Source: Alphaproteobacteria bacterium
Lineage (GTDB): Bacteria > Pseudomonadota > Alphaproteobacteria > Rickettsiales > SXRF01
NCBI GenBank assembly: GCA_046344715.1
Contig: JBKDKX010000016.1
Location: 4,194-68,193 of the forward strand
Direction: 5' to 3'
Length of the DNA: 64,000 nt
In this document: positions 1-64,000 of the stretch, one piece after another
Layout of the letters: each line of letters begins with the position of its first letter
Position numbering within the stretch: the first letter of the stretch is position 1
The notes under the pieces: generated by a model
Database searches by the model: none
Told to the model about the DNA's origin: nothing
What the model saw: only the letters and a program-made list of their open reading frames with translations
Position numbers and translations under genes: made by a program

Positions 1-1172
<1,172 letters not shown>

Positions 1173-1188
1173 TCACTCGCTGTTTACT

Positions 1189-1253
1189 GTCATTCTGAGC
1201 GCAGCGAAGAATCTTATAACGCAAAGATCCTTCGGCTTTGGCCTCAGGATGAC
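1189..1253. repeat. Imperfect palindromic intergenic element, GTCAT...ATGAC family, copy 1
   Basis: gtcattctgagcgcagcgaagaatc ... gatccttcggctttggcctcaggatgac. The two arms are imperfect reverse complements. Confidence 0.6.
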
Positions 1254-1501
1254 ACGTTGTGTCACTTTGCGGGATGCTTCTAGCGGTTTTCAAGGGGGTT
1301 GTCTACCGTGAAATAGCCTGAAATAACCCCCATATGGATTGTTACAATTTAATGATATGTGAAGATGGTAGTGCACTAACTTTATAAAATATCAATATAT
1401 TACAATTTGCTAGCAATATTTCTCTAAGGCTGGATTTGAGTAGAGAAACTTTACAAATTTACGGATTAAGGTAAATTATATGCCTATTACATCAAGACAT
1501 A

Positions 1502-2380
1502 GTGGGTATTCGGATGGCAGGAAAGCGACGCGTCGAACGCAGAAAACACCTTGAAGGTAGAAAAAGATGGGACGAAGATGAGAGATCGCTGAGAAAGTTC
1601 AAGATTGGTGAGAAAGTGGTGATTGCCGGATCGCTTGCAACACTCGCCTATTGTGGTGGGCAGCGAGCAGGTTTGTGGGATGATACTTTGCCACCGCCTG
1701 ATATGCTTTCACCGGAACTACTTAGCCCACCACCCGCAGAGGCTCCTGCCGATATTGAAACCGGCCGTCCGGATGTGGATATGGAACGAGTAAGGCAGGC
1801 AGTGGAAGAGGCTAGACAAAAGCGGGATGGAAATAGTGGTGCAACTAAACAAATGTCCAAACCCGAAACAGGGGGTATTTACACTCCATCAGGATCATCC
1901 TTTGTTGAAACCGTAGGCACACCAGAAACGCCCGAGCAAAAAGCCGAGCGCGAAAAAAAATATACAAAAGATGTAAATGCAGGGCTTTTGGTTGAGCGTA
2001 GCGCGGAGAAGATTCTGGCTGACAAGGAACTAGCCATTAAGCGGATTTTTGAGCACATGCTGAAACCTCAGAATGAGGCGTATAACAATATTCCTTCAGA
2101 GGAAGGTTCTCGCATTACCCAAAATGAATGTTATAAAGCGATTGAGCAGGCATTTCTTCGCAGGGCGATGGGTAACGAAGCGGCAACGCCAGCTGAAACC
2201 AAGAAATACTGGGATAGTTTATCGCAATCCGAAAAAGATGCACTAAGCCGGCAAATACTAGAGGCGCGTGATGTCGGTGGCGCATTTGGCATGCAGGCGT
2301 TTAATCCGATTCAGGAAGCGCTGAATCAATATCTGCGTGACCACCCTGAACTCAATCAGGGGCAGGGCAGAGGCCGCTAA
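1502..2380 (+). CDS. Hypothetical protein (basic N-terminus, one hydrophobic segment, Pro-rich linker)
   Basis: Long ORF with no recognisable catalytic motif. The first ATG is at 1514. Confidence 0.4.
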   Translation: MGIRMAGKRRVERRKHLEGRKRWDEDERSLRKFKIGEKVVIAGSLATLAYCGGQRAGLWDDTLPPPDMLSPELLSPPPAEAPADIETGRPDVDMERVRQAVEEARQKRDGNSGATKQMSKPETGGIYTPSGSSFVETVGTPETPEQKAEREKKYTKDVNAGLLVERSAEKILADKELAIKRIFEHMLKPQNEAYNNIPSEEGSRITQNECYKAIEQAFLRRAMGNEAATPAETKKYWDSLSQSEKDALSRQILEARDVGGAFGMQAFNPIQEALNQYLRDHPELNQGQGRGR

Positions 2381-3675
2381 GCCGCTTTTGCCTGACCTGA
2401 AGCGGCTTTCAATGCTTGGTCAAAATCCGCCATAATATCCTCGGCATGTTCTAGGCCGATGGATACGCGCACACCTTCCGGTTTAATGCCTACTTTTGCC
2501 TGATGCTCTGGAGATAGCTGGTGGTGTGTGGTGGATGCAGGATGGATGATAAGGCTGCGAGTGTCACCAATATTGGCCACATGCTTCACCAGTTTGAGGT
2601 TTTCCACCATCTGTTTTGCCGCTTCATAGCCGCGCTTTACACCAAAGGTGAATACCGCACCAAAGCCGTTTGGGGAGTATTTCTTGGCCACCGCATGGTA
2701 TGGGCTGTCTGGCAAACCGGCATAACTCACCCAATTCACTTCCGGATGTTTTGAAAGGAAATTGGCTACTGCCATTGCATTGTCGCAGTGGCGCTGTACG
2801 CGCAGGCTTAATGTTTCCAATCCATTGATAGTAAGCGAGGCATTCATCGGGCTCTGGCAGGCGCCAAGGTCACGCAGGCCCACCGCGTGTGCGCGCATGG
2901 TGAAGGCCATTTCGCCAAAGGTTTTGAAGAATTCCAGCCCGTCATAGCAAGGGTCTGGTTTTACCATCATCGGGAATTTATCGTTCTGTGCCCAGTTAAA
3001 TTTGCCGGAATCCACAATAATACCGCCCATAGCCGAGCCATTGCCGGTGATAAACTTGGTGGTTGAATGCAGCACAATATCAGCGCCCCATTCGATCGGG
3101 CGAATGAGGTAGGGGCTTGCCATGGTGTTATCGACCAGCAGCGGAATGCCATGCTTATGGGCAATTTTGGCCAACGCTTCAATATCGGCTACTACGCCTG
3201 CTGGGTTAGCAAAACTTTCGCAGTAAATGCCCTTGGTCTTGGGGGTAATGGCTGCTTCCACGGCCTTGTGATCCGTAATATCTACAAAATGCGCGCTCCA
3301 GCCGAACTGTACAAAGCTGTTCTTGAACTGGCTGGTAGAGCCGCCATACAGGCGGTTGGAGACCACAAACTCATCGCCAGAGCGCATAAGGTTGAAAAGT
3401 GCCGTCATCTGGGCGGCATGGCCGGAGGCGCAAGCGGTGGCACCTACACCACCTTCTAAAGCAGCCAGTCTTTCCTGCAGAGCTTGTACGGTGGGGTTTG
3501 TAAGACGGGAATAGACGAATCCGGCTTCTTTCAGGGTGAAGAGGTTGGCCGCATGCTCGGCATCGCGGAACTGGAAGCTCACGCTATTATATACCGGTGG
3601 CTGAAGCGAGCCGGTGGCATCGGGCGTATAACCAGCGTGGATGGCGAGTGTATCAAAGTGTTGGCGGCGGGACAT
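2377..3675 (-). CDS. metY: O-acetylhomoserine sulfhydrylase (PLP-dependent Cys/Met metabolism family)
   Basis: Full-length similarity pattern to this family, including the motif HSTTKFITGNG with the PLP lysine; 432 aa. Confidence 0.85.
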   Translation of the reverse strand: MSRRQHFDTLAIHAGYTPDATGSLQPPVYNSVSFQFRDAEHAANLFTLKEAGFVYSRLTNPTVQALQERLAALEGGVGATACASGHAAQMTALFNLMRSGDEFVVSNRLYGGSTSQFKNSFVQFGWSAHFVDITDHKAVEAAITPKTKGIYCESFANPAGVVADIEALAKIAHKHGIPLLVDNTMASPYLIRPIEWGADIVLHSTTKFITGNGSAMGGIIVDSGKFNWAQNDKFPMMVKPDPCYDGLEFFKTFGEMAFTMRAHAVGLRDLGACQSPMNASLTINGLETLSLRVQRHCDNAMAVANFLSKHPEVNWVSYAGLPDSPYHAVAKKYSPNGFGAVFTFGVKRGYEAAKQMVENLKLVKHVANIGDTRSLIIHPASTTHHQLSPEHQAKVGIKPEGVRVSIGLEHAEDIMADFDQALKAASGQAKAA

Positions 3676-3744
3676 GGATTACCTTTTTTAAGAATGTTTC
3701 GCCCAAAGAAGCATATTTTAAGGGTTTTGACAACTGTTAGCGTC

Positions 3745-3823
3745 GTCATTGCGAGCGTAGCGAAGCAATCCAGAGCTTTTGGGAACCTGGATTGCTTCGT
3801 CGTTTTTACTCCTAGCAATGACG
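3745..3823. repeat. Imperfect palindromic intergenic element, GTCAT...ATGAC family, copy 2
   Basis: gtcattgcgagcgtagcgaagcaatccag ... ctggattgcttcg ... ctagcaatgac. It produces the spurious VIASVAKQS-type ORFs. Confidence 0.65.
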
Positions 3824-4042
3824 GGTAAAGGGGTGGGGGTAAAGTTTTTGAAAAAAACTCTTAAGTGTTGCATGTTTTTGCTTTATTATTAACTCGACTT
3901 TAATTATAGAAGTCGCATCGTTAACTACGTATAGGACTATATGTTTACTATTGAAACTAAGCAGCGCTTAAAAAAGCGGTTTGTCGCGGTTCTCCTCGGC
4001 GAGCCTTAACGTAACAATTTGGATATATAGGTACTAAGATTG

Positions 4043-5305
4043 ATGAAAAATGCCCCTCTCGAGCCTGACGGCCGACTCCGACGCCAAAGCGTCCTTCCCC
4101 TCCAAAAATTTGTAACACCACAGGTTTATCCGGCGCAAAGCCAGCAGACGGAACGTTTTCGTTCGGTCGAGCACATGGTGCGTGAGACGCGTCCTGAACT
4201 GCCTGTGCATTGCCTGCGGCCTACTACTATTGGTAATGCTGCTCGCCGTTTCATGAAACTATTTCCTGGGGATACGCTGTTTGCCGTGAAAACCAACCCG
4301 GATCCGCTGGTGATTGGCTATCTTGCTGCCGCTGGTGTGTCGCATTATGACGTGGCATCCATCGCGGAAGTGAAGCTGGTGGCTGATCTTGTGCCCGATG
4401 CAAAACTCTATTTCATGCATCCGGTGAAAAGCCGCGCGGCGATTGCTGCGGCATACTTTGAGTATGGCGTGCGTGATTTCTCGCTTGATACGCAAGATGA
4501 ACTGCAAAAAATCATGGAAGTCACCGGTAATGCCGATGACCTGAACCTCTATGTGCGTGTGACTGTGCCTAACGACACGGCGTATTTGAGCCTTGCCGGT
4601 AAGTTCGGCGCAACGCCTGAGGAAGCACCTGCATTGCTGCAGGCAACCCGTGCTGTGGCAAATCGCCTTGGCGTGTGCTTCCATGTGGGTTCACAGTGCA
4701 TGGAACCGGAAGCATATGGTGTTGCTATCCATAAAGTAGCAGAGCTGCTGGATGCTTCAGGTGTGCGTATTGATGTGCTGGATATTGGTGGCGGTTTCCC
4801 GTCCATATACCCGGGCATTATGCCGCTGCCGCTTACCCATTACATGAAATCTATCAAGAAAGCCCTTGCTGCAACAAAGGCGCAATTTGGCCATTGCCAG
4901 CTTATCGCTGAGCCTGGCCGTGCGCTGGTTGCTGAAGGTGGCTCTGTTGTTGTGCGTGTGGAACTCCGTAAGGGTAACGCGCTGTACATCAACGATGGCA
5001 CGTATGGCAGCCTGTTTGATGCTGGCGTTCCGGGCTTTGTATATCCGGTAAAAGCCATGCGCCCGGGCGGAAAACTTTCCGCTGAGGTGCAGGAATTTAC
5101 CTTTTACGGCCCCACCTGCGACAGCATGGACGCCATGAAAGGTCCGTTCCACCTGCCTAAAGATATTCAGGAAGGTGACTGGATCGAAGTCGGCCAGCTT
5201 GGCTCCTATGGAAAAACCATGCGTACGGATTTCAACGGCTTTGGCGAAACCAAAACGGTGGAAGTGAGCGATAAGCCATTGCTCAACAGAGCTGCTGTAA
5301 ATTGA
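4043..5305 (+). CDS. Ornithine (or Lys/Orn) decarboxylase, alanine-racemase-fold group IV PLP decarboxylase
   Basis: FAVKTNP (PLP lysine), GGGFP, EPGRALV and CDSMD motifs. Confidence 0.85.
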   Translation: MKNAPLEPDGRLRRQSVLPLQKFVTPQVYPAQSQQTERFRSVEHMVRETRPELPVHCLRPTTIGNAARRFMKLFPGDTLFAVKTNPDPLVIGYLAAAGVSHYDVASIAEVKLVADLVPDAKLYFMHPVKSRAAIAAAYFEYGVRDFSLDTQDELQKIMEVTGNADDLNLYVRVTVPNDTAYLSLAGKFGATPEEAPALLQATRAVANRLGVCFHVGSQCMEPEAYGVAIHKVAELLDASGVRIDVLDIGGGFPSIYPGIMPLPLTHYMKSIKKALAATKAQFGHCQLIAEPGRALVAEGGSVVVRVELRKGNALYINDGTYGSLFDAGVPGFVYPVKAMRPGGKLSAEVQEFTFYGPTCDSMDAMKGPFHLPKDIQEGDWIEVGQLGSYGKTMRTDFNGFGETKTVEVSDKPLLNRAAVN

Positions 5306-5340
5306 CGGTAAGCCTTGGCGGCTTTGCCGCTTAGGCTTCC

Positions 5341-5427
5341 GTCATCCTCGGACGAGCGATAGCGAGTTCCGGGGATCTCAGGCGACATACCGTGTAATTC
5401 TAGATCCCCGCATAAAGCGGGGATGAC
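5341..5427. repeat. Imperfect palindromic intergenic element, GTCAT...ATGAC family, copy 3
   Basis: gtcatcctcgg...ccggggatct ... agatccccgcataaagcggggatgac. Confidence 0.6.
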
Positions 5428-5444
5428 TTTATAAGGAAGAAAAA

Positions 5445-6491
5445 ATGAAAACCGCAAAAAAGGCCAACACCAAACACAACCTGCTCACCAAAGAGGTGGA
5501 GCATATTGACATCACATCGTTTGACGCACGTCCCATCATCGAGCAGATGGCTGGCATGTCATTCACCTCGCGTGACCTCGCGAAGGCTACTGAGATTTAC
5601 AACATGATGCTGAAGGATAAATCCTGCTCAGTATTCCTGACGCTTGCTGGCAGCACTTCTGCTGGCGGCTGCATGCAGATGTATGTGGATATGGTGAAAA
5701 ACAACATGATCGATTGCGTGGTGGCAACCGGCGCATCCATTGTGGATATGGATTTCTTTGAAGCACTTGGCTTCAAGCATTATCAGGGCAGCCAGTTCAT
5801 GGATGATAAAACGCTGCGCGACAATTACATTGACCGTATCTATGATACTTACATTGATGAAGAACAACTGCAGGCGTGTGATCACACCATTAAAGTAATC
5901 GCAGATTCGCTTGAGCCGCGTCCGTATTCTTCGCGTGAGTTCATTCATGAAATGGGCAAATGGCTGGTAAAAAACGGCAAGAAGAAAGATTCACTCATTC
6001 AGCGTTCTTATGAACATGGCGTGCCGATTTTCTGTCCGGCATTCACCGATTCTTCTGCAGGTTTCGGCCTTGTGGTGCATCAGGTTGAGCGCATGAAAAA
6101 GAAGAAGCCATACCTCACGATTGATTCCATCGCAGACTTCCGCGAACTCACCGACATCAAAATCAAAGGCGGCACTTCCGGCCTTCTGATGGTGGGTGGC
6201 GGCGTTCCGAAGAACTTCGTGCAGGACACTGTGGTGTGCGCTGAAATTCTCGGCGTTGATGCCGAGATGCATAAATACGCGGTGCAGATTACCGTGGCGG
6301 ACGTGCGCGATGGTGCGTGTTCTTCAAGCACGCTGAAAGAAGCATCCAGCTGGGGGAAAGTAGATACTGCGTATGAGCAGATGGTGTTTGCAGAAGCAAC
6401 CAGCGTGTTGCCACTACTGGCATCAGATGCCTACCACCGTGGCTACTGGAAAAAGCGCAAAAAACGCGAATATGCGAAGTTGTTTGCCTAA
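5445..6491 (+). CDS. Deoxyhypusine synthase-like protein (probable homospermidine-type polyamine enzyme)
   Basis: DHS-family pattern: LTLAGSTSAGG, VVATGASIVDMDF, MVGGGVPKNF and a C-terminal SWGK. It lies directly downstream of the decarboxylase. Confidence 0.8.
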   Translation: MKTAKKANTKHNLLTKEVEHIDITSFDARPIIEQMAGMSFTSRDLAKATEIYNMMLKDKSCSVFLTLAGSTSAGGCMQMYVDMVKNNMIDCVVATGASIVDMDFFEALGFKHYQGSQFMDDKTLRDNYIDRIYDTYIDEEQLQACDHTIKVIADSLEPRPYSSREFIHEMGKWLVKNGKKKDSLIQRSYEHGVPIFCPAFTDSSAGFGLVVHQVERMKKKKPYLTIDSIADFRELTDIKIKGGTSGLLMVGGGVPKNFVQDTVVCAEILGVDAEMHKYAVQITVADVRDGACSSSTLKEASSWGKVDTAYEQMVFAEATSVLPLLASDAYHRGYWKKRKKREYAKLFA

Positions 6492-6492
6492 T

Positions 6493-6527
6493 AAAAAATC
6501 CCCGCCGAGATGCGGGGATTTTTTTAT
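6493..6527. terminator. Bidirectional rho-independent terminator
   Basis: Stem CCCCGC/GCGGGG flanked by an A-run and a T-run, between convergent genes. Confidence 0.6.
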
Positions 6528-6536
6528 CAGCAAATT

Positions 6537-7247
6537 CTAACGTGATTTCTCACCAGTCGCACCACGCGCAGTTTTTGCAGCGATAGCCTGTTTTAGCTGT
6601 TTGTCTGTTTCTATCAATATTTGGGCGGCTGTTTGTGGTATGTGGCGTTCTGCCTCAAATGCAGTGGTGTTTTCTTTCCTTCTCCTAAGGTTTTGCATGA
6701 GCGAGGCAACTGTAAGAAGTGCGCCGCCTATAGCCAACAACGTTGCTGGCTCAGGGACGGGGTGGGACTGAGGGCGACCTGCATCAGCAGGCTGTGGTTG
6801 CGCGGCGGATTGATTACCAGACTTTCTATCCTGATATGCAAGCACAGTTGTGCCTGAAGCAGCCATTGCGGCACCAAAGGCAAGCCCAAAACCTCCTAAA
6901 ATACTCCTGCGGGTGATGGTATCTTCGCGGCCTGCGGCATATTGCAGTGCTTTTACTTCTGTATCACTTAGGCGTTCTGTGAAAGCCTCTAGTGTTTGCG
7001 CCCTAATATCGCCTGGCTTTTCTGGCAGTGTCAGGTCTTTAAGTTTTTTGTCCGCAAAAGTTGTGATAGCTACGGCCATATCATAAGGTGTTGGCATCAT
7101 ATCCCCCTTTTTGGCTAGCTTTACAGCAAAGCGCTTCAGCGGGCTGTCATCGCCAAGCATTCTAAAGCCGGTGGCCAGTTCTTCTAGTGTGGCCTTATCC
7201 GCCTCATTCTCAGGAAGTGGGGGTTGTACAGGTGTATTATCGCTCAC
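6537..7247 (-). CDS. Hypothetical membrane protein
   Basis: ORF with two hydrophobic segments; no recognised motif. Confidence 0.4.
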   Translation of the reverse strand: MSDNTPVQPPLPENEADKATLEELATGFRMLGDDSPLKRFAVKLAKKGDMMPTPYDMAVAITTFADKKLKDLTLPEKPGDIRAQTLEAFTERLSDTEVKALQYAAGREDTITRRSILGGFGLAFGAAMAASGTTVLAYQDRKSGNQSAAQPQPADAGRPQSHPVPEPATLLAIGGALLTVASLMQNLRRRKENTTAFEAERHIPQTAAQILIETDKQLKQAIAAKTARGATGEKSR

Positions 7248-7409
7248 GTTATATGTCTCCGGTTTCGTCTGCTATTAACCATAGAACATATTAGTTAAAA
7301 ATGCTTAATATCGAGCAGGAAAAATACTTACAAAAGGTATTTTTACCCATTTTTCTTTATTTTTTAACCTCTTTACGCTAGCCTTAACCCTCCAAAAGGA
7401 AATAAGGCT

Positions 7410-8756
7410 ATGAGCAAAGAACCTATTAAATTAAAACCAAAAAAGCGCAGTAAGAAAACGGCTGCCATAAAAAAAGCAAAGGGCGAGACCTCACGCATTG
7501 GCCATAACGCCATTCAGGCGGGCATGACCAAAAACCTCATTGCCAAAGGCCGTAAGTATTACACCTTCGCTTATAAGCCACGTGACATGATTTTGGATCA
7601 TGGCAAAGGTGCAATGGTATGGGATTTAGAAGGTAAGAGTTATGTGGATTTTGGCGCCGGTATCGCTGTTTCTGCCCTTGGTCATCACAAAAAAGAATTG
7701 ATTGATGCACTGCTCGATCAGGCAAACAAGCTCTGGCACACCAGCAATATGTTTTACACTGAGCCGGTGGTTCGCCTTGCCGAAGAATTGGTGAAAGCAT
7801 CAAAATTCGCCAAGCGCGTGTTTTTTACCAATTCAGGCGGTGAGGCCAATGAAGCGGCCATTAAACTCGCCCGCAAATATGCCGCTGATAAAGGCCATCC
7901 GCCGGAACGTCGTGATATTATCACCTTCACCGGTTCATTCCATGGCCGCACGATGGCAACTGTTACGGCAACTGCACAACCGAAATATCACGCGGGTTTT
8001 GAACCGCTTCCGGGTGGGTTCAAATATTGCCCATTCAATGATTTTGATGCCATCACTAGCATGGTCAACCAGAACACCTGCGCGGTGATGCTGGAGGTGG
8101 TGCAGGGCGAGGGCGGTATTACGCCAGTAGCCCCCGGCTTCCTGCTGCATGTGCAAAACCTCTGCCATAAATATGATGCGCTGTTGATTTTAGATCAGGT
8201 GCAGTGCGGCATGGGGCGTACCGGAAAATTATTCTCGCACTTTGCGGAAGCGGGTGTGAAACCAGATGTAGTTACCATGGCAAAAGGCCTTGGTGGTGGT
8301 TTCCCGATTGGGGCATGTTTGATTGGTGATAAGGCAGAAAAAACCTTCCAGTTTGGTAGCCACGGTTCTACCTTCGGTGGTAACCCGCTCGCATGTGCGG
8401 TTTCCCGCGTAATACTAAAAAAACTGCAAGCACCCGAAGCCATGAAAAATGTGCGCGATCGTGGCAAGGAATTGATGGATGCTTTGGACGCTATCAACAC
8501 GCAGTTTGGCGTATTCAAGGAAGTGCGTGGTCGTGGCCTTATGATTGGCGCAGAGCTAACACCGCAGTGGCATGGTAAGGCCGGTGAAATATGTGAAACT
8601 GCGCGTGCGCATGGACTCATCATGTTGCAGGCCGGGCCGAATGTGCTGCGTTTCCTGCCGCCACTTACCATCACAAAAGACGAAATGCAGAAGGGTATCG
8701 ACCGGCTGAATAAAACCATGACGGCGTATCTGGCGCGTCCGGGTGCAAAAAAATGA
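7410..8756 (+). CDS. argD: Acetylornithine/succinylornithine aminotransferase (class III PLP)
   Basis: GIAVSALGH, FTNSGGEANEAAIKLAR, DQVQCGMGRTGK and GSHGSTFGGNP motifs. It has an unusual ~38 aa Lys-rich N-terminal extension; an alternative start is M39 at 7524. Confidence 0.85.
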   Translation: MSKEPIKLKPKKRSKKTAAIKKAKGETSRIGHNAIQAGMTKNLIAKGRKYYTFAYKPRDMILDHGKGAMVWDLEGKSYVDFGAGIAVSALGHHKKELIDALLDQANKLWHTSNMFYTEPVVRLAEELVKASKFAKRVFFTNSGGEANEAAIKLARKYAADKGHPPERRDIITFTGSFHGRTMATVTATAQPKYHAGFEPLPGGFKYCPFNDFDAITSMVNQNTCAVMLEVVQGEGGITPVAPGFLLHVQNLCHKYDALLILDQVQCGMGRTGKLFSHFAEAGVKPDVVTMAKGLGGGFPIGACLIGDKAEKTFQFGSHGSTFGGNPLACAVSRVILKKLQAPEAMKNVRDRGKELMDALDAINTQFGVFKEVRGRGLMIGAELTPQWHGKAGEICETARAHGLIMLQAGPNVLRFLPPLTITKDEMQKGIDRLNKTMTAYLARPGAKK

Positions 8757-9766
8757 TAGTCGTCCGTCCGGTCAAAACATCCGACCACGCGGAGATACTC
8801 ACGCTCGCAAAAGAGGCCGGCATCGGCTTTACCTCGCTTCCTGCTGACCCTCAGGTGCTGGAAAAAAAGATTGCCCGCTCGGTGGCAAGTTTTGCTGGCA
8901 AACCAGAAGCAGAAAAAGAAGAGCGTTTCTTATTTGTGCTGGAAGATACGGCAGCACACAAGCTGGTGGGCACTGTGGGCATCATCGCCCATGTTGGCCT
9001 TAAGCACCCATTTTATTCCTATAAACTTTCCACCATTGTGCAGGCGTCTGACGAGTTGGAAATATATTCGCAGCAGCGCGTGTTGCACATGGTAAATGAC
9101 TATACAGGGGCCACTGAAATAGGTTCGCTGTTTCTACTGCCTTCTTATCGCCGTGATGGCATTGGCAAATTCCTTTCGCGCTCGCGCTATTTGATGATTG
9201 CCGAATTCCCTGATGTTTTCTCAGACATTGCCATTTCTGAAATTCGTGGTGTACAGGATGAGCATGGGCAGTCGCCATTTTATACAAACCTCGCGCAGCA
9301 TTTCTTCAAAATGGATTTCAAGCGCGCCGATTTCATCAACGCCACGCAGGGCGGCCAGTTTATTTCCGACCTCATGCCGAAATATCCTATTTATGTGAAT
9401 CTGCTGGATGAACGGGCGCAGGCCGTTATCGGCCAGCCGCTTGAGGCATCACGCCCAGCCAAGCAATTATTGGAGCGGGAAGGTTTCCGCCATCAGGGAT
9501 ATATCGATGTGTTTGATGGGGGCCCAACCATGCAGGCGGAATGCACAGAGATTCGCACCGTGCGTAAAAGCAAGCGTTCGGTGGTGTCTGACATTCGCGA
9601 ACTCATGCCAAAACCGGAATATATGATTAGCAGCACTGTGATGGATAATTTCCGCATTGCGCGCGCGCCACTGGAAGAAAATGACACGGGCGTGTCCATA
9701 ACTCCGGAAACGGCGAAAGCCCTGATGCTTGATAAAGGGTGCTATGTGCGCTACATCGAGGCATGA
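8753..9766 (+). CDS. astA: Arginine N-succinyltransferase
   Basis: The N-terminus MIVVRPVKTSDHAEILTLAKEAGIGFTSLP matches the AstA pattern. Its start overlaps the stop of the upstream gene (ATGA). Confidence 0.85.
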   Translation: MIVVRPVKTSDHAEILTLAKEAGIGFTSLPADPQVLEKKIARSVASFAGKPEAEKEERFLFVLEDTAAHKLVGTVGIIAHVGLKHPFYSYKLSTIVQASDELEIYSQQRVLHMVNDYTGATEIGSLFLLPSYRRDGIGKFLSRSRYLMIAEFPDVFSDIAISEIRGVQDEHGQSPFYTNLAQHFFKMDFKRADFINATQGGQFISDLMPKYPIYVNLLDERAQAVIGQPLEASRPAKQLLEREGFRHQGYIDVFDGGPTMQAECTEIRTVRKSKRSVVSDIRELMPKPEYMISSTVMDNFRIARAPLEENDTGVSITPETAKALMLDKGCYVRYIEA

Positions 9767-10341
9767 CCAATCCCATCACGCAATTTGAACAGTGGCTTAC
9801 CGATGCCAAAAACTGCAAGGCCATTGCCGAGCCTACCGCTATGTGCATCGCAAGCGTAGGCGAGGGTGGCAAGCCATCGGCGCGCATGGTGCTGCTTAAA
9901 GATGTCGATACGCGCGGCTTTGTTTTTTATACCAATTATGAAAGCCGCAAGGGACAGGAAATTTTAGCAAACCCGCATGTGGCGCTGTGTTTCCACTGGA
10001 TGCCACTGGAGCGTCAGGTGCGTATTGAAGGTAAAGCCGAAAAAGTAAGTGATGCTGAGGCGGACGCGTATTTCAAAAGCCGCCCGCGTGAAAGCCGCAT
10101 TGGTGCATGGGCTTCAAAACAGTCACATCCGCTTTCCGGCAAGGGTGAATTGATAAAAGCAGTTGCCACAGAAACCCTACGTTTTGGTATTGGTGAGATA
10201 CCTCGTCCACCATACTGGTCTGGTTTTCGGATTGTACCGGAGGTGATTGAATTCTGGAACAACGGCGCAGCCCGCCTGCATGACCGCGAGGTGTTTACGT
10301 GCGATGGGAATGGGTGGAGTGTTACGCGTTTATATCCGTAG
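9763..10341 (+). CDS. pdxH: Pyridoxamine 5'-phosphate oxidase
   Basis: ARMVLLKDVDTRGFVFYTNYESRKG, RIGAWASKQS and a C-terminal RLYP. The ATG overlaps the astA stop. Confidence 0.9.
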   Translation: MTNPITQFEQWLTDAKNCKAIAEPTAMCIASVGEGGKPSARMVLLKDVDTRGFVFYTNYESRKGQEILANPHVALCFHWMPLERQVRIEGKAEKVSDAEADAYFKSRPRESRIGAWASKQSHPLSGKGELIKAVATETLRFGIGEIPRPPYWSGFRIVPEVIEFWNNGAARLHDREVFTCDGNGWSVTRLYP

Positions 10342-10765
10342 CATCCACATAACACGCCGGTGTTTCATACAGCCTTATGTTGGTGCAGGTGATGCCCATA
10401 TTTTTGAATAAATCTGGGCAGAGATTTTTCAATACATAATCCGCCATATTTTCCGCCGTGGGATTGGCATTTAAATAAAATATCTTCTGGCCAGTATGTT
10501 TTGCGATATCTTCGCCCAGTGGTTTATCCTTATCGAATAAAATGGTGGCATGATCCCAATGCTCATTAATCCAGCCGCCAAGCTTTTCCTTCACCACGCC
10601 AAAATCCACCACGCGCCCCAGTGAATCAAGCCCGTCAGAGGCAAAGGTGGCTTCAATAGCATATCGGTGGCCATGCAAATGCTTGCATTTGCTTTCATGG
10701 AGCATCACGCGGTGGGCGGCATCAAATTCGATACGGCGGGTACAGGTTATGGCGTTTTTTTTCAT
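10322..10765 (-). CDS. queD: 6-carboxy-5,6,7,8-tetrahydropterin synthase
   Basis: FDAAHRV and CKHLHGHRY motifs; 147 aa. Confidence 0.85.
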   Translation of the reverse strand: MKKNAITCTRRIEFDAAHRVMLHESKCKHLHGHRYAIEATFASDGLDSLGRVVDFGVVKEKLGGWINEHWDHATILFDKDKPLGEDIAKHTGQKIFYLNANPTAENMADYVLKNLCPDLFKNMGITCTNIRLYETPACYVDATDINA

Positions 10766-10878
10766 CGGGGCATTATACCGGCAAAATCGCTTGAGTTAAG
10801 CACCAATTGAGAGTACCAAGGCAAAAGTTTTCAAGGTTTTCCAATCTCCCAGCGCAAGAGGAGGGTGTATGGCACGTA

Positions 10879-11146
10879 GACCGTGTGGACATTTATTTTA
10901 TCTCTTTTCGCAGCAGTATATTTTTGCGCCTGCTAGGCGAAGCCCGCAGGCCATAGTGTGTGCTATGGGCAAGGGATTCAACAACGCAAGCGCAAAAATA
11001 GACGCTGCCCTTCGGGTTTGGCAAAAACGCCCGATTATGGCGTCGCAAGGCTTGCCCGTAGTCCCTGCTACGCGCGGTGCCTTGCTCCTAATACTCAGGC
11101 GTTTTTGCAACAAACGAAAAGGAGTAAAATGAATGTCCACACGGTC
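10879..11146. mobile_element. MITE-like element (~268 bp) with terminal inverted repeats
   Basis: Left end is GACCGTGTGGACATTTATTTTA (10879-10900). Right end is TAAAATGAATGTCCACACGGTC (11125-11146). That is 21/22 complementary, and the similarity extends inward to ~32 bp. The element has no coding capacity. Confidence 0.5.
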
Positions 11147-12305
11147 CAGACGTTCTTTCCGTAAAAGACGTATTATTCCAGCGTCTTATAAGCCGCGCCC
11201 TGGCTCTGCGCCTGGTTCTCTGGCCGCAAGCCCACTTTCTCACCCGTCTGAAGTGTTTGTCATGGCGTATGGTCCTGATGGTTATGTGGAGCATACCTGC
11301 AAGGATGTGGAGGAAATAAACCAGTTCCTGACGGCGTGGCCGGTGGTGTGGGTAAATGTGATTGGCCTAGGCAACATTGAGGTTATCGAAAAAATCGGTA
11401 ACATGTTTACACTGGAGCGTCTGCTGTTGGAAGACGTGCTGGATACCACCAGCCGCCCTAAAGTGGAATATTACGAAAATTACGTGTTCACCATCATGAA
11501 AGGTGGGTTGGTTTCTGAGCAGTTTGAAAGTGAGCAGTTCAGTATATTTCTCAAGAAAAACGTGGTGATTGTCTTTGAAGAAAAGATAAACCACAGCTTC
11601 CATCAGGTGCGTGAGCGCATTCGTCGTGGTACCGGCAAGATTCGCGCTTCCGGCACGGATTATCTGTATTACGCGCTGCTCGATGAAGTCATTGATAATT
11701 ACTTCCCGATTCTGGATAAAATGAATCACCAGCTGGTGCAGATTGAAGACGATATTATGTCTGGCAACCAGCAGGCGCGTGACAACAAAGACGCTATTCA
11801 GCAAATTCACTTAACCAAAAGCGATCTGTTGCTTATGCACCGCACCATCTGGCCAACCAGTGACGTGATCAGTATGATTATGCGGCAGGACACTCCGCTT
11901 ATCACCAAACCCACGCGTAATTACCTGCGTGACTGCTATGACCATGCCATGCAGGCAAACGAACTCACGCAGTTTTACCGCGATACGGCAACCGGGCTTC
12001 TAAATACGTTTCTTGCCTATGAAGGGCACAAAACCAATGAAATTGTAAAGGTGCTTACCATGGTATCGGCGGTGTTTATTCCGCTCAATTTTATTGCAAG
12101 TATTTACGGTATGAATTTCCATCCGGATAAATCACCGCTCAATATGCCAGAACTTGAGTGGTATTTCGGTTATCCGTTTGCGCTGAGTATGATGTTTATG
12201 GTGGCCATCGGGATGGTGATACTCTTCAAGCGTCGTGGTTGGTTGCCAGGTAAAATCCAGAATGGCAATTATACAAATTCGAATGGCAACGGGCAATCGA
12301 CCTAG
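11133..12305 (+). CDS. corA: CorA-family magnesium/cobalt transporter
   Basis: YGMNF motif followed by two C-terminal TM helices. The RBS (GGAG) and ATG lie inside the right inverted repeat of the MITE-like element. Confidence 0.85.
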   Translation: MSTRSRRSFRKRRIIPASYKPRPGSAPGSLAASPLSHPSEVFVMAYGPDGYVEHTCKDVEEINQFLTAWPVVWVNVIGLGNIEVIEKIGNMFTLERLLLEDVLDTTSRPKVEYYENYVFTIMKGGLVSEQFESEQFSIFLKKNVVIVFEEKINHSFHQVRERIRRGTGKIRASGTDYLYYALLDEVIDNYFPILDKMNHQLVQIEDDIMSGNQQARDNKDAIQQIHLTKSDLLLMHRTIWPTSDVISMIMRQDTPLITKPTRNYLRDCYDHAMQANELTQFYRDTATGLLNTFLAYEGHKTNEIVKVLTMVSAVFIPLNFIASIYGMNFHPDKSPLNMPELEWYFGYPFALSMMFMVAIGMVILFKRRGWLPGKIQNGNYTNSNGNGQST

Positions 12306-12886
12306 TTGTTTTCCGGATCATATTCGCGCTCAACACCCTTAGAATAGCTGGGCGATAACCCGATGGACGGGCAGGCCGCAGGTCGTGGCGCGTCGGGCGC
12401 TTCCTTTAGGCGTTGTTCGCATTCAAGATCGCAGGCCTTGGCGCGTGCAGCAGAAATGCTGGAATAGGCTGCTGCATTGCGTGCGAAAGCACATTCGGAG
12501 GAACGGGTGAGAGCCCATTTTCTTTGTTGCTGTATAGCAATAGCTTCCTCTTTAGATAGGGGGGCTTTTTTCTCCGATATAGAATCCGCTGTTGGAGCGC
12601 CTGCATCAGTAGAACCTTTGGGAATATCCCACCCTTTGGTGGCCATACAATCACTGAACAGGTTTACAAGTTGTGTCTGGCGGTTCAGGGGCGTACCTTC
12701 TATGTTATTGTTACGCATAACCATATCCAGTTTTAATTGTGCGTAGGCGCGGCAGTGGTCGCGCTGTTCAATATAATCATGCTGAATAGCGGTTTGATCG
12801 GTACATGCCCACCAGCAGCGAAAGCGATAACCCGGGGTAACGATCAGTACAAAGGCGAGGAAAATAAGGCGTAGTCTCGTTGTCAT
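12302..12886 (-). CDS. Hypothetical secreted protein
   Basis: ORF with an N-terminal signal-like segment MTTRLRLIFLAFVLIV and a good AGGA RBS before the ATG at 12886. Confidence 0.4.
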   Translation of the reverse strand: MTTRLRLIFLAFVLIVTPGYRFRCWWACTDQTAIQHDYIEQRDHCRAYAQLKLDMVMRNNNIEGTPLNRQTQLVNLFSDCMATKGWDIPKGSTDAGAPTADSISEKKAPLSKEEAIAIQQQRKWALTRSSECAFARNAAAYSSISAARAKACDLECEQRLKEAPDAPRPAACPSIGLSPSYSKGVEREYDPENN

Positions 12887-13024
12887 GGCTTTTCCTTTAG
12901 GGTAAGGCGCATCATAACACAACTAATCAGTAAAAAAAATACCTAGGCATATCAACTATAGATTGATTATTTATTGTATATATACATAATAATGTGTATA
13001 CTTTATTTATTGCAAAGGTAATAT

Positions 13025-13744
13025 ATGCGAGAAGCCATAGTAATCATCAGGGAATATAGTGGCGATAATGAAGACTTATATATCAGTAAGTTAAGCAAGT
13101 ATTTTTCCGAATACGCGGTAGTACTTCCCCCGTATGGCGATATACCACAGTTAAAGCTTGCCGCAGAAAACATCATCACAATTGTGATTGATCTTGGCAT
13201 AAGCGATGTTCCAAAATACCTTGATCTCATCTCTGCATTGAATGAAGAATACTCAGCTATTCCGATTATATTGCTTTTGCCTTATGGCTCAGAATCCTTT
13301 GCGCAGAAAGCAGTGCGCGTTGGTGCGCATGATTTTCTGATTAAACCAGTTGCCGCAGAAAAATTGAGGCTTTGTCTGGAACATGCGATTACCATTCGTC
13401 ATTTGCGTAAATACATTACGCGGCTTGAACAACATATTTCTACGCAATCCGGTATCACGTTAGAAGAGCAGCAAAGTATCATGTTAACCCAGATGCAGCA
13501 TTTTCTGGTTGATGAGAATGGTAATATTAAACCACTGCATATACTTGAGCAGGAAATTATTGCATCCGTATTACACTATAGCGGCGGGTGTATTTCCCGT
13601 GCTGCCCGTAGTCTTGGGATAGGTCGCTCTACCTTATATCGTAAAGTTGATAATGTAAAAGGCGGAAGGCTTCAAATGCAGCGTGCAAGCCAGACGATGC
13701 GTCCTACAATCAATACATCGTCAAGATCCCTGTCATCTTTGTAA
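13025..13744 (+). CDS. Atypical receiver-domain protein with a C-terminal Fis-type HTH
   Basis: Receiver-like core (IVIDLG, FLIKP) plus RAARSLGIGRSTLYRKV. There is no AAA+ module, and the N-terminal acidic pair is not canonical. Confidence 0.6.
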   Translation: MREAIVIIREYSGDNEDLYISKLSKYFSEYAVVLPPYGDIPQLKLAAENIITIVIDLGISDVPKYLDLISALNEEYSAIPIILLLPYGSESFAQKAVRVGAHDFLIKPVAAEKLRLCLEHAITIRHLRKYITRLEQHISTQSGITLEEQQSIMLTQMQHFLVDENGNIKPLHILEQEIIASVLHYSGGCISRAARSLGIGRSTLYRKVDNVKGGRLQMQRASQTMRPTINTSSRSLSSL

Positions 13745-14331
13745 TCGCTTTGGTTCTCAGAGCGTACGGATATACGTTTATTTTTGGGATTTTTAATATA
13801 TGCAATGTTGCGTACCGTAAGACCAACGCCATCAAAAATAAGAAATAACCCTGGAGGAGACGGTTTTGTGTTGCTTGTATCTATGAGTACAACATCGCCA
13901 CGTATGAGTTTGGGAGACATGTCATCGCTGGTAATGCGGAAAAATTTTGCATTGTCTATCGACAGGCCAAGCGTTTGCTCGAGCCAGTCGATTCGCATCT
14001 GAAACCCTGGACTGTAGTCAATGTGTGAAATAATTCTTCCACTCTGTGTATCTAATGAAACGAAGGCAATGGCTGAAAATTCGGAGGTCTGCTGTTTTGA
14101 TTTTGTGTGTCCTGTATAAGGGGTCTCTGTGTTAGCCAAATAAGACAGGCTGACATTTAGGGCATGTGCCACTTTTGCCAGCTGTACAGCCGATGGATTC
14201 GCTGATTTCCCATTGAGAATATCATACAGGAACGATGTTCTTACGTTAGCAGCCGTTGCAAGCTGCACGCAATTTATACGTTGTTCGGTCATCGTTTTAC
14301 GCAAGCGTGTACCCACAGAATCTACGACCAT
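13672..14331 (-). CDS. XRE-family HTH / S24 peptidase-like (LexA/CI-type) repressor
   Basis: N-terminal HTH (QLATAANVRTSFLYDILNG) and a C-terminal S24-like segment (MSPKLIRGDVVLID). Confidence 0.7.
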   Translation of the reverse strand: MVVDSVGTRLRKTMTEQRINCVQLATAANVRTSFLYDILNGKSANPSAVQLAKVAHALNVSLSYLANTETPYTGHTKSKQQTSEFSAIAFVSLDTQSGRIISHIDYSPGFQMRIDWLEQTLGLSIDNAKFFRITSDDMSPKLIRGDVVLIDTSNTKPSPPGLFLIFDGVGLTVRNIAYIKNPKNKRISVRSENQSDYKDDRDLDDVLIVGRIVWLARCI

Positions 14332-14506
14332 AATCAGATGTTCCTACACTCTTCAAACAATATGGAATTAGCCTATTTAACGCTAAAATTAATCTATTCA
14401 TACAATCAAATATGGTGAAGTCAAAATGAATGCATAGATCAAGGATTTACCAAATATTTATCTTTGTGGCCTAGTGTGCAGATAATCTATACAGTTAGAG
14501 GCTTGA

Positions 14507-15145
14507 ATGAGTGCTGAACTTCGAATGGCGGAAATGCTATGTACCAAGCTTTGCCATGATCTGACGGGGCCGATTGGTGCAGTCAATAATGGTGCAGAAT
14601 TTTTAAGCGAGGAAGGCTTCAACCTGCAAAGTCAGGCAGTAGAGCTAATTATCAGCAGCGCATTCTCCGCGGTTACACGGTTGCAGTTTTACCGGAATGC
14701 TTATGGCTCGGTAAAAGAAAACGGCGAGGCTAACCTTGCGGACAAGCAGAAAATGGCACAGGATTTCTTTGCGGGTAGTAAAATCACGCTCGATTGGCCA
14801 GATAGCCACACCGATTCTGCTGGTGTTTCCATCAGCCTTAAAATGTCACGCCTCATTTGCAATTTGTTGATTGTAACATCGTCTGCATTAATTCGTGGGG
14901 GATCAATCGCGGTGCGTATCGGCCAGACAGATGAGGGCAGGAAGCAGGTGATATTTACCACCGCAGGTCCTGGTCTTAAGTGGGAAAAAGAAGTGGAAGA
15001 TATTTTATGCGGTGAGGCCGCATCTGCCGAAATTAATCCGCGTAATGTGCAAACGCACTTTACCCGTAAACTGGCGGATGAGTTGGGTGCTTCTGTCGTT
15101 GTAACTATAATGGACGAATCATTCAGGCTGCAGGTAGTTCAGTAA
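14507..15145 (+). CDS. chpT: Histidine phosphotransferase ChpT (CtrA phosphorelay)
   Basis: LCTKLCHDLTGPIGAVNNGAEFL matches the ChpT H-box pattern; 212 aa; ctrA lies nearby. Confidence 0.7.
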   Translation: MSAELRMAEMLCTKLCHDLTGPIGAVNNGAEFLSEEGFNLQSQAVELIISSAFSAVTRLQFYRNAYGSVKENGEANLADKQKMAQDFFAGSKITLDWPDSHTDSAGVSISLKMSRLICNLLIVTSSALIRGGSIAVRIGQTDEGRKQVIFTTAGPGLKWEKEVEDILCGEAASAEINPRNVQTHFTRKLADELGASVVVTIMDESFRLQVVQ

Positions 15146-15148
15146 TCA

Positions 15149-17407
15149 TTAGAAGTTTGCTTTCACTCCGGCATACGCCATCATAGGAGCTCCGGGGCGT
15201 AAACCTGCTGGTCTGCGCGCTGCCACATATACTTCATCCAGTACGTTGGTAACACTAACAAAAGGGCGGACACCGTTCATTGCTTCCATCTCAGCGTGTA
15301 GGTCGATTACAAAGCTGCCATCGGTGCTTTGGTTCTCAAGCAAAGGGCCACTTCCTGCCACAGTACGCATACGATCAACAAATTTAGCATTTGCACCGAT
15401 TGACCACGTCTTTGTTTCAATGCCTGCTGAAAGATTTACCTGATGTTTGGCAATGTAAGGCAGTTCAAAACCTTTGCTCACATTGCCCCATTCTGCGAAG
15501 GTACTGGTGAAGCTGTTCTGGAACTCAGCACGTGTATGCGTATAGCCGATTTTCACGGGCAGATGTGTTGATTTTAGAGAGGTGAGGCTGGAAAAATCAT
15601 AGCCGGCGGAGGCTTCAAGCCCCCATACATTGACTTCACCACCATTGAACTGGTCAGCACCGCTGCCGCCGGATGAGAACGTATCTGAACCCAGCAGGTT
15701 TTCATAATCGTTGAAAAAACCGATGGCTTCTGCCTTGAAGTTGCTTTTGGTGAAGCGCGCACCAGCCTCGTAATTTACGCTTTCTTCTGCACTGGAACTT
15801 TGTGTGGTGGTGTTGGATGGCGGCTCTGGTGGCGCGAAGCCTTTATGCACGCCAGCCAGTGCCTGCCATGATTTGCCGATGTCATATTCCAGCCCGATGC
15901 CAGGTACGAAAGCAGACACCACGCTGGCATATTTTTGCAGGTTGGCACCCGTGCGGCTTGGATCGGACGTACCAAAATTCTCGGTTTTCAGATCAACATA
16001 TTCATAGCGAAAACCCGGTGTTACCGCAAGATTACCAAATGCCATGCGGTTCTGGAAGAAGCCCGCCCATGCACTGGCGCTGCCGATGCGGTTATCCTGT
16101 GATCCGGGCGTACCTGCTGTTGTTAGCACCATGGTGCCATTTAACATCTGATAAATATCATCATGCTGGTAGCGATCCTGCTCATCCACATGATAACGCA
16201 GGCCGAATTCCACGTCGTTCCTGACACCAAACAGGTTAGTGCGGTAATTAGCCGCTGATTGTATGCCCTGACCATAATAATCGCGGATGTTGGCGCGCAC
16301 GGTAAGGCCATTGGCAGCACTGTTCCCGCCCTGCAATATGGCAAGATGTGCTGCGAATGTATTGGGATCGTTCAGTACGCTCGTAAGGCTCTGGTTTGTA
16401 CCGGAACGCACATTGTTTAGTTTGTACCAGTTGCGGTTGAAATCGTTGCGGTAAAGCGTGGTGGTGATGCTCATATCCTGCATTGGCTCGATATAATGTG
16501 AAAGCTGCACCTGATGATGGTAGCTATCCATGTTATCTTTTTGCGATGCGGCGTAACGGCGATACGGATTAGCGTTAAAGTCAGACGATGTAAGGCCAAG
16601 ATAGGTTTCATTAGAATCCTCATCGGTATAGCCCAGCTTTATTTCAAGCTCCTGATAATGCGTGCGGGATGGAGAAGTTTTATAGCGTCCTTTCAGCATG
16701 TAGTCAGACGCATTGAATCCGGTATCACCGCCCAGATAATCTGCTTTCTTAAATCCATCGCTGGATTCATGGTGAAATTCGGCGAGTATGCCGAAATTGC
16801 CGACATCGGTCAGAGCACTGGTGCCGGTATGGCCGCCGTAACGCAAGCCTGCATAAGAGCCAGCACTGAACGATATTTCACTGGCAGGAACATCCGGCAC
16901 CGCGCGTGTCAGGAGGTTGACTGCGCCGTTGGTAGTGCGCGGGCCAAATTTAATGGCGCTCGATCCTTTGCGCACTTCAATACCGGTCATACGTTCGCTG
17001 CGTGGGAAATAATAGGCTTCGGGTGCGGAGTAAGGGGCGGGTGCAATCAGCACACCATCTTCCATCAGTGTAATATCGGCGCTGCGGTCAATGCGGCCGC
17101 CGCGCATCCCAATATTCGGGCGCAGGCCAAAGCCATCTTCTTCCTGTACGTTAATGCCAGGCACTTGCTGTACGATGCGGTGAATATCAGTGCTTGCGGC
17201 TTTCTCCATCTGTTTTTCATCCACGTAATAACCTGAGCCTGGCAATGTTTTCACCGGATCCCAATAGCCTTTGGTGATGGTAAGCTGAAGAGGCAATATG
17301 CGACGGCTTTGGTCCAGTTTGCTTGGGGAAGGTGATTCCTGTGCGAAAGCAGGAGCCCCCGCCAATGCAGTGCATACAAAGAGACAAAAACGAGACGATA
17401 TAGACAT
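15149..17407 (-). CDS. TonB-dependent outer-membrane receptor
   Basis: Signal peptide MSISSRFCLFVCTALAGAPAFAQ, a plug region, a long beta-barrel and a C-terminal aromatic residue (KANF). Confidence 0.85.
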   Translation of the reverse strand: MSISSRFCLFVCTALAGAPAFAQESPSPSKLDQSRRILPLQLTITKGYWDPVKTLPGSGYYVDEKQMEKAASTDIHRIVQQVPGINVQEEDGFGLRPNIGMRGGRIDRSADITLMEDGVLIAPAPYSAPEAYYFPRSERMTGIEVRKGSSAIKFGPRTTNGAVNLLTRAVPDVPASEISFSAGSYAGLRYGGHTGTSALTDVGNFGILAEFHHESSDGFKKADYLGGDTGFNASDYMLKGRYKTSPSRTHYQELEIKLGYTDEDSNETYLGLTSSDFNANPYRRYAASQKDNMDSYHHQVQLSHYIEPMQDMSITTTLYRNDFNRNWYKLNNVRSGTNQSLTSVLNDPNTFAAHLAILQGGNSAANGLTVRANIRDYYGQGIQSAANYRTNLFGVRNDVEFGLRYHVDEQDRYQHDDIYQMLNGTMVLTTAGTPGSQDNRIGSASAWAGFFQNRMAFGNLAVTPGFRYEYVDLKTENFGTSDPSRTGANLQKYASVVSAFVPGIGLEYDIGKSWQALAGVHKGFAPPEPPSNTTTQSSSAEESVNYEAGARFTKSNFKAEAIGFFNDYENLLGSDTFSSGGSGADQFNGGEVNVWGLEASAGYDFSSLTSLKSTHLPVKIGYTHTRAEFQNSFTSTFAEWGNVSKGFELPYIAKHQVNLSAGIETKTWSIGANAKFVDRMRTVAGSGPLLENQSTDGSFVIDLHAEMEAMNGVRPFVSVTNVLDEVYVAARRPAGLRPGAPMMAYAGVKANF

Positions 17408-17500
17408 GTGATACCTGATATTAAGAATGATTTGCAATTGCAGCGTATGTATTGCAATCATCTTCACCTGTCAATTAGTAAATAGTTTTTGTGAGGCAAT

Positions 17501-17526
17501 AAAAAAACCGGCCATTTCTGGCCGGC
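17501..17526 (-). terminator. Rho-independent terminator
   Basis: Stem CCGGCC/GGCCGG followed by T7 on the minus strand. Confidence 0.6.
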
Positions 17527-17604
17527 TTTCTCATTTGACAATATTGAGTTGTGTTATGCTACTTTGTTAGCATGTGCGCTGAAAATGATGCGATTCTCAT
17601 AAAA

Positions 17605-18021
17605 TTAACGAGTAATTTGATGAGAAGGTCTGTCAGGAAATCTGTGTGGCCAGCCAATAATTTCCAAAAGATCTGTCTCGCCGGCGATATTATACAACTG
17701 GCCTCTTGGAATATTGCGTTCATTTCCCAGTTCCGTCATCCCCTCACGGGCGGCATAGCGACGAGCCGTAGCATCTAGGTCGTTCCGATAAAATAAACCA
17801 GTTGTACCAGGAATTTTCCTATCTATTTGTACATCTGGTCCTACATCGCCAGATGTTTCTATGATTTGGCTGGCCTCTCGTAAAAAGGAAACCCAATCAA
17901 TTGGCTTAAGATCACATCCATTCGCGTTGTGGTAGAACACAGCTATTTTACCACATTGCGGATTAGCGGGGTCTTGAAAATCCCGTAAGCGTGCCTCATT
18001 CGCCCATTTGAAACTAGGCAA
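17605..18021 (-). CDS. Hypothetical protein (TTG start; possibly the distal part of a frameshifted gene)
   Basis: ORF only. A 46-codon ORF (18014-18154) overlaps its start in another frame. Confidence 0.3.
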   Translation of the reverse strand: MPSFKWANEARLRDFQDPANPQCGKIAVFYHNANGCDLKPIDWVSFLREASQIIETSGDVGPDVQIDRKIPGTTGLFYRNDLDATARRYAAREGMTELGNERNIPRGQLYNIAGETDLLEIIGWPHRFPDRPSHQITR

Positions 18022-18160
18022 TTGATATTTGGATCAAACGATCAAGGGTTTGCGTTGTTCTAACACTGGCGTGTATTTTCCAGTTTGTTCTTCCAGAAAC
18101 TATACGCGCAGTTTCATATGTCATCCAGCGCGGGGTATCTTTGGAATCTGTCATGGCAAT

Positions 18161-18194
18161 AAAAAAAGCCCCAGCGTGAAGCTGGGGCTTTTTT
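18161..18194. terminator. Bidirectional rho-independent terminator downstream of ctrA
   Basis: Stem GCCCCAGC/GCTGGGGC flanked by A7 and T6. Confidence 0.65.
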
Positions 18195-18197
18195 AAG

Positions 18198-18917
18198 CTA
18201 GGCTACTTCGTTCGCATGTGCATCGGAAGAAACGCCACTTGCATCTGGGTCTTTTAGTACGTAGCCACGACCCCACACGGTTTCGATATAGTTATCGCCG
18301 CCAGCAGCAGTTGCCAGTTTCTTGCGGAGTTTGCACACGAATACGTCGATAATTTTGAGCTCTGGCTCATCAATGCCACCATAGAGGTGATTGAGGAACA
18401 TTTCCTTGGTAAGGGTGGTGCCTTTACGCAGGGAGAGCAACTCAAGGATAGAGTATTCCTTGCTGGTTAAGTGCAATGGCTTGCTGTCCACTTCGATAGA
18501 GCGGGTATCAAGGTTAACTGCCAGTTTGCCGGTGCGGATGATGGATTCAGAGTGTCCTTTAGAACGACGAACAATGGCCTGAATGCGGGCAATCAATTCA
18601 CCTTTATTGAAAGGCTTGGTGAGATAATCATCGGCGCCATAGCCAAGACCTTTGATTTTCTGGTCTGGGCCAGAGAGGCCAGAGAGAATAAGAATAGGGG
18701 TGGTAACACGGGCAGCGCGGAAGCGGCGCAGAACTTCATACCCATCAATATCCGGAAGCATGAGATCCAGAATGATGATGTCATAATCGTACAATTTACC
18801 AATTTCCAGACCTTCTTCACCCAGCTGGGTTGTATCACAGATGATACCCTCAGAAGCCAGTGACAGTTCAATCGCTTTCGCGGTCGAGGAATCATCTTCT
18901 ACCAGCAATACACGCAT
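18198..18917 (-). CDS. ctrA: Cell-cycle response regulator CtrA (OmpR family)
   Basis: [32 protein letters not shown] and a winged-helix C-terminus ending [13 protein letters not shown]. Very close to the canonical CtrA pattern. Confidence 0.9.
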
Positions 18918-18981
18918 ATTTAATCTCCCCTAATGAATTTACTGTTTATTAAACGGTATTTGTAGATAAACCATTAACTAT

Positions 18982-18997
18982 TTAATTTTTAGTTAAC
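18982..18997. promoter_or_regulatory. Consensus CtrA box TTAA-N7-TTAAC in the ctrA/fliI divergent intergenic region
   Basis: The sequence is TTAATTTTTAGTTAAC. Confidence 0.45.
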
Positions 18998-19102
18998 CAC
19001 AAAATCCGCCCTTAAACAATCTTTTGTTACAATTATCTTACAACGCGCCTATACTCGGTTCTAGATTAATCATTCTTTGATGTCAATTGTAAAAGGCTTG
19101 TT

Positions 19103-20452
19103 GTGACGCGCTTACAGCTCGAGGAAATAAATAATATACAGGATGTTACGGCTACCGGCAGGGTGACCGCCATTCAGGGTATGCTTATTGAGTGCGCAGG
19201 TATTGAACGCTTGCTTTCGGTGGGCGCGCGTTGCCGTATAAGAGGTATTGGCCTGCAAAAAGATTCGGTGGGGGTTTTGGCCGAAGTGGTGGGCTTTAAG
19301 GAAAATAAAGCACTGTTAATGCCTTTTGGCAGTATTGAGGGGATTGGTCCGGGGGCATTGGTTGATCTGGAAACAAGTGCATCGGTCTGTTACCCTTGCG
19401 ACGCTTGGCTTGGGCGAGTGGTTAACGCTATGGGTGAGCCGGTAGATGGTAAAGGCCCGATACCCAAGGGTAGTACTGCATACCCCTTAAGGGCATCGCC
19501 ACCGCCACCGCACGAGCGTAAACGTGTTAAGGGCAAGCTGAATCTTGGCGTGCGCGCGATGAATACCTTTCTTACCTGCTGCCGTGGCCAGCGTATGGGT
19601 ATTTTTGCCGGTTCCGGTGTGGGTAAATCTATCTTAATGTCAATGCTGGCGCGTAACTCTCAGGCAGATGTCAACGTTATCGGGTTAATTGGTGAACGTT
19701 CGCGCGAATTGCAGGAATTCATTGAAGATGATCTGGGTGAGGAGGGGTTAAAACGTTCCGTTATTATTGTGGCGACATCCAGCGAATATGCGCTCCTTAG
19801 AAAGCAGGCGGCATATGTAACGATGTCTGTTTCGGAATATTTCCGTGATCAGGGCAAAGATGTGCTTTGTCTTATGGATAGTGTGACGCGCTTTGCGATG
19901 GCACAACGTGAAATTGGTCTTTCTGCAGGGGAACCCCCCACCAGTAAAGGCTATACCCCTACGGTGTTTGCAGAATTACCCAAGCTGCTGGAGCGTGCAG
20001 GACCAGGAAAAGCCGGTCAGGGAAGTATTACAGGGTTATTTACAGTTCTGGTTGAGGGGGATGATACGAATGAGCCTGTTTCTGACACGGTGCGTGGTAT
20101 TTTAGATGGGCATATTATATTAGACAGGGCGATTGCCGAGCGCGGGCGGTTTCCTGCAATCAATATTTTGCGCAGTGTGTCGCGCACCATGCCGGATTGT
20201 AATAATCCGCAGGAAAATGCACTTATTCGTGTGGCACGAAATTTAATGTCTACCTATGAAGATATGGCAGAAATGATACGGCTTGGCGCATACCGCAAGG
20301 GGGCGGATCCTAACGTAGATCAGGCTATTTTATATTACCCTGCGCTGGAGAATTTCCTGCGGCAGGCAAAAGAAGAAAAGACACTGCTGGATGAGGGGTA
20401 TGATCAGTTGGCAGCCGTACTGGGAATTAAAGATTGGCGTAACCAGAAATAG
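19103..20452 (+). CDS. fliI: Flagellum-specific ATPase FliI
   Basis: Walker A GSGVGKS and the T3SS ATPase pattern ([13 protein letters not shown]); GTG start. Confidence 0.9.
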
Positions 20453-20459
20453 ATGAGAG

Positions 20460-20882
20460 ATGAAAGGCCTAGCCACACTCATTAAGCTGCATAAACGTGA
20501 TCTCGATGTGATCCGCAGAAAAATGGTCGCGCTTGAAAATCAAAAAGCGCAGCTTGAGCAGCTATTAATTCGCTTGCAGGAAGAATTAAAGAAAGAGATC
20601 GCCCTGGCAGGAAAAACGCCAGAAATGGGCGCATTCTTTGGTGATTTTGCTAAGCGTATTCGCGGTAGGCAGGAGCAGGTGCATAGTGAAATACAGGCAA
20701 TTGATAAAAAAATTGCAGTTGTTCGTGATGAAATTGCAGTAGCCTTCGGTGAAATAAAAAAATTTGAAATTGCATTGGAAAATGCAAAAAAACGAAAGGT
20801 TGCAGCACAAAACAGACGAGATACGATTGTGCTGGACGAAATAGCAAGCCAGCAACATCATCGTATTAAAGATACCCAGTAG
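20460..20882 (+). CDS. fliJ: Flagellar export chaperone-like protein FliJ
   Basis: A 140 aa all-coiled-coil protein immediately downstream of fliI. Confidence 0.6.
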   Translation: MKGLATLIKLHKRDLDVIRRKMVALENQKAQLEQLLIRLQEELKKEIALAGKTPEMGAFFGDFAKRIRGRQEQVHSEIQAIDKKIAVVRDEIAVAFGEIKKFEIALENAKKRKVAAQNRRDTIVLDEIASQQHHRIKDTQ

Positions 20883-20888
20883 GGGGTA

Positions 20889-21185
20889 TTATTCCACGCG
20901 CTTAAATAAATCTTCGAGCTCGGCTACTTTTTCGGCACGGCTTTTCTTTTTGTCGAGCTTTACTACTTCTTCAAGTGCGACTTCAACATATGCCTTGAAG
21001 ACCCTGTGTTCTACAGATTTTACTGCAGAGTGAATGGCACGACATTGAATAAGAATATCCTGCAATTTGCGGCCTTCAGAAAGCATTTTCTGGATACCTT
21101 CCACTTGACCGATAACGCGGTTTAAGCGTTTCACTTCATCGCTGGCGTCAATGAGTGAATATTCCACTTTGCGCTTGCTTTTCAT
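20889..21185 (-). CDS. CsoR/RcnR/FrmR-family metal-sensing transcriptional repressor
   Basis: KRLNRVIGQVEGIQKML...QCRAIHSAV matches the DUF156 pattern. Confidence 0.7.
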   Translation of the reverse strand: MKSKRKVEYSLIDASDEVKRLNRVIGQVEGIQKMLSEGRKLQDILIQCRAIHSAVKSVEHRVFKAYVEVALEEVVKLDKKKSRAEKVAELEDLFKRVE

Positions 21186-21330
21186 ATATACCCCCTAGGC
21201 TTGAAAATTTTACCCTGTATACGGTATATTTTTTCTGGCGACAACAAAATATCCAAATTCAAAATTAATATTCAGAAAAGCATCAATAATTAAAGTAGAA
21301 ATTTTCTTAGCCACGCTATAGTGTACGCAT

Positions 21331-22626
21331 ATGACCGCACTTTCCTATCTTCCTCAAGTCAAAGAACAATACGAACATTTTCCCTATCCACCGCGGAAAC
21401 CGGAAGATGAACGAAAGTACATTCGTGCAACGGTTACAGAGTGCCTTGATGCACTGAATCACCATGCTTTTGGTGGCGTGAAGAATTTTCATAAGGACTT
21501 TCGTGCGCTGGTCGCTGGTGGCGGCACGGGCGATAGTTTGATTTGCCTTGCCGAGCAATTGCGCGATAGCAGTGCGCGTATTGTATATCTGGATATGAGC
21601 AAGGCATCTATGAAAGTGGCGCAGGAGCGTGCAAAGGTACGTGACCTTACCAATATTGAATGGATAAATGCATCATTGCTGGATTTGCCGAAGATGGATT
21701 TGGGGGAATTTGATTACATTAATTGCTCCGGTGTGCTGCATCATCTGGAAAGTCCGGAGGCTGGGCTTCACGCGTTATGTAGCGTGTTGGCATCAGGTGG
21801 TGCCATGGGTATCATGCTCTATGGCAAGGTGGGGCGTACGGCCATTTACCATATGCAGGATATGTTAAAACTGCTGGCCGGCAGTGAAGATGATAGCAGC
21901 CGACTGGATGTGTGTAAGCGCATGCTTTCTGATTTGCCGGAGTCTAACTGGTTCAATCATTCGAAGAACTGGTTTTATGATTATAAAAACGGTGATGCCG
22001 CGCTTTATGATTTGCTGCTGCACACGCAGGACAGGGCATACTCTATTCCAGAGCTATATGATTTTATTGAAGGGGCAGGGCTTAATATTGCTACATTTGC
22101 TGGGTTTAATCCGTGTGTGCCGCAGCATTATGTAAAAGATCCCCAGATACTTGCCCGTATTAACGCCATGCCACCAAAGCAGCAATATGCTATTGGAGAA
22201 TTACTGGCTGGAACTGCAAAAACACACGTGTTTTATGCGGTTCGTGAGGCAGTAAAAGCACCATCAGCAGATGAACTCGATATGGTGCCTGTGATGGCGA
22301 TTGGTAATCCAAGCGAGATATATGAGGGGCTGTATAACATTGCAAAGAGTGAAGCCAAAGGCATCATATGCAAAACCGAAAACCGTGTTATCCGCGTGCC
22401 GCACCACCCACATCTTGCTTCGGTGCTAAAATTCATGGATGGCAAGCGTTCGCTGCGTGAGATTTATAAACAGGCAATGTTACTTGGTAAATCTGGCCGC
22501 TCAGAATTGCAGGAAGCGTTTAAACTCATGTATTCCATATTAGAACCAGCGCAGATTATGTTTATGCGCCATAAGGATGTGCCGCCATATAAAACTACAC
22601 AAGAAATGCAGGCGCGCTTCAAGTAG
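21331..22626 (+). CDS. Class I SAM-dependent methyltransferase with a C-terminal domain of unknown function
   Basis: Motif I LVAGGGTGDS, followed by YLDMS and CSGVLHHL. Confidence 0.7.
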   Translation: MTALSYLPQVKEQYEHFPYPPRKPEDERKYIRATVTECLDALNHHAFGGVKNFHKDFRALVAGGGTGDSLICLAEQLRDSSARIVYLDMSKASMKVAQERAKVRDLTNIEWINASLLDLPKMDLGEFDYINCSGVLHHLESPEAGLHALCSVLASGGAMGIMLYGKVGRTAIYHMQDMLKLLAGSEDDSSRLDVCKRMLSDLPESNWFNHSKNWFYDYKNGDAALYDLLLHTQDRAYSIPELYDFIEGAGLNIATFAGFNPCVPQHYVKDPQILARINAMPPKQQYAIGELLAGTAKTHVFYAVREAVKAPSADELDMVPVMAIGNPSEIYEGLYNIAKSEAKGIICKTENRVIRVPHHPHLASVLKFMDGKRSLREIYKQAMLLGKSGRSELQEAFKLMYSILEPAQIMFMRHKDVPPYKTTQEMQARFK

Positions 22627-23130
22627 CTATTTTTTCTCAAACAGTGTCAGGTATTTATCATAGCCTTCCAGTTGAAGTTCTGCTTTAGGAATAAAGCGTA
22701 ACGCCGCGGAATTAATGCAATAACGCTTGCCGCCCTTATCTTTCGGGCCATCATCAAACACATGCCCCAGATGCGCGCCGGAATCAGCGGATTTTACTTC
22801 CGTGCGGGTCATGCCGTGTGAGGTATCGGTGTGGTTGGTTACAAAATTGGCATCAATCGGCTGGGTAAAGCTCGGCCAGCCGGTGCCGGAATCAAACTTA
22901 TCGGTGGAAGAAAATAGCGGCTTGCCGGAAACCACATCCACATAAATGCCTTCGGCCTTATTATCCCAATAGGCATTCTGGAAAGGTTTTTCTGTGCCGC
23001 CGTGAATAACATAGAGCTGGTGTTCGGTAAGATTCGGGTTGGTTTTCATGGCGGATTCCTTTAGTTCGGATGCAAAGCCATAGCATGGCGTGGTTAGGGA
23101 TAATATCAATAATAATACTCTATATTTCAT
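22627..23130 (-). CDS. msrB: Peptide-methionine (R)-S-oxide reductase, exported
   Basis: Signal peptide, [17 protein letters not shown] and RYCINS. Confidence 0.9.
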
Positions 23131-23266
23131 GTAAACACCCCATCATATACTTTCTGGTATGGTGTTCGCATGAAATCACCAAAAAGTTACACGCTTCCAC
23201 CTTGATTATGTGAATATGTAGCCTATATGGTGAAGCAGTACCCATTCACACAAAAGGAAACGTATT

Positions 23267-23794
23267 ATGATTTCTCTCTATAACGCCTCAATCCCTTGCC
23301 TTATCCATAACTTACAGAATCTCTCAGAGATTCTCAAAAAAGGTACGGATTATGCAGCGGAAAAGAAATTTGACCCAGCCGTGCTGGTGAATGCGCGCTT
23401 AGCACCGGATATGTTTCCGCTATCCAAACAAGTACAGATCGCAACCGATATTGCTAAGGGATTCGCAGCTCGCATTTCTGGTGTAGAGAATCCAAAATTT
23501 GAAGATAACGAGACGAGTTTTGAGCAGTTGCAGGCGCGCATTGCCAAAACCATCACCTTCCTAAAGTCGGTTGATGAAAAGAAAGTAAATGGTCAGGAAG
23601 CACGCGTAATTGAGCTTAAAGTGGGTGGTCTTGAACTGAAATTCAACGGGCTGGATTATCTGTTGCACTTCGTCATTCCGAATGTATATTTCCACATCAC
23701 CACAACCTATGCCATTTTGCGCCATAACGGCGTGGCGGTTGGCAAGAATGATTTCCTTGGGGAAATCCAGCCGCAGCAGAAAAAAGCGGCGTAA
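23267..23794 (+). CDS. DUF1993 family protein
   Basis: ARLAPDMFPLSKQVQIATD matches the family pattern. Confidence 0.65.
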   Translation: MISLYNASIPCLIHNLQNLSEILKKGTDYAAEKKFDPAVLVNARLAPDMFPLSKQVQIATDIAKGFAARISGVENPKFEDNETSFEQLQARIAKTITFLKSVDEKKVNGQEARVIELKVGGLELKFNGLDYLLHFVIPNVYFHITTTYAILRHNGVAVGKNDFLGEIQPQQKKAA

Positions 23795-23811
23795 TTTATT
23801 GCGCATCCATT

Positions 23812-23845
23812 AAAAAAAGGCCGCCTTGTGCGGCCTTTTTCTTTT
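23812..23845. terminator. Bidirectional rho-independent terminator
   Basis: Stem GGCCGC/GCGGCC flanked by A and T runs, between convergent genes. Confidence 0.6.
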
Positions 23846-23859
23846 GTTGAAGTGGGCAG

Positions 23860-24045
23860 TTACTCCTCATCCTTTTCGCGCTTGTGCCCATCAAGATGTT
23901 TTGACGCTTTTTCGGATTCTTTTTCGGTTTGCTTTTTTTCAGCTTTTGTGCGGCCAAATAGCATACGGTTTTGCTCTGCCTGCTTTTCTTTTTTGCTGCG
24001 TGTCTTATTCTTACGCGCCTGACGAAGGTTGATAATCTCGCTCAT
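23860..24045 (-). CDS. DUF4169 family small basic protein
   Basis: MSEIINLRQARKNKTRSKKEKQAEQNRMLFGRTKAEK matches the pattern common in alphaproteobacteria. Confidence 0.55.
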   Translation of the reverse strand: MSEIINLRQARKNKTRSKKEKQAEQNRMLFGRTKAEKKQTEKESEKASKHLDGHKREKDEE

Positions 24046-24066
24046 AATTGCTCCTGAAAGTTCTGC

Positions 24067-24690
24067 TTATGCCTTGGGGAGTTTCCACTGGTAACGGTAT
24101 GCTATCAATCGCAAAATCAATCCGCTTGTAAAAATACCAAGCAGTCCCAGCGAAGTCACTGTGTAATGCATGTTCAGCAGATAAATAGCAATGGCAACCA
24201 GAATAGCGATGCTGCCGTAAAACCCGCTATGCAGCACGTCGGGTATCTCATTCACCAGTATATCGCGCAATATACCACCGCCGGCGGCGGTCAGGAATGC
24301 CAGTGTGATAAAGCCGAAGAATGGCGCGTTTATCATGAGTGCCACCAGTGCGCCCGTAATGGCGAACGCCACAAGCCCCACCGCATCGCATATTACAAAA
24401 AACCATTGCGCTTCCAAATCATCTTTAAGCCTGAGTTTGAAGGCATTGCCAAGCAGCGTAACGGCCAGCGCAATCAGGAAAGGTTCATTGCTCAGCAGCA
24501 CCACCGGCGGGCGATCAGCCAGAATATCCCTTAGGATACCGCCGCCATTAGCGGTGAGGAAGGAGAGGATGAACAGCCCCATCCAGTCGAGGTTTTTCTT
24601 TTTTCCCACAAGGAATCCGGATAAGGCAAATGCAATACCGCCTACCAGCGAGGAAAAATACATCGCCTGCGACCATATCAATTCTTCCAT
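24067..24690 (-). CDS. Trimeric intracellular cation channel-like membrane protein (UPF0126, YadS/YicG family)
   Basis: The GGGILRD motif occurs twice; the protein is polytopic. Confidence 0.8.
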   Translation of the reverse strand: MEELIWSQAMYFSSLVGGIAFALSGFLVGKKKNLDWMGLFILSFLTANGGGILRDILADRPPVVLLSNEPFLIALAVTLLGNAFKLRLKDDLEAQWFFVICDAVGLVAFAITGALVALMINAPFFGFITLAFLTAAGGGILRDILVNEIPDVLHSGFYGSIAILVAIAIYLLNMHYTVTSLGLLGIFTSGLILRLIAYRYQWKLPKA

Positions 24691-24708
24691 GCAAGTTCCT
24701 GTGATTGG

Positions 24709-25653
24709 CTATTTCAGCAATATATCCGTGATCTCGCGCATTTGCGTACGGGCGCGCATCAGGTAAAATCCTTGGCTGGTAAGGTGATTGGCGAGAATCG
24801 TGCTATCCGGATTAAAATTGAGCACAAAGAAATGGCCAAACGACATGCCGATGCGCAGCGATTCAAGCATTTTATCCCATGAAGATTTGAGCTGGCGCTC
24901 ATTGATGACCGGCGCAAAATCTTTTTCCAGTGCTTTAAGCAGCATGTAATTTCCATACATACGCCCTTTGGTGTAATAAAACAGCTCCCCGGCAGAACCA
25001 AAAGAAGATTTTGATTCGCCCTCTACATAATGCGTGATTTCAGCAGAAGAAGAACCAAGATCCGCCGCCATGCGGTTTAATGCTTCCAGCAGATTATCGG
25101 AGCGCTTTTCAAAAATAGCCTCGCCCTTGCCAAGGCGTGTATTGTAGCGCATCAGCGCTTCCATGCCCGCGCGATACTGTGTAGCGCTGGATGCGGTGGG
25201 AAGCCATGAGGTGGAAAAATCCCACATCCATACATAAGGCGAATAGTTGAAAAGACCGTTGGCTTTCTGCACATCTTCATCGGTGCCGCTTGATCCGCGT
25301 GTGCGGGCAATCTGGTCAGATAGCTCAATAGTGAAGCGTGCAATAGAGGCCATGATACCGCGTTGGAACGCTGGCATACGGGTGAGGGCTGCGCCCGGGT
25401 AAAAGAAAGGGTCGCTGGATGTCCAGTGGTTTAGGTTGATTTCACGGTCAACCAGCGCAATGGCCGTGGCTACGGATTCGCTGCCATTTTCAACACGGTA
25501 TTTTTCAATAGTATAGTCAGGTGAATCCTCAATTTCATGCACCCAGACCATACCCACTGGATAATACACCAGTAAAACCAGCAAGGTTGCAACGCCAATC
25601 ACATAAGCGACATATCGCGGCAGTGATTTCAGCTTTTGTATAACATTCTGCAT
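24709..25653 (-). CDS. Membrane-anchored hypothetical protein (possibly DUF2333)
   Basis: One N-terminal TM helix plus a soluble domain. The family assignment is from memory only. Confidence 0.4.
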   Translation of the reverse strand: MQNVIQKLKSLPRYVAYVIGVATLLVLLVYYPVGMVWVHEIEDSPDYTIEKYRVENGSESVATAIALVDREINLNHWTSSDPFFYPGAALTRMPAFQRGIMASIARFTIELSDQIARTRGSSGTDEDVQKANGLFNYSPYVWMWDFSTSWLPTASSATQYRAGMEALMRYNTRLGKGEAIFEKRSDNLLEALNRMAADLGSSSAEITHYVEGESKSSFGSAGELFYYTKGRMYGNYMLLKALEKDFAPVINERQLKSSWDKMLESLRIGMSFGHFFVLNFNPDSTILANHLTSQGFYLMRARTQMREITDILLK

Positions 25654-25756
25654 GGAACAGATATAAACTAACCCAGTGATAGGGCAAGGGGGAAACGAAG
25701 TTTGGTGGTGTAGCTAAGCGGGATAAGATCAAGTCTGTTTGGTGAATTATTATTAG

Positions 25757-27235
25757 CTATGCAACTGATTGGAGTTGCGTTTTCCCAAAAGCATTGACGA
25801 TTTCATCTAAAAGAGCTGCAAAAGCAGCAAAATTTTCTTTTGTTTGGTTTTCACTTTTACGAACAAACTTTCTTAGCCCTTCCTTACCCTTTGCTCTTAA
25901 AGATTCATCAAACAGGTCTTCGATAGTTTTATTGTCTTCATCAGATATATACATGACTACTATATCATTTTTTGTGATTTTGTTTTTTAGCTCTGGGTCA
26001 TCGATTATTATTTGTGCATATTTCTTTCCATTATCAGTGTCAAACAAGGCAATGCTTTTGCTGTGACCAAAAGGAATTTTTATAAATTTAGGTATTGTTG
26101 ACGCACTGGTGCAAGGAAAAATATGTATTGGCTTAAAATCTTCTTTTCTTTCTAAAGCTCTAATAGCAATATTAATATATTCTGCGTCAATTCTGCCCTC
26201 AGTAAATACCACAAAACTTTTTTTGTTTTTTACCAAGAATTCTGCTTCTTCTGCCAACTGGTTTATATCTAATAAGCCGCTTGAAAGAACCTGAATAATT
26301 TCGCGATACTCTATATCTTTATCAATCTGCCCATCAGACATCCATACTATATCAGCTCCTAAATCTTTCCCAAAAGCCACAGTTGATGGATTATGAGTGG
26401 TCATGATTACTTGAACGCCTAAATCAACGAAATATTCTTTAATTACAGCGATAAATTTTTCGGCAATAGATGGGTTTAAATGAGCATCAAACTCATCAAC
26501 TAACAACACATCTGTTTTTTGGCGGCTAGAGTTTCCCCAAGTCCACAAAGCGAGCGCAAAAGCACCCCTCTCTCCAGAAGACAAATCCTTCATGTCTAAC
26601 CCAGTTTCATCAAGCTTGGATGGTAAAAATCTTAGGAATTTTAACCCGGACGCTAAATACATCCTGTCAACACGAATCAAAAGGCCAAAAGAATGCAATA
26701 TACGATCTATTCTATCCCATGGCTGTTCATCGTCTTTATTAGCTGGCAACAGATCATTTATATTAAACGTTTGCTGGTACGCCTCCGCTTTATCAAGCTC
26801 TTTTCTAAGGGCTGATATATTATTTTGAAATTTTATCCGTTCTTCAATAATCCCGTGAATTATTGAGTAATCTAATTGGCTAAAGAGTTTATTCGCGTTG
26901 AACCAAGTTTTATCATTAGTCAAATCCTGAGAGGTGTTATTCTCCTTATGAACTGCAATACACTTCTCATCACTATTTTCTAGTTTGTGTGTAAAGCCGT
27001 TTGCGATTTCATTCGCATATTTTTTATCGGGAGAGCGATAATTTACATCAATGTATCTAATTAGGTTTTTGCTCTGATACTCTTTTGAGCCATGAATATA
27101 GTCCAGCAGCTTTGTTTTTCCGCTGCCATTTATACCAGTAATGATTGAAAAAGGCTGAATTTCTTGCCATGCAAAATCTTTGTCAGCAAAGAAACCTTTG
27201 TCATCTGTAATTTTAATTTCTGAAATTTTGACCAT
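25757..27235 (-). CDS. ABC-type ATPase fused to a TOPRIM/DUF4435-like domain (OLD-family or fused PARIS-like defence candidate)
   Basis: Walker A GINGSGKT, signature LSSGER, Walker B LLVDEFDAHL and H-loop TTHNP. The C-terminal part has FTEGRIDAEY (TOPRIM Glu) and LFDTDNG (DxD). The gene is visibly more AT-rich than its flanks. Confidence 0.75.
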   Translation of the reverse strand: MVKISEIKITDDKGFFADKDFAWQEIQPFSIITGINGSGKTKLLDYIHGSKEYQSKNLIRYIDVNYRSPDKKYANEIANGFTHKLENSDEKCIAVHKENNTSQDLTNDKTWFNANKLFSQLDYSIIHGIIEERIKFQNNISALRKELDKAEAYQQTFNINDLLPANKDDEQPWDRIDRILHSFGLLIRVDRMYLASGLKFLRFLPSKLDETGLDMKDLSSGERGAFALALWTWGNSSRQKTDVLLVDEFDAHLNPSIAEKFIAVIKEYFVDLGVQVIMTTHNPSTVAFGKDLGADIVWMSDGQIDKDIEYREIIQVLSSGLLDINQLAEEAEFLVKNKKSFVVFTEGRIDAEYINIAIRALERKEDFKPIHIFPCTSASTIPKFIKIPFGHSKSIALFDTDNGKKYAQIIIDDPELKNKITKNDIVVMYISDEDNKTIEDLFDESLRAKGKEGLRKFVRKSENQTKENFAAFAALLDEIVNAFGKTQLQSVA

Positions 27236-27304
27236 AGCGAAATTAAACCATCTAATTCTTAGAATTTATAACAGAAAGCTGCTCGAAAACAAACTGTGTC
27301 AAAA

Positions 27305-27320
27305 TGGAGCATAGGAGAGT
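27305..27320. repeat. Distal att-like direct repeat, a copy of the tRNA-Ala 3' end
   Basis: TGGAGCATAGGAGAGT is identical to 40162-40177 inside the tRNA-Ala gene. Confidence 0.6.
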
Positions 27321-27453
27321 GATTCGCGGTGTTTTAACACCGCTCACCCTTCGGGCGTGCTTCGCACGTCCAAGCTTTGTCTCGGCTGCGCCTCGCAAAG
27401 TCTTGTCGAACTCTACTCGTTCGACTGCCTATATTTCCGCACCATTAAAAATG

Positions 27454-27510
27454 GCCGCGCAAGGCGGCTTTTTTAAATGGTGGTCGGTAGCGGACTGGAT
27501 TCGAACTGTT
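27454..27510 (-). other. Orphan tRNA-like 3' fragment followed by a terminator hairpin
   Basis: The minus strand reads TTCGAATCCAGTCCGCTACCGACCA, then GCCGCCTTGCGCGGC plus a T-run. The 5' half of the T stem and the rest of a tRNA are missing. Confidence 0.35.
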
Positions 27511-27623
27511 CGGACAAATTATTAGAAGCAATTCAACGCTCCAGCAAGTTGTTCGACTCCGTTATAGACAGTGGTGTAACGAACCAAAATTCGGCATCTT
27601 TTTCGGTAGCGGCGTGATGCGAA

Positions 27624-27851
27624 TTATCGCTGCTGCTCCCAGTCCCCAATGTCGGGTGAAATATCGAGGCTTCCGAGGTCAGTGCCGTCGGATGGCATGA
27701 ATGTATGACCACCGGCCACATCATCAGATGCTGATGCGGGTGTTGGATATGAACCGAGGCCTTGGCCATCATAAACGACCTGCCAGCGACCACTTTTTTC
27801 GGGGACGATGCTTACCGCGCCTTTGCGGGTCTGAAAAATATACACGGCCAT
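27624..27851 (-). CDS. Small hypothetical protein downstream of RT-TOPRIM
   Basis: A 75-codon ORF with an AGGA RBS 7 nt upstream of the ATG. Confidence 0.3.
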   Translation of the reverse strand: MAVYIFQTRKGAVSIVPEKSGRWQVVYDGQGLGSYPTPASASDDVAGGHTFMPSDGTDLGSLDISPDIGDWEQQR

Positions 27852-27899
27852 ATCGATTCCTATCTGATGATGCAGGAAGGATAGCACGCGCCATTTATA

Positions 27900-29297
27900 T
27901 CAGGAAGAGAGGCTTTTTACAGGAACTGCCGCTGCTGGTTTGGGTGTCGTCTTATAGTAAGACTCAATGATATGGGACATGGTTTCTAAAACCGGCTTGA
28001 AATTTAGGAAGTCTATTGAGTCCTGCGTCTGACGCACAATTTTTGTTGCCAATACCTGTTTTGAGTAATGCTTTTGGTTATCGAATTTTTTGCCGTTCTC
28101 CGCTGAGAAAGTTTTACCTTCCAGCACAGTTGCGGTGACCGATGGATTAAAGAAATCTTCAATTTTATTTTTCACCGTGTCTGTCGGCTTAGGCAATAGC
28201 ATGACGTATAAATTGGAAATGACGTGATATACGAAATTGCTATTCTGATCGTAGGTAACGCCATCTTTTTTGAAATTATTGCTCAGGAGGTCTATCACCT
28301 TTTTGGCTTCGTCATCATTATCCAGCAGAACAATCACGGGATGTGATCGAGTCTGAAATTTGAATGTCGTGCTTTTCGTATAATGTTCAATGAAGTTTTT
28401 TTGTGCCGGGGCTCCATCATGGATTCTCATTACTTCACTGACTCGCCGCGTAAATGGGAAGAAATCGACTGCATGTGGGAATGTGAATGCATTCTTCTTC
28501 GCTAACTGCTTGATGGCAGCTTTGAGGTAGATATTGTCGGTCTTGCCTTCGCATAAAATGAGTGGCCGTTCCAGCGCCACAAAATAGCGAAAATAGAGGA
28601 ATTTAGAATACAGTTCTGTTGCTGCATCCAGTTTAGGCCGTTCTTTGCCCTTTGCATTTTCCATCACTTTTTTACGGAGAGTGAGTTCATCTGTAGTGCG
28701 GCTGAATTCTTTAATGAAGTGAATGTGACTCAGGATGCCTTCGAGTTGTCTGAGAGATGTAGGTTTGTCGCTGCCGGGACGGAAGAAAGAACCCAGCGTG
28801 AATAGCGCATGACACATCGAGCGTGCGTAACGGTAATACTCGCTTTTTATGTTCACTTTTCTATTAACGACGAGGCCTGTAACCATCTGCCGGGATGGGC
28901 GAAACTGGAGGCGTGTTTTCGCCGGATTTATATTGAAACCAGAGTGTTTGATAATGCCTTCGATTTCGCTGCTAACCATCCATTGATTGGGCTTATCGGA
29001 TGGCGTAGCTAGTTTTTCAGGGAATGCCTTCTGATTCGTGGAAAATGTAATGTCATCTGCATAGCGCGAGTATGTGCAGCCATATTTTTTTGCCCGTTGT
29101 GTTAGGCGGACATCGAGAATATGCGTGATGAGATTTGTGATGACTGGTGAGCATGGACTACCTTGCGGCAGTTCATTTTGATGACATGTGACGGTCAAGA
29201 AAAACGCTTTGCAAGGCTTGCTGGCTGGTTGTTGGTTGCCCCGCAATAGTAAGCTGCGGTTTCTCGACATAGCGGTCTGTGCCACTGCATGCGCCAA
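27900..29297 (-). CDS. Reverse transcriptase-TOPRIM fusion, 5'-truncated (probable remnant)
   Basis: RT motif B LPQGSPCSP and motif C YADDITF are present, with a C-terminal TOPRIM (LCEGKTDN, LLDNDDE). The frame opens only ~45 aa before LPQG. An in-frame stop lies at 29307-29309, so the finger motifs and the motif A Asp are absent. Confidence 0.7.
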   Translation of the reverse strand: MAHAVAQTAMSRNRSLLLRGNQQPASKPCKAFFLTVTCHQNELPQGSPCSPVITNLITHILDVRLTQRAKKYGCTYSRYADDITFSTNQKAFPEKLATPSDKPNQWMVSSEIEGIIKHSGFNINPAKTRLQFRPSRQMVTGLVVNRKVNIKSEYYRYARSMCHALFTLGSFFRPGSDKPTSLRQLEGILSHIHFIKEFSRTTDELTLRKKVMENAKGKERPKLDAATELYSKFLYFRYFVALERPLILCEGKTDNIYLKAAIKQLAKKNAFTFPHAVDFFPFTRRVSEVMRIHDGAPAQKNFIEHYTKSTTFKFQTRSHPVIVLLDNDDEAKKVIDLLSNNFKKDGVTYDQNSNFVYHVISNLYVMLLPKPTDTVKNKIEDFFNPSVTATVLEGKTFSAENGKKFDNQKHYSKQVLATKIVRQTQDSIDFLNFKPVLETMSHIIESYYKTTPKPAAAVPVKSLSS

Positions 29298-29339
29298 GAG
29301 GTGCGATTAGTAAGAATGATGCCCATTTTTGATACTGTT

Positions 29340-29771
29340 TCATTGGGATACCCTCACTTCTATCGTTTGAGATTCTTTGACTTCAATTTTCCCTTCATCA
29401 AATGTTGGAGCACGGAAGCTGGGACGAATATTGTTTGATACGCCCCAATCTTCGGTGGGCATGCCTACAAAATTGGTATCAGTAGTTTTGTTTCCGTTGA
29501 GATCATGTGCAACTGCAACAGCATATGTTCCGGGTTGAATATTTTCGAATACACATTCAACACCGGATTGCTTTGCTGCAATCCACATCTGCTTCACGCT
29601 GCTTTCATTTTTCGGATTCATCGGGAATGTAGACGCTTCAGAGTGAAGCCCACATCCGATCATTCCATCGTTTGATTTTACGTCTTTGACGCTCACACGC
29701 AAATCAAGTGCATAGCAGGGCACGCTAAGTAGAGTGAAAGAGATGCCCATTAATACTAGTCTATTTTTCAT
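29340..29771 (-). CDS. DUF2141 family exported protein
   Basis: Signal peptide and the pattern GTYAVAVAHDLNGN..D.NF.GMPTE.WG.SNN. Confidence 0.7.
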   Translation of the reverse strand: MKNRLVLMGISFTLLSVPCYALDLRVSVKDVKSNDGMIGCGLHSEASTFPMNPKNESSVKQMWIAAKQSGVECVFENIQPGTYAVAVAHDLNGNKTTDTNFVGMPTEDWGVSNNIRPSFRAPTFDEGKIEVKESQTIEVRVSQ

Positions 29772-29938
29772 TGTATTTTCTCCTTTTGGTTGATTTGTAA
29801 TTTCATCTCATCAATCTGCTTTTGCAGATGATCGATACGCTCATGCACATAATCATGTGGCGAATAGTCACAGGCTTCTGCCCATGACGACATCCACGCG
29901 CTAAATTTTTGCATGCGTATTTTTAGGTTACTCAGCAT
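29768..29938 (-). CDS. Small coiled-coil ORF (56 aa), translationally coupled on both sides
   Basis: Its ATG lies inside the OMF stop region, and its TGA overlaps the DUF2141 ATG (ATGA). It is too short to appear in the ORF track. Confidence 0.4.
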   Translation of the reverse strand: MLSNLKIRMQKFSAWMSSWAEACDYSPHDYVHERIDHLQKQIDEMKLQINQKEKIQ

Positions 29939-31328
29939 CAATTGCCTCCCCGCTGTTGATGGTTGTTTTGCCTGAAACGCTCGTTCCCAATGCTTTATTC
30001 AGGCGCACATAGGCAATCGCAGCGGCGGTTTTGCGGTCGATATAAAGCAAGGTGGCTTGGTTCAGTTCGCTCTGAGCCGTGGTCACATCTGTCATGTCAG
30101 TCAGACCGCGCTTGAACCGCTCCGATGCAAGGATTACAGTATCTTTTCGGTGATCGAGCGCGCGTTTCTGTTCATCCGCTGCGCTGATACCATTTAAGTA
30201 ATCCGAAAGGGCGGATTTTGTTTCCTGCAATGCAGTGAGGCTGGCATTCTGATACGATAATGAAGCTGCATTCGCTCGTGCATCCGATGTGTCAATGGCT
30301 CCTTGTAACCTGCCAAAGTTCAGTAAGGGCGCGGTGACGCCAGATGCCAGCGACCAGATGGGATTGCTTGCTATCGGCACATTGCCAGAGCCATCTTGAA
30401 CGCCGAAGAAGCTGCGAATGCTGATGCGCGGCCATAGATCAGCCTCTGCTTTAGCTAAATCGGCTTGCGTGGCTAAAAGATCGGCACGGCTGGCACGAAT
30501 ATCAGGACGTGAGCGAACGCTATCTAGCGATATACTAAGCGCGGTATTTGCTTCTGGAATGACGAGTTCACCTTTTGTGCTTTTAAGGCTATCAGCGAGT
30601 GTGCCAGATTCTTTGCCAAGTAAACGCTCGATTTTATATTGTGCGGTATCAAGTGCAGCTTGCGCGATAGGCAGTCGTGTAGCCGTTTGGGATCGTTCCG
30701 CCTCAGCGCGGCTGAGGAATGTTGCATCAATCAACCCCGCTTTGGCACGTGCGGCAATCAGCGCAACCTGTTCATCCTGAATTGCTAATAAATCATTGGT
30801 TTTCGCAACAGTCTGTTCAGCTTGTCTCCATTCAATCACACTACGCATCAGTTCAGCGATAACGGAATTCGTTACATCCTCTGCGCTTGCAATGCGTGAT
30901 TCAACTCTGCGCTCCGCGCCATCCACTAAGGCCTGCGTCTGTCCAAATACATCGATTTCCCACGTTGCATCAAACCCGCCTTGAGCGATGGATAGTGGCT
31001 TATCAAAGCCAATTTGCCTGTTTCCGCGTGATGCGCTGGCCGATCCTGAGATGTCAGGGAAGAAACCAGAATTTGCCATGCGTGCAACGCCTCGCGCCTC
31101 TGCAATGCGCGTTTGTGCGATTTGAATATCAAGATTCTGCGCTAGTAAATCCTGAACCAGATTATCCATCAGCGGATCATTAAACGATTGCCACCATCGG
31201 TTTTGCTCTGTGATCTGCAATGCCTCAATCACGGGCTTTTCTGATACAGGGTACATCGCCTGTATTTGGGCGCAGGAACAAAGGACAAATGCAGTGCTAC
31301 AGCACAGTAAAAAGCGAACCGGCGTCAT
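29928..31328 (-). CDS. Outer-membrane efflux lipoprotein (NodT/TolC family)
   Basis: Lipobox LCSC and two OEP-type repeats; 466 aa. Confidence 0.85.
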   Translation of the reverse strand: MTPVRFLLCCSTAFVLCSCAQIQAMYPVSEKPVIEALQITEQNRWWQSFNDPLMDNLVQDLLAQNLDIQIAQTRIAEARGVARMANSGFFPDISGSASASRGNRQIGFDKPLSIAQGGFDATWEIDVFGQTQALVDGAERRVESRIASAEDVTNSVIAELMRSVIEWRQAEQTVAKTNDLLAIQDEQVALIAARAKAGLIDATFLSRAEAERSQTATRLPIAQAALDTAQYKIERLLGKESGTLADSLKSTKGELVIPEANTALSISLDSVRSRPDIRASRADLLATQADLAKAEADLWPRISIRSFFGVQDGSGNVPIASNPIWSLASGVTAPLLNFGRLQGAIDTSDARANAASLSYQNASLTALQETKSALSDYLNGISAADEQKRALDHRKDTVILASERFKRGLTDMTDVTTAQSELNQATLLYIDRKTAAAIAYVRLNKALGTSVSGKTTINSGEAIDAE

Positions 31329-32239
31329 TTGGCCTCCGTTTTTTGACTGTCGATAAACACATCCATCTGCCCACCCACGAAAATGGCTGGGGTGTTTTCA
31401 GGCAGAGCATAAATCACCTGCAACACACGCGTATCAACACGCTGACCTGCAACAGCAAGGTTCTGCTTTGGTTTTACATAAGGCTCAAACCGCACAAAGC
31501 TGAGTGGCACAGCATTGCCAGTATCGCCTCTGCGTAATCCTTGCGCCTGACTTTCGGGGCGAATATGCGCGGCGTTTTCCTCATCAATTTCTACACGTAC
31601 ATGCAACGTGCTGACGTCCCCCATCCGCATGAGTGGCTGGGGGGGTGAGCCAGCGCTGGCGAACTCTCCGGGGCGTACATTGACTTCAAGCACTTGCCCA
31701 TCAATCGGCGCTTTTACCACAAGTCGTTCTTTTGTGATTTTTGCCTGATTTAATTGCGCTTTGATTTCTTCAATACGAACAACTGCCAACTCTTTACCGA
31801 ATTTGCGACGATTAAAATCGTCTTTAGCGACTGCTCGCTTATCTTGCATTCCACTCACAATCGCAAACTGTGCGCTGGCATCTGCCGCTTGCACTTTTGC
31901 GGCATCTAAGCTGCGTTCCAACGTTGCAATCTGTGCATCAATGTCGCGCTGATCGAGTGCAAAAAGCACCGTGCCTTTCTTTACGCTATCACCAACTTTG
32001 ACCGGCACATCACGCACCACACCGGCCAGCTCCACACCAATCGAAATCAGCTCACTTTTCGGCTCAACAACGCCAATCCCTGAAGTTGATTCTGCATAAT
32101 CGGCTTTGGGCGGCGCAATGGGCGGCACTTTCACCTCTGGTTTTGCACCGCCAAACACGGTGATAAGTGCAAAAGCAATTCCCGCAAGCGCGACGTAGGG
32201 AAGTTTCCAACGCAGAAATAATGACTTTGTTTTTTTCAT
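31325..32239 (-). CDS. HlyD/MacA-family periplasmic adaptor
   Basis: N-terminal anchor, coiled-coil hairpin and beta-barrel pattern. Overlaps both neighbouring genes. Confidence 0.85.
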   Translation of the reverse strand: MKKTKSLFLRWKLPYVALAGIAFALITVFGGAKPEVKVPPIAPPKADYAESTSGIGVVEPKSELISIGVELAGVVRDVPVKVGDSVKKGTVLFALDQRDIDAQIATLERSLDAAKVQAADASAQFAIVSGMQDKRAVAKDDFNRRKFGKELAVVRIEEIKAQLNQAKITKERLVVKAPIDGQVLEVNVRPGEFASAGSPPQPLMRMGDVSTLHVRVEIDEENAAHIRPESQAQGLRRGDTGNAVPLSFVRFEPYVKPKQNLAVAGQRVDTRVLQVIYALPENTPAIFVGGQMDVFIDSQKTEAK

Positions 32240-32949
32240 AGCTTCTCCTTTTGGATGAATTCAGCGGCGGCAAAATCACCGACAATGCGTCCATCGTTCA
32301 TTTCTAAAATGCGGTCAGCGAAGTGATAAATGCGGTTATCGTGAGTAACGATCAGCACCGCCCGATTTTTATCATTGGCAATTTCGCGCAGAATCTGCAT
32401 CACGGCTTGGCCTGTTTTCCCATCCAGTGCAGCAGTCGGTTCATCGCACACAATCAGTTTGGGGTTATGAACCAGCGCCCGTGCAATCGCCACACGCTGC
32501 TGCTGCCCCCCCGATAATTGGCGTGGTAGTTTTTCGGTTTGGCCTTCCATACCAATCTGCTCTAGCAACTGCCTTGCCTGATCTGCTGCTTGTGCGTCTG
32601 GCATTCCAGCAGCAATCAACGGCATAGCGGCATTTTCCGCAGCGGTAAGTGCTGGCAGCAAATTATATTGCTGAAAAATAAACCCGATAGAGTGGCGACG
32701 AAACAATACTTTCTCGCGGTCACTCATCTGACTCAGGCGATTTCCAAGAATATCAATCTCGCCATCCGTTGCTGATAGAATGCCAGAAATGATTGAAATC
32801 AGCGTGGTTTTTCCGCAGCCCGATGGTCCCACCAGCATGGTAAGTTCACCCATGCGAAGCTCAGCGTTGATGTCGTGCAAAACGCGTAAACGTTCAGCAT
32901 CAACTGGAAAATCTTTAACTACATTGGTAATGGTGGCGGCAATTTGCAT
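32236..32949 (-). CDS. ABC transporter ATP-binding protein (MacB/LolD/DevA type)
   Basis: [24 protein letters not shown] and IVCDEPT motifs. Confidence 0.9.
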   Translation of the reverse strand: MQIAATITNVVKDFPVDAERLRVLHDINAELRMGELTMLVGPSGCGKTTLISIISGILSATDGEIDILGNRLSQMSDREKVLFRRHSIGFIFQQYNLLPALTAAENAAMPLIAAGMPDAQAADQARQLLEQIGMEGQTEKLPRQLSGGQQQRVAIARALVHNPKLIVCDEPTAALDGKTGQAVMQILREIANDKNRAVLIVTHDNRIYHFADRILEMNDGRIVGDFAAAEFIQKEKL

Positions 32950-32951
32950 GG

Positions 32952-34091
32952 CTACCCCCGAAACACAATGGCTGGATCAAGGCGGAATACCTTGCGAAGG
33001 CTGAATAGAATCGATAAAATAATGATGATGGTAATCGCCACAAAGCTACCCAGCATCACCTGCCAATAGAGGTAAAACCCTTTTAGGGCTGGAGCGTCAT
33101 TTGTCAGTTCAAAAAAGGCGGCAGTGCTGCCAATTCCGATGCCGTAGCCAATAAGTCCGACAATCGATGCTTGGATTAACACCAGCTTGAGCAACTGGCT
33201 ATTGGTCACACCAACCGCTTTCATCGCCGCGAATTGTTTAAGATTCTCCACCACAAAAATATAGAAGGTTTGCGCGGTGATAGCGGCACCCACAAGCGCA
33301 CCAAGTATCACCGTAATCCCGAAATTGATGGGAATACCTGTGCGCTCCAAAATGTAATTGATGCTGCGCCATGCAAATTCATTATTCGTCAGTGCTTGCA
33401 AACCCGTTTGATCGGTGATGCGCTTTTTTAGCTCTTCAATGTTTTCTCCCTGTTTCGCCTTCACCAAAATGAAAGGCAGCTTATTGCGCTGTGGCGGGGT
33501 GATCTCAATCGCCGTATTGTATGAAACATACATGATGGGGAAGGTGAAAAATGTCGGCTTGGTTTCGCATATTGCATTCACCACCAAGCGATTATCATTG
33601 AGCTCGATGTGCCTTCCCAGTTCGACTTTCTTGCCCGGCCATGTGAAATAATAGCCATTCACATCCATCATGGCGGTTTGTGGTTTCCGGATAACAGCTG
33701 GGTCACCCATCATTTTGTCCGGGCAGATTCCCACTAAGCTCACATCATCCACGCCAATAAGCTGCACCTGCTGCGTCAACCCGTCCTGCATGCGGATGGT
33801 GGAAATACCTTTATAGAACGGCACAGCCCACTCAATGCCTTTTACCGAACGCACATTGGAAAGCTCGATATCGCGCATAGGTTCTACTTCCTCAATGTAG
33901 CGCACGCGACTATCCATCACCCAAATATCTGGCTCAGTAACTGCGTATATCGCCCCAGCGGTACGTGCCATCAGGCCGATGAAAATCGATACTTGCTGCG
34001 CCATGAGCATGGTCGCAAACGTCACGCCAAAGACCAGCCCGATATACTTGGCACGATCCCCTAGAAGCATTTTGATGGCGATGTTTCTCAT
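32952..34091 (-). CDS. ABC transporter permease, FtsX/DevC-like
   Basis: An N-terminal TM, a large periplasmic domain and three C-terminal TMs. Confidence 0.8.
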   Translation of the reverse strand: MRNIAIKMLLGDRAKYIGLVFGVTFATMLMAQQVSIFIGLMARTAGAIYAVTEPDIWVMDSRVRYIEEVEPMRDIELSNVRSVKGIEWAVPFYKGISTIRMQDGLTQQVQLIGVDDVSLVGICPDKMMGDPAVIRKPQTAMMDVNGYYFTWPGKKVELGRHIELNDNRLVVNAICETKPTFFTFPIMYVSYNTAIEITPPQRNKLPFILVKAKQGENIEELKKRITDQTGLQALTNNEFAWRSINYILERTGIPINFGITVILGALVGAAITAQTFYIFVVENLKQFAAMKAVGVTNSQLLKLVLIQASIVGLIGYGIGIGSTAAFFELTNDAPALKGFYLYWQVMLGSFVAITIIIILSILFSLRKVFRLDPAIVFRG

Positions 34092-34163
34092 AAGTCTTGA
34101 TATTAATTGTACGATATGGTACTAATAATATAGCTATTTATAAAACGGTCAAGTACTATATTT

Positions 34164-34811
34164 ATGGGTCAAATGACAACAGCACAAAAACGTGGGCGCG
34201 GAAGGCCAGTGAATGAGGCCAGACGTGAGGAAATTATTGCGACAGCGGGAAGGCTATTTGGTGAGCTGGGGCTGCACGCCACCACGATGGAACACATCGC
34301 CAAGGAATTAAAAATCTCAAAGATTACGCTCTATTCGCGCTTTGCCGATAAGGATGAACTGTTCACCGCAGTCATTCAGGCAAAATGTCAGCAACACATT
34401 CCCGACCAGTTTTTTGGTGATGTTGACAAACATCCTATGGAGGAATCCCTCTATCGTGTCGCATACGGCCTGATGGAGCTGCTTACCAGTGATGGTGCGA
34501 TGGATATGGAGCGCATGCTGACGGGCGCGGATGCTAGGGTGAGATCAAAGCTCACCACGCTTTTTTATGAAGCGGGTCCACAGCGTATAAAGCGCATGGC
34601 AGCCGCTCATCTTGAAAAACTTCATGCTGAGAAAAAGCTAAATGTCCCGAATCCAAAATTCTCGGCCAATCTGTTCGCAGCGATGATCAAAGGGTCGGAC
34701 ATTTGTATGCGTGCGCACATGCAGATTCCGCCTAAGACAACCAAAAAAGAAATGCAAACCTACTGCCGCGATGCGGTGGGGATGTTCATCAACGCACACC
34801 AAATTCAATAA
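34164..34811 (+). CDS. TetR-family transcriptional regulator
   Basis: HTH TMEHIAKELKISKITLYSRF. Divergent from the efflux operon. Confidence 0.85.
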   Translation: MGQMTTAQKRGRGRPVNEARREEIIATAGRLFGELGLHATTMEHIAKELKISKITLYSRFADKDELFTAVIQAKCQQHIPDQFFGDVDKHPMEESLYRVAYGLMELLTSDGAMDMERMLTGADARVRSKLTTLFYEAGPQRIKRMAAAHLEKLHAEKKLNVPNPKFSANLFAAMIKGSDICMRAHMQIPPKTTKKEMQTYCRDAVGMFINAHQIQ

Positions 34812-34934
34812 ACGAATAAACAAGGAATTATCGAGCGATAACTGAAGACAAAATAACTGTGTCCAACAATACAACCCAGCGGTGTTTTATAATGAAATGA
34901 TAACTGCTTATAATTGAATAAAGGCAGGTAAAGT

Positions 34935-35663
34935 ATGGTTTTTCATGATAAAACATACGACCGATTACACAATCTTTGGAGAAGATGGAGAATCTCTCAG
35001 GAGGATGTTTACTACGCCGTGGAAAACGATTTGCTTAAAGTCGTTGTCTGGATGCCGCTGCGCTTGATGGAGCGCGGCACTATCAGAAAAGAAAAGTTTA
35101 TCTATGAACAGCACGAACCCAAAGAAGGATTTATCGGAGTTAGGCCTGTGGATTTCAGACGGCTATGCAGCACAGGCAGAGCAAAGCTGCGCATATTTCG
35201 ATCTATTGATGATGAAGCGCATATTTTGAGGCTGGCTTATGAACCGCCACAACCTGCAATCATGGTGCGGATAAGTGATCTCGTTGTGTTGCAGAAAGAT
35301 AGGGTGAAGTTTGAAGCAAAGTACGATTTGCCAAAGAATATGGCTGCACCTTCAAAACAAAAATTGACCGCCAATGGCTTTCGTTTTTCAAACGATTATC
35401 GCCATGTTCTATTGAATGGGCATGAATATCACCTTGGTGATGTCCAAGCCAGAATCGTGGAGTTGCTTCATGATGCAGCAAGCAGTCGTCATCCGTGGGT
35501 ACATGGTAAAACGCTGATTTATGAATCAGGGTCACAGGCGCTTCGGATGCGCGACATATTCAAGCACAAGCGGGACTGGCGCAACCTCATTACCTCGAAT
35601 GATCGCGGCTATTACCGGCTGAATATACCCATTGAGGAAGAAATCTTAGAACCCGCTGATTAG
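34935..35663 (+). CDS. Hypothetical protein
   Basis: ORF only. Confidence 0.35.
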   Translation: MVFHDKTYDRLHNLWRRWRISQEDVYYAVENDLLKVVVWMPLRLMERGTIRKEKFIYEQHEPKEGFIGVRPVDFRRLCSTGRAKLRIFRSIDDEAHILRLAYEPPQPAIMVRISDLVVLQKDRVKFEAKYDLPKNMAAPSKQKLTANGFRFSNDYRHVLLNGHEYHLGDVQARIVELLHDAASSRHPWVHGKTLIYESGSQALRMRDIFKHKRDWRNLITSNDRGYYRLNIPIEEEILEPAD

Positions 35664-36007
35664 TGAACGCGGCGCAGAAAACAAAGCAAGGCTTCTCTGC
35701 CTTCCTTGTCGAGTTTCTTGAATTGCTTCAGCAGCTCGAATTCATTCTCTTTTATTTCTGGTATCAGCTCGGATTTCTGCTCAGGTACAAAATAGGAGAT
35801 GGGCAAATCCAAAATCTTGGCGATTTTTAGCAAGAGTTCCACCGAGATGCGGTTAATTGCTTGCTCATATTTTTGTAGCTGTTGGAAAGTGATCGGCTCT
35901 TTGATTTTCTGGCTGAGTTCTTTTTGCGTGAGGCCACGCAGCATGCGGCCTTTACGGATTTGATTGCCGATGTAAACGCTTGTAGGATTTTTGCCTTTAT
36001 CAATCAC
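35660..36007 (-). CDS. XRE-family HTH regulator of the island
   Basis: LRGLTQKELSQKIKEPITFQQLQKYEQAINRIS. The likely start is a GTG at 36007 with a GAGG RBS; the ORF track extends to a TTG at 36073. Confidence 0.7.
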   Translation of the reverse strand: MIDKGKNPTSVYIGNQIRKGRMLRGLTQKELSQKIKEPITFQQLQKYEQAINRISVELLLKIAKILDLPISYFVPEQKSELIPEIKENEFELLKQFKKLDKEGREALLCFLRRVH

Positions 36008-36251
36008 ATTACCTCGCTCAATCCATGACGAGGTTTTTGACACCCGAAGGTGCCAGGAGGTTAGTAAGCCCAAAACCGGCTGCGACCTATTTCCACGAGG
36101 GTATTATATTCAGCCGCCCTCCCGACATAAGTCGAGGAGGGACGTTTCGTGAATACGAGTCCTTCAGCGCATGTTTTGAGGGTTACTACACCCCGTCACA
36201 GCACGGTGAACATAGAGCATACGCTCAAAACATCAACTCATTGATTGCCTT

Positions 36252-36364
36252 CCCCCTTTCAGCCCCACCCAAGGTCACCCCAGCGCCCCACCCAAGGTTG
36301 TTGACGCGGGAAATTTGCTATTTTCATGGCCACATACAACCCCCTTTGCGCCCCACCCAAGGTC
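36252..36364. promoter_or_regulatory. Iteron/operator-like direct repeats, 3 x CCCCACCCAAGGT
   Basis: Copies lie at 36263-36275, 36286-36298 and 36351-36363. The first and third extend to a ~25-bp repeat, CCCCCTTTnnGCCCCACCCAAGGTC. Confidence 0.5.
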
Positions 36365-36455
36365 TATCCAAGCCCCACGCCAGCCCCCCATATCGTCGTG
36401 CAGCCTTTGTCCGAACAGTTCGAGCAACGAACCGTTTTAACCAACGGAGGCACAC

Positions 36456-36695
36456 ATGAATGACAATACAAAACCTATCTCAACTTTTGATGAAATATGC
36501 CGTCTGACCATCGACACGATGCGGAAGATGGAACTGGAAACCTTGCTCCAGTTGAAGAAGCAAGCAGCCGTGGAATTAGACCGTGCCAAGCTCACCAAGG
36601 GCTGCATCGAATTGGCGCTTTCCCTGAAGCAGGAAGATCAGGAACGCATCCCTGAACAGGCCGATGACGGGCAACAGAGCCTGCTCGATGAATAG
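36456..36695 (+). CDS. Small hypothetical protein (island module)
   Basis: ORF with a GGAGG RBS, followed closely by the next gene. Confidence 0.35.
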   Translation: MNDNTKPISTFDEICRLTIDTMRKMELETLLQLKKQAAVELDRAKLTKGCIELALSLKQEDQERIPEQADDGQQSLLDE

Positions 36696-36703
36696 TTCAG
36701 ATC

Positions 36704-37825
36704 ATGGCAATGGAATGGTTCAGGATGTATCACGGTATGCCACACGACCCTAAACTCAAGGTTATCGCGCATCGTGCCAAACAACCGATGGCTTACGTCG
36801 TGGCGGTCTGGACGTGTTTGCTCGATGCGGCATCCCAGCACACGTCACGCGGCACGGTGGAAGTGGATGCTGAGCAAATCGCCATTATGCAGGACATGGA
36901 AACCGAGGCGGTGGAGGCGATCATCGCCGCCATGTACACCAAGGGAATGCTCAATGAGCAAAACCGGCTTACTGCGTGGGATAAGCGCCAGCACACCACT
37001 TCCACCGAGCGGATGCAAAAGCATCGTGACACGAAGAAACGCGATGTGACAGGAAGTGACGCGGTGAAACGCACCGTGACACGCGGTGACGCAAAAACAG
37101 CAAAAAAGACACCAGATACAGATAGCAGATTACAGACTTCAGACTCAGATGCAGAAACTCAGAAAAAACAGATTTCAGATAAAAAACTTAGAGCGAGAGC
37201 AGAGGGAGAGCGCGAGAGGGAGAAAACAAAACCCCTGTCAGACGACATCACAGAGCAGATGCTGCAAATTTGGAATGCAGAAGTTCAGAGCAAACTGACC
37301 AAAGGGCAGAACGCAAGAATTACACCCAAACGCAGACAGCAAATGCTGGAGCGGTGGCAGCAGGACTTCCAGCAGGACATTCGGGCATGGCGCTATTTCT
37401 GTGAGGTTATCGGCAATAGCGATTTCTGCCTTGGCAAAGTGACAGGCAAGGATTGGACGATTGACCTTGGCTGGGCGGTGGAATCATCCGACCATGTGGC
37501 AAAGATTCTGGAAGGCGGCTTCTCAGGTCGCAGCCATCCACCGAAACCACCGGCCTGCGACGTGCCGGGTTTGCAGCAAGCGTGGGATGCGGTGCTGGAT
37601 GCCTTCCAGCAAAAGCATGGCAAAGCGGTATGCCGCAGCTGGCTTGCCAATACCGTCATCACCGATTTGCGTGGCAACACCGTCATCATCCGCTGCCCCA
37701 GTGCTTTTGCCTGCCAGTGGATTAACCAGCACTACATGCCTGACCTGACCCGCTGGTGGCGCACCGCGACCGAAGGCGGCGCAGCCGTATCCGCCGTGCA
37801 ACTTATCACGGAGGGCAAGTCATGA
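36704..37825 (+). CDS. Replication-initiation-like protein (phage/plasmid type, with a C-terminal DnaA domain-I-like segment)
   Basis: The N-terminal WFRMYHG..DPKL region resembles phage Rep-associated domains. The C-terminal WLANTVITDLRGNTVIIRCPSAFACQWINQHY resembles the DnaA N-domain. This is a weak, memory-based assignment. Confidence 0.45.
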   Translation: MAMEWFRMYHGMPHDPKLKVIAHRAKQPMAYVVAVWTCLLDAASQHTSRGTVEVDAEQIAIMQDMETEAVEAIIAAMYTKGMLNEQNRLTAWDKRQHTTSTERMQKHRDTKKRDVTGSDAVKRTVTRGDAKTAKKTPDTDSRLQTSDSDAETQKKQISDKKLRARAEGEREREKTKPLSDDITEQMLQIWNAEVQSKLTKGQNARITPKRRQQMLERWQQDFQQDIRAWRYFCEVIGNSDFCLGKVTGKDWTIDLGWAVESSDHVAKILEGGFSGRSHPPKPPACDVPGLQQAWDAVLDAFQQKHGKAVCRSWLANTVITDLRGNTVIIRCPSAFACQWINQHYMPDLTRWWRTATEGGAAVSAVQLITEGKS

Positions 37826-38229
37826 GAAAACCTGTTCCGGAAAAATGGACTGTTACCGATGTTGCCGACCGGTTCGAGGAAGCAGCCTATACGCTGAAAC
37901 GCCTGCCGCCCGTGAAGGTGCAAGGATTCTTCAGCACATGGCCAGCTATCGTGCGAACGGTGGCGGAGCAGCTGGCGGAAGATCGGCTACCCATGCGCCT
38001 CGGACCACCGTCGGCAGAAGCCGTGGCGCGGATGGAAGAAACCATCCAGTGGATTTTCTTCCTCGATGATGAAGCGGAGCGCCGCCTGATTTGGCTGCGT
38101 GCGGCGCGGGTTCCGTGGAAGCCTATCTGCTACCGCATCGGCTGTGGTCGCACCAAGGCATGGCAGATGTGGACGATTGCGCTTTTGAAGATCGCCATGC
38201 GCCTGAACGCCAAGCAGAGAGGGCGTTAG
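37822..38229 (+). CDS. Hypothetical island protein
   Basis: ATGA-coupled to the upstream gene. Confidence 0.4.
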   Translation: MRKPVPEKWTVTDVADRFEEAAYTLKRLPPVKVQGFFSTWPAIVRTVAEQLAEDRLPMRLGPPSAEAVARMEETIQWIFFLDDEAERRLIWLRAARVPWKPICYRIGCGRTKAWQMWTIALLKIAMRLNAKQRGR

Positions 38230-38406
38230 GATGTTCGAACAAAAAAACACTAAACACGGTGAACAGAATTTGGTATGTGTACACATATCATCGCGGGACG
38301 TGCGACCATCAGCACTCCACAGCACCCAAAGCCCATTTTTTCATCGTTTTGAATCAAACGCACCTGCATACGCGCAGACAGCGTTCGTGTGCGTTGGGGG
38401 CTGGCG

Positions 38407-38633
38407 ATGATTACCGACCTGACCCCCTACAGGAAGCATGTCGATCAGTTCGATTTAACGGAGGAGCAAAAGCTCGAACTGGTAAACGCTGTCTGGATGA
38501 TTGTTGATAGTGTTTTTGACTATCACTTGGGAATTAACCGGCTGGCGAGAAAGGAGAAAGAACCTCAAAAGAACATTGATTCGCAGGTGCAGGCTGTTAT
38601 CCTGCCGAAAGCCCCTCAAGATACTGTTTTATA

Positions 38634-38634
<1 letters not shown>
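38407..38634 (+). CDS. Small hypothetical protein upstream of the recombinase
   Basis: ORF only. Confidence 0.3.
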
Positions 38635-40234
<1,600 letters not shown>

Positions 40235-40326
40235 ACAGAAAATGGCCAATGATTAGTTGCCAGTGGCCAGTGTCAGGAAGGTAGGTTTTAACGCCTTTCT
40301 GGCAACTGTCAACTGCCAACTGGCGG

Positions 40327-40386
40327 GCTATTCATCCCCCATCTTGAGGGCGGCGAGGAAGGCGGATTGTGGGATATTGACGTTGC
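40327..40386. repeat. Duplicate of the lepA 3' end (direct repeat with 41386-41445)
   Basis: 58/60 identical to the last codons plus the stop of lepA. Weaker similarity continues for ~15 bp. Confidence 0.75.
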
Positions 40387-40418
40387 ACTTCGCGTATGTT
40401 TTTGGCAAAAAATCTAAA

Positions 40419-41324
40419 TTACACGATTCCGTTATTAGGCTTTTTTTCTCTTCCTCTTGCAACCGTATCGGTTGCGGCGGGAGCAGGCATTGCTGTTTCT
40501 TTGCCGCCTCGAAAGAGCGTTGCTCCGCTAATGCTGACTTTCAGCGGGCATAGAACCTCATTGATTCTGTTATAAGTAGCGTTTTCAATGTCTAAATCAC
40601 CTAACTCCTCAGCTCGAATGATAGATGCAGCGAGGAAAGCCGTTTCTGCATGGTTGGCAGTGAAGGTATAGATACGTTCTGTTGTATCTCCGATAGTAGA
40701 AACATCAAAATGGTAGAGGCTTCTATCTAGTAACTCTTTTGGCGGGTTGCTCAATACAAAACCATGGAAATGCGGGTGAGTTCCCTTTGCAACTGTTCCC
40801 ATGTGAACGAAATTAAAATCGTCTTCCGCATGGCCGGATATCTCTATCGATTTGTCCTCGGTCGCTCTGCTTACCATACGTGGGCAACGCAGTTCTTGAG
40901 AAGCAAGGATTGCAGAGATTTTTCGCTCTGTATCTTCGGATTCATCAGCGTTTCTATTAGCAAACTGCACATTGTGAGAGAGTTTTAGCTTGCTGAGCTT
41001 GCATTCTTCCAGCAAATCCGTCACAAATTGTGTGATTCTTTCTTCCCCGTGTTTTGTAATAAGCGCATTGAGAGCGGTTTCTGCTTTTTTTTGTAACGAG
41101 GGTAATTGTTGGGTACTGTAGGCTTGAATAGCTGCTACCGTATCGCCTGTTTCTGGTTTTTTATACAAGCCTTTGTTGGCATCGTCCTGCAGGATCCAGC
41201 GGGTACTTTTTTTATCGTAGGCTTTCTTGAAGCTATTGCCCATTTCCGGCATTTGCGGGGATAGGGCGCGCTCAAAGCGTTTTCTTAATATTTCAATAGG
41301 TTGTGAGGTATTGTTATCTTGCAT
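40419..41324 (-). CDS. Orphan hypothetical protein inside the lepA-duplication insert
   Basis: A 301-aa ORF with no recognised motif. Confidence 0.4.
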   Translation of the reverse strand: MQDNNTSQPIEILRKRFERALSPQMPEMGNSFKKAYDKKSTRWILQDDANKGLYKKPETGDTVAAIQAYSTQQLPSLQKKAETALNALITKHGEERITQFVTDLLEECKLSKLKLSHNVQFANRNADESEDTERKISAILASQELRCPRMVSRATEDKSIEISGHAEDDFNFVHMGTVAKGTHPHFHGFVLSNPPKELLDRSLYHFDVSTIGDTTERIYTFTANHAETAFLAASIIRAEELGDLDIENATYNRINEVLCPLKVSISGATLFRGGKETAMPAPAATDTVARGREKKPNNGIV

Positions 41325-41386
41325 GTATTAACCTTAGAGTGGTTAATTACTATAAACTATAATGATGCCCCCCGTCAACCTGATAG

Positions 41387-43189
41387 CTATTCATCCCCCA
41401 TCTTGAGTGCGGCCAGGAAGGCGGATTGTGGGATATTGACGTTGCCGATCTCGCGCATTTTCTTTTTACCTTTTTTCTGCTTGTCGAGCAGTTTGCGCTT
41501 GCGCGATACGTCACCGCCATAGCATTTCGCCAATACGTCTTTGCGCATGGCGGAAATTGTTTCGCGGGCGATGATTTTGCCGCCAATTGCCGCCTGAATA
41601 GGGATGGCGAACATGTGTTTAGGTATCAGGTCTTTTAAGCGTTCGCACAGGCGGCGGCCACGGAAATCCGACTGCGTGCGGTGCACGATGAGTGCCAGCG
41701 CATCCACCGGCTCGCCATTTACCAGTATGTTTAATTTCACCAAATCACTTTCTGCATAATCAGTGATTTCATAATCGAAGCTGGCATAGCCCTTAGAGCA
41801 GCTTTTCAGGCGGTCATAAAAATCGAACACCACTTCGTTCAGCGGCAGTTTATACACTAACATGGCGCGGCTGCCCACATAGGTCAGGTTTTCCTGCACG
41901 CCGCGTTTTTCCGTGCAAAGCGAAAGGATATTACCGAGGTAATCATCCGGCGTCATGATGGTGGCGCGAATCCACGGCTCATCAATATGGTCAATTTTTG
42001 TGACATCCGGCATATCATTCGGGTTGTGCAGTTCGATATGTGTGCCGTCGGTCATATACAGGCGATATACCACGCTTGGCGCGGTGGTGATGAGATCCAG
42101 GTCAAACTCGCGCTCAAGCCGCTCCTGAATAATTTCCAGATGCAACATGCCAAGGAAACCGCAGCGGAAACCAAAGCCAAGCGCGGTGGAGCTTTCGGTT
42201 TCAAATTCAAAGCTCGCATCATTTAAGCGCAGCTTGGCGAGGCTGTCTTTTAAGTGCTCAAATTCGCCCGCATCGGTGGGGTATAACCCGCAGAACACCA
42301 CGGACTGCGACGGTTTGAAACCGGGCAGGGGAGCATCCGCCGGGCGGCGTTCTTCGGTGATGGTGTCACCAATTTTGCAATCTGCCACCAGCTTGATGCC
42401 GGTGATGATATAGCCCACTTCGCCGGGCAGCAATTCGGTTACCGGCACTTTTTTGGGCGTGAATACGCCGAGCTGCTCAACGGTGTAGGCCGCGCCATTG
42501 CTCATCATGCGGATTTTGGCACCCTTGGAAAGTGTGCCTTCTTTAACGCGCACAAGGATGATTACCCCTAGGTAGGTATCATACCAACTATCCACCAGCA
42601 TAGCTTTAAGCGGTGCCTTCTCATCGCCAGTTGGCGCAGGCAGGCGGGTGACGATGGCTTCTAGCACTTCTTCAATGCCGATACCGGTTTTAGCAGAAAT
42701 CATCAGCGCGTCCGATGCATCAATGCCGATAACTTCTTCGATCTGCGCTTTGGCCTTTTCAGGGTCGGCGGCAGGCAGGTCAATTTTATTTAATACCGGC
42801 ACCATTTCATGCCCGGCATCCATCGCTTTATAGACGTTGGCGAGTGTCTGTGCTTCCACGCCCTGCGACGCATCTACAACAAGCAGCGAACCCTCGCACG
42901 CAGCAAGGCAGCGCGATACTTCGTAGCCAAAATCCACGTGGCCAGGGGTGTCCATCAAATTCAGCGTGTAGGTTTGGCCATCCTTGGCTTTGTATTTCAG
43001 GCGCACGGTTTGCGCTTTAATGGTAATGCCGCGCTCTTTTTCAATATCCATGGAGTCGAGCACCTGCTCGGTCATCTCGCGCGCTTCTAAGCCACCACAC
43101 ACCTGAATCAGGCGGTCGGCTAGTGTCGATTTCCCATGATCAATATGGGCGATGATAGAGAAGTTACGGATTTTCGATAAGTCGGTCAT
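41387..43189 (-). CDS. lepA: Translation elongation factor 4
   Basis: [33 protein letters not shown] and the LepA C-terminal domain. Confidence 0.95.
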
Positions 43190-43481
43190 GGTTAAGTCGA
43201 TGAGTTTATACGTCTGTAAGTGAATGTATGGGCGCGGAAATTAGTGAATTTATAGGGTTCTGTCTACTCTATAAGTCGATAAATGAGTCCATGAGTCGAT
43301 AAGTAGGAGTTGTTGATACAGGAACTAGAAAATTCATAGGGTTACTGAGGGAAAAGTTCAGGCTCTAGCAGTGCCAGTAAAAAACAGTCAATGGATGTAT
43401 TTTTCCCCTTCCGGTGTGTAACACTCGCGCGTACCTTAATAAATATAGGCTCGAATCAGTCTGATTTGATGACGTGAATGG

Positions 43482-44786
43482 TTATCGACTAAAACTAGCA
43501 GCAATTTCAAGGTGTGGGCTGTAAACAAACTGGTCGATGGCCTCGGCTTGGCTGAGGGTAAAACCAGCATTTTTGAGCACTTTGGCATCACGGGCGAAGG
43601 TGCCCGGGTTGCAGGAAATCATCACCACGCGGCTAATGCCGGATGCAGCAATTTCTTCCACCTGACGTTTTGCGCCCGGGCGCGGTGGGTTTATGACCAC
43701 GGCCTCGAATCCTGAAAGTTCTTTTTGTGAAAGCGGGGCATGGAAAAGGTCGCGGCACTCAGCAGTAAGCACTTCTTCAAGCTGGTGTTTCTTTGCTGCT
43801 TTTTTAATGTGCGATACCATACCGGCATGGCTTTCCACCGCGTGGACTTTATGCGTCTTGGTCATCGGAAAACTATAGGTGCCCACGCCTGAAAATAAAT
43901 CCGCTATTTTACCCTCTTGGGGTATATGCGTACTTACAAAGTCTGTGAGCTTTTGTTGTGCTTCAGCGGAGGATTGCAAGAAGGCATCGGCGGGCAGGGC
44001 GATGGAATATTCCCCTAGCATAATTTCTGTTGGCCTGCGCGATACCACAATTCTTGGTTCCGAATTATTTATCTGCATACTTAAGCGGGAAACATCTGTG
44101 CGTTCTGAAAGTTTTAGCAGTGCTTCACTGGTAAGTTCCTGCTTGAGCACCAGCAGCATATCAATGCCGGTTTCAAGCTCGGTAAGCTTTACGGATTTGA
44201 CGTGTTCCACGCCTTTGAGATCACCGAGTGCTTTGCTGAGCGGAAATAAAAATGACTGTAGCGGCTTGGTAAGTATCAGGCATTTTTCTATGGGTAATAA
44301 TTCATTGGTGCCCGGGCGGAAATACGCCATTTGCGTAATACCCCCCATACGGTATACACGCATCTCCACGCGCCGCCGGCTATTTGCTGGAAGAAATGTC
44401 ACAGCCGCATCCGGTAAATCATGGCCAGACTGCCTGATTGCAGAATGAAACATCTGCGTTTTGAAATCTTTATAGGCCTGCTCTTTGAGTTGTTGCAATG
44501 AGCATCCACCACACGATTCAAAATGCCTGCAAGGGGGTATCCCTCGGTTTTCTCCACCCTTGAGTATCTCTGCAATTTCACCACGTAATTCTGTGCTGGT
44601 TTCTTTGAGCACACGCACGCGCAAGTGATCGCCCACCACGGTTTTTGGCACGAACAGTGGCTTACCGCCGACATCAGCAATGCCGTCACCTAACCCGCCG
44701 AGGGAGGTGATGGTGGTTTCTATATGGGAAATGTTAGGCAATGATATCTGGGTAGACCTGTTGCTCGATGCGAATAATTTCGTCAC
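43482..44786 (-). CDS. 23S rRNA (uracil-5-)-methyltransferase RlmD/RumA family
   Basis: TRAM-like N-terminus, an Fe-S Cys cluster CRHFESCGGCSLQ, SAM motifs DLFSGVGTYS and NPPRPG, and the catalytic SCNP. The true start may be the TTG at 44741. Confidence 0.8.
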   Translation of the reverse strand: MTKLFASSNRSTQISLPNISHIETTITSLGGLGDGIADVGGKPLFVPKTVVGDHLRVRVLKETSTELRGEIAEILKGGENRGIPPCRHFESCGGCSLQQLKEQAYKDFKTQMFHSAIRQSGHDLPDAAVTFLPANSRRRVEMRVYRMGGITQMAYFRPGTNELLPIEKCLILTKPLQSFLFPLSKALGDLKGVEHVKSVKLTELETGIDMLLVLKQELTSEALLKLSERTDVSRLSMQINNSEPRIVVSRRPTEIMLGEYSIALPADAFLQSSAEAQQKLTDFVSTHIPQEGKIADLFSGVGTYSFPMTKTHKVHAVESHAGMVSHIKKAAKKHQLEEVLTAECRDLFHAPLSQKELSGFEAVVINPPRPGAKRQVEEIAASGISRVVMISCNPGTFARDAKVLKNAGFTLSQAEAIDQFVYSPHLEIAASFSR

Positions 44787-44922
44787 GGAGTTGTAACTTC
44801 ATTTTCTTAAAACGTTGACGAGAGAATTCATCCAAGCCGGTAGTTTCGATTTGTAAATCAAGGTCACGGTGTTGTAGACGAAGCGACTCCAGCCGCTTAA
44901 TCAGCATCAGGTCTTCATTCAT
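44734..44922 (-). CDS. DUF465 (YdcH-like) small protein
   Basis: The L..L...H..LD..I and LKK.KL.LKDEI pattern. Confidence 0.6.
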   Translation of the reverse strand: MNEDLMLIKRLESLRLQHRDLDLQIETTGLDEFSRQRFKKMKLQLRDEIIRIEQQVYPDIIA

Positions 44923-45015
44923 GGCGTTTGTTCCGAATATGTAAAATCGAAGGTGATTATAACAAAAAATAGCCGGAAAATCACATGTTTTTTGAGTTAT
45001 TTTTCATGAAAGAAC

Positions 45016-45588
45016 TTAGGCATTCAGCCCTTCCCAACGCTTTACAAGCGTATGGGAAATATCAAATATATCCAGTATACGGCCTACCGTATGACCCACT
45101 ATATCTTGAATAGACTGGGGCTTATTGTAATAAGCCGGCACAGGCGGGGCGATAATTCCGCCCATTTCAGAGACAGAAAGCATGTTCTTCAAATGGGCAT
45201 TGGTAAGCGGGGTTTCGCGCACCATAAGCACCAACTTACGGCGTTCTTTGAGCACAACATCAGCGGCCCGGGAAAGTAGAGAGCTGGTATTAGCGGTAGC
45301 GATTTCCGCAAGGCTACGCATGGAGCAGGGCGCAACCACCATGCCTTCCGTTTTGAAGGAACCGCTGGAAATTGCTGCCGCTAAATCCTGTGGGGAGTAA
45401 AAATAATCCGCCATCGCATGTACCTGTGGGAGGGTATATTCTGTCTCATGGGCGATGGTGATTTGCGCAGTTTTACTTACGACCAGATGGCTTTCCACGC
45501 CTGCTTCGCGCAAGGCCTTCAGCATTTCGATGCCATAAATGGCGCCGGATGCGCCGCTGATACCAACGATGAGTCGTTTTTTTGTCAT
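45016..45588 (-). CDS. ubiX: Flavin prenyltransferase UbiX
   Basis: KRLIVGISGASGAIYG, VVAPCSM and LVLMVRETPL motifs. Confidence 0.9.
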   Translation of the reverse strand: MTKKRLIVGISGASGAIYGIEMLKALREAGVESHLVVSKTAQITIAHETEYTLPQVHAMADYFYSPQDLAAAISSGSFKTEGMVVAPCSMRSLAEIATANTSSLLSRAADVVLKERRKLVLMVRETPLTNAHLKNMLSVSEMGGIIAPPVPAYYNKPQSIQDIVGHTVGRILDIFDISHTLVKRWEGLNA

Positions 45589-45654
45589 ATTCCTAAAACA
45601 CAAATGCGGCAGATAAAAATATTACCTGCCGCATTCTTATGTTATGGGCACTGA

Positions 45655-47709
45655 TTACAGGTTGTTATCAGGCTCGACGTTGCAATTGTCAAAATTCGTT
45701 TGCGCGACTGACTTATTCCAACCTTTCTGGAAGTAAGAGTTAGCGCAGTTTACCGTGGTGTTGCCTGCAATACCGCCCGCGGATGGAGCAAGGTCACCAA
45801 GGTTTCCACCGGCTGCCGGAGCAAGATTGCCCAACTGGTCAGGTGAAAGGTTGCCGAGGTTTGCAGGAGGTGTGCCGCCCTGGCCAAGTACGCCAAGATC
45901 CAAGCCACCACGATGCGTGAAGAACGGATCAACATAAGTGAAGAACTTATCGTTGATCTCGAAGTCACGGATCGAGAGGAACGGCCTGTCGAGCGGATCA
46001 ATAATTTCATTATTGAACGACACTGGAGGTGTGGCCGGAGCTGGAGCTGGCTCAGGTTCTGGCTCAGGTTCTGGCTCAGGTGTAGGTTCTGGCTGCGGCT
46101 GTGGTGCAGGAGCTGGTGCAGGAGCTGGTGCTGGAGCAGGAGCTGGTGCTGGAGCAGGAGCCGGAGCCGGAGCTGGTGCCGGAGCCGGAGCTGGTGCTGG
46201 AGCAGGAGCTGGTGCTGGAGCAGGAGCTGGTGCTGGAGCAGGAGCCGGAGCCGGAGCTGGTGCCGGAGCCGGAGCTGGTGCAGGAGCCGGAGCTGGTGCA
46301 GGAGCTGGTGCCGGAGCTGGTGCTGGTGCCGGAGCCGGAGCTGGTGCAGGAGCTGGGCTTGGACCTTGGCCACAATCACCAATACCGTTTACTGTCGCAC
46401 ATGGGCGGATGGTGCTGCCATCATCACCTTCATGGATTTTACGACCCTGAAGTTCTGGCGTTACACCTACGATAAAGATGTTTTCTTCATCAAGGAATAT
46501 GCCGTTATTATCATATACGCCATTGCTGCGGCCATTGATGATTACCTGGCCATCACCGGAAGGTGTACCGTTTTGCGTGGCATCAAGTGTTGCTTGCGAT
46601 GCAATATTTACGAGGCGATCATAACTGGTGTTATATACATCAGCATCTATCAGTATATCGCCGCCTGTATTGTTTGCACTATGTGAATCTAGCGTTACCT
46701 GGCCGGATGTGCCACCGCTGATAAGAATAGCGTTATCATTAATAGTAGTGTTGGTTGCTTTTGCTTTAATAGAGATATTACCACCTGCTTGAGAGGTGCC
46801 ATCGGTGCGCAAGGATGTCTGGCCAGTATCACCAGTAATAGAGATTACGTTGTCATATACACCGTTCAGTACATCAGCGCTGATGGTAATGGTGCCACCA
46901 GCCGTACTGGTGCCACTTGCGTTTAGTGAAGATTGGCCGCTGATTTGGATGGCATTGGCCATGTTAGCTGCAACTACTGGGCTGGTTACTTCGTAAGAGA
47001 GTAAGCCATCGCCTACAGGGTCAAGCGCAACCTGGAACGTCTGGCCTGCGCCAATAGCGATGTCGCCACCGCGTGCGATGAGCGATGCGCCATCGTTGAT
47101 TACAACGCGCTGGCCTTGCAGCACGATTTCACGGCCATTGCCAACACTCAGCGTTGAGTCTGTAACTGTGACGGTTGCGTTAACTGCACCAGCCTGATCA
47201 TAGTTCAACGTGTTGTTGCCAGCCATGAAGCCTGCAGTATCAGAAATGCCACGCGTGCTGATGGTGAGGCCGCCGCTAACGTTCATGGTTGCGCCATTTA
47301 CGTGGAAGCCGTTATTGTTGACAAGGATTACGCGACCATTAGCACTGAGCGTGCCTTGGAAGCTGGTTGCCGGACCAGAAATACGGTTAAGTGCAATAGC
47401 AGAAGAGTTTGGTTGGAAGAAAGCCACCGTCTGACCAGAAGTAGTGTCAAAGCCTGTCCAATCAATGATTACACGACTCGTAGACTGCTGAATGATGGTG
47501 GTGTTTGGCGCTGTAATGATATTTGCAGTACCGCTTACGACAGTTCCACCCGTTGGATCAGCGTGTACAAGTGTTGGGACAAGCGCCGTTGCAAACGCTG
47601 TGATGCTTGCGATGGCCTTCGCGGAGAGGACAGTGGTGTTCTTGAGCACATGATCCGGCACGACTACCGAACAGATTGCATTTTTCAGGTGTGTCTTAGT
47701 GGTTTTCAT
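45655..47709 (-). CDS. Short two-partner-secretion exoprotein (TpsA) with a haemagglutination-activity domain and a giant Pro-Ala tract
   Basis: TPS domain: GGTVVSGTANI..IIDWTGF..ALNRISG..ANGRVILVNNNGFHV. This is followed by beta-helix-like repeats, then a (PA)n/(PE)n tract, then a ~110 aa C-terminal domain with GNL repeats. Confidence 0.8.
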   Translation of the reverse strand: MKTTKTHLKNAICSVVVPDHVLKNTTVLSAKAIASITAFATALVPTLVHADPTGGTVVSGTANIITAPNTTIIQQSTSRVIIDWTGFDTTSGQTVAFFQPNSSAIALNRISGPATSFQGTLSANGRVILVNNNGFHVNGATMNVSGGLTISTRGISDTAGFMAGNNTLNYDQAGAVNATVTVTDSTLSVGNGREIVLQGQRVVINDGASLIARGGDIAIGAGQTFQVALDPVGDGLLSYEVTSPVVAANMANAIQISGQSSLNASGTSTAGGTITISADVLNGVYDNVISITGDTGQTSLRTDGTSQAGGNISIKAKATNTTINDNAILISGGTSGQVTLDSHSANNTGGDILIDADVYNTSYDRLVNIASQATLDATQNGTPSGDGQVIINGRSNGVYDNNGIFLDEENIFIVGVTPELQGRKIHEGDDGSTIRPCATVNGIGDCGQGPSPAPAPAPAPAPAPAPAPAPAPAPAPAPAPAPAPAPAPAPAPAPAPAPAPAPAPAPAPAPAPAPAPAPAPAPAPAPAPAPAPAPAPQPQPEPTPEPEPEPEPEPAPAPATPPVSFNNEIIDPLDRPFLSIRDFEINDKFFTYVDPFFTHRGGLDLGVLGQGGTPPANLGNLSPDQLGNLAPAAGGNLGDLAPSAGGIAGNTTVNCANSYFQKGWNKSVAQTNFDNCNVEPDNNL
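46031..46357. repeat. Tandem hexanucleotide-type repeat encoding the XP dipeptide tract (mostly Pro-Ala)
   Basis: Runs of gctggtgcaggagccgga-type units. All six frames give low-complexity ORFs (GAGAG, RSWC, ELVQ). Confidence 0.9.
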
Positions 47710-47895
47710 AGTGTACTCCGCAGTCTCATACTGTTAAGGTTATCAGCGAGGCTACTGCCTTTATAATCCGCTTAAACCCGATAGTTAAAATTTCGTTAAC
47801 TTTACTCATAAAAAAGGTAGAGTCAAGAAGTTTCCAAGGAACGGTCTAAAGCAGCAACATCGCCGGGAAATTTTATAAAATCATAAGGTTGGTGC

Positions 47896-49605
47896 CTAGA
47901 ACCGTCCCGTCATGCTAAAGAAAATACGAGGAGTGTTGGCATGGCCACCCTGATTGTTGGCTGGCCGCGTAAGCGGGTCGGCCACTTCAAGGTTGCCTGA
48001 GAGATTTTCGTTGAAGTTAGTGCGTAAACCAACTCCAGCTGAAGCAAGGCTTTGGCTGCCATCCACAGTGTCTTCTAGCCATACACGGCCGATATCATAA
48101 AATCCATAAAGCTGGAACGCCTGCAGTAATGGATCACCCAGCGTTTTCCCATAACGCAGCTCTACGCGGCCTGCTACGCCATGATCACCGGAGATTTCCG
48201 AAGGATCATAAGCACTGCCGAAAGAGGAGCCGCCAACAGAGAATTGTTCCGCAGCGAGCAGCTTATCAAATGAATACTGGCTGGTTGCAGCAGTAAACAG
48301 CGAGAAACCGTGTGGCAACGGCTGCGTGCGCGTGATATCAAAATTCACCTTGGTGAAATCCGCGCTGCCATCAGTGCGGGTGCGATCAGTGCCTGCATCG
48401 GTTGCGCCGAAAATATCCAACCCCTGACTCACCTGCAAATCCAAAAGATCCGCCCCACCGATCTGATCAACAAAGTCATAGGCTCCGCCGGCGCGCACAA
48501 CACGCAGCCTGTCTTTGTTCAGGTTGACATTGCCGAACACGTCAGTTTCGCTGTTACGCGTATCTGCAATGATGCGACCGTTCAGATTTTCCGCGCGTGA
48601 ACGCATGAATGGATGCACTAATTTTGCCTGAAAGAAATTAGAATGGCTATTAATGTCGAGTGATTTCAGAGAATCACCAGGCTTACTTTCCGTGAGAGAT
48701 CCGGACAGCACAAGGCGTGTTCCTTCATCGCTTATCTGCTGTTCATGCTGCAAATCAAAGAAACGCAACTCTTTGGTTGGGCTTGTGGTGATAAAGCGTA
48801 GCGCTGTGCGGTCATACAAGCCAAGCAGTGAGTTTGCCACCAAGGTAGCCGTATGCTGGAATGGGCCTACGAATTTGCTGCCGCGATTATCAATCGTATA
48901 CGATGCCTCGTAAGGTTTTTGTATCATGGTGACAACCATTTCGGCACTGCCGGCAGCGCGGCCAGGGCGCACGAGGCCTTTGGCGGTAGCACCTGGAAGA
49001 TCATCCATCAGAAGTAAATAGCGCTCAAGGTCAGCCACATTTACTGGCTTTTTTGCTTTCAGGCCTTCTGCATATAATTCAAGGCGTTTGCGTGCCTCAT
49101 CACCATCAACCTGGCCTTCAATACGCACATTGCTGATATACCCTTCAACAACATTGATACGCAGTGTGCCTTTGCCGATATCCTGTGCGGGCACCACGGC
49201 CTGTGACAATACATACCCGTTGTCGCGATAATGAGCGGTGATGGCTTTCGCCATATTATTAACATCGAGCAGGGATATCTCCTGACCAATCTTACCTTCG
49301 TATACGAAAGCCAACTGCTCATCTGAATACAAAGAATTGCCTTCAACATTCACCTGCTTCAGTTTGAAGCGGGTTTTTTCAAGTTTTTTGCGCATTTCAT
49401 CGGAAATAGCTTGTTCCTGCTGTTCTGTTTTTAGGTTTGTAGCGGGCAGGGACTGTTCTGGTGTGCGGAAACGCTTTTCAAGGTTTGCCGGATTCACGGA
49501 TGTCGGCACGTTCTGAGCAAAGGCTGGATTCAGAGAGGATGCAGAGGCTGCAACTGCAAGAAGTACAACAAATGTAATCTGACGATTCGGGAGAGAAAAG
49601 GGCAT
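47896..49605 (-). CDS. TpsB transporter (ShlB/FhaC/HecB family, POTRA plus 16-strand barrel)
   Basis: Signal peptide, a POTRA region (LKQVNVEGNSLY...) and a barrel ending in SMTGRF. Confidence 0.85.
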   Translation of the reverse strand: MPFSLPNRQITFVVLLAVAASASSLNPAFAQNVPTSVNPANLEKRFRTPEQSLPATNLKTEQQEQAISDEMRKKLEKTRFKLKQVNVEGNSLYSDEQLAFVYEGKIGQEISLLDVNNMAKAITAHYRDNGYVLSQAVVPAQDIGKGTLRINVVEGYISNVRIEGQVDGDEARKRLELYAEGLKAKKPVNVADLERYLLLMDDLPGATAKGLVRPGRAAGSAEMVVTMIQKPYEASYTIDNRGSKFVGPFQHTATLVANSLLGLYDRTALRFITTSPTKELRFFDLQHEQQISDEGTRLVLSGSLTESKPGDSLKSLDINSHSNFFQAKLVHPFMRSRAENLNGRIIADTRNSETDVFGNVNLNKDRLRVVRAGGAYDFVDQIGGADLLDLQVSQGLDIFGATDAGTDRTRTDGSADFTKVNFDITRTQPLPHGFSLFTAATSQYSFDKLLAAEQFSVGGSSFGSAYDPSEISGDHGVAGRVELRYGKTLGDPLLQAFQLYGFYDIGRVWLEDTVDGSQSLASAGVGLRTNFNENLSGNLEVADPLTRPANNQGGHANTPRIFFSMTGRF

Positions 49606-49825
49606 AATTATAAACCATCCTTTTGAACGTTGTTTTTAGTGTACGCGGTAAATAAGTAACACCGCGACAAGAGTAATTTCTCAAACAATGACAACTAAGT
49701 AATTTTACGCAAACAGTAAATCGCTTTTTATCCACAAACAGTGATTCCGTAAAAGAAGACACGCTGTAGTCATAAAATTATCACAGTCAGGCATCTCAAT
49801 AATTGAGAAGCCTGAGGTAAAAATA

Positions 49826-50278
49826 TTAGTTCATACCTTGCAGGTACTGAAGCTGCTCAACTTGTGCGGACTGGTTCATGATGGCGGAGTTGATGATGTC
49901 AACACTCAGCGACTGTTGTATGGAAATCAGCATGTTGTCATCAAGATTCTGGATAATCTGCGGTTGCAGCAGCTCCTGGATCTGGCTAGCGGTAAGGGCT
50001 GCCTGCGCAAGATTTTCAGTATTCACACTGACGTTTTGCAGCGTATCAAGCCCAACCTGAACGTTGGAGTAGAAATTAAAACCAATCAACATGCCGTTGA
50101 CGTTGATGAACCCACCGCGCATCTCGGCTAGTTCTGCATCATCTACTGCAGCACTGTTACCAAAAGTTTCTCCGGACATCTCATCAAGATCGCCAGCCTG
50201 AGCTGATGACGTGATGAATACGTTTGTAATCACTGATATAGCGAGTGCAAAAATAGCAAATTTCTTAAAGCAAAACAT
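49826..50278 (-). CDS. Small secreted N/Q-rich protein with a Sec signal plus a double-glycine pro-peptide motif
   Basis: Signal peptide ...SSAQA, then VDDAELAEMRGG (E-8, L-7, M-4, G-2, G-1). The C-terminal part is Q/N/I/L-rich. Confidence 0.55.
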   Translation of the reverse strand: MFCFKKFAIFALAISVITNVFITSSAQAGDLDEMSGETFGNSAAVDDAELAEMRGGFINVNGMLIGFNFYSNVQVGLDTLQNVSVNTENLAQAALTASQIQELLQPQIIQNLDDNMLISIQQSLSVDIINSAIMNQSAQVEQLQYLQGMN

Positions 50279-50294
50279 AATATCTCCAAAAATC

Positions 50295-51020
50295 CTAATA
50301 ATATCCTGGTGAATATACGGTATTCAGCGCAACCGCGCCAAGTTGTCCGGTGGTGAGAGCATTACGAAACTGGGTGATGCCATAGGGCTTCCATGAATCG
50401 TCTGAGTTAAAGTTCTTTTTTGCGACCTGCATGTTATTGGTGATGACAAACAGAATGCCATTCCACATGGATTCAAACTCTTTGCGGTCATAAAACACAA
50501 GACCGAGCGTTGGGTCGCCCACGGAAACGCGGTTTTTATCAACGCCTTTTATTACCACAAAATGCAGATAATTTTTCTTGTTAATCAATACAATGGCGGG
50601 AATTTTCACTTTCGCGAGCTTATCAAGTGACTCGCGGAACCCTTCTGCTTCATACCCTATTGCATTGAGATACTGCTTCATATCCAGCAGTGAGAAACCT
50701 TCACGTTTAATTTTTTCTGCGTCACCATGTTGAATCATGGATTCCAAGGCTTCTATTTCAGAAATGGGGTGATCGTAATGATAGGTAAGTAGCGTGGCTA
50801 AAGCGGCTGATCCACAGCTGAAATCATATTTTTGCCTAACGACCTTGACATAGCGGCGTTCTAGGAATGTTTTGGTCTTTACCGTATAGTCACCGCCACC
50901 GCCTCGTATGTAAATGTCACTATTTGCTGAGGAGGGGGATGCAATTGAAGCGGTGGATAACAACACACCTGCCACCAGTGCCTGCCTGAATATAAATTTT
51001 GTGGTGATGGTGGCAGGCAT
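50295..51020 (-). CDS. Stand-alone exported C39-family cysteine peptidase
   Basis: N-terminal signal peptide, catalytic Cys context QKYDFSCGSAALATLL and His context LHFVVIKGVD. There is no ABC transporter domain. Confidence 0.75.
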   Translation of the reverse strand: MPATITTKFIFRQALVAGVLLSTASIASPSSANSDIYIRGGGGDYTVKTKTFLERRYVKVVRQKYDFSCGSAALATLLTYHYDHPISEIEALESMIQHGDAEKIKREGFSLLDMKQYLNAIGYEAEGFRESLDKLAKVKIPAIVLINKKNYLHFVVIKGVDKNRVSVGDPTLGLVFYDRKEFESMWNGILFVITNNMQVAKKNFNSDDSWKPYGITQFRNALTTGQLGAVALNTVYSPGYY

Positions 51021-51032
51021 GTGATTATGTAC

Positions 51033-51392
51033 TTATTGCAGGAAGTTCACGTTGACCGTGGTGGCTTGCTGTATGATCACATTATTTCCACTGTTCTGGA
51101 TAACGCTGGTTAGGCCAGCAACGTTGTTGAGCGCGCCCTCACTGATGCTGTTTGCACCCGATACGTTGTTGGAGGAGCTGTTGCCTTGCAGGTTAGCGGA
51201 CAGGTTTGAAGAAAGCAGGGTTACGTTATTAAACGTACCGCGATATGTATCGAGTTCGGCGTCATTCACGGCCACGCTAAAACTGAGTGATTCATCTTCA
51301 CCAGTGGCCAGTGTTTCTGCCATAGAGGTGACGGGCAGCATAGAAGCTGTGGTAACCATCAGGGTAAAAAATGTTTTAGCAAAGTTTTTCAT
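51033..51392 (-). CDS. Small secreted N/S/Q-rich protein, paralogue of 49826-50278
   Basis: Signal peptide MKNFAKTFFTLMVTTASMLPVTSMA, a pro-motif AVNDAELDTYRGTF, and a C-terminal motif GLTSVIQNSGNNVIIQQATTVNV. Confidence 0.5.
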   Translation of the reverse strand: MKNFAKTFFTLMVTTASMLPVTSMAETLATGEDESLSFSVAVNDAELDTYRGTFNNVTLLSSNLSANLQGNSSSNNVSGANSISEGALNNVAGLTSVIQNSGNNVIIQQATTVNVNFLQ

Positions 51393-51512
51393 AGTCTTTT
51401 CCGTTAGGCAGTGTCTGATTTTTATATTCTTCCTGAGAGGGTGGGGTTTTTTGCAAAACCCCACCATTCCCAAGACTTTTTGTAAGGAGCGAGCTCCTTA
51501 CGGTATCAACTC

Positions 51513-52766
51513 TTAGTTACCTACAGAGATGTCACCGGTAGAGATGGTAACAGCTTGCTGGGTGTTAGCGTTGATGCCGGTGTTCTGGCTAACAGCGATT
51601 ACGCCGTTTGCACCAGTGAACGCGCCACCAGCAACGGTGTTGTCACCGTAACCAGCAACGTCTGAACGACGGTGGAATTCAACGCTAGAGTTGGTAACAG
51701 AAGAAGCGAGGTCAGTGTTGGTGATTTTTACTTTGATATCACCAATGCTTACGCTGTTATCAACACTGCTATCATTGTTGCTGTTCTCAGTTGTAGAATC
51801 ATTATCAATGATGCTTGCAGCGCCAGTTGCCTGGTTACCGCCACCGTTAGTATTGGTGGTGTTGTTGCTAGCAGTTGTGTTGTTGCTGTTAAGAGCCACA
51901 TCAACATCACCAACGGTCAAGCTGTTATCGCTGTTATCGTTGTTGCTGCTGTTAACACTGTTATTGCTGTTATCATTGTTGCTATCAGCAGTATTGACAC
52001 TGTTGTTGCTGTTATCAACACTGTTGTCATTGTTGCTGTCGTTAGTGCTGTTGTTGCTGTTGTCGTTACCGAAGTTAGACACAGCTACATCACCAACGGT
52101 AAGGTTACCATCGTTATCCTGGTTGTTGCTGTTTTCGGTGGTAGAATCATTATCAATGATGCTAGCAGCGCCAGTAGCATTGTTGCCGCTGTTGCTGTTG
52201 CCGCTGTCAGAAACAGCAAGGCTTACATCACCAACAGTCGTGTTACCATCATTGTCCTGATCCTGGTCATTGGTGGTTACATTAGAGGTGGTGTTGGTGT
52301 TAACACTGTTGTTGCTGTTGTCAGTGTTAACGCTGTTGTCGTTACCATTGTCAGAAACATTCACATCGCCAACATTGAGGCTGTTGTTTGTGTTGTCAGT
52401 GTTAACGCTGTTGTCGTTGTTGCTGCTGTTGGTGCTGCTGTTGTTGTTGCTAGCAGTTGTGTTGGTTTCAGAATCGTTATCAATGATGCTTGCAGCGCCA
52501 GTAGCGAGGTTGCCATCATCGTTGTCATTGTTAACGCTGTTGTCGTTGTTGCTGCTGTTAGAGCTGCTGTTGCTGTTGTCGTTACCGCTATCAGCTACAG
52601 ACAGGCTAACATCACCAACGGTGGTATCATTGCTGCTGGTGGTGGTAGTGGTGGTGTTGCCGAGGTTGCTACCATCGTTGTTATCGTTGTTGTTGGTGTC
52701 AGCAAAAGCTACTGAGGTGCTCAGAGCAAATGCAGATACACCAGCGAGAAGTAATTGTTTAGACAT
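51513..52766 (-). CDS. Secreted, extremely N/D/S/T-rich repeat protein
   Basis: Signal peptide; ATGAASIIDNDS occurs 4 times, alternating with (T/N)VGDVxVS..GNDNS modules. The C-terminal GVIAVSQNTGINANTQQAVTIS motif is shared with the small protein at 51033. Confidence 0.6.
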   Translation of the reverse strand: MSKQLLLAGVSAFALSTSVAFADTNNNDNNDGSNLGNTTTTTTSSNDTTVGDVSLSVADSGNDNSNSSSNSSNNDNSVNNDNDDGNLATGAASIIDNDSETNTTASNNNSSTNSSNNDNSVNTDNTNNSLNVGDVNVSDNGNDNSVNTDNSNNSVNTNTTSNVTTNDQDQDNDGNTTVGDVSLAVSDSGNSNSGNNATGAASIIDNDSTTENSNNQDNDGNLTVGDVAVSNFGNDNSNNSTNDSNNDNSVDNSNNSVNTADSNNDNSNNSVNSSNNDNSDNSLTVGDVDVALNSNNTTASNNTTNTNGGGNQATGAASIIDNDSTTENSNNDSSVDNSVSIGDIKVKITNTDLASSVTNSSVEFHRRSDVAGYGDNTVAGGAFTGANGVIAVSQNTGINANTQQAVTISTGDISVGN

Positions 52767-53074
52767 GTTAAACTCCTAGGTTTGTTAAAAGTAATAAAGT
52801 AGTTTGATTAGTGTTTTGAGGGCACATCCAGTAAGATGCAATTAATCTTTTGTTAATTTAACCCATGGGCAACCCTTTTAATCTTTTGTAAAGTAATTGC
52901 AAGGGTTTTCTTATAAAAAATGCAAGGAGCGATGTATAGAAAAAACACAATAAAATCAATTATTTGTGCGCATTGACGTGCTAAATGAATACATTTACGA
53001 CACAATATAAGCCGTGCGGCTAAATACAACTAAAATAGTTGGTTTTTTAACAAGGCGGTTAGCTAAATAACAGC

Positions 53075-54352
53075 CTAGAATGCACCAATATCAAACGTCA
53101 TTGGGGTTCTGAAAATCAGGCGAATATCTGGTGCGTCATCCGTCAAGCCTGCGCTGAGTGTGAAGTTCAGGTTGGTGGTGTCATTGAGTAGGTAGGAATA
53201 TCCTAAATCCAGACTGCCGACCTGAAGGATGGTTGAATTTGCGATGTTTGCATCATTAATTTTGGTTTTGAGTACTGTGCTGTGGCTATAGCCTAAGCTG
53301 ATAGAGCTTTTCTCGTTGAGCGAAAGACTTGATCCGAAGCTCGCACTGATAGAATCGCCAGGTTCAACCTTGCCATATGTAGGGAAGCTGCGGCCAAGAC
53401 TGTGCAGATAGCCTACGTTAGAATAATACACCAGCGGATCAGACGGGAAAATAGCCGTTACACTGGGTTGGAAGGCATAAAAACCGGAACCGGTAGGAAG
53501 TTCTGTTTGTACGCCATTGACTACTGGTACCTCAAATGGACCAGTACCGGTGATGGTTTTGAAGCGCATATTGCCTACGAAATACGGCCAGCCATCCTGT
53601 CCATCATTGATCTGATAGTGTGCACCAACTTCAATATCGCCTAAATCGGCGCCATCCACTGTTGTAAGTGTTTCAGGTGGATTGGGAACACCAAGCTGGC
53701 GTGTAGACGTTGCATCGCTGCGGTATACATATGGTACACGCGCATCAACCTCAAAACGGTTTGTTACGCCATAGCGTAAGCCAACAGACGGTGACAAAAT
53801 GTCACGTTTTACCTTTGAGATATCAAATGCGCCGATGTTCAGCGCAGGGATAATACTGAATCCGCTGATACTCACGCGTGTTGATGTGGAGTGCGTATAT
53901 TCCACGGCAGGCGTTACAACTAGTTTGCCTTTTTGCAACAATACGCCTCCCTCTTCAATCACCGCTGCGATTTCAGGTGGTTTTTCAGTAGATTGTTTGC
54001 GATCGGTTCCAACTTCCTGAGGTACTGGCTTACTATCGGCAGAGCTTGATTGCGTTGGAGCATGAGAATCTTGCTGTGGAATTGGCTTGCCTGTAACCTT
54101 GCTGAATTGCATCTGCAATTTTTCAAACTGCACGCGCTCACGTGCAAAATCTGCGCGTTGGCGTTCCAGTATTTTCTGCTGTTCATCAAGCTTCTTTTCC
54201 TGATCGGCAAGGCGCTTCGATTGCATTTCCATTGCTTTAAGTAGTGCGGATACATCACCATTTTCTTCTTTTGCGAAGGATGTGCTGCTGACGCAGGTCG
54301 CGACGGTGAAGCAAGCGATAAAGGCAAATTTTCTAGAACGCTGGAAAAACAT
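53075..54352 (-). CDS. Outer-membrane protein: signal peptide, coiled coil, Pro/Ser/Gln-rich linker and beta-barrel (FapF-like architecture)
   Basis: Heptad-rich LKAMEMQSKRLADQEKKLDEQQKILERQRADFARERVQFEKLQMQ, a low-complexity linker, and alternating-hydrophobic strands ending in TFDIGAF. Confidence 0.65.
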   Translation of the reverse strand: MFFQRSRKFAFIACFTVATCVSSTSFAKEENGDVSALLKAMEMQSKRLADQEKKLDEQQKILERQRADFARERVQFEKLQMQFSKVTGKPIPQQDSHAPTQSSSADSKPVPQEVGTDRKQSTEKPPEIAAVIEEGGVLLQKGKLVVTPAVEYTHSTSTRVSISGFSIIPALNIGAFDISKVKRDILSPSVGLRYGVTNRFEVDARVPYVYRSDATSTRQLGVPNPPETLTTVDGADLGDIEVGAHYQINDGQDGWPYFVGNMRFKTITGTGPFEVPVVNGVQTELPTGSGFYAFQPSVTAIFPSDPLVYYSNVGYLHSLGRSFPTYGKVEPGDSISASFGSSLSLNEKSSISLGYSHSTVLKTKINDANIANSTILQVGSLDLGYSYLLNDTTNLNFTLSAGLTDDAPDIRLIFRTPMTFDIGAF

Positions 54353-54444
54353 TTTTGTACCTTTTGGGAATATTTATTCAGTTCGCTGATTAACACAGCG
54401 TTTGCAGAGTTTCCACGATAAAAGCCCCGCACGGGTCAAAAAAA

Positions 54445-55482
54445 TCACAGCTGTAGCGATTCTGCCACGTCTAATGCCGCGTAAGTGAATATTGCGCGTG
54501 CCCCGGCGCGCTTGAAGGCAAGTAGGCTTTCCAACATCACGGCATCGCCGTCAATCCAGCCATTGGCGGCGGCGGCCTTTATCATCGCATATTCACCACT
54601 TACCTGATAGGCGAACACTGGAACATTAAAGCTATGCGCAGCTCTGTGAACAATATCCAGATAGGCAATGCCTGGTTTCACCATTACCATATCAGCACCT
54701 TCAGCGATATCCATGGCGATTTCGCGCATGGCTTCATCGCTGTTGGCTGGGTTTATCTGGTAGTTACGTTTGTCAGCTTTTCCAAGATTTCCGGCAGATC
54801 CAACGGCATCACGGAACGGTCCATACAGGCTAGAGGCATATTTGGCGGCGTATGAGAGTATGAGCGTGTTGTGGAATCCTTCTTGTTCTAGAGTGCTGCG
54901 AATCGCGCCAATGCGTCCATCCATCATGTCCGATGGCGCAACAATATCACATCCGGCTTTGGCCTGAACCAGGGCCTGTTTGCATAAAGCTTCAACCGTT
55001 TTGTCATTCACAACAACGCCATTTTCCACAATGCCGTCCTGCCCATGTGAGGTGTAAGGGTCGAGGGCGACATCGGTGATAATTCCGATCTCTGGTACGG
55101 CACTTTTGAGTTCTTTGATGGCTCTGCACACCAGATTATCTTCTGAAAAAGCGAGTGCGCCATCCGGTGTTTTTAGTTTGGCATCTATTACAGGAAATAA
55201 TGCGATTGCAGGGATATTAAGTTTGTTGGCTAACTTTACTCTTTTAATTAATATATCCAATGTGATACGAGAAACACCAGGTAGTGATGCAATGGGGGTT
55301 TCTGTATTTGTGCCTTCCTGAATAAACACCGGCCAGATGATGTCACTAGGGTGTAATCTGTGTTCGGCCACCAGTTCGCGGCACCAGCTAGACATGCGCG
55401 TGCGGCGCAGGCGGGTGGAGGGGAAGGTGATTGGTGACTGGTGGATGGTGGATGGTGGCATAAACAACGCTTGAATATTCAC
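54445..55482 (-). CDS. hemB: Porphobilinogen synthase
   Basis: RLRRTR...LI.PVFIQEG, APSDMMDGR and MVKPG motifs; Schiff-base lysine context. Confidence 0.9.
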   Translation of the reverse strand: MNIQALFMPPSTIHQSPITFPSTRLRRTRMSSWCRELVAEHRLHPSDIIWPVFIQEGTNTETPIASLPGVSRITLDILIKRVKLANKLNIPAIALFPVIDAKLKTPDGALAFSEDNLVCRAIKELKSAVPEIGIITDVALDPYTSHGQDGIVENGVVVNDKTVEALCKQALVQAKAGCDIVAPSDMMDGRIGAIRSTLEQEGFHNTLILSYAAKYASSLYGPFRDAVGSAGNLGKADKRNYQINPANSDEAMREIAMDIAEGADMVMVKPGIAYLDIVHRAAHSFNVPVFAYQVSGEYAMIKAAAANGWIDGDAVMLESLLAFKRAGARAIFTYAALDVAESLQL

Positions 55483-55533
55483 TAAAAATAACCTTTATAA
55501 CCTTGCTATACTATTTTTATCATATAGGCGTCA

Positions 55534-56565
55534 ATGAATTCACCAGTCACCAACCACCAGTTACCATCCACCGCAAAGCGTATCCTCTCCGGCGTTCAGC
55601 CTACAGGTAATCTCCATCTGGGTAACTATCTGGGGGCAATACGTAATTGGGTGGCGTTGCAGCAGGATTATGAATGTTTTTACATGTTGGCTGATCTGCA
55701 TGCCATCACTGTGCCGCAGGATCCAGAAAAATTGCGTGCCTCCGTGCGCGAAAGTGCCGCGGCACTTATCGCCTGCGGGGTTGACCCGAAAAAAAGCGCG
55801 ATATTTCCGCAATCGTGTGTAACGGCGCATGCGGAACTGAACTGGATTTTGGCCTGCCACACGCCGCTGGGCTGGCTCAACCGTATGACACAATTTAAGG
55901 AAAAAGCCGGTAAAGATAAGGAAAAAGCGGTGCTTGGGCTTTATGCCTATCCGGTGCTGATGGCAGCCGACATTCTGCTATATAAAGCAACGCACGTGCC
56001 GGTAGGCGAAGACCAGAAACAGCATATTGAGCTTACGCGTGATATTGCCGGTGCCTATAATCGTTATTACAATCAAGAATATTTCATGTTGCCAGAGCCG
56101 TTAATTTTGGGTGAAGCGACGCGTGTGATGAGCCTGCGCGATGGCAAAAAGAAAATGAGTAAATCTGATGAATCAGATTATTCACGCATCAACCTGACCG
56201 ATGATGCCGATACCATCGCGCTTAAATTCCGTAAGGCAAAGTCGGATATGATAGAGGGTATTTCGTGGGATCCGGAGAATCGGCCGGAAGTAGCCAATTT
56301 ACTTACCATGTATGCATCATTCAAGAATGTAACGCGTGAGGCGGCGCTTAAAGAGTGTGACGGTAAGAATTTTTCTACCTTCAAGCAAATGCTCACCGAT
56401 GCGGCGGTTGCCCATCTTTCGCCGATTACAGGGAAAATGCGCGAGTTGATGGCTGACAGAAACTATCTTGATGCTGTACTCAAAGATGGAAGCAACAACG
56501 CGCGCGCGGTCGCTGATAAAACTATCCGTGAAGTGAAGGAATCTGTAGGATTTCTTGCCTTTTGA
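55534..56565 (+). CDS. trpS: Tryptophan--tRNA ligase
   Basis: HIGH-type motif GNLHLGNYLG and KMSKS. Confidence 0.95.
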   Translation: MNSPVTNHQLPSTAKRILSGVQPTGNLHLGNYLGAIRNWVALQQDYECFYMLADLHAITVPQDPEKLRASVRESAAALIACGVDPKKSAIFPQSCVTAHAELNWILACHTPLGWLNRMTQFKEKAGKDKEKAVLGLYAYPVLMAADILLYKATHVPVGEDQKQHIELTRDIAGAYNRYYNQEYFMLPEPLILGEATRVMSLRDGKKKMSKSDESDYSRINLTDDADTIALKFRKAKSDMIEGISWDPENRPEVANLLTMYASFKNVTREAALKECDGKNFSTFKQMLTDAAVAHLSPITGKMRELMADRNYLDAVLKDGSNNARAVADKTIREVKESVGFLAF

Positions 56566-56611
56566 TGCTCAGTGCAAAGCGTGATTGCCGTGATGCCTTT
56601 CAGACGATATA

Positions 56612-58048
56612 GTGCGCGAGATGCAAACTAAACCTTCTGTTCCTTTTGCGACACTTCTTAAGACCGTGCTTGTGGCAAGCAGCCCGGCGCTCGTTGTGCT
56701 TTTCTCTCTATTTGCCATGTGGGATATGGAGTTTAAATACTTCATATACGGTTATTTGCTCATCATGCTTGTGTCATTGGTGTTTGTGATGCCGTTTCTT
56801 TCTAATATCACAGCCCTTACACATTATGTGAATGATCTGGTACAGGATAAAAGAGTGCAATCGCCGGATTTGAGTTTCTTAAGTAACGTGGGTGAACTCT
56901 CTGGGTCACTGCTTAAATTGCAGCGTTCATGGGAAAATAAACGTCAGGAGATGGAGACGGTTATTACGGAAAGGGAAATACTGGTAGATACCCTGCCGGA
57001 TATTCTCATTATGACCGATAATAATAAAATGATTGTGCGTACCAACCGTGCGGCACGCAACATATTTGGCCAGAATCTGGCGCACCGTCCTCTGCGGGAT
57101 GTTATTCCCAATGAAAAACTGATGGGTGCCATCCAGATGGTAGTTGAGGATTTGCAGGGACAATCAGTAGAATTTCATCTGGAAACACCGGAACCGCGTG
57201 ATTTTCAGGCGATTATCGAACGTTTCCCGATTCCATCAGAAGGCGGAATTTCCATTGTGATTACTCTGACCGATGTAACGCAGCAAAAACGTATCCAGCG
57301 TATGCGCGCCGATTTTGTGGCGAATGCAAGCCATGAAATACGCACGCCTCTCGCATCAATTATTGGATTTATTGAAACGCTGCGAGGGCCTGCAAAAGAC
57401 GATGCGGTAGCGCGTGAGGAATTCCTGAAAGTAATGGCAGAGCAGGCAGAGCGCATGTCTAAGCTTGTTAATGATTTGCTATCATTGTCTAAAATTGAAA
57501 TGAATGCGAATAGTGCGCCAATGAACAAGGTAGATTTTGCGCGATTGGTACGCAGCGAGAAGCAACACTTCGACTGGAGTTGTAAACAAAAAAACGTAAC
57601 GCTGCGCATGAAGCTCAATGATAACCTGCCGCCCACCCGCGGTGATGAAGACGAGCTTGGGCAGGTGGTACGCAACCTGATTGGCAACGCCATTAAATAT
57701 ACCAATCCGGATACAGAAGTGGTTGTATCGCTTAAGCTTACCTCTGCGCTGCCCAAAGATCATGCGTTCAGGAATCTTACACGGGCATTACTTTTTTCAG
57801 TGCAGGATCATGGGGAAGGGATACCCAAAGAACATATCCCAAGACTTACCGAGCGTTTCTACCGTGTGGATACGGCGCGTACGCGCAAAGTAGGTGGCAC
57901 TGGGCTTGGGCTTGCGATTGTTAAACATGTCACCAACCGTCACCAGGCCGTCCTTACTATAGATAGTGAAATTGGTAAAGGCAGTACCTTCAATATTTTT
58001 ATGCCGGTGTACGAAGATATTGTAAATCAACAACAACAAGGCGAATAA
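56612..58048 (+). CDS. phoR: Phosphate-regulon sensor histidine kinase
   Basis: Two N-terminal TMs, a PAS domain, the H-box FVANASHEIRTPL, and N/G boxes. It lies upstream of pstCAB. Confidence 0.8.
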   Translation: MREMQTKPSVPFATLLKTVLVASSPALVVLFSLFAMWDMEFKYFIYGYLLIMLVSLVFVMPFLSNITALTHYVNDLVQDKRVQSPDLSFLSNVGELSGSLLKLQRSWENKRQEMETVITEREILVDTLPDILIMTDNNKMIVRTNRAARNIFGQNLAHRPLRDVIPNEKLMGAIQMVVEDLQGQSVEFHLETPEPRDFQAIIERFPIPSEGGISIVITLTDVTQQKRIQRMRADFVANASHEIRTPLASIIGFIETLRGPAKDDAVAREEFLKVMAEQAERMSKLVNDLLSLSKIEMNANSAPMNKVDFARLVRSEKQHFDWSCKQKNVTLRMKLNDNLPPTRGDEDELGQVVRNLIGNAIKYTNPDTEVVVSLKLTSALPKDHAFRNLTRALLFSVQDHGEGIPKEHIPRLTERFYRVDTARTRKVGGTGLGLAIVKHVTNRHQAVLTIDSEIGKGSTFNIFMPVYEDIVNQQQQGE

Positions 58049-58101
58049 AAAACTGGTTTTTTACTGCTTGACTCTGGCGTAACTCCGCTTAGTTTCTTGC
58101 T

Positions 58102-59052
58102 ATGATTTCCAGAGGCCATTCAAGCTCTTATAGCACGTTCAGCCAATATACCGAGAGGGGGGTATATGCGCTTCTTTTTGCTTCTGCCTCTATTTCAATA
58201 TGTATTGCGGGTGCGATTGTATTTTCAGTGCTGATTGAGGCAGTAAAATTCTTTGGACATGTATCCATTCTGGATTTTCTGTTTGGTACGCAGTGGAGCC
58301 CGCAGATTGCGCTTCGCGCAGATCAGGCGGGGGCAAGCGGTGCGTTCGGCGCGGTGCCGCTTTTCTGGGGCACGCTGCTGATTACATTCATTGCGATGTT
58401 GCTTGCCGTGCCAGTTGGGTTATTTGCTGCAATCTATATGTCAGAATATGCCAACCGCACGGTGCGTGATTTCATTAAGCCAGTGCTTGAGATTCTGGCA
58501 GGTATCCCCACGGTGGTGTATGGATATTTTGCTATCATGCTGCTGGCACCAGCGTTGGGTGCGTTTGGTACGATGATTGGCCTGAGCATTGCGGCAGAGA
58601 GCGCGCTTACGGCTGGCCTTGTCATGGGGATCATGATTATCCCGTTTATATCATCACTGTCTGACGATATTATTACAGCGGTTCCTCAGTCGCTGCGCGA
58701 CGCTTCGTATGGGCTTGGCGCAACGCATTCGGAAACTATACGCAAGGTCGTATTACCTGCTGCTATGCCAGGTATTATGGGAGCCGTGATGCTTGCTGCA
58801 TCACGTGCCATTGGCGAAACCATGATTGTAGTGATGGCTGCCGGTATGTCTGCCAACATGACGTTTAATCCGCTCGAATCCGTCACTACAGTGACTGTGC
58901 AGATCGTTGCATTGCTGGTGGGCGATCAGGAGTTTGACAGCCCGAAAACACAGGCGGCATTTGCGCTTGGGCTTACGCTGTTCTGCGTTACGCTGATACT
59001 TAATATTATTGCGCTTCTGGTAGTCAAAAAATATCGGGAGGCGTATGAATAA
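58102..59052 (+). CDS. pstC: Phosphate ABC transporter permease PstC
   Basis: SYGLGATHSETIRKVVLPAAMPGI..SRAIGETM motif. Confidence 0.85.
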   Translation: MISRGHSSSYSTFSQYTERGVYALLFASASISICIAGAIVFSVLIEAVKFFGHVSILDFLFGTQWSPQIALRADQAGASGAFGAVPLFWGTLLITFIAMLLAVPVGLFAAIYMSEYANRTVRDFIKPVLEILAGIPTVVYGYFAIMLLAPALGAFGTMIGLSIAAESALTAGLVMGIMIIPFISSLSDDIITAVPQSLRDASYGLGATHSETIRKVVLPAAMPGIMGAVMLAASRAIGETMIVVMAAGMSANMTFNPLESVTTVTVQIVALLVGDQEFDSPKTQAAFALGLTLFCVTLILNIIALLVVKKYREAYE

Positions 59053-60295
59053 ATTCGTCGTAGATGCCCAGTGGCATAAAAAACGTCAGCGCGCAGAAAA
59101 ACGTTTCCAGCTTTATGGCAAGATGGCACTAGGGCTTGCGGTGGTTATTTTATTGATATTGCTTGGCAGTATTTTCACCAGAGGAGTATCGGGTTTTTTA
59201 CAGACAGAAATAAAATTATCGGTGCAACTCAATTCAGCGGAACTGCCGGCAAAAAACAGTGCAGAGCTTGAAACATTGTCGGGCACCGCATTTATGCCGG
59301 TGATTCAGGAAGCATTACGCACTGCGTATCCCAATGTTACAGAACGCAAAGATCGTAGAAAACTGTATGACCTTATCAGTGAGGGTGGTGGTATAACACT
59401 GAAAGATATTTTGACGACATATCCGCATATGCTTGTAGGAAAGCACGATGTATGGCTTCCTGCGTCAAGCGATGTTGATTTATTTATCAAACATGGCGCA
59501 TCTAAATTAGATGATCAGCAAAAATCCTGGCTTGCGCATATGCAGGATCAGGGGGCAGTGCGTAAGACATTTAACACCACATACTTCAGCAATGGTGATT
59601 CGCGTTCAGCAGAGCAGGCCGGTTTCCTCGGTGCTATGGCAGGTTCATTTTTTACATTGATAATATGCTTATTGGCTGCATTTCCGGTGGGGGTTATGGC
59701 CGCAATTTATCTTGAGGAGTTTGCGCGTAAAGGTAAATGGTTGGATATTGTCGAGGTAAATATCAATAATCTTGCTGCGGTGCCTTCAATTGTATTTGGA
59801 CTGCTTGGCCTTGCGATTTATATCAATCTGATGGGGCTTCCGCGTTCTGCGCCGCTGGTTGGTGGGCTTACTCTGGCACTTATGGTGTTGCCGGTGATTA
59901 TTATTGCCACACGCAGCGCGCTTAAATCTATTCCACCATCTATCCGCGATGCAGCACGGGCGTTGGGGGCGACTCCCATACAGGTTGTATGGCACCACAC
60001 ATTGCCACTTGCCATGCCGGGTGTAATGACAGGTACTATTCTTGGCATGGCGCGTGCTATTGGTGAAACCGCACCACTTCTGATGATTGGCATGGTGGCA
60101 TTTATTGTGGATATTCCTGATGGATTCACTACACCGGCAACAGTTATGCCGGTGCAGATTTATTTGTGGGCGTCAAGCCCTGAAGCGGGTTTTGCCGAAA
60201 AAACAGCGGCTGGTATTTTGGTTTTGCTCGTGTTATTACTCGCCATGAATGCGTTTGCGATATTCCTGCGCAAACGCTTCGAAATACGGTGGTAG
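59045..60295 (+). CDS. pstA: Phosphate ABC transporter permease PstA
   Basis: [28 protein letters not shown] motif. Confidence 0.85.
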
Positions 60296-60299
60296 GGTT

Positions 60300-61055
60300 A
60301 TGTCTAAAATTACGGCTCAGAAAGTGAATGTGTTTTACGGTGCTAAGCAAGCATTGCATGATATTGATATTGCCATTCCAGCGAACAGCGTTACTGCGCT
60401 TATTGGCCCTTCCGGCTGTGGTAAATCCACATTCCTTCGCTGCCTCAACCGTATGAATGATACGATTGAAGGTTGCCGTGTGATAGGCCGGATATTGCTT
60501 GATGGTGAGGATATGAATGCAGCGTCTCAAGATGTGGTGCTTTTGCGTTCCAAGGTGGGCATGGTATTTCAGAAACCCAATCCATTTCCCAAATCTATTT
60601 ATGACAATGTGGCGTATGGTCCGCGTATTCATAATCTAGTCAAAGATAAAAAAGCACTCGATGAGGTGGTTGAAAAAAGCCTGCGTCAGGCAGGTTTGTT
60701 TGATGAGGTAAAGGATGGGCTGACTTCTCCTGGGACCTCGCTTTCCGGTGGCCAGCAGCAGCGTTTATGTATAGCGCGCACGCTTGCAGTGAATCCTGAT
60801 GTTATTCTGATGGACGAGCCATGCTCTGCTCTTGACCCGATTGCAACCGCGCGTATCGAAGAGCTTATCAATGATCTGAAGCAGCATTACACAATAGTGA
60901 TTGTAACGCATTCCATGCAGCAGGCGGCGCGTGTATCGCAGCAGACATGCTTCTTCCATATGGGTAAGGTCATTGAATCGGGTGTCACCAGCCAGATATT
61001 TACCAGCCCAAAACACCAGCAGACGCAGGATTACATTACCGGGCGGTATGGCTGA
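60300..61055 (+). CDS. pstB: Phosphate ABC transporter ATP-binding protein
   Basis: [32 protein letters not shown] and the PstB-type C-terminus. Confidence 0.9.
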
Positions 61056-61159
61056 TCATCCGGCATTTATTTCTAAAAAATCGGTGTATTAAAGATTAAT
61101 TATACTTTTTTGTGTATAATGAACATCGACATATTAATTAAAATTGACATATATTTCAT

Positions 61160-61606
61160 ATGGTTGATGGCACAGAACATCTTTTTGCATCGGCGATGGA
61201 ACGCAGGCTAACACTGCGTTTGCTTGCCTATTGGGAAAAGATTCGTTCAGGCAGGATCATGCCCTCTGAGTCTGATTTTAAGGCAGATGATATCGCGGAA
61301 TTCTGGGAGAGCTGCTTTTTACTGCATCCAGCGCGGTTTAATGACGTTTCCTATTGCCATAGCCATCTGGGAAGCCAGCTTGCCGCTGCGGGTAAAAATG
61401 AAGCGGAACTGTTGATTTCACCGCAAAATCCTGATGTGTTGCCTATTTATACCGTTCTGATGGCAGACTTTAAGCCCATTACATCAGAAGGAGAAATTAC
61501 CAGCCAAACCGGAAAACTGGTGCAGTTTCGCCGTTGTTTCCTGCCTTTGGGGCATAATGACACGGTTACAGCCATTGTCGGCGGGTTACGCTTTAAGGTT
61601 TTTTAG
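61160..61606 (+). CDS. PAS-like small domain protein
   Basis: The LLAYWEKIRSGRIMPSESDF pattern resembles alphaproteobacterial PAS-fold proteins. This is a low-certainty assignment. Confidence 0.35.
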   Translation: MVDGTEHLFASAMERRLTLRLLAYWEKIRSGRIMPSESDFKADDIAEFWESCFLLHPARFNDVSYCHSHLGSQLAAAGKNEAELLISPQNPDVLPIYTVLMADFKPITSEGEITSQTGKLVQFRRCFLPLGHNDTVTAIVGGLRFKVF

Positions 61607-61706
61607 CCTTATAAATAGGCCATTTTTGTGGTTGACTTGCCCAAACCCATGCAATACATTCCAGCACCTTTTTTAGAAACGCACTTAAATTACTATGTAG
61701 GGCACT

Positions 61707-62171
61707 ATGCAAACCTATTCGGCAAAACCTGCTGAAGTTAAAAAGAATTGGATCCTGATCGATGCTAATGGCGTTGTTCTCGGTCGTCTGGCTTCACACA
61801 TCGCGAAAATTTTGCGCGGCAAAAACAAAACCATTTTCACTCCGCACATTGATACGGGTGACAATGTGGTTATCATCAATGCGGATAAGGTTCGCCTTAC
61901 CGGCAAAAAGATGACTGACAAAACCTATTATCGTCACACAGGTCACCCGGGTGGTATCAAAGAAACCACACCGGAAAAAGTACTGGCAGGCAAATTCCCT
62001 GAGCGCGTGATCGAAAAAGCGGTTGAGCGCATGATGCCAAAGGAAAGCCCTTTGGCACGCGCGCAACTTACTAAACTCAAAATTTATGCAGGCAGTGAAC
62101 ACCCACATGCCGCACAGAATCCTGTAGTGTATGATTTCGCGTCTGCAAATCCAAAGAATAAGAGGGCATAA
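61707..62171 (+). CDS. rplM: 50S ribosomal protein L13
   Basis: [26 protein letters not shown] pattern. Confidence 0.95.
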
Positions 62172-62173
62172 TT

Positions 62174-62635
62174 GTGGCAAAAGTAGCAGCAAAAGTTGAA
62201 GCAGTAAAAAAGACTGCACCAAAAGCAAAAGCGGCAAGCGAAAACAAAGAAGTAATTGCTTATGGCACTGGCCGTCGTAAAAACGCGGTAGCGCGTGTAT
62301 GGATTAAGCGCGGCACCGGTAAAATCACCGTAAACGGCAAAGAATTTGAAGTGTATTTTGCACGCCCTGTACTTCGCATGATCATCAACCAGCCATTCGC
62401 TGCGATTGATCGCGTGGGCAATTTCGATGTTAACTGCACTGTGGTTGGCGGTGGCCTTTCTGGTCAGGCTGGCGCAGTTCGCCTTGGTATCAGTCGCGCA
62501 CTTGATGCGTATGATGCTATCTTCCACAAACAGCTGCGCAAAGGTGGTTTCCTTACCCGCGACAGCCGTGTGGTCGAACGTAAGAAATACGGTCATAAGA
62601 AAGCTCGTCGCAGCTTCCAGTTCAGCAAACGTTGA
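62174..62635 (+). CDS. rpsI: 30S ribosomal protein S9
   Basis: [12 protein letters not shown]...[10 protein letters not shown]...[10 protein letters not shown]. Confidence 0.95.
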
Positions 62636-62656
62636 TCGAGAGCGCGATATTTCTCC

Positions 62657-62688
62657 AAAAAAAAGGCGCCTTCTCAGGTGCCTTTTTT
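62657..62688 (+). terminator. Rho-independent terminator after rpsI
   Basis: Stem GGCGCC/GGTGCC followed by T6. Confidence 0.55.
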
Positions 62689-62706
62689 ATTGTATAAGGA
62701 TTATCA

Positions 62707-63750
62707 ATGATAAAAAAAATCAACATCGCGATTATTGGTGCATCAGGTTATACGGGTGCAGAACTTGTGCGGCTTTTGCTTGTTCATCCGCACGCGAATA
62801 TTGCCGTGCTTACCGGCGATACGCAGGCTGGCAAGCGTATGGGCGATGTATATCCGCATCTGGCGCAATATAACCTGCCAGCAGTAATTTCGCTAGAGCA
62901 GGCAGATTATTCCAAGATTGATTTAGTATTTTGCTGCCTGCCACATGGCACCACACAAAAAGTAATCGCTGGTTTACCCAAGCATGTACGCATTGTCGAC
63001 CTTTCAGCGGATTTCCGGTTGGCGGATGCAGCACTTTATGAACAATGGTATGGCCATCCGCATCAGGCGGTGCATTTACAGAAAGATGCTGTCTATGGGC
63101 TTACTGAACTGGCGCGTGATGCAGTAAAAAATGCTCGTCTGGTTGCAAACCCCGGCTGTTATCCAACCTCTGCGCAATTGCCACTCATTCCGCTTTTGAG
63201 GGCTGCAATCATTGAGCACAGCAATATCATTATTGATTCTAAATCTGGTGTGACGGGTGCAGGAAGAAGCGCAAAACAAGCCAATATCTATTGTGAAATA
63301 ACGGATGGCATGAGTGCTTACGGCGTGGCATCGCACCGCCACGCACCGGAAATAGAGCAGGGGTTTTCGCTTGCGTCTGGCAAAGCGATAACGGTGAGTT
63401 TTACGCCGCATCTTATTCCTATGAGCAGGGGTATTTTATCAACCATGTATGTATCGCTGGTAAAGGGAAAAGTAGCTGCTGATGCGCGCAAAGTTCTAGA
63501 GCAAATCTATGCAAATGAAGCCTTTGTGCATATACTGCCAGAGGGTATATTCCCAAGCACTCATCAAGTGAAAGGCACCAATAATTGCCTCATCGCCTTG
63601 AAGGAAGATCGTGTGGCTGGCAGGCTTATACTTGTTTCTGTGATTGATAATTTAGTCAAAGGAGCATCTGGCCAAGCCGTGCAGAACATGAATGTAATGT
63701 TTGGCTTTGCCGAAAATACAGGGTTGCAATTCTCGGCAGTGTTTCCGTAG
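62707..63750 (+). CDS. argC: N-acetyl-gamma-glutamyl-phosphate reductase
   Basis: IIGASGYTGAEL and the active-site motif ANPGCYPTS. Confidence 0.9.
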   Translation: MIKKINIAIIGASGYTGAELVRLLLVHPHANIAVLTGDTQAGKRMGDVYPHLAQYNLPAVISLEQADYSKIDLVFCCLPHGTTQKVIAGLPKHVRIVDLSADFRLADAALYEQWYGHPHQAVHLQKDAVYGLTELARDAVKNARLVANPGCYPTSAQLPLIPLLRAAIIEHSNIIIDSKSGVTGAGRSAKQANIYCEITDGMSAYGVASHRHAPEIEQGFSLASGKAITVSFTPHLIPMSRGILSTMYVSLVKGKVAADARKVLEQIYANEAFVHILPEGIFPSTHQVKGTNNCLIALKEDRVAGRLILVSVIDNLVKGASGQAVQNMNVMFGFAENTGLQFSAVFP

Positions 63751-63759
63751 AATAGCGGC

Positions 63760-64000
63760 ATGAACAAACCATACATTCTTCCTTATCGCGGCGATTATAA
63801 CCCAAGTGGTATTTCGCCTGCCATTTCGCCTAAGGCCTTTATTGCTCCGGGTGCTGCCGTGATTGGCGACGTGCAAATTGCCGAGGATGTTGGCTTCTGG
63901 TTTGGCTGCGTGGCGCGTGGGGATGTAAACGTTATTCGCATTGGCGCACGCACCAACATTCAGGATGGCACGATTATTCATGTAACCCGTGATACGGCGG
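63760..64000 (+). CDS. Gamma-carbonic-anhydrase-like hexapeptide-repeat protein (5' part; runs off the window)
   Basis: FIAPGAAVIGDV.I.EDVGFWFGCVARGDVN.IRIG.RTNIQDG pattern. Confidence 0.7.
   Translation, partial: MNKPYILPYRGDYNPSGISPAISPKAFIAPGAAVIGDVQIAEDVGFWFGCVARGDVNVIRIGARTNIQDGTIIHVTRDTA

What the first reader, a model, noticed from the sequence alone, without database searches (positions are those of the whole stretch)
25757..27235. Stand-alone ABC-ATPase-TOPRIM gene in an AT-rich pocket beside a tRNA integration hot spot
The single 492-aa protein combines a complete ABC/SMC-type ATPase set with a C-terminal TOPRIM/DUF4435-like domain. The ATPase set comprises Walker A, LSSGER, Walker B and the H-loop. 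The TOPRIM-like domain has FTEGRID and a DTD triad.

This is the architecture of OLD-family nucleases and of fused AriA-AriB (PARIS-like) anti-phage systems. The gene is noticeably more AT-rich than its neighbours. It lies between the conserved backbone and the distal att remnant of the tRNA-Ala island. A degenerate tRNA-end-like sequence (GTTTGGTGG at 25700-25708, matching the junction at 40156-40164) may mark an older att copy, which would suggest stepwise island accretion.
Basis: partly seen in the sequence, partly recalled or inferred. Interest (0 to 1): 0.65.

Follow-up and report, generated by a model that had tools for sequence, protein, structure and literature searches.

The report
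Single-gene ATPase–TOPRIM nuclease defence cassette
This is an intact, horizontally acquired gene for a compact ABC-ATPase fused to a TOPRIM nuclease, an OLD-like protein that most likely defends against phage, sitting where a decayed prophage meets the chromosome; it is an uncharacterised member of a well-known kind, not a new kind of system.

Summary
The N-terminal 320 aa are an ABC/SMC-type ATPase. The C-terminal 150 aa are a TOPRIM nuclease domain. This rests on profile-profile comparison: 98.7% probability against retron type I-C (Eco2) TOPRIM and 99.2% against OLD-like TOPRIM. Structure search alone was weak.

The gene is the most AT-rich stretch of the window (35.2% GC against 47.8%). 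It is missing from the same site in two close relatives. It lies just outside the distal att copy of a decayed serine-recombinase prophage inserted at tRNA-Ala.

Homologues are rare, about 20 clusters in 1.84 billion representatives. They have no conserved partner gene. They sit in tRNA-linked islands, integrative elements or beside restriction-modification genes.

It is unrelated in function to this gene.

Best reading: a stand-alone ("Class 1-like") OLD-family abortive-infection nuclease whose TOPRIM is as close to the Eco2 tRNase module as to classical OLD. PARIS, AbiL, Gabija and retron I-B membership are not supported. Interest is moderate to low.

The parts
25757..27235 (-). Complete gene for the 492-aa ABC-ATPase-TOPRIM protein
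   Evidence: ORF. Its 25 homologues are 482-540 aa and align end to end. The identical protein is found on 4 metagenome contigs.
26276..27235 (-). ABC/SMC-type ATPase domain (aa 1-320). It carries Walker A (27113-27136), the LSSGE signature (26570-26584), Walker B/D-loop (26480-26512) and the H-loop His281 (26393-26395). A helical insert spans aa ~110-182.
   Evidence: Pfam AAA_21 4e-15, AAA_15 6e-13, SMC_N 1.5e-11. Foldseek top hits are SMC/Rad50 heads, TsOLD 6p74, GajA and Ec83 PtuA. Motifs verified. The helices at 117-137, 140-156 and 172-182 are in the AF2 model.
25760..26224 (-). TOPRIM nuclease domain (aa 338-492). Predicted catalytic residues: E346 and D350 (26186-26200), D399 and D401 (26033-26041), E439 (25919-25921), K451 (25883-25885).
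   Evidence: Domain-only hhalign. PADLOC RT-Toprim_I-C models at 4e-5 to 4e-4. NCBIfam retron_Ec67_fus at 9e-4. AF2 pLDDT 92.5. Conservation.
25697..27440 (.). 1.74-kb segment (el2 plus the gene) present here but replaced by a 26-nt linker in relatives L010 and L025
   Evidence: blastn of L010 and L025 against the window. Sequences read. Alignment A4.
27305..27440 (-). el2: the GC-rich (55%) right-end att arm of the prophage family. It ends in a 16-nt copy of the tRNA-Ala 3' end (27305-27320).
   Evidence: 16-mer unique to the two sites. Homologous element in L020, where it precedes a different cargo gene. GC.
25700..25708 (+). GTTTGGTGG (CCACCAAAC on the - strand): a short att-like remnant at the proximal boundary of the cassette
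   Evidence: weak on its own. It lies 4 nt from the homology break with L010/L025. The same CCACCAAAC occurs at the prophage end in the window (40156-40164) and in L020.
27441..27593 (-). el1: conserved non-coding element plus intrinsic terminator, immediately upstream of the cassette
   Evidence: 90-91% identical in L010, L020 and L025. Terminator found. No Rfam match.
27900..29297 (-). Neighbour, not part of the system: a 5'-truncated retron type I-C (Ec67/Eco2 family) RT-TOPRIM gene
   Evidence: PADLOC RT-Toprim_I-C 7e-140, covering profile positions 158-560 of 568. NCBIfam retron_Ec67_fus covering positions 154-572 of 572.
40159..40234 (-). tRNA-Ala(GGC), the integration site of the decayed prophage. 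Its 3' end is overlapped by the large serine recombinase ORF 38634-40208 (+).
   Evidence: ARAGORN. Rfam 61 bits. Resolvase, Recombinase and Zn_ribbon_recom domains.

Best explanation
The gene encodes a self-contained, single-polypeptide OLD-like immunity nuclease. An N-terminal ABC ATPase acts as sensor and switch. It probably dimerises through its helical insert. A C-terminal two-metal TOPRIM nuclease acts as effector.

It arrived by horizontal transfer as a one-gene cassette. It now sits at the junction between a decayed tRNA-Ala prophage and the chromosome.

By analogy with P2 OLD, retron Eco2, PARIS and Gabija, the resting oligomer is probably closed. A phage-derived cue (an aberrant nucleic-acid structure or a phage protein) together with ATP binding or hydrolysis would release the TOPRIM site. 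The nuclease would then cut host and phage nucleic acid and abort the infection. tRNA/RNA is slightly favoured as the substrate over DNA, because of the closeness to the Eco2 module.

Shown: the domain identities, the intact catalytic residues, the lack of a partner gene, and the accessory, island-borne distribution.

Inferred: the defence role, the trigger, the oligomeric switch and the substrate.
For: Architecture:
- ATPase hits.
- Full-length hhalign to 600-aa proteins bearing OLD-like TOPRIM: E 3e-62 over aa 4-489.
- Domain-only hhalign of the C-terminus to retron I-C TOPRIM (98.7%) and to OLD-like TOPRIM (99.2%).
- Full-length Foldseek hits to TsOLD 6p74 (E 7e-7) and GajA 8sm3 (E 4.8e-6).

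Catalytic set:
- E346, D399 and E439 are invariant. D401 and K451 are conserved in at least 90% of members. D350 is kept in 22 of the 25 aligned sequences, by reading.
- These residues align with the E, D, DxD, E and K positions that are mutationally essential in Eco2 (PMC12405507, PMC12916289). The motif type is EGxxD plus DxD, as in type I-C (PMC7736814).

No partner gene:
- Seven independent loci share no neighbouring gene.

Accessory and mobile character:
- Absent at the same site in L010 and L025.
- A GmrSD-type gene occupies the equivalent slot after el2 in L020.
- GC is 12.6 points below the window average. In homologue loci the gene is 4-9 points below its flanks.
- Three homologue loci lie next to tRNA-Ser.
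- Neighbours include integrases, ICE T4SS genes, restriction-modification genes, Fic, a Schlafen-like ATPase and a DUF1016 nuclease.

Precedent:
- Single-gene OLD proteins defend on their own, and P2 OLD and Eco2 cut tRNA (PMC12445682, PMC12916289, PMC12392090, bioRxiv 10.64898/2026.07.10.737580).
Against: - There are no functional data of any kind. No RNA-seq run could be found.
- Structure search with the C-terminal domain alone is weak. Best E is 1.5e-3, to lumazine synthase. OLD TOPRIM entries score 4e-3 to 2e-2. Viral TOPRIM primases score E>0.04.
- This protein's own score against Pfam OLD-like_TOPRIM is below threshold: 13.6 bits against a cut-off of 23.2.
- Neither the sequence nor the family profile finds any characterised OLD, GajA or AriB in the PDB at E<=1.
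- No homologue is found in the phage collection.
- At least one OLD-family ATPase (archaeal Cran1, PMC12796447) is not a defence protein.
Confidence: 0.6

Rival explanations
1. The gene is the effector of the adjacent retron. The RT-TOPRIM remnant and this ATPase-TOPRIM would once have formed a type I-B-like retron (a Class 3 OLD).
For: The retron RT-TOPRIM gene lies only 660 nt upstream on the same strand. The protein also hits the PADLOC ATPase-Toprim_I-B model at 6e-10. The best PDB sequence match is the retron Ec83 ATPase.
Against: - The RT is type I-C, which is a single-gene retron (PMC7736814).
- The RT is truncated and has no ncRNA.
- Between the two genes lie a phage ORF, the el1 terminator and the prophage att arm el2.
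- None of the six homologue loci has an RT nearby.
- The two TOPRIM domains in the window share only 21% identity.
Confidence: 0.03
2. The gene is a fused PARIS (AriA-AriB) or fused AbiL (AbiLi-AbiLii) system.
For: The ATPase part gives its best PADLOC scores to AbiLi (2.6e-18) and AriA (4.3e-16). The fused AriAB model matches aa 213-364. One distant relative, P0084, carries Pfam DUF4435.
Against: - The C-terminal domain alone hits no AriB, AbiLii or DUF4435 model, even at E<=10. It hits only the five RT-Toprim_I-C models.
- The AriAB match stops before the nuclease domain.
- AriA in the PDB scores only E~0.6 against the family profile.
- These ATPase models cross-hit widely: 81 PADLOC families match this protein.
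Confidence: 0.1
3. The protein is not an immune protein. It would be an element-maintenance or DNA-metabolism factor, for example an addiction module, a RecF/SMC-like repair protein or a partition protein. Alternatively the gene is on its way to decay.
For: - The ABC ATPases of the SMC/Rad50/RecF clade are the closest folds.
- An archaeal OLD-family protein acts in the cell cycle (PMC12796447).
- No expression data are available.
- No clear sigma-70 promoter was found upstream.
Against: - The distribution is sporadic, rare and island-borne.
- The neighbours are defence and mobile genes.
- All catalytic residues are conserved across 36-65% identical homologues, which argues for purifying selection on both activities.
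- The gene is intact and identical in metagenomes from several studies and years.
Confidence: 0.17

Closest known systems
Class 1 (single-gene) OLD family nucleases: P2 Old, Thermus scotoductus OLD (6P74), E. coli YbjD, Vibrio cholerae Class 1 OLD
   Same: An N-terminal ABC ATPase with a helical insert, plus a C-terminal TOPRIM carrying the E / DxD / E / K set. It is a stand-alone gene without a partner. It is carried on islands or prophage-linked DNA. Foldseek aligns the whole length to 6p74.
   Different: It is about 60-100 aa shorter, going by the 512 residues Foldseek reports for the 6p74 chain and by its own ~560-680-aa relatives. Sequence similarity to the characterised members is undetectable with HMMER against the PDB. 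The TOPRIM has the EGxxD motif IV of retron I-C and is below the Pfam OLD-like_TOPRIM threshold.
Retron type I-C (Retron-Eco2/Ec67) RT-TOPRIM
   Same: The whole 150-aa nuclease module is homologous: core TOPRIM, IEDxF, K..FA and the C-terminal nF..F..LL..I helix (hhalign 98.7%). I-C models are the only PADLOC and NCBIfam hits for the isolated domain. Eco2's TOPRIM is a tRNase (PMC12916289).
   Different: The module is fused to an ABC ATPase, not to a reverse transcriptase. There is no ncRNA or msDNA cage, so regulation must work differently.
Unnamed ~600-aa ABC-ATPase/OLD-like-TOPRIM proteins (e.g. P0033, P0043 of Helicobacter enhydrae, P0064)
   Same: They are homologous over the full length (hhalign E 3e-62). 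They sit in defence-island contexts beside type IIG restriction-modification, RhuM and McrB genes.
   Different: They have longer inserts in both domains. Identity is 25-35%. They reach the Pfam OLD-like_TOPRIM model.
PARIS (AriA/AriB), AbiL (AbiLi/AbiLii), Gabija GajA, retron I-B (Eco8) OLD
   Same: They share the general logic of an ABC-ATPase sensor coupled to a TOPRIM nuclease. The ATPase models cross-hit.
   Different: There is no DUF4435-type nuclease domain. There is no GajB helicase neighbour. There is no functional RT or ncRNA partner.

Membership tests
OLD family (ABC ATPase-TOPRIM nucleases, broad sense) | N-terminal ABC ATPase with Walker A, signature, Walker B and H-loop | tested here: met
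   GINGSGKT, LSSGE, LLVDEFD and H281, all invariant in the family.
OLD family (ABC ATPase-TOPRIM nucleases, broad sense) | C-terminal TOPRIM with an invariant Glu, DxD and second-metal/Lys residues | tested here: met
   hhalign of the isolated domain gives 99.2% against OLD-like TOPRIM and 98.7% against I-C TOPRIM. E346, D350, D399, D401, E439 and K451 are conserved. Caveat: this protein's own Pfam PF20469 score is 13.6 bits against a 23.2-bit cut-off, and Foldseek on the isolated domain is weak.
OLD family (ABC ATPase-TOPRIM nucleases, broad sense) | Dimerisation domain inserted in the ATPase, and an oligomeric assembly | tested here: inconclusive
   The AF2 monomer shows a helical insert at aa ~110-182. 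No multimer prediction or experiment was possible.
OLD family (ABC ATPase-TOPRIM nucleases, broad sense) | ATP hydrolysis and metal-dependent nuclease activity | not testable with these tools
   This needs biochemistry.
Class 1 OLD | Single gene with no conserved helicase, RT or other partner | tested here: met
   Seven loci share no neighbour. The 1.74-kb insert has no room for a second gene.
Class 2 OLD / Gabija | Adjacent UvrD/PcrA-like helicase GajB | tested here: not met
   No helicase is present in any of the loci. The PADLOC GajA hit covers only the Walker B region.
Class 3 OLD / retron type I-B | Adjacent retron RT plus msr-msd ncRNA | tested here: not met
   The only RT nearby is a truncated type I-C gene, separated from this one by a terminator and an att arm. 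Homologue loci have no RT.
PARIS (including fused AriAB) | AriB-type DUF4435 TOPRIM nuclease | tested here: not met
   The C-terminal domain gives no AriB hit in PADLOC at E<=10. No family member hits DUF4435 among the top Pfam families.
AbiL | AbiLi ATPase together with AbiLii | tested here: not met
   AbiLi matches aa 25-300 only. There is no AbiLii hit for the C-terminus and no second gene.
Retron type I-C (Eco2) | Reverse transcriptase fused to the TOPRIM, with an upstream ncRNA | tested here: not met
   This protein has no RVT domain. Only the nuclease module is shared.

The most novel reading that the evidence does not exclude
This small clade may be a distinct, uncharacterised class of OLD-like proteins. 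In it, the Eco2-type tRNase TOPRIM module, so far studied as a fusion to a retron reverse transcriptase and caged by msDNA, would instead be governed by an ABC ATPase. If so, it would be a minimal stand-alone tRNA-cutting abortive-infection system. It would also be an evolutionary bridge between retron I-C nucleases and classical OLD nucleases.
Probability: 0.3. Interest if true: 0.5.

Novelty: new member of a known kind. Interest (0 to 1): 0.33.

Why it matters
ABC-ATPase/TOPRIM proteins are among the most widespread immune effectors (OLD, Gabija, PARIS, retron I-B). It is still unclear what single-gene versions sense and what they cut. At 492 aa this family is unusually compact. Its nuclease is about as close to the Eco2 tRNase module as to OLD. 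That makes it a convenient minimal model for asking how an ABC ATPase gates a TOPRIM nuclease, and whether substrate choice (tRNA or DNA) follows TOPRIM lineage. The locus also gives a clean natural example of different defence genes (this gene here, a GmrSD-type gene in a relative) lying beside the same prophage att arm. None of this overturns current understanding.

Tried and rejected
(1) Retron partnership. I considered this because the next gene is a retron RT-TOPRIM. I rejected it because the RT is type I-C, truncated and separated by a terminator and an att arm, and because homologues never have an RT nearby.

(2) DUF4435, PARIS or AbiL identity of the C-terminus. There was no hit.

(3) Foldseek on the isolated C-terminal model, against the PDB and viral libraries. 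Only weak hits came back. Lumazine synthase ranks slightly above OLD TOPRIM, and TOPRIM primases have E>0.04. It is not decisive alone, so I relied on profile-profile comparison.

(4) el1 as a tRNA, tmRNA or known sRNA. ARAGORN and Rfam found nothing. Its fold z-score is only -1.65.

(5) Polarising insertion against deletion.
- The genome scan found only one close relative (L010). Three others share no synteny.
- The metagenome pattern scan added L020.
- DUF2333 homologues added L025. More distant relatives have different synteny, tsf-DUF2333-pyrH.
- The 26-nt linker in L010/L025 aligns loosely with the first 30 nt of el2. This hints at deletion in those relatives but does not settle it.

(6) Excision or empty-site joints in metagenome contigs. 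None were seen. The contigs are short and low in depth.

(7) Expression evidence. No RNA runs were available.

(8) Phage and plasmid collections. There is no phage hit, and only partial ATPase-only plasmid hits.
Full report
**Observation**

An ATG-initiated ORF of 492 codons lies at 25757..27235 on the minus strand.
- Walker A GINGSGKT
- ABC signature LSSGE
- Walker B/D-loop DVLLVDEFDAH
- H-loop His281
- EGRID
- DTD

A search of 5.8 billion proteins found 27 close homologues (36-65% identity, 480-540 aa) and a tail of more distant ~600-aa relatives. In an alignment of 25 family members these residues are invariant: the Walker A, the signature, D247/E248, H281, E346, D399 and I438-E439. D401 and K451 are conserved in at least 90% of members. 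The ORF is therefore a real gene under selection, not a chance reading frame.

The gene has 35.2% GC (GC3 30%) in a window averaging 47.8%. It ranks second lowest of 1251 windows of the same size.

**Domain identity**

*The ATPase*
- Pfam places aa 1-300 in AAA_21, AAA_15 and SMC_N.
- The AlphaFold2 model built on the family alignment is confident (pLDDT 86.6).
- Its best PDB matches are SMC, cohesin and Rad50 heads. Full-length alignments to the Thermus scotoductus OLD nuclease 6p74 (E 7e-7) and to GajA 8sm3 (E 4.8e-6) follow, along with the retron Ec83/Eco7 PtuA ATPases.

*The C-terminal 150 aa*

No Pfam model matches above threshold, so I tested this domain in several ways.
- (a) NCBIfam matches the TOPRIM part of the retron Ec67 fusion model (E 9e-4).
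- (b) In PADLOC the isolated domain hits only the five RT-Toprim_I-C models (4e-5 to 4e-4). It hits no AriB, AbiLii or GajA model.
- (c) Scanned member by member, 12 of 25 homologues touch Pfam OLD-like_TOPRIM (best 1.2e-4) and 7 touch Toprim_2.
- (d) Profile-profile comparison of the whole family with 11 relatives of ~600 aa that carry Pfam OLD-like_TOPRIM gives E 3e-62 over aa 4-489. The TEG, DxD and IEDLF motifs are in register.
- (e) I cut out the C-terminal columns only and compared them with a profile of 26 retron I-C TOPRIM regions, built from the neighbouring gene's homologues. This gives 98.7% probability, E 2.4e-16. Against the C-terminal part of the OLD-like relatives it gives 99.2%, E 1.6e-19. 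The I-C and OLD-like profiles match each other less well (96.3%, E 2e-9), so this family sits between them.
- (f) A separate AF2 model of the domain (pLDDT 92.5) has four parallel strands alternating with helices. E346 follows strand 1 and D399-x-D401 follows strand 3. From my own knowledge of Aravind et al. 1998, that is the TOPRIM arrangement.
- (g) Foldseek on that model is weak. Lumazine synthase scores 1.5e-3 and class 2 OLD TOPRIM domains (6nk8, 6njx, 6njw) score 4e-3 to 2e-2. In the viral library, TOPRIM primases and an RloB-like protein score E 0.05-0.13. I count the structure search as consistent but not decisive.

*Catalytic residues*

The motif type is EGxxD plus DxD. Mestre et al. 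list that signature for type I-C retron TOPRIMs, whereas I-B1 has EDxxL and I-B2 has EGxxE (PMC7736814).

For Eco2, the essential residues are E374, D460 and D462 (metal A), D378, S513 and E515 (metal B), and K562 (PMC12405507; PMC12916289). Through the alignment these correspond to E346, D399, D401, D350, T437, E439 and K451 here. The last assignment goes through the I-C profile, not through the Eco2 sequence itself, so it is an inference.

**Is there a partner gene?**

I read the neighbourhoods of six further homologues. No neighbour is shared. What recurs is the kind of neighbourhood:
- a P4-type integrase and AlpA next to tRNA-Ser (L005)
- a Fic-MerR gene, a second AAA_15 ATPase with a D12 methyltransferase, and a GIY-YIG gene downstream of tRNA-Ser (L006, L014)
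- an ICE with T4SS genes, an S24 repressor, a Schlafen/AlbA_2 ATPase, an integrase and type I restriction-modification genes (L015)
- methyltransferases, a ThaI endonuclease and TraG (L017)
- a DUF1016/YhcG nuclease (L018)

In every locus the gene is 4-9 GC points below its flanks.

The ~600-aa relative in Helicobacter enhydrae lies 24 nt downstream of a type IIG restriction-modification enzyme, next to RhuM and near McrB.

An exhaustive profile search of 1.84 billion cluster representatives finds about 20 representatives of the close family. It finds 163 at E<1e-30 and 1845 at E<1e-10. The clade is rare, inside a large superfamily.

No homologue is present in 50,697 phage records. Only partial ATPase-only matches occur in plasmids.

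**The locus**

*The organism.* It is an uncultured freshwater alphaproteobacterium. Its MAGs are labelled Rickettsiales or Alphaproteobacteria.

*The prophage.* Downstream of tRNA-Ala(GGC) (40159-40234, minus strand) lies a decayed prophage. Its parts are:
- a large serine recombinase whose ORF overlaps the tRNA 3' end
- a DUF6362/phrog_6836 gene
- a replication-initiation gene
- an HTH_3 repressor
- after an efflux operon, a retron type I-C RT-TOPRIM gene that lacks its first ~153 profile positions and its ncRNA (27900-29297)
- a small phage protein, phrog_13590
- a conserved non-coding element with a terminator (el1, 27441-27593)
- a GC-rich arm (el2, 27305-27440) that ends in a perfect 16-nt copy of the tRNA-Ala 3' end

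The ATPase-TOPRIM gene starts 69 nt beyond that copy, just outside the prophage's distal att.

*The relatives.* Three relatives bear on the site's history.
- L010 (DUF2333 protein 97% identical) and L025 (95%) both read el1, terminator, a 26-nt linker, then DUF2333. They have no el2 and no ATPase gene. Homology to the window stops at 27441 and resumes at 25696.
- L020 has el1, terminator and el2. Its el2 ends ...TATGCTCCACCA, and its hairpin differs compensatorily. A GmrSD_N (DUF262) gene then sits where the ATPase gene sits here.

It is identical to the first bases of the recombinase-side prophage end, both here (40156-40164) and in L020. Taken together, the two sequences flanking the gene...ACTCTCCTATGCTCCA and CCACCAAAC..., reconstitute 22 nt of the tRNA-Ala/prophage junction with CCA shared between them. 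The 9-mer alone is not significant. Its placement at an independently defined boundary is, on my rough estimate of 30 positions x 4^-9, a chance of about 1e-4.

*What this does and does not settle.* I could not decide between two histories:
- (i) An older tRNA-Ala island carrying the ATPase gene was pushed distally when the prophage integrated.
- (ii) The gene was inserted into attR later.

A third possibility bears on the relatives rather than on these two. L010 and L025 may have lost el2 and the gene by deletion, since the linker aligns loosely with the start of el2.

Contigs from metagenomes of at least eight studies carry the same junctions, with no alternative joints.

**Mechanism**

The following is shown:
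- a complete ABC ATPase and a complete two-metal TOPRIM site in one polypeptide
- no partner gene
- an accessory, island-borne distribution

The following is inferred from characterised relatives. P2 OLD is an inactive tetramer that opens on sensing DNA structures and then cuts tRNA (bioRxiv 10.64898/2026.07.10.737580; PMC12445682). Eco2's TOPRIM cuts tRNA once its msDNA cage is removed (PMC12916289). GajA and the Eco8 OLD cut DNA (PMC10568477; PMC12887533). I therefore propose an ATP-gated abortive-infection nuclease.

I give about 0.9 to the architecture, about 0.6 to a defence role, and about 0.35 to tRNA/RNA as the substrate.

**Comparison and novelty**

By the context-based OLD classification (PMC10568477), the gene behaves as Class 1, a single gene.

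It differs from the characterised Class 1 proteins in several ways:
- It is shorter.
- It has no detectable HMMER similarity to them in the PDB.
- Its TOPRIM is as near to the retron I-C lineage as to OLD.

PARIS, AbiL, Gabija and retron I-B membership each fail a defining feature; the membership table gives the details.

The finding is an uncharacterised member of a known kind. It is worth a bench test as a minimal ATPase-TOPRIM system, but it is not surprising to a specialist.

Noticed in passing
window 27900-29297 (-): A 5'-truncated retron type I-C (Ec67/Eco2 family) RT-TOPRIM gene. Only profile positions ~154-572 remain. The YADD motif and the TOPRIM EGKTD and DND motifs are intact. The first ~150 codons and the msr/msd ncRNA are gone. 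The remnant abuts a DUF2141 operon at ~29190.
   Followed up: partly
window 27441-27593 (-); L010 5032-5184; L020 5076-5227; L025 2793-2915: A conserved ~120-150-nt non-coding element (el1) that ends ...GTTCGAATCCAGTCCGCTACCGACCACCA and is followed by a strong intrinsic terminator. It is 90-91% identical across four genomes, while the DNA on both sides varies. It has no Rfam, tRNA or tmRNA match. It may be an unknown sRNA, or part of the prophage's right arm.
   Followed up: partly
window 27305-27440 (-); L020 5227-5342: el2, a GC-rich (55%) element shared with L020. It contains a hairpin that changes compensatorily (gcggtg..caccgc against ggcc..ggcc) and ends in a copy of the tRNA-Ala 3' end. 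It is probably the P arm of the serine-recombinase attP. In L020 it is followed by a GmrSD_N/DUF262 gene, not the ATPase gene.
   Followed up: partly
window 34900-40234: A decayed prophage at tRNA-Ala(GGC). It has a large serine recombinase (38634-40208) whose 3' end overlaps the tRNA on the opposite strand, a DUF6362/phrog_6836 gene, a replication-initiation protein with a DnaA_N domain, and an HTH_3 repressor. In L020 the recombinase's last ~180 codons are fused to a tail-protein-Z gene.
   Followed up: partly
window 29340-34811: A TetR regulator, a MacAB-like ABC efflux system (FtsX, ABC, membrane-fusion protein), an outer-membrane factor, DUF2141 and a 56-aa lipoprotein-like ORF. They sit between the two prophage-derived blocks. 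Whether this is backbone or cargo is unclear.
   Followed up: no
window 36044-36126 (-): A sub-threshold Rfam match to sRNA-Xcc1 (36.4 bits against a gathering score of 53, E 0.003) inside the prophage remnant.
   Followed up: no
window 15120-18199: About 3 kb present here but absent from the syntenic region of relative L010. From the gene calls of L001, it holds a TonB-dependent receptor and a 138-aa ORF.
   Followed up: no
L005 13267-13356; L006 5863-5952; L014 3081-3170: Three homologue loci place the gene in islands directly beside tRNA-Ser(TGA). In L006 and L014 a Fic-MerR gene lies immediately upstream, in apparent operon arrangement.
   Followed up: partly
L026 1141-6803 (Helicobacter enhydrae CP016503): The ~600-aa relative P0043 starts 24 nt after a 1278-aa type IIG restriction-modification enzyme and is followed by RhuM. 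A McrB-like gene is nearby. This hints that the larger relatives may work with restriction-modification systems. The window protein also gave a weak TIGR04435 restriction-associated AAA hit.
   Followed up: no

Follow-up and report, generated by a model that had tools for sequence, protein, structure and literature searches.

A gene cluster of an alphaproteobacterium that probably encodes a divergent Fap-type secretion system

Introduction

Does a cluster of five co-oriented genes from an alphaproteobacterium encode a relative of the Pseudomonas functional amyloid (Fap) system? The window, the whole 64-kb stretch of DNA analysed here, was confirmed by an ORF check to contain five co-oriented ORFs on the minus strand at 49826-54352. 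The original prediction read these genes as Fap-like, with components of FapF and FapD type alongside secreted N/Q/S/T-rich cargo bearing a Fap-like repeat, and this reading was largely borne out. We consider it likely that the cluster encodes a system of divergent Fap type that secretes functional amyloid or fibres. Published surveys confine Fap to Beta-, Gamma- and Deltaproteobacteria (PMC3792158), in agreement with the range given in the original prediction.

Organization and conservation of the cluster

The five predicted products, with the evidence for each, are as follows.

53075..54352, minus strand: OMP, FapF-type outer-membrane secretion channel, 425 aa (FapF profile and PDB match)
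51513..52766, minus strand: p2, Sec-exported large subunit at the FapC position, 417 aa (composition, repeat HMM)
51033..51392, minus strand: p3, small subunit at a FapB-like position, Sec signal peptide, 119 aa (homologues, family logo, position)
50295..51020, minus strand: C39, FapD-type periplasmic stand-alone cysteine peptidase, signal peptide, 241 aa (Pfam, NCBIfam)
49826..50278, minus strand: p5, FapE-like subunit, Sec signal peptide, 150 aa (leader logo, hhalign, position)

The p3 ORF spans 51033-51473 (146 aa), and its true start is likely the ATG at 51392, giving 119 aa. The predicted 12-16 bp spacing was found for p3-C39 (12 bp) and C39-p5 (16 bp), with gaps of 120 bp between p2 and p3 and 308 bp between OMP and p2. 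The proposed order is fapF'-fapC'-fapB'-fapD'-fapE', without fapA. A gene order different from that of Fap had been claimed; this holds for the upstream OMP gene, but the core p3-C39-p5 corresponds to fapB/C-fapD-fapE, and the order deviates less than claimed because only the OMP gene is shifted.

Conserved synteny, proposed earlier as a check, was observed: the same gene set occurs in dozens of genomes, and the arrangement is more than a coincidence. Among 87 loci compared, drawn from at least 591 species-level genome matches, the p3-C39-p5 triad is present in 77, and the peptidase gene is directly preceded by a p3-like gene and directly followed by a p5-like gene in about 80 loci each.

The outer-membrane channel

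Each element of the predicted FapF-type architecture was seen in the OMP.

Residues ~1-27: signal peptide
Residues ~33-85, nt 54098-54256, minus strand: coiled coil (heptads)
Residues ~86-125: P/Q/S-rich linker
Residues ~126-425: beta-barrel, last residue F

The eight heptads have a positions V-M-L-L-L-F-F-F, consistent with a coiled coil. The NCBIfam FapF model aligns with the full-length OMP (OMP residues 13-420, model positions 5-420 of 420; E=7.5e-41), and a PDB search returned FapF as the sole match, the solved barrel 5o65 covering residues 120-418 (E=1.9e-25) with the LPTGSG motif of the OMP aligned and the PTG motif kept. These matches establish, at the level of sequence, that the OMP is a FapF homologue. 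Its score of 140 bits is far below the FapF equivalog cutoff of 700, which counts against the Fap reading.

An ordinary uptake channel for hydrophobic substrates (COG4313/Phenol_MetA_deg), adjacent to the peptidase and small proteins by coincidence, is a highly improbable reading of the barrel. Such a channel would agree with the sole Pfam assignment of the barrel, Phenol_MetA_deg (PF13557, 2.3e-5), with the name 'transporter' given to orthologues in RefSeq, and with the variable position and strand of the OMP gene among genomes; in 29 of the 87 loci it is co-oriented and downstream, like fapF. However, in 75/87 loci an OMP gene is found at a distance of at most 7 kb from the peptidase gene, the N-terminal coiled coil and full-length FapF match are features of FapF rather than of COG4313, and the PDB search gave FapF alone.

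The C39 peptidase

The residues proposed for catalysis are as follows.

Q63: oxyanion residue
C69, nt 50814-50816, minus strand: catalytic cysteine
H153, nt 50562-50564, minus strand: catalytic histidine
D169, nt 50514-50516, minus strand: catalytic aspartate

All four are invariant in a 9-sequence alignment. The protein matches Pfam Peptidase_C39 (PF03412, 1.1e-24), has FapD as its best NCBIfam match (3e-45), and is matched by double-glycine peptidase domains in the PDB at about 4e-9. It had been predicted to be a Sec-exported stand-alone C39 counterpart of FapD, and the profile matches identify it as a FapD homologue with intact catalytic residues. As in the case of the OMP, the score is far below the equivalog cutoff (154 versus 330 bits), which again counts against the Fap reading.

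The cargo proteins and their shared repeat

A C-terminal motif had been predicted to be common to two cargo proteins and weaker in the third, and this was confirmed.

51540-51647, minus strand: p2 C-terminal Fap-type repeat, single copy, residues 374-409 (repeat-only HMM)
51042-51164, minus strand: p3 Fap-type repeat, single copy, residues 104-144 of the 146-aa ORF (repeat-only HMM)
49889-49972, minus strand: p5 degenerate Fap-type repeat, residues ~103-130

The weaker motif of p5 is nevertheless significant against the p3-family HMM (E=7.7e-10). Genes at the p2 position in other loci contain 2-10 copies of the p2/p3-type repeat. The large protein of Acidithiobacillus has four copies by the p3-type repeat HMM and matches NCBIfam FapB at 5.4e-13, and a protein from a Paracoccaceae MAG with seven copies matches FapB at 0.0015. 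Applied to every ORF of a bona fide Aeromonas fap locus, the p3 HMM selects FapB, FapC and FapE and no others. Because multi-repeat members of the same family match FapB, the cargo motif is, by homology, a divergent FapB/C repeat. Three observations count against the Fap reading: p2, p3 and p5 of the window themselves gave no match to NCBIfam FapB, FapC or FapE at E<0.1; when the p3 family was aligned directly by hhalign with individual FapB and FapC proteins of Aeromonas, the probabilities were only 7% and 4%, respectively; and each subunit has one repeat, whereas about 94% of canonical FapB and FapC proteins have three (PMC12392863). The AlphaFold models of p3 and p2 are of low confidence (pLDDT 44.7 and 37.2), and a cross-beta structure is thus without fold support.

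The p5 family aligns with the Aeromonas FapE family at an hhalign probability of 93.6% (E=2.1e-7) over a span that takes in the signal peptide, so that the score is inflated. FapE is also the NCBIfam family matched by the largest number of p5-like members (6/83), and p5 is, as far as profiles can tell, a remote FapE homologue. Homologues of p3 (P0001-P0008) belong to a family of 1369 representative clusters at E<=1e-3, with no Pfam or NCBIfam model. The claim of a new cargo family therefore stands only in part: the cargo is secreted, N/Q/S/T-rich and equipped with a Fap-like repeat, but it is not unrelated to known families, p5 resembling FapE and the motif the Fap repeat.

The large subunit p2 is very acidic and N/S/T/D-rich (N 24%, S 17%; 53 D/E versus 5 K/R), contains six 'xVGD(V/I)xV' and three 'TGAASIIDNDS' units, has zero cysteines and thus no CxxC motif, and gave no match in a Pfam and NCBIfam search. 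Its sequence, predominantly acidic, N/D/S-rich and of low complexity, contains DxDG-like units and only one Fap-type repeat. It would also suit a non-amyloid 'Fil'-type fibre or pilus-like adhesin, in which the chassis of C39 and FapF-like barrel would serve a surface filament or adhesin layer lacking cross-beta structure, with p2 as a calcium-binding acidic adhesin. The Acinetobacter Fil 'putative pilus system', known here by NCBIfam model names only, likewise combines a stand-alone C39 with a FapF-related barrel, and its models FilB (4e-40) and FilC (1.2e-15) also match the peptidase and the OMP. In addition, locus L001 has a second C39 and OMP cluster with unrelated small cargo, indicating that the chassis serves several cargo families. 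We regard this alternative as unlikely, since FapD and FapF outscore FilB and FilC, p2, p3 and p5 are unmatched by any Fil cargo model, and the repeat links transitively to FapB and p5 to FapE.

Double-glycine-type leaders

Double-glycine-type leaders in p3 and p5 had been overlooked in the original prediction.

51234-51269, minus strand: p3 double-glycine-type leader 'VNDAELDTYRGT', V42-T53, behind the Sec signal peptide
50111-50146, minus strand: p5 canonical double-glycine leader 'VDDAELAEMRGG', V45-G56, then F57, behind the Sec signal peptide

The two genes sit on either side of the peptidase gene, and across six frames of the window the strict leader pattern was found only in them. The p5 logo (83 orthologues) shows V/L at -12, S at -11, E at -8, L in 76 at -7, M/L at -4, R in 80 at -3, G in 81 at -2, G in 78 at -1 and F in 71 at +1, fitting the consensus LSxxELxxIxGG as quoted in PMC1538908. 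In the p3 family (86 sequences), L occurs in 79 at -7, R in 50 at -3, G in 76/85 at -2, and G in 32/84 or R in 30/84 at -1. The leaders, like the repeat, are conserved, and Aeromonas FapE carries a matching 'ELADGELAHLRGR' followed by 'YVSSHGISYFGIEF'. Periplasmic FapD activity is required for secretion, the substrate of FapD being unknown, and mature FapE lacks its N-terminal ~70 residues (PMC5557850), the first detected peptide of UK4 FapE beginning at residue 72 (Dataset 6). The leaders of p3 and p5 point to what the Fap protease may cut. Position -1 of p3 is T rather than G/A/S and is often R in the family, which counts against leader cleavage; since a Fap repeat opens with 'ALSNxKGN', which is similar to 'EL..xRGG', the leader could instead be a structural element derived from a repeat and not a cleavage site.

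Leaders of this canonical type, a predicted mature p3 of only ~66 aa, and a peptidase related to the bacteriocin-processing PCAT, ComA and LahT domains could also suggest that the cluster secretes peptides (bacteriocin, microcin or signal peptide); p3 and p5 would then be matured by C39 and leave through the OMP as soluble effectors instead of polymers. The resemblance extends to the acidic, helix-prone segment of the LSxxELxxIxGG leader and to the conserved Q/C/H/D residues of one Pfam peptidase family. The window peptidase is stand-alone, Sec-exported and periplasmic, not fused to a cytoplasm-facing ABC transporter, and its candidate substrates carry the leader behind a Sec signal peptide rather than N-terminally, with a near-invariant Arg at -3 and, in the p3 type, R, T, M or K tolerated at -1. 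No ABC transporter, immunity gene, cysteine or modification enzyme is found nearby, a large repeat protein with the same C-terminal motif is always co-encoded, and the N/Q/S/T-rich repeat shares homology with that of Fap. A peptide system is thus very improbable.

Proposed mechanism

For the favored Fap-type system, we infer the following route. Sec would deliver all five products into the periplasm, where the FapD-like C39 would remove a second, double-glycine-type propeptide. Cleavage of p5 would occur after G55-G56, so that mature p5 begins at F57, and p3 is probably cut too, after R51-G52-T53. The unfolded subunits would exit via the trimeric, coiled-coil-bearing FapF-like barrel and form an extracellular cross-beta fibre by stacking of the single Fap-type repeat common to p2, p3 and p5 (G-x-x-x-V-I-Q-N-S/T-G-N-N-V-x-I-Q-x-x-x-x-V-N-V). 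In this fibre, p3 may serve as the principal or nucleating component, p5 as a minor, secretion-priming subunit, and p2 as a display or adhesin module, long, acidic and N/D/S-rich, that is anchored by its C-terminal repeat.

Comparison with known systems

Curli (CsgA/B, CsgG) also use Sec and then a dedicated outer-membrane channel, through which unfolded N/Q-rich repeat subunits pass to polymerise extracellularly, but their components are unrelated to those of the window cluster. The CsgG channel is a nonameric lipoprotein, and curli lack a protease.

Pseudomonas Fap (fapABCDEF; 5O65, 5O67, 5O68) shares with the cluster a periplasmic stage that depends on Sec, a FapF-type barrel preceded by an N-terminal coiled coil and disordered linker and bearing the PTG motif, a periplasmic C39 with intact catalytic centre, a FapE-like gene directly after the peptidase gene, and large and small N/Q/S/T-rich subunits with a G...G..V.QN.GNN-type repeat related to FapB/C. 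The absence of fapA is also the commonest deviation of canonical operons (PMC3792158). Unlike Pseudomonas Fap, the window has an OMP and peptidase far below the equivalog cutoffs, cargo missed by the FapB, FapC and FapE models, one repeat per subunit instead of three, a p2 made up largely of acidic sequence of low complexity, with different repeat units and no CxxC noted, a p3 propeptide with a double-glycine-type leader, an upstream fapF', and an alphaproteobacterial host.

An equivalent-looking Acidithiobacillus system was classed as deviant Fap as early as 2013 (PMC3792158), where deviant genera have 1-2 repeats in FapB and 4-16 in FapC; a SEED-style annotation was used in PMC10853474. We tentatively equate locus L036 of A. 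ferriphilus with that system on the basis of this one species' locus. It has the same p3-C39-p5 triad, and its large protein, the FapB match described above, carries at least four copies of exactly the p3-type repeat, whereas the window large subunit retains one canonical repeat only.

Distribution

The host class lies outside the published Fap range, as claimed, but this genome does not stand alone: of the best 80 species-level loci, at least 31 are from alphaproteobacterial taxa. Judged by homology, the cluster belongs to a large, unannotated sister group of Fap that is common in Alphaproteobacteria. These alphaproteobacterial loci have hitherto been neither recognised nor annotated as Fap-type, their genes being labeled only "hypothetical", "C39 family peptidase" or "transporter".

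Organization of the cluster

The cluster lies on the minus strand of the window at 49826-54352, and an ORF check recovered all five co-oriented genes that had been claimed for it. These genes, together with the two directly downstream of them, are as follows.

Genes of the cluster and its downstream neighbours
53075-54352, minus strand: OMP, FapF-type outer-membrane protein, 425 aa
51513-52766, minus strand: p2, N/Q/S/T-rich protein, 417 aa
51033-51473, minus strand: p3, N/Q/S/T-rich protein, ORF with its real start at ATG 51392, 119 aa
50295-51020, minus strand: FapD-like C39 peptidase, 241 aa
49826-50278, minus strand: p5, N/Q/S/T-rich protein, 150 aa
47896-49605, minus strand: TpsB, with ShlB and POTRA_2 domains
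45655-47709, minus strand: TpsA-like protein, 684 aa, with a TPS domain, a very long (PA)n/(PE)n linker and a conserved C-terminal domain

The start of p3 was placed at 51392 because homologues show it. The intergenic gaps are 308 bp (OMP-p2), 120 bp (p2-p3), 12 bp (p3-C39) and 16 bp (C39-p5). Upstream of the cluster lie hemB and trpS, and directly downstream lies the two-partner secretion pair TpsB/TpsA (45655-49605, minus strand). This pair was considered as a part of the system and rejected, since only in the two closest relatives (loci L004 and L005) does TpsB also adjoin the Fap-like cluster, and in L005 a different protein stands in place of the TpsA partner.

The outer-membrane channel and the peptidase

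The OMP was found to match the NCBIfam FapF model with residues 13-420 against model positions 5-420 of 420 (E=7.5e-41). Its score of 140 bits lies below the equivalog cutoff of 700, and the protein is thus a FapF homologue, not an NCBI-defined equivalog. A PDB sequence search returned FapF only (5o65 and related entries; E=1.9e-25, residues 120-418), with the LPTG motif of the OMP aligned in the match. Residues 29-90 contain eight heptads with V-M-L-L-L-F-F-F at the a positions, followed by a P/Q/S-rich linker and a barrel with Phe as its last residue. The predicted architecture is that of FapF, an outer-membrane barrel preceded by an N-terminal periplasmic coiled coil and a linker, as the original prediction held. 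The only Pfam match of the OMP was a weak one to PF13557 (Phenol_MetA_deg, 2.3e-5), and an uptake channel of the COG4313/Phenol_MetA_deg type was therefore weighed. Such a channel is a PF13557 barrel with neither a coiled coil nor an associated C39 peptidase; the coiled coil of the OMP, its full-length FapF match and its conserved synteny with the C39 peptidase all argue against this assignment, which was rejected in favour of the FapF homologue.

The C39 peptidase matches Pfam Peptidase_C39 (1e-24), and its best NCBIfam matches are FapD (3e-45) and then FilB (4e-40), the FapD score being 154 bits against a cutoff of 330. Residues Q63, C69, H153 and D169 are invariant over nine diverse relatives, including genuine Aeromonas FapD, and an N-terminal signal peptide is visible. 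The protein is a stand-alone C39 peptidase that retains the catalytic Cys and His and is predicted to be exported by Sec, and the equation with FapD made at the outset is upheld by the best NCBIfam match and the invariant catalytic residues. A PCAT peptidase, in contrast, is fused to its cognate ABC exporter, whereas the present one is a stand-alone 241-aa protein with a signal peptide, and ORF and Pfam annotation found no ABC transporter in the cluster.

p5 as a FapE-like protein

The p5 gene lies directly downstream of the C39 gene (16-bp gap), as fapE does to fapD. The p5 protein of the window had no NCBIfam FapE match; FapE was the family matched by the most p5-like members, with weak matches for 6 of 83 orthologues (best E 0.0019). 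The genuine fap operon of Aeromonas caviae (locus L010), in which NCBIfam calls FapB, FapC, FapD, FapE and FapF, served as the positive control. When 83 p5-like proteins were aligned by hhalign with Aeromonas-type FapE (13 sequences), the probability was 93.6% (E=2.1e-7) over the N-terminal 55 columns; a caveat is that the signal peptide is among these columns and raises the score. With a slash at the predicted cleavage site, Aeromonas FapE reads '...FAPELADGELAHLRGR/YVSSHGISYFGIEF' and p5 of the window reads '...AAVDDAELAEMRGG/FINVNGMLIGFNF', so that genuine FapE aligns to the double-glycine leader of p5. On this evidence, p5 was concluded to be a likely remote FapE homologue in the FapE position. 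Pseudomonas FapE was not recovered, a homologue search seeded with Aeromonas FapE having given Aeromonas-type sequences only, and tblastn against plasmids returned the query itself as its sole match.

Double-glycine leaders and the proposed substrate of FapD

The classical double-glycine leader consensus is LSxxELxxIxGG (quoted in PMC1538908), in which -12, -7, -4, -2 and -1 are the conserved positions (-1 being the last leader residue and +1 the first mature residue). The p5 protein has all of these, reading V45-D-D-A-E49-L50-A-E-M53-R-G55-G56/F57. Across 83 orthologues the leader sits ~15-30 residues past the Sec cleavage site, and the near-perfect form ending in GG/F is kept in ~80 of 83 species. 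The p3 orthologues have a related motif, and p3 of the window matches the consensus except for T at -1. When the strict pattern was searched in six frames of the 64-kb window, only the p3 and p5 genes were found, both flanking the peptidase gene.

Leader positions in p5 and p3 orthologues, with counts in parentheses
p5 (n=83): -12 V/L; -11 S; -8 E (43); -7 L (76); -4 M/L; -3 R (80); -2 G (81); -1 G (78); +1 F (71)
p3: -12 V/L/M; -8 E; -7 L (79/86); -3 R (50/86); -2 G (76/85); -1 G (32/84) or R (30/84)

These leaders, shown by 83 p5 and 86 p3 orthologues, are a new point of the analysis; the earlier account, substantially right otherwise, had missed them. Secretion requires FapD to be catalytically active in the periplasm (Rouse et al., PMC5557850). 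No canonical C39 site is evident in Pseudomonas Fap proteins (Rouse et al., PMC5557850), and the substrate of FapD has therefore been left open in the Fap literature since 2017 (PMC5557850, PMC6173800). FapE alone was found to lack its first ~70 residues in vivo in UK4 (Rouse et al., PMC5557850), the first UK4 FapE peptide beginning at residue 72 with 'MHIDSS...' (PMC5557850 Dataset 6), which lends indirect support to cleavage after GG by the cognate peptidase. This start appears to resemble the 'G-M/L-x-I/V-x-F' segment of p5 proteins, 6-10 residues after the GG site.

Read most economically, these sequences suggest that a double-glycine propeptide is cleaved from FapE-type subunits by FapD-type peptidases, and in the present clade from small FapB-like subunits as well. 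The start of the Fap repeat, 'ALSNxKGN', also resembles 'EL..xRGG', and the leader motif may possibly be of structural, not proteolytic, origin. For propeptide removal by FapD, the GG/F of the p5 leader gives a precise prediction of cleavage that can be tested by mutation.

A broader proposal is that the clade exposes the recognition rule, long sought, of periplasmic C39 peptidases of the FapD type. FapE-like subunits, and in this clade FapB-like ones too, would have an N-terminus in two stages, a Sec signal and then a canonical double-glycine propeptide, periplasmic removal of the propeptide would license export through FapF, and the combination of Sec signal, GG leader, periplasmic C39 peptidase and FapF-like barrel would be a general, widespread outer-membrane secretion route for several unrelated cargo families. 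We give this proposal an even chance of being correct.

A second cluster in the MAG of locus L001 (4799-8349) begins with genes for three small proteins (148, 96-110 and 121 aa) that have a Sec signal and a further leader of the double-glycine type, 'L(S/T)xxQMDxV(T/S)AG(G)'. Next come a FilB-like C39 peptidase and an OMP with weak likeness to FapF. This arrangement suggests that a chassis of periplasmic C39 peptidase and barrel serves several cargo families, of which the QMDxVTAG(G) proteins would be one unrelated example. Around ten related loci encode an extra small protein, absent from the window, in which a segment 'L..xR(G/A).' resembles a leader and the motif '(V/A)ILWDE' is invariant (L007 3338-3736, L036 2754-3173, L013 2320-2670, L016 4974-5390 and L020 3109-3588; further L030, L051, L061 and L076).

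The predicted secreted proteins p2 and p3 and their repeat

No Pfam or NCBIfam match was found for p2, p3 or p5, and p2 and p3 gave no FapB or FapC match in NCBIfam at E<0.1. A repeat-only HMM detected one copy of the C-terminal motif in p2 and one in p3; two subunits with three imperfect ~39-residue FapBC repeats, as in FapB and FapC, were not found. The motif had been likened to the Fap repeat. When the p3 family was compared directly by hhalign with FapB and FapC of Aeromonas as single sequences, the match was not significant (7% and 4% probability) and is not evidence by itself, so homology was argued via intermediates, through which the likeness holds. Large proteins of other loci contain 2-10 repeat copies. 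Among these, a partial protein from Acidithiobacillus ferriphilus with four copies matches NCBIfam FapB at 5.4e-13, and a Paracoccaceae MAG protein with seven copies does so at 0.0015. When the p3-family HMM was run on all six-frame ORFs of the Aeromonas locus, only FapB (6.6e-4), FapC (1.4e-3) and FapE (5e-3) were matched. In addition, the p3-family consensus, G-[ILV]-x-T-V-I-Q-N-[TS]-G-N-N-V-x-I-Q-N-A-T-x-V-N-V, is similar to the one published for FapB repeat 3, GΨΨQΨNQ*aGgN*N (PMC12392863). The C-terminal motif was concluded to be a probable divergent Fap repeat, an assignment that is transitive, not direct, for the window's own proteins. The large subunit of L007 (4190-6490, a Kiloniellaceae MAG) has ~9 copies of a longer motif, 'F.NQVINQNNINSGINSAQQGANT.AIA', that the repeat HMM missed; the true repeat diversity of the clade thus exceeds the counts given here.

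The p2 protein is rich in N (24%), S (17%), T (12%) and D (12%), has 53 acidic and 5 basic residues, and contains zero cysteines. It comprises six 'xVGD(V/I)xV' units, three 'TGAASIIDNDS' units and one canonical C-terminal repeat. Its recurring 'QDNDGN-x-TVGDVxV' units have a DxDG pattern like that of calcium-binding loops, and its C-terminal 'GGAFTGANG' mimics the GAFTGA signature of sigma-54 activators. In the proposed model, p2 would act as a display or adhesin module that its C-terminal repeat anchors to the fibre; this is the weakest step of the model. AlphaFold2 models of p3 (8-sequence alignment, pLDDT 44.7) and p2 (single sequence, pLDDT 37.2) were uninformative.

Distribution and synteny

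A word-indexed search with p3 recovered 8 relatives only. The same gene set was found together with the hemB/trpS neighbourhood in the two close relatives L004 and L005, and also in the distant MAG L001; the cluster is not unique to this genome. A peptidase-seeded search gave >7000 protein clusters, and at least 591 loci were confirmed in GTDB species representatives. ORFs were called in 92 loci, HMMs were built iteratively, and 87 non-redundant loci were counted. In 77 of the 87, the peptidase gene is immediately flanked by a p3-like gene upstream and a p5-like gene downstream, and in 75 a FapF-like OMP gene lies within 7 kb of the peptidase gene, which answers the call for conserved synteny in related genomes. 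The OMP gene is downstream on the opposite strand in 32 loci and on the same strand in 29; it is upstream on the same strand in 7 (including the window) and on the opposite strand in 6.

The system occurs in at least 31 alphaproteobacterial taxa, and the idea of this genome as a lone new host lineage was overstated. Among the matches listed, an 'uncultured Rickettsiales bacterium' MAG stands nearest, at 61% identity and with the flanking genes shared; further hosts are Paracoccaceae, Sneathiellales, Sphingomonas, Sphingobium, Novosphingobium, Brevundimonas, Asticcacaulis, Phenylobacterium, Magnetospirillum and Pelagibius. Cultured alphaproteobacterial hosts occur in Brevundimonas, Sphingomonas, Novosphingobium, Asticcacaulis, Magnetospirillum and Croceicoccus. 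Many Gamma- and Betaproteobacteria and Geobacterales are also hosts, as is Cupriavidus metallidurans CH34.

An exhaustive profile search with the p3 alignment gave 1369 representative clusters at E<=1e-3 and 803 at E<=1e-10. Since this family has no Pfam or NCBIfam model, the biofilm-matrix and adhesion potential of its hosts is missed. In RefSeq, the Croceicoccus marinus counterparts are named 'hypothetical protein', 'C39 family peptidase' and 'transporter'.

The megaplasmid of Indioceanicola profundi (L009, 676-7876) encodes a 1612-aa protein with seven p3-type repeats, divergent from an adjoining FapF-like OMP gene and followed by type II secretion pseudopilin-like genes. No C39 peptidase was noticed among the ORFs listed for this 15-kb stretch, and the locus may be a variant without a linked peptidase.

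What distinguishes the cluster from canonical Fap systems?

Homology of four of the five parts and the gene order round the peptidase place the cluster in the Fap superfamily, and it is predicted to work like a Fap system. The Fap reading of the original prediction was on these grounds substantially right, the novelty of the cargo having been overstated. Amyloid formation, cleavage and the roles of the subunits are predicted features. The cluster departs from a strict definition of Fap in four respects: 1) the NCBI equivalog cutoffs are not reached, 2) the cargo is invisible to curated models, 3) a three-repeat FapB and FapC are absent, and 4) FapA is absent, no match to it having been found in the cluster with NCBIfam. 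It is therefore regarded as a widespread, unannotated sister clade, not as a categorically new system. The absence of FapA is no bar to Fap membership, since accepted operons often lack it (PMC3792158).

Published surveys place Fap in Beta-, Gamma- and Deltaproteobacteria only (PMC3792158); deviant systems were listed for Acidithiobacillus and Vibrio, whose FapB has 1-2 repeats and whose FapC has 4-16 (Dueholm et al., PMC3792158). In the same work, 96% of FapD-HMM hits and 69% of FapF-HMM hits fell outside recognised fap operons (Dueholm et al., PMC3792158), and most FapD and FapF hits were treated as 'false positives' (PMC3792158). These probably correspond largely to the present clade, and would form a coherent sister system that has FapB/C/E-like cargo of its own. 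No prior description of the clade was found in the literature on Fil, on Fap in Alphaproteobacteria or on periplasmic C39 peptidases with double-glycine leaders.

Regulatory features

A promoter and terminator scan of 49.5-54.6 kb gave fewer promoter-like sites than shuffled sequences and none that were usable, and no sigma-54 promoter was evident on reading the two intergenic regions upstream of the OMP gene and p2. A sigma-54 activator, called by GAFTGA and Walker A motifs, was not found within positions 44000-58000 of the window. Such an activator does lie within 7 kb of the cluster in 24 of the 87 related loci (e.g., L007 9915-11063 and L008 9600-10937), which points to possible sigma-54 control in some members of the clade.

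What the first reader, a model, noticed from the sequence alone, without database searches (positions are those of the whole stretch)
49826..51392. Sec signal plus double-glycine pro-peptide next to a periplasmic stand-alone C39 peptidase
The 150-aa protein has a normal Sec signal (...SSAQA). About 25 residues later it has VDDAELAEMRGG. This fits the classical double-glycine leader consensus at positions E-8, L-7, hydrophobic -4 and GG-2/-1. That consensus is normally cleaved by C39 domains of cytoplasmic-face ABC exporters.

Here the adjacent C39 protein carries its own signal peptide and no ABC domain. This implies GG-type processing in the periplasm, after Sec export. The paralogue on the other side of the peptidase keeps the same pro-motif (AVNDAELDTYRGTF) but has G-T instead of G-G. 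The shared motif is AV(N/D)DAEL..(Y/M)RG(G/T)F.
Basis: partly seen in the sequence, partly recalled or inferred. Interest (0 to 1): 0.65.

Follow-up and report, generated by a model that had tools for sequence, protein, structure and literature searches.

The report
Double-glycine leader in Fap-like secretion locus
Two small exported proteins flanking a periplasmic C39 cysteine protease each carry a classical double-glycine leader motif after their Sec signal peptide. The same arrangement recurs in 79 of 80 related genomes and points to the long-sought cleavage site of FapD-type proteases in Fap-like fibre secretion systems.

Summary
The 150-aa protein (49826-50278, minus strand) has a Sec-type signal ending AQA28. 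It then has V45-DDAELAEMRGG-56, which matches the classical leader register (hydrophobic -12/-7/-4, E-8, GG). The 119-aa protein (51033-51392) has V42-NDAELDTYRGT-53. Between them lies a 241-aa stand-alone C39 peptidase with its own signal peptide, no ABC domain and an intact Q/C/H/D catalytic set.

This is a distant relative of the Pseudomonas Fap amyloid secretion system. A FapF-like outer-membrane channel (53075-54352) and a 417-aa repeat protein lie just upstream in the same orientation.

In 79 of 80 loci fetched from other genomes, the gene directly after the C39 gene encodes a signal peptide followed by this leader (L-7 74/79, R-3 70/79, G-2 79/79, G-1 70/79, F+1 68/79). The gene before the C39 gene carries a looser copy in 48 of 52 upstream proteins examined.

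Pseudomonas FapE has the same motif, but -1 is always R (80/80). This probably explains why it was not recognised as a double-glycine site.

Periplasmic C39 action is already known for FapD, but its substrate is not. Cleavage here is inferred, not shown. I rate this a new variant of a known kind.

The parts
53075..54352 (-). FapF-like outer-membrane channel (425 aa). It has a signal peptide, an N-terminal coiled coil (about residues 27-85) and a C-terminal beta-barrel.
   Evidence: NCBIfam FapF NF058560 E=7.5e-41, 140 bits, full-length match 13-420 to 5-420/420 (below the 700-bit equivalog cutoff). FilC scores 58 bits. Pfam Phenol_MetA_deg E=2.3e-5. A homologue lies within 10 kb of the C39 gene in 70 of 80 related loci.
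51513..52766 (-). 417-aa Asn/Ser/Asp/Thr-rich repeat protein with a signal peptide (AFA|D) and no leader motif. It is the putative major secreted or fibre subunit. The C-terminus carries a FapB/C-type repeat, AFTGANGVIAVSQNTGINANTQQ.
   Evidence: Translation. BLASTP against Pseudomonas FapB aligns AFTGANGVIAVSQNTGI with AFTGSRGVIQVNQSAGV, pairwise E=1e-3. There are no Pfam or NCBIfam hits. An orthologue sits in the syntenic locus L001.
51033..51392 (-). 119-aa small exported protein. It has signal peptide M1-A25, a pro-region, a leader, and a C-terminal unit GLTSVIQNSGNNVIIQQATTVNV.
   Evidence: Homologues lie immediately upstream of the C39 gene in 51 of 80 loci. 48 of the 52 upstream proteins examined (those 51 plus the window's own) carry a leader-like motif. 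No family assignment was found.
51234..51269 (-). Leader motif of the 119-aa protein, V42-NDAELDTYRG-T53, with G-T at -2/-1 and F54 at +1.
   Evidence: The closest orthologue (L001) has ELDEYRGGF, that is G-G. RGT also occurs in P0164 and P0170.
50295..51020 (-). Stand-alone periplasmic C39 cysteine peptidase (FapD-like), 241 aa. The signal peptide covers about residues 1-32. The catalytic residues are Q63, C69 (50814-50816), H153 (50562-50564) and D169 (50514-50516). It also has a conserved C-terminal tail.
   Evidence: - Pfam PF03412 E=1.1e-24. NCBIfam FapD 154 bits (cutoff 330) and FilB 138 bits.
- AlphaFold2 core pLDDT is above 90.
- Foldseek matches ComA PEP 3k8u and LahT150 with bound leader 6mpz at rmsd 2.0 A.
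- The A2 profile's best match in the PDB is 6mpz, E=1.3e-12.
- Each of the four catalytic residues is present in at least 81 of 82 relatives; the only exceptions are alignment gaps.
49826..50278 (-). 150-aa FapE-like exported protein. It has signal peptide M1-A28, pro-region G29-G56, then a FapE-type N-domain (FINVNGMLIGFNF...) and a C-terminal IIQNLDDNMLISIQQ unit.
   Evidence: -.
- An HMM of the family, built without this protein, hits it at E=4.3e-9.
- BLASTP against the Pseudomonas FapE N-terminus gives E=4e-5 over VDDAELAEMRGGFINVNGMLIGF.
- GGAGA lies 5 nt before the ATG.
50111..50146 (-). Double-glycine-type leader of the 150-aa protein, V45(-12) D D A E49(-8) L50(-7) A E M53(-4) R54 G55 G56. 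The predicted scissile bond is G56|F57.

Best explanation
The finding is the core of a Fap-like, Sec-dependent two-step secretion or fibre-assembly locus. All genes lie on the minus strand in this order: FapF-like outer-membrane channel, 417-aa repeat subunit, 119-aa small subunit, FapD-like C39 peptidase, 150-aa FapE-like subunit.

Proposed mechanism:

1. All five proteins cross the inner membrane through Sec and lose their signal peptides. This is inferred from sequence features and from FapD experiments.
2. The two small proteins then expose a pro-peptide that ends in an amphipathic leader. This leader has the classical double-glycine architecture: hydrophobic residues at -12, -7 and -4, Glu at -8, and Gly at -2.
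3. The periplasmic C39 enzyme binds this helix in the same groove that ABC-transporter-fused C39 domains use. It cuts after position -1, which is G56|F57 in the 150-aa protein and probably T53|F54 in the 119-aa protein. This step is inferred.
4. Removal of the leader licenses the matured subunits to hand over to, or open, the FapF-like trimeric channel. Outside the cell they would prime or anchor polymerisation of the repeat protein. This step is inferred by analogy with the model for Pseudomonas FapE, FapD and FapF.

Shown here: the anatomy, the homologies, the conservation of the motif and of the gene order, and the intact active site.

Not shown: cleavage, its exact position, and the fate of the products.
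For: **Fap relationship**
- The C39 protein's best NCBIfam hits are FapD (154 bits) and FilB. The OMP hits FapF over its full length.
- The 150-aa protein aligns with the Pseudomonas FapE N-terminus across the motif.
- The NCBIfam FapE model is the family most often hit by the 58 downstream-gene proteins scanned (7 of 58).

**Conservation of the module**
- In 80 loci from Alpha-, Beta-, Gamma- and Deltaproteobacteria and a few other phyla, a FapE-like N-domain HMM hits the ORF directly 3' of the C39 gene in 79 loci.
- A 119-aa-like gene lies directly 5' of the C39 gene in 51 loci. A FapF-like gene lies within 10 kb in 70 loci.

**Leader logo, downstream family (n=79)**
- -12: V/L/I 66
- -11: S 27
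- -8: E 38
- -7: L 69, M 5
- -4: L/M/V/I 55
- -3: R 70
- -2: G 79
- -1: G 70
- +1: F/Y 73
- This is the LSxxELxxIxGG register of classical leaders.

**Independent profile links**
- The only non-Fap families hit more than once by these proteins are double-glycine-leader bacteriocin families: Pfam Lactococcin (3 members, best E=9.5e-4, residues 42-57 of the closest orthologue) and BLP_Lacticasei (2). There are also single hits to Bacteriocin_IIc and cyan_ocin_like.

**Enzyme competence**
- Each of the catalytic Q, C, H and D residues is present in at least 81 of 82 sequences.
- The fold matches leader-bound LahT150 and ComA PEP at 2.0 A.

**Operon structure**
- The three genes are separated by gaps of 12 and 16 nt.

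**Literature**
- FapD is periplasmic. Its C38A mutant abolishes FapC secretion, and its substrate is unknown. FapE is the only Fap protein lacking N-terminal peptides (first peptide at residue 72) (PMC5557850 and its Dataset 6; PMC6173800).
Against: - No experimental cleavage data exist for this locus or for any close relative.
- Position -1 is not Gly in a sizeable minority. It is T in the window's 119-aa protein. In the upstream family only 20 of 48 have G, and 12 have R, 4 K and 4 Q. Three Sphingomonad-type loci have K and one has T in the downstream family. All 80 Pseudomonas-type FapE sequences have R.
- Canonical C39 S1 pockets accept only Gly, Ala or Ser (my own knowledge). Either this clade has relaxed P1 specificity, or some members are bound but not cut.
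- I found no residue in the C39 alignment that co-varies with the -1 residue.
- AlphaFold2 gave no usable model of the 150-aa protein (pLDDT 46). No complex could be modelled.
- The missing FapE N-terminal peptides in the published MS could also reflect poor detectability of long hydrophobic tryptic peptides.
Confidence: 0.6

Rival explanations
1. The leader-like helix is a docking or targeting signal that is not cut at the Gly-Gly position. It would tether the subunits to the C39 protein (acting partly as a chaperone, like the inactive C39-like domain of HlyB) or to the FapF-like channel. The protease would cut a different target, for example the linker of the FapF-like protein.
For: - Position -1 is variable (T/K/R/Q/M), which is hard to reconcile with a Gly-Gly-specific S1 pocket.
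- Rouse et al. also proposed FapF linker cleavage.
- C39-like domains that bind but do not cut are known (3zua and HlyB appear among the fold matches).
Against: - The catalytic Q, C, H and D residues are each kept in at least 81 of 82 relatives, so the enzyme cuts something.
- In the downstream family both glycines are almost invariant (79/79 and 70/79). A purely helical docking signal would not require this.
- One family member (P0137) goes from its signal peptide almost directly to GGGF with no leader. This is what would be expected if everything before F+1 is dispensable in the mature protein.
Confidence: 0.25
2. The motif is a structural element of the mature proteins, for example the first strand or turn of the fibre fold. 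Its resemblance to double-glycine leaders would then be convergent.
For: In the downstream family the motif runs straight into a conserved segment (RGGF..x..G..I.FG...NG) that belongs to the same HMM.
Against: - The same motif, in the same register, heads a second family whose following sequence is unrelated.
- It always lies N-terminal, 15-60 residues after the signal peptide, and is preceded by non-conserved sequence.
- It is always encoded next to a C39 peptidase.
- It draws profile hits to bacteriocin leader families.
Confidence: 0.08
3. The N-terminal hydrophobic segments are not Sec signals. The proteins would be ordinary double-glycine peptides processed in the cytoplasm by an ABC-fused C39 encoded elsewhere.
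For: None specific. No SignalP run was possible.
Against: - All have a positively charged n-region, a hydrophobic h-region of 12 or more residues and AxA-type sites.
- The leader lies 17-30 residues beyond that site rather than at the extreme N-terminus.
- The neighbouring C39 has no ABC or transmembrane domain.
- FapD works in the periplasm when given an OmpA signal sequence (PMC5557850).
Confidence: 0.02

Closest known systems
Pseudomonas Fap functional-amyloid system (FapA-F), in particular FapD (periplasmic C39 peptidase), FapE and FapF
   Same: - A Sec-exported stand-alone C39 peptidase.
- Directly followed by a small exported protein whose N-terminus carries [LIVM]xDxE[LM]xxLRGx[FY].
- A trimeric-barrel-type OMP with an N-terminal coiled coil.
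- Asn/Gln-rich repeat subunits with a G.I.V.Q..G motif.
   Different: - All NCBIfam scores are far below the equivalog cutoffs: FapD 154 vs 330 and FapF 140 vs 700, with no FapE hit for the window protein.
- No FapA is present.
- Gene order differs, with the fapF-like gene first.
- The FapB/FapC slot is filled by a 417-aa N/S/D-rich protein and a 119-aa single-unit protein.
- A second protein (119 aa) also carries the leader, whereas Pseudomonas FapB and FapC do not.
- The leader ends in canonical G-G here, against the fixed G-R of Pseudomonas FapE (80/80).
Double-glycine leader peptides and the C39 domains of peptidase-containing ABC transporters (PCAT1, ComA, LahT)
   Same: - The C39 fold and catalytic residues.
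- The leader register, with hydrophobic -12/-7/-4, E-8 and G-2 G-1.
- Weak profile hits to the Lactococcin and Bacteriocin_IIc leaders.
   Different: - The enzyme is not fused to an ABC transporter and sits in the periplasm.
- The leader is not at the extreme N-terminus but follows a Sec signal peptide and a variable spacer.
- Export across the inner membrane is by Sec, and across the outer membrane by a FapF-type barrel.
- R is nearly fixed at -3 and F at +1.
- Position -1 tolerates T/K/R in some lineages.
Acinetobacter Fil putative pilus system (FilB C39 peptidase, FilC)
   Same: The NCBIfam FilB (138 bits) and FilC (58 bits) models hit the C39 and OMP proteins. This is the same superfamily of C39 plus FapF-like pairs.
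   Different: The scores are lower than for FapD and FapF and far below the cutoffs (475 and 630). No Fil subunit models hit the small proteins. I found no mechanistic literature on FilB or FilC.

Membership tests
Fap system (NCBIfam equivalogs FapD/FapE/FapF) | FapD equivalog score of at least 330 bits | tested here: not met
   154.2 bits, E=3e-45, residues 26-195. It is a homologue, not an equivalog.
Fap system (NCBIfam equivalogs FapD/FapE/FapF) | FapF equivalog score of at least 700 bits | tested here: not met
   140.3 bits, with a full-length alignment 13-420 to 5-420/420.
Fap system (NCBIfam equivalogs FapD/FapE/FapF) | FapE equivalog score of at least 250 bits | tested here: not met
   The 150-aa protein has no hit at E<=0.1. 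There is only a local N-terminal similarity to FapE (BLASTP E=4e-5). Six other family members hit the FapE model weakly.
Fap system (NCBIfam equivalogs FapD/FapE/FapF) | FapB/FapC subunits with three imperfect amyloid repeats, plus the FapA chaperone | tested here: not met
   There is only one FapB/C-like repeat at the C-terminus of the 417-aa protein (pairwise E=1e-3) and one degenerate unit in each small protein. No FapA-like ORF and no FapA hit were found.
Broader FapD/FapF-like superfamily (co-localised C39 plus FapF-like genes) | A Sec-signal C39 peptidase encoded near a FapF-like barrel | tested here: met
   (70 of 80 related loci). The superfamily is noted but not characterised in PMC3792158 and PMC6173800.
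Peptidase family C39 | Papain-like fold with catalytic Gln, Cys, His and Asp | tested here: met
   Pfam E=1.1e-24. Q63, C69, H153 and D169 are invariant in A2. Foldseek gives rmsd 2.0 A to 3k8u and 6mpz.
Peptidase-containing ABC transporter (PCAT) systems | C39 domain fused to the transmembrane and ATPase domains of an ABC exporter, acting at the cytoplasmic face | tested here: not met
   The protein is 241 aa with only the C39 domain and an N-terminal signal peptide.
Double-glycine leader peptides | Consensus with hydrophobic residues at -12, -7 and -4, Glu at -8, and Gly-Gly (or Gly-Ala/Ser) at -2/-1 | tested here: met
   The 150-aa protein has V-12, E-8, L-7, M-4 and GG. It is the only strict-pattern hit in the window. 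The 119-aa protein fails only at -1 (T).
Double-glycine leader peptides | Leader at the extreme N-terminus of a precursor that lacks a Sec signal | tested here: not met
   The leader starts 17 residues after a predicted signal-peptidase site.
Double-glycine leader peptides | Cleavage directly after Gly-Gly by the cognate C39 enzyme | not testable with these tools
   This needs biochemistry or N-terminal mapping.

The most novel reading that the evidence does not exclude
A very widespread, uncharacterised Sec-dependent secretion pathway uses a classical double-glycine leader as a periplasmic, not cytoplasmic, processing and secretion signal. It includes more than 7000 C39 protein clusters and at least 599 C39-encoding stretches in one-genome-per-species collections.

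In this pathway a free periplasmic C39 protease would remove the leader from two families of small subunits before they pass through a FapF-type outer-membrane channel.

The FapE-FapD pair of the Pseudomonas amyloid system would be a derived member in which -1 Gly became Arg. That change would have hidden the cleavage site from earlier workers.
Probability: 0.5. Interest if true: 0.75.

Novelty: new variant of a known kind. Interest (0 to 1): 0.6.

Why it matters
The substrate and cleavage site of FapD have been open since 2017. FapD is the periplasmic C39 protease that Pseudomonas biofilm-amyloid secretion depends on. The published view is that Fap proteins lack a canonical C39 site.

This locus and its relatives show a canonical double-glycine leader sitting after the Sec signal of the FapE-like partner. 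Pseudomonas FapE has the same leader with one substitution (G-R).

That gives a precise and cheap prediction: cleavage at RG(G/R)|(F/Y). It can be tested by N-terminal mapping with a non-tryptic protease and by point mutants.

It also extends double-glycine leader and C39 biology from cytoplasmic ABC exporters to the periplasm. In addition, it defines two unannotated small-protein families that mark thousands of uncharacterised Fap-like loci.

Tried and rejected
- **AlphaFold2 of the 150-aa protein.** With its shallow alignment it gave pLDDT 46 and no information. A complex with the C39 protein could not be modelled with the tools at hand.
- **Co-variation between C39 residues and the -1 residue.** I compared loci with non-Gly at -1 (K, T, R) against Gly loci and found nothing convincing. 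There were too few independent lineages.
- **Word-index homology search for the 150-aa protein.** It found only 4 relatives. The family became visible only through synteny and an exhaustive profile search (130 representatives).
- **Retrieving Pseudomonas FapE from published MS peptides.** This returned only fragments. The operon was recovered through one of them, and that copy of fapE is frameshifted.
- **Pfam, NCBIfam and PDB sequence searches.** They give no family for the 119-aa, 150-aa or 417-aa proteins.
- **Promoter and terminator consensus scans.** They were no better than shuffled sequence.
- **TpsB/TpsA as part of the module.** I considered this and rejected it. The pair accompanies the C39 gene only in the one closely related genome.
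- **The C39 protein's own RGGGG (residues 39-43) as a self-cleavage site.** Rejected, because it has no L-7/E-8 context and it sits in a predicted beta-hairpin.
- **Literature searches.** They found no paper describing this leader in FapE-like proteins. The library does not include most subscription journals.
Full report
**1. What is in the window**

All genes of interest lie on the minus strand. In order of transcription they are:

| Coordinates | Size | Description |
|---|---|---|
| 53075-54352 | 425 aa | Signal peptide, heptad-rich N-terminal segment, C-terminal barrel |
| 51513-52766 | 417 aa | Asn/Ser/Asp/Thr-rich repeat protein |
| 51033-51392 | 119 aa | Small protein |
| 50295-51020 | 241 aa | C39 peptidase |
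| 49826-50278 | 150 aa | Small protein |
| 47896-49605 and 45655-47709 | 569 and 684 aa | TpsB/TpsA two-partner secretion pair |

The three genes named in the finding are separated by only 12 and 16 nt. The 119-aa gene starts at the ATG at 51392, which agrees with the database protein P0133.

**2. The observation**

- In the 150-aa protein the motif is A44-VDDAELAEMRGG-F57.
- In the 119-aa protein it is A41-VNDAELDTYRGT-F54.
- Counting back from G56 gives V-12, E-8, L-7, M-4, G-2 and G-1. This is the register of classical double-glycine leaders.

All three proteins start with a positively charged n-region, a hydrophobic h-region and an AxA-type site: AQA|G29, SMA|E26 and SSA|N33. SignalP was not available.

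A strict leader pattern matches only once in all six frames of the 64-kb window, at this site.

**3. The enzyme**

- Pfam Peptidase_C39 scores E=1.1e-24 over residues 58-196, and there is no ABC or membrane domain.
- The AlphaFold2 core has pLDDT above 90.
- It superposes at about 2.0 A on the peptidase domains of ComA (3k8u) and LahT150 with bound leader (6mpz), and it also matches PCAT1.
- The family profile's best match in the PDB is 6mpz, E=1.3e-12.
- Q63, C69, H153 and D169 are each present in at least 81 of 82 relatives; the only exceptions are alignment gaps.

**4.

- NCBIfam's best hits for the C39 protein are FapD (154 bits) and FilB (138 bits). For the 425-aa OMP they are FapF (140 bits, full length) and FilC. 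All are well below the equivalog cutoffs.
- The 417-aa protein ends in AFTGANGVIAVSQNTGI, which resembles the FapB repeat AFTGSRGVIQVNQSAGV.
- The locus is therefore a distant relative of the Pseudomonas Fap functional-amyloid secretion system.
- In that system FapD is known to be a periplasmic C39 protease. Its catalytic Cys is needed for FapC secretion through FapF. Its substrate is undetermined. FapE is the only component whose N-terminal roughly 70 residues are not seen by MS. The authors stated that Fap proteins lack canonical C39 sequences (PMC5557850; PMC6173800; a 2025 review, PMC12822426).
- Earlier surveys noted that FapD and FapF belong to much larger, uncharacterised families (PMC3792158).

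**5. Comparative test**

- The stand-alone C39 protein has more than 7000 database clusters.
I kept the best 80 loci, from Alpha-, Beta-, Gamma- and Deltaproteobacteria and a few others.
- In 67 loci a simple pattern already finds a signal peptide followed by [LMIV]xxx[RKV]GG[FYL] in the ORF starting roughly 10-230 nt after the C39 gene in most loci.
- An HMM of that N-domain finds the ORF in 79 of 80 loci. It also hits the window's 150-aa protein, which was not in the seed, at E=4.3e-9.
- Logo for the downstream family, n=79:

| Position | Residues (count of 79) |
|---|---|
| -12 | V/L/I 66 |
| -11 | S 27 |
| -10 | D/E 45 |
| -8 | E 38 |
| -7 | L 69, M 5 |
| -4 | L/M/V/I 55 |
| -3 | R 70 |
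| -2 | G 79 |
| -1 | G 70 |
| +1 | F 68, Y 5 |

- The strict classical pattern is roughly 300-fold enriched at this position compared with all other six-frame sequence.
- When 58 family members were scanned individually, the only recurring database families were NCBIfam FapE (7 members) and double-glycine-leader bacteriocin families. These were Lactococcin (3) and BLP_Lacticasei (2), with single hits to Bacteriocin_IIc and cyan_ocin_like.
- An exhaustive profile search found 130 cluster representatives. Most of those inspected are small proteins with the same motif.

**6. The second family**

- Homologues of the 119-aa protein lie immediately upstream of the C39 gene in 51 of 80 loci.
- 48 of the 52 upstream proteins examined (those 51 plus the window's own) carry the same kind of leader. 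The counts of 48 are: -12 V/L 38; -7 L 43; -3 R 31 and S 11; -2 G 39 and A 9.
- Position -1 is loose in this family: G 20, R 12, K 4, Q 4, T 2, M 2.
- The window's G-T is one such variant. Its closest orthologue (L001, a fully syntenic Rickettsiales-labelled MAG) has G-G.
- Both families end in a related unit, (V/I)IQN..(G/D)N..IQ....(V/I)N.

**7. Link to canonical FapE**

- I recovered a Pseudomonas synxantha fap operon (L081). Its FapE N-terminus reads ...IELKDAEMAELRGRYVMPGRIISFG.
- This aligns with the window's VDDAELAEMRGGFINVNGMLIGF (pairwise E=4e-5).
- In 80 further Pseudomonas-type FapE sequences from metagenomes, the motif is always [LIVM]x D x E [LM] x x L R G R [YF].
- Canonical FapE therefore keeps the whole leader, but Arg is fixed at -1.
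- This explains why the site was not recognised as a double-glycine site. It also means tryptic MS could not distinguish FapD cleavage after R40 from trypsin cleavage.

**8. Interpretation**

The best-supported reading is a periplasmic counterpart of double-glycine processing.
1. Sec export exposes a pro-peptide whose amphipathic leader docks on the free C39 enzyme.
2. The enzyme cuts after -1.
3. This releases subunits that are competent for passage through the FapF-like channel.

The near-invariance of both glycines in the FapE-like family argues for cleavage rather than docking alone. So do the universally intact active site and one homologue that lacks everything before GGGF (P0137).

The main caveat is the non-Gly -1 in the upstream family and in Pseudomonas. 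This requires either relaxed P1 specificity or members that are bound but not cut. I found no co-varying enzyme residue. Cleavage itself remains untested.

**9. Novelty**

A periplasmic stand-alone C39 in a Fap-type system is already known. I found three things undescribed in the searchable literature:
- The conserved classical leader placed after a Sec signal.
- Its presence in two small-protein families flanking the enzyme across hundreds of species.
- Its homology to the FapE N-terminus.

The locus fails every Fap equivalog threshold and differs in composition and gene order. I therefore rate it a new variant of a known kind.

Noticed in passing
window 51393-51512 (minus strand): The 120-nt spacer between the 417-aa gene and the 119-aa gene folds into two strong hairpins (MFE -42 kcal/mol, z=-5.0 against shuffles). 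No U-tract follows them. This could be an mRNA-stabilising or attenuating element that sets a high ratio of major subunit to accessory proteins, as in fimbrial operons.
   Followed up: partly
window 45655-49605 (minus strand): A two-partner secretion pair lies directly downstream of the Fap-like genes. It comprises TpsB (ShlB/POTRA_2) and a 684-aa TpsA with a TPS domain and a long (Pro-Ala)n tract followed by (Pro-Glu)n. A strong terminator-like hairpin sits at 45602-45636. The pair is kept in the syntenic MAG locus L001 but in none of the other 79 loci.
   Followed up: partly
window 51513-52766 (minus strand): The 417-aa protein consists almost entirely of N/S/D/T repeats (NDNS, VGDV.(V/L)). 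It has three copies of ATGAASIIDNDS(E/T)T. It has no family assignment. Its L001 orthologue is 479 aa with a different repeat filling but the same C-terminal Fap-like unit.
   Followed up: partly
window 50295-50430 and 50892-50903 (C39 gene, minus strand): The C39 protein has two conserved extras outside the catalytic domain. The first is a GGGG turn (residues 40-43; family consensus GGGGxxNVKV) in a predicted beta-hairpin just after the signal peptide. The second is a roughly 45-residue C-terminal tail (FN...W....AP.G.A....L....L.LP...(D/E)F) that nearly always ends in an aromatic residue. The tail could be a docking element for the channel. In Pseudomonas FapD the tail reads PVGDAELMDFGF, which looks oddly like the leader.
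   Followed up: partly
L081 7646-8387: The fapE gene of the Pseudomonas synxantha genome used for comparison is split by a frameshift into ORFs 7646-8056 and 7989-8387. Only the 3' part is annotated, as a 128-aa 'Fap system putative outer membrane protein'.
   Followed up: no
P0137 (database protein): This FapE-like homologue goes from its signal peptide almost straight to GGGFLNVNG, with no leader helix. It may be a natural 'pre-matured' variant. Its genomic context was not examined.
   Followed up: no
window 54445-56565; L001 4223-6331: hemB (porphobilinogen synthase) and trpS flank the locus in the window and also in the Rickettsiales-labelled MAG CAZYBO010000003. The C39 proteins share 61% identity. 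The window therefore probably comes from a related uncultured alphaproteobacterium.
   Followed up: partly
L014, L020, L040, L045, L051, L066, L073, L075 (Halomonas-type loci): In these loci the FapF-like gene lies about 2.3-2.6 kb downstream on the opposite strand, and no 119-aa-like gene was found upstream of the C39 gene. This is a different sub-architecture of the same module. I did not analyse it further.
   Followed up: no
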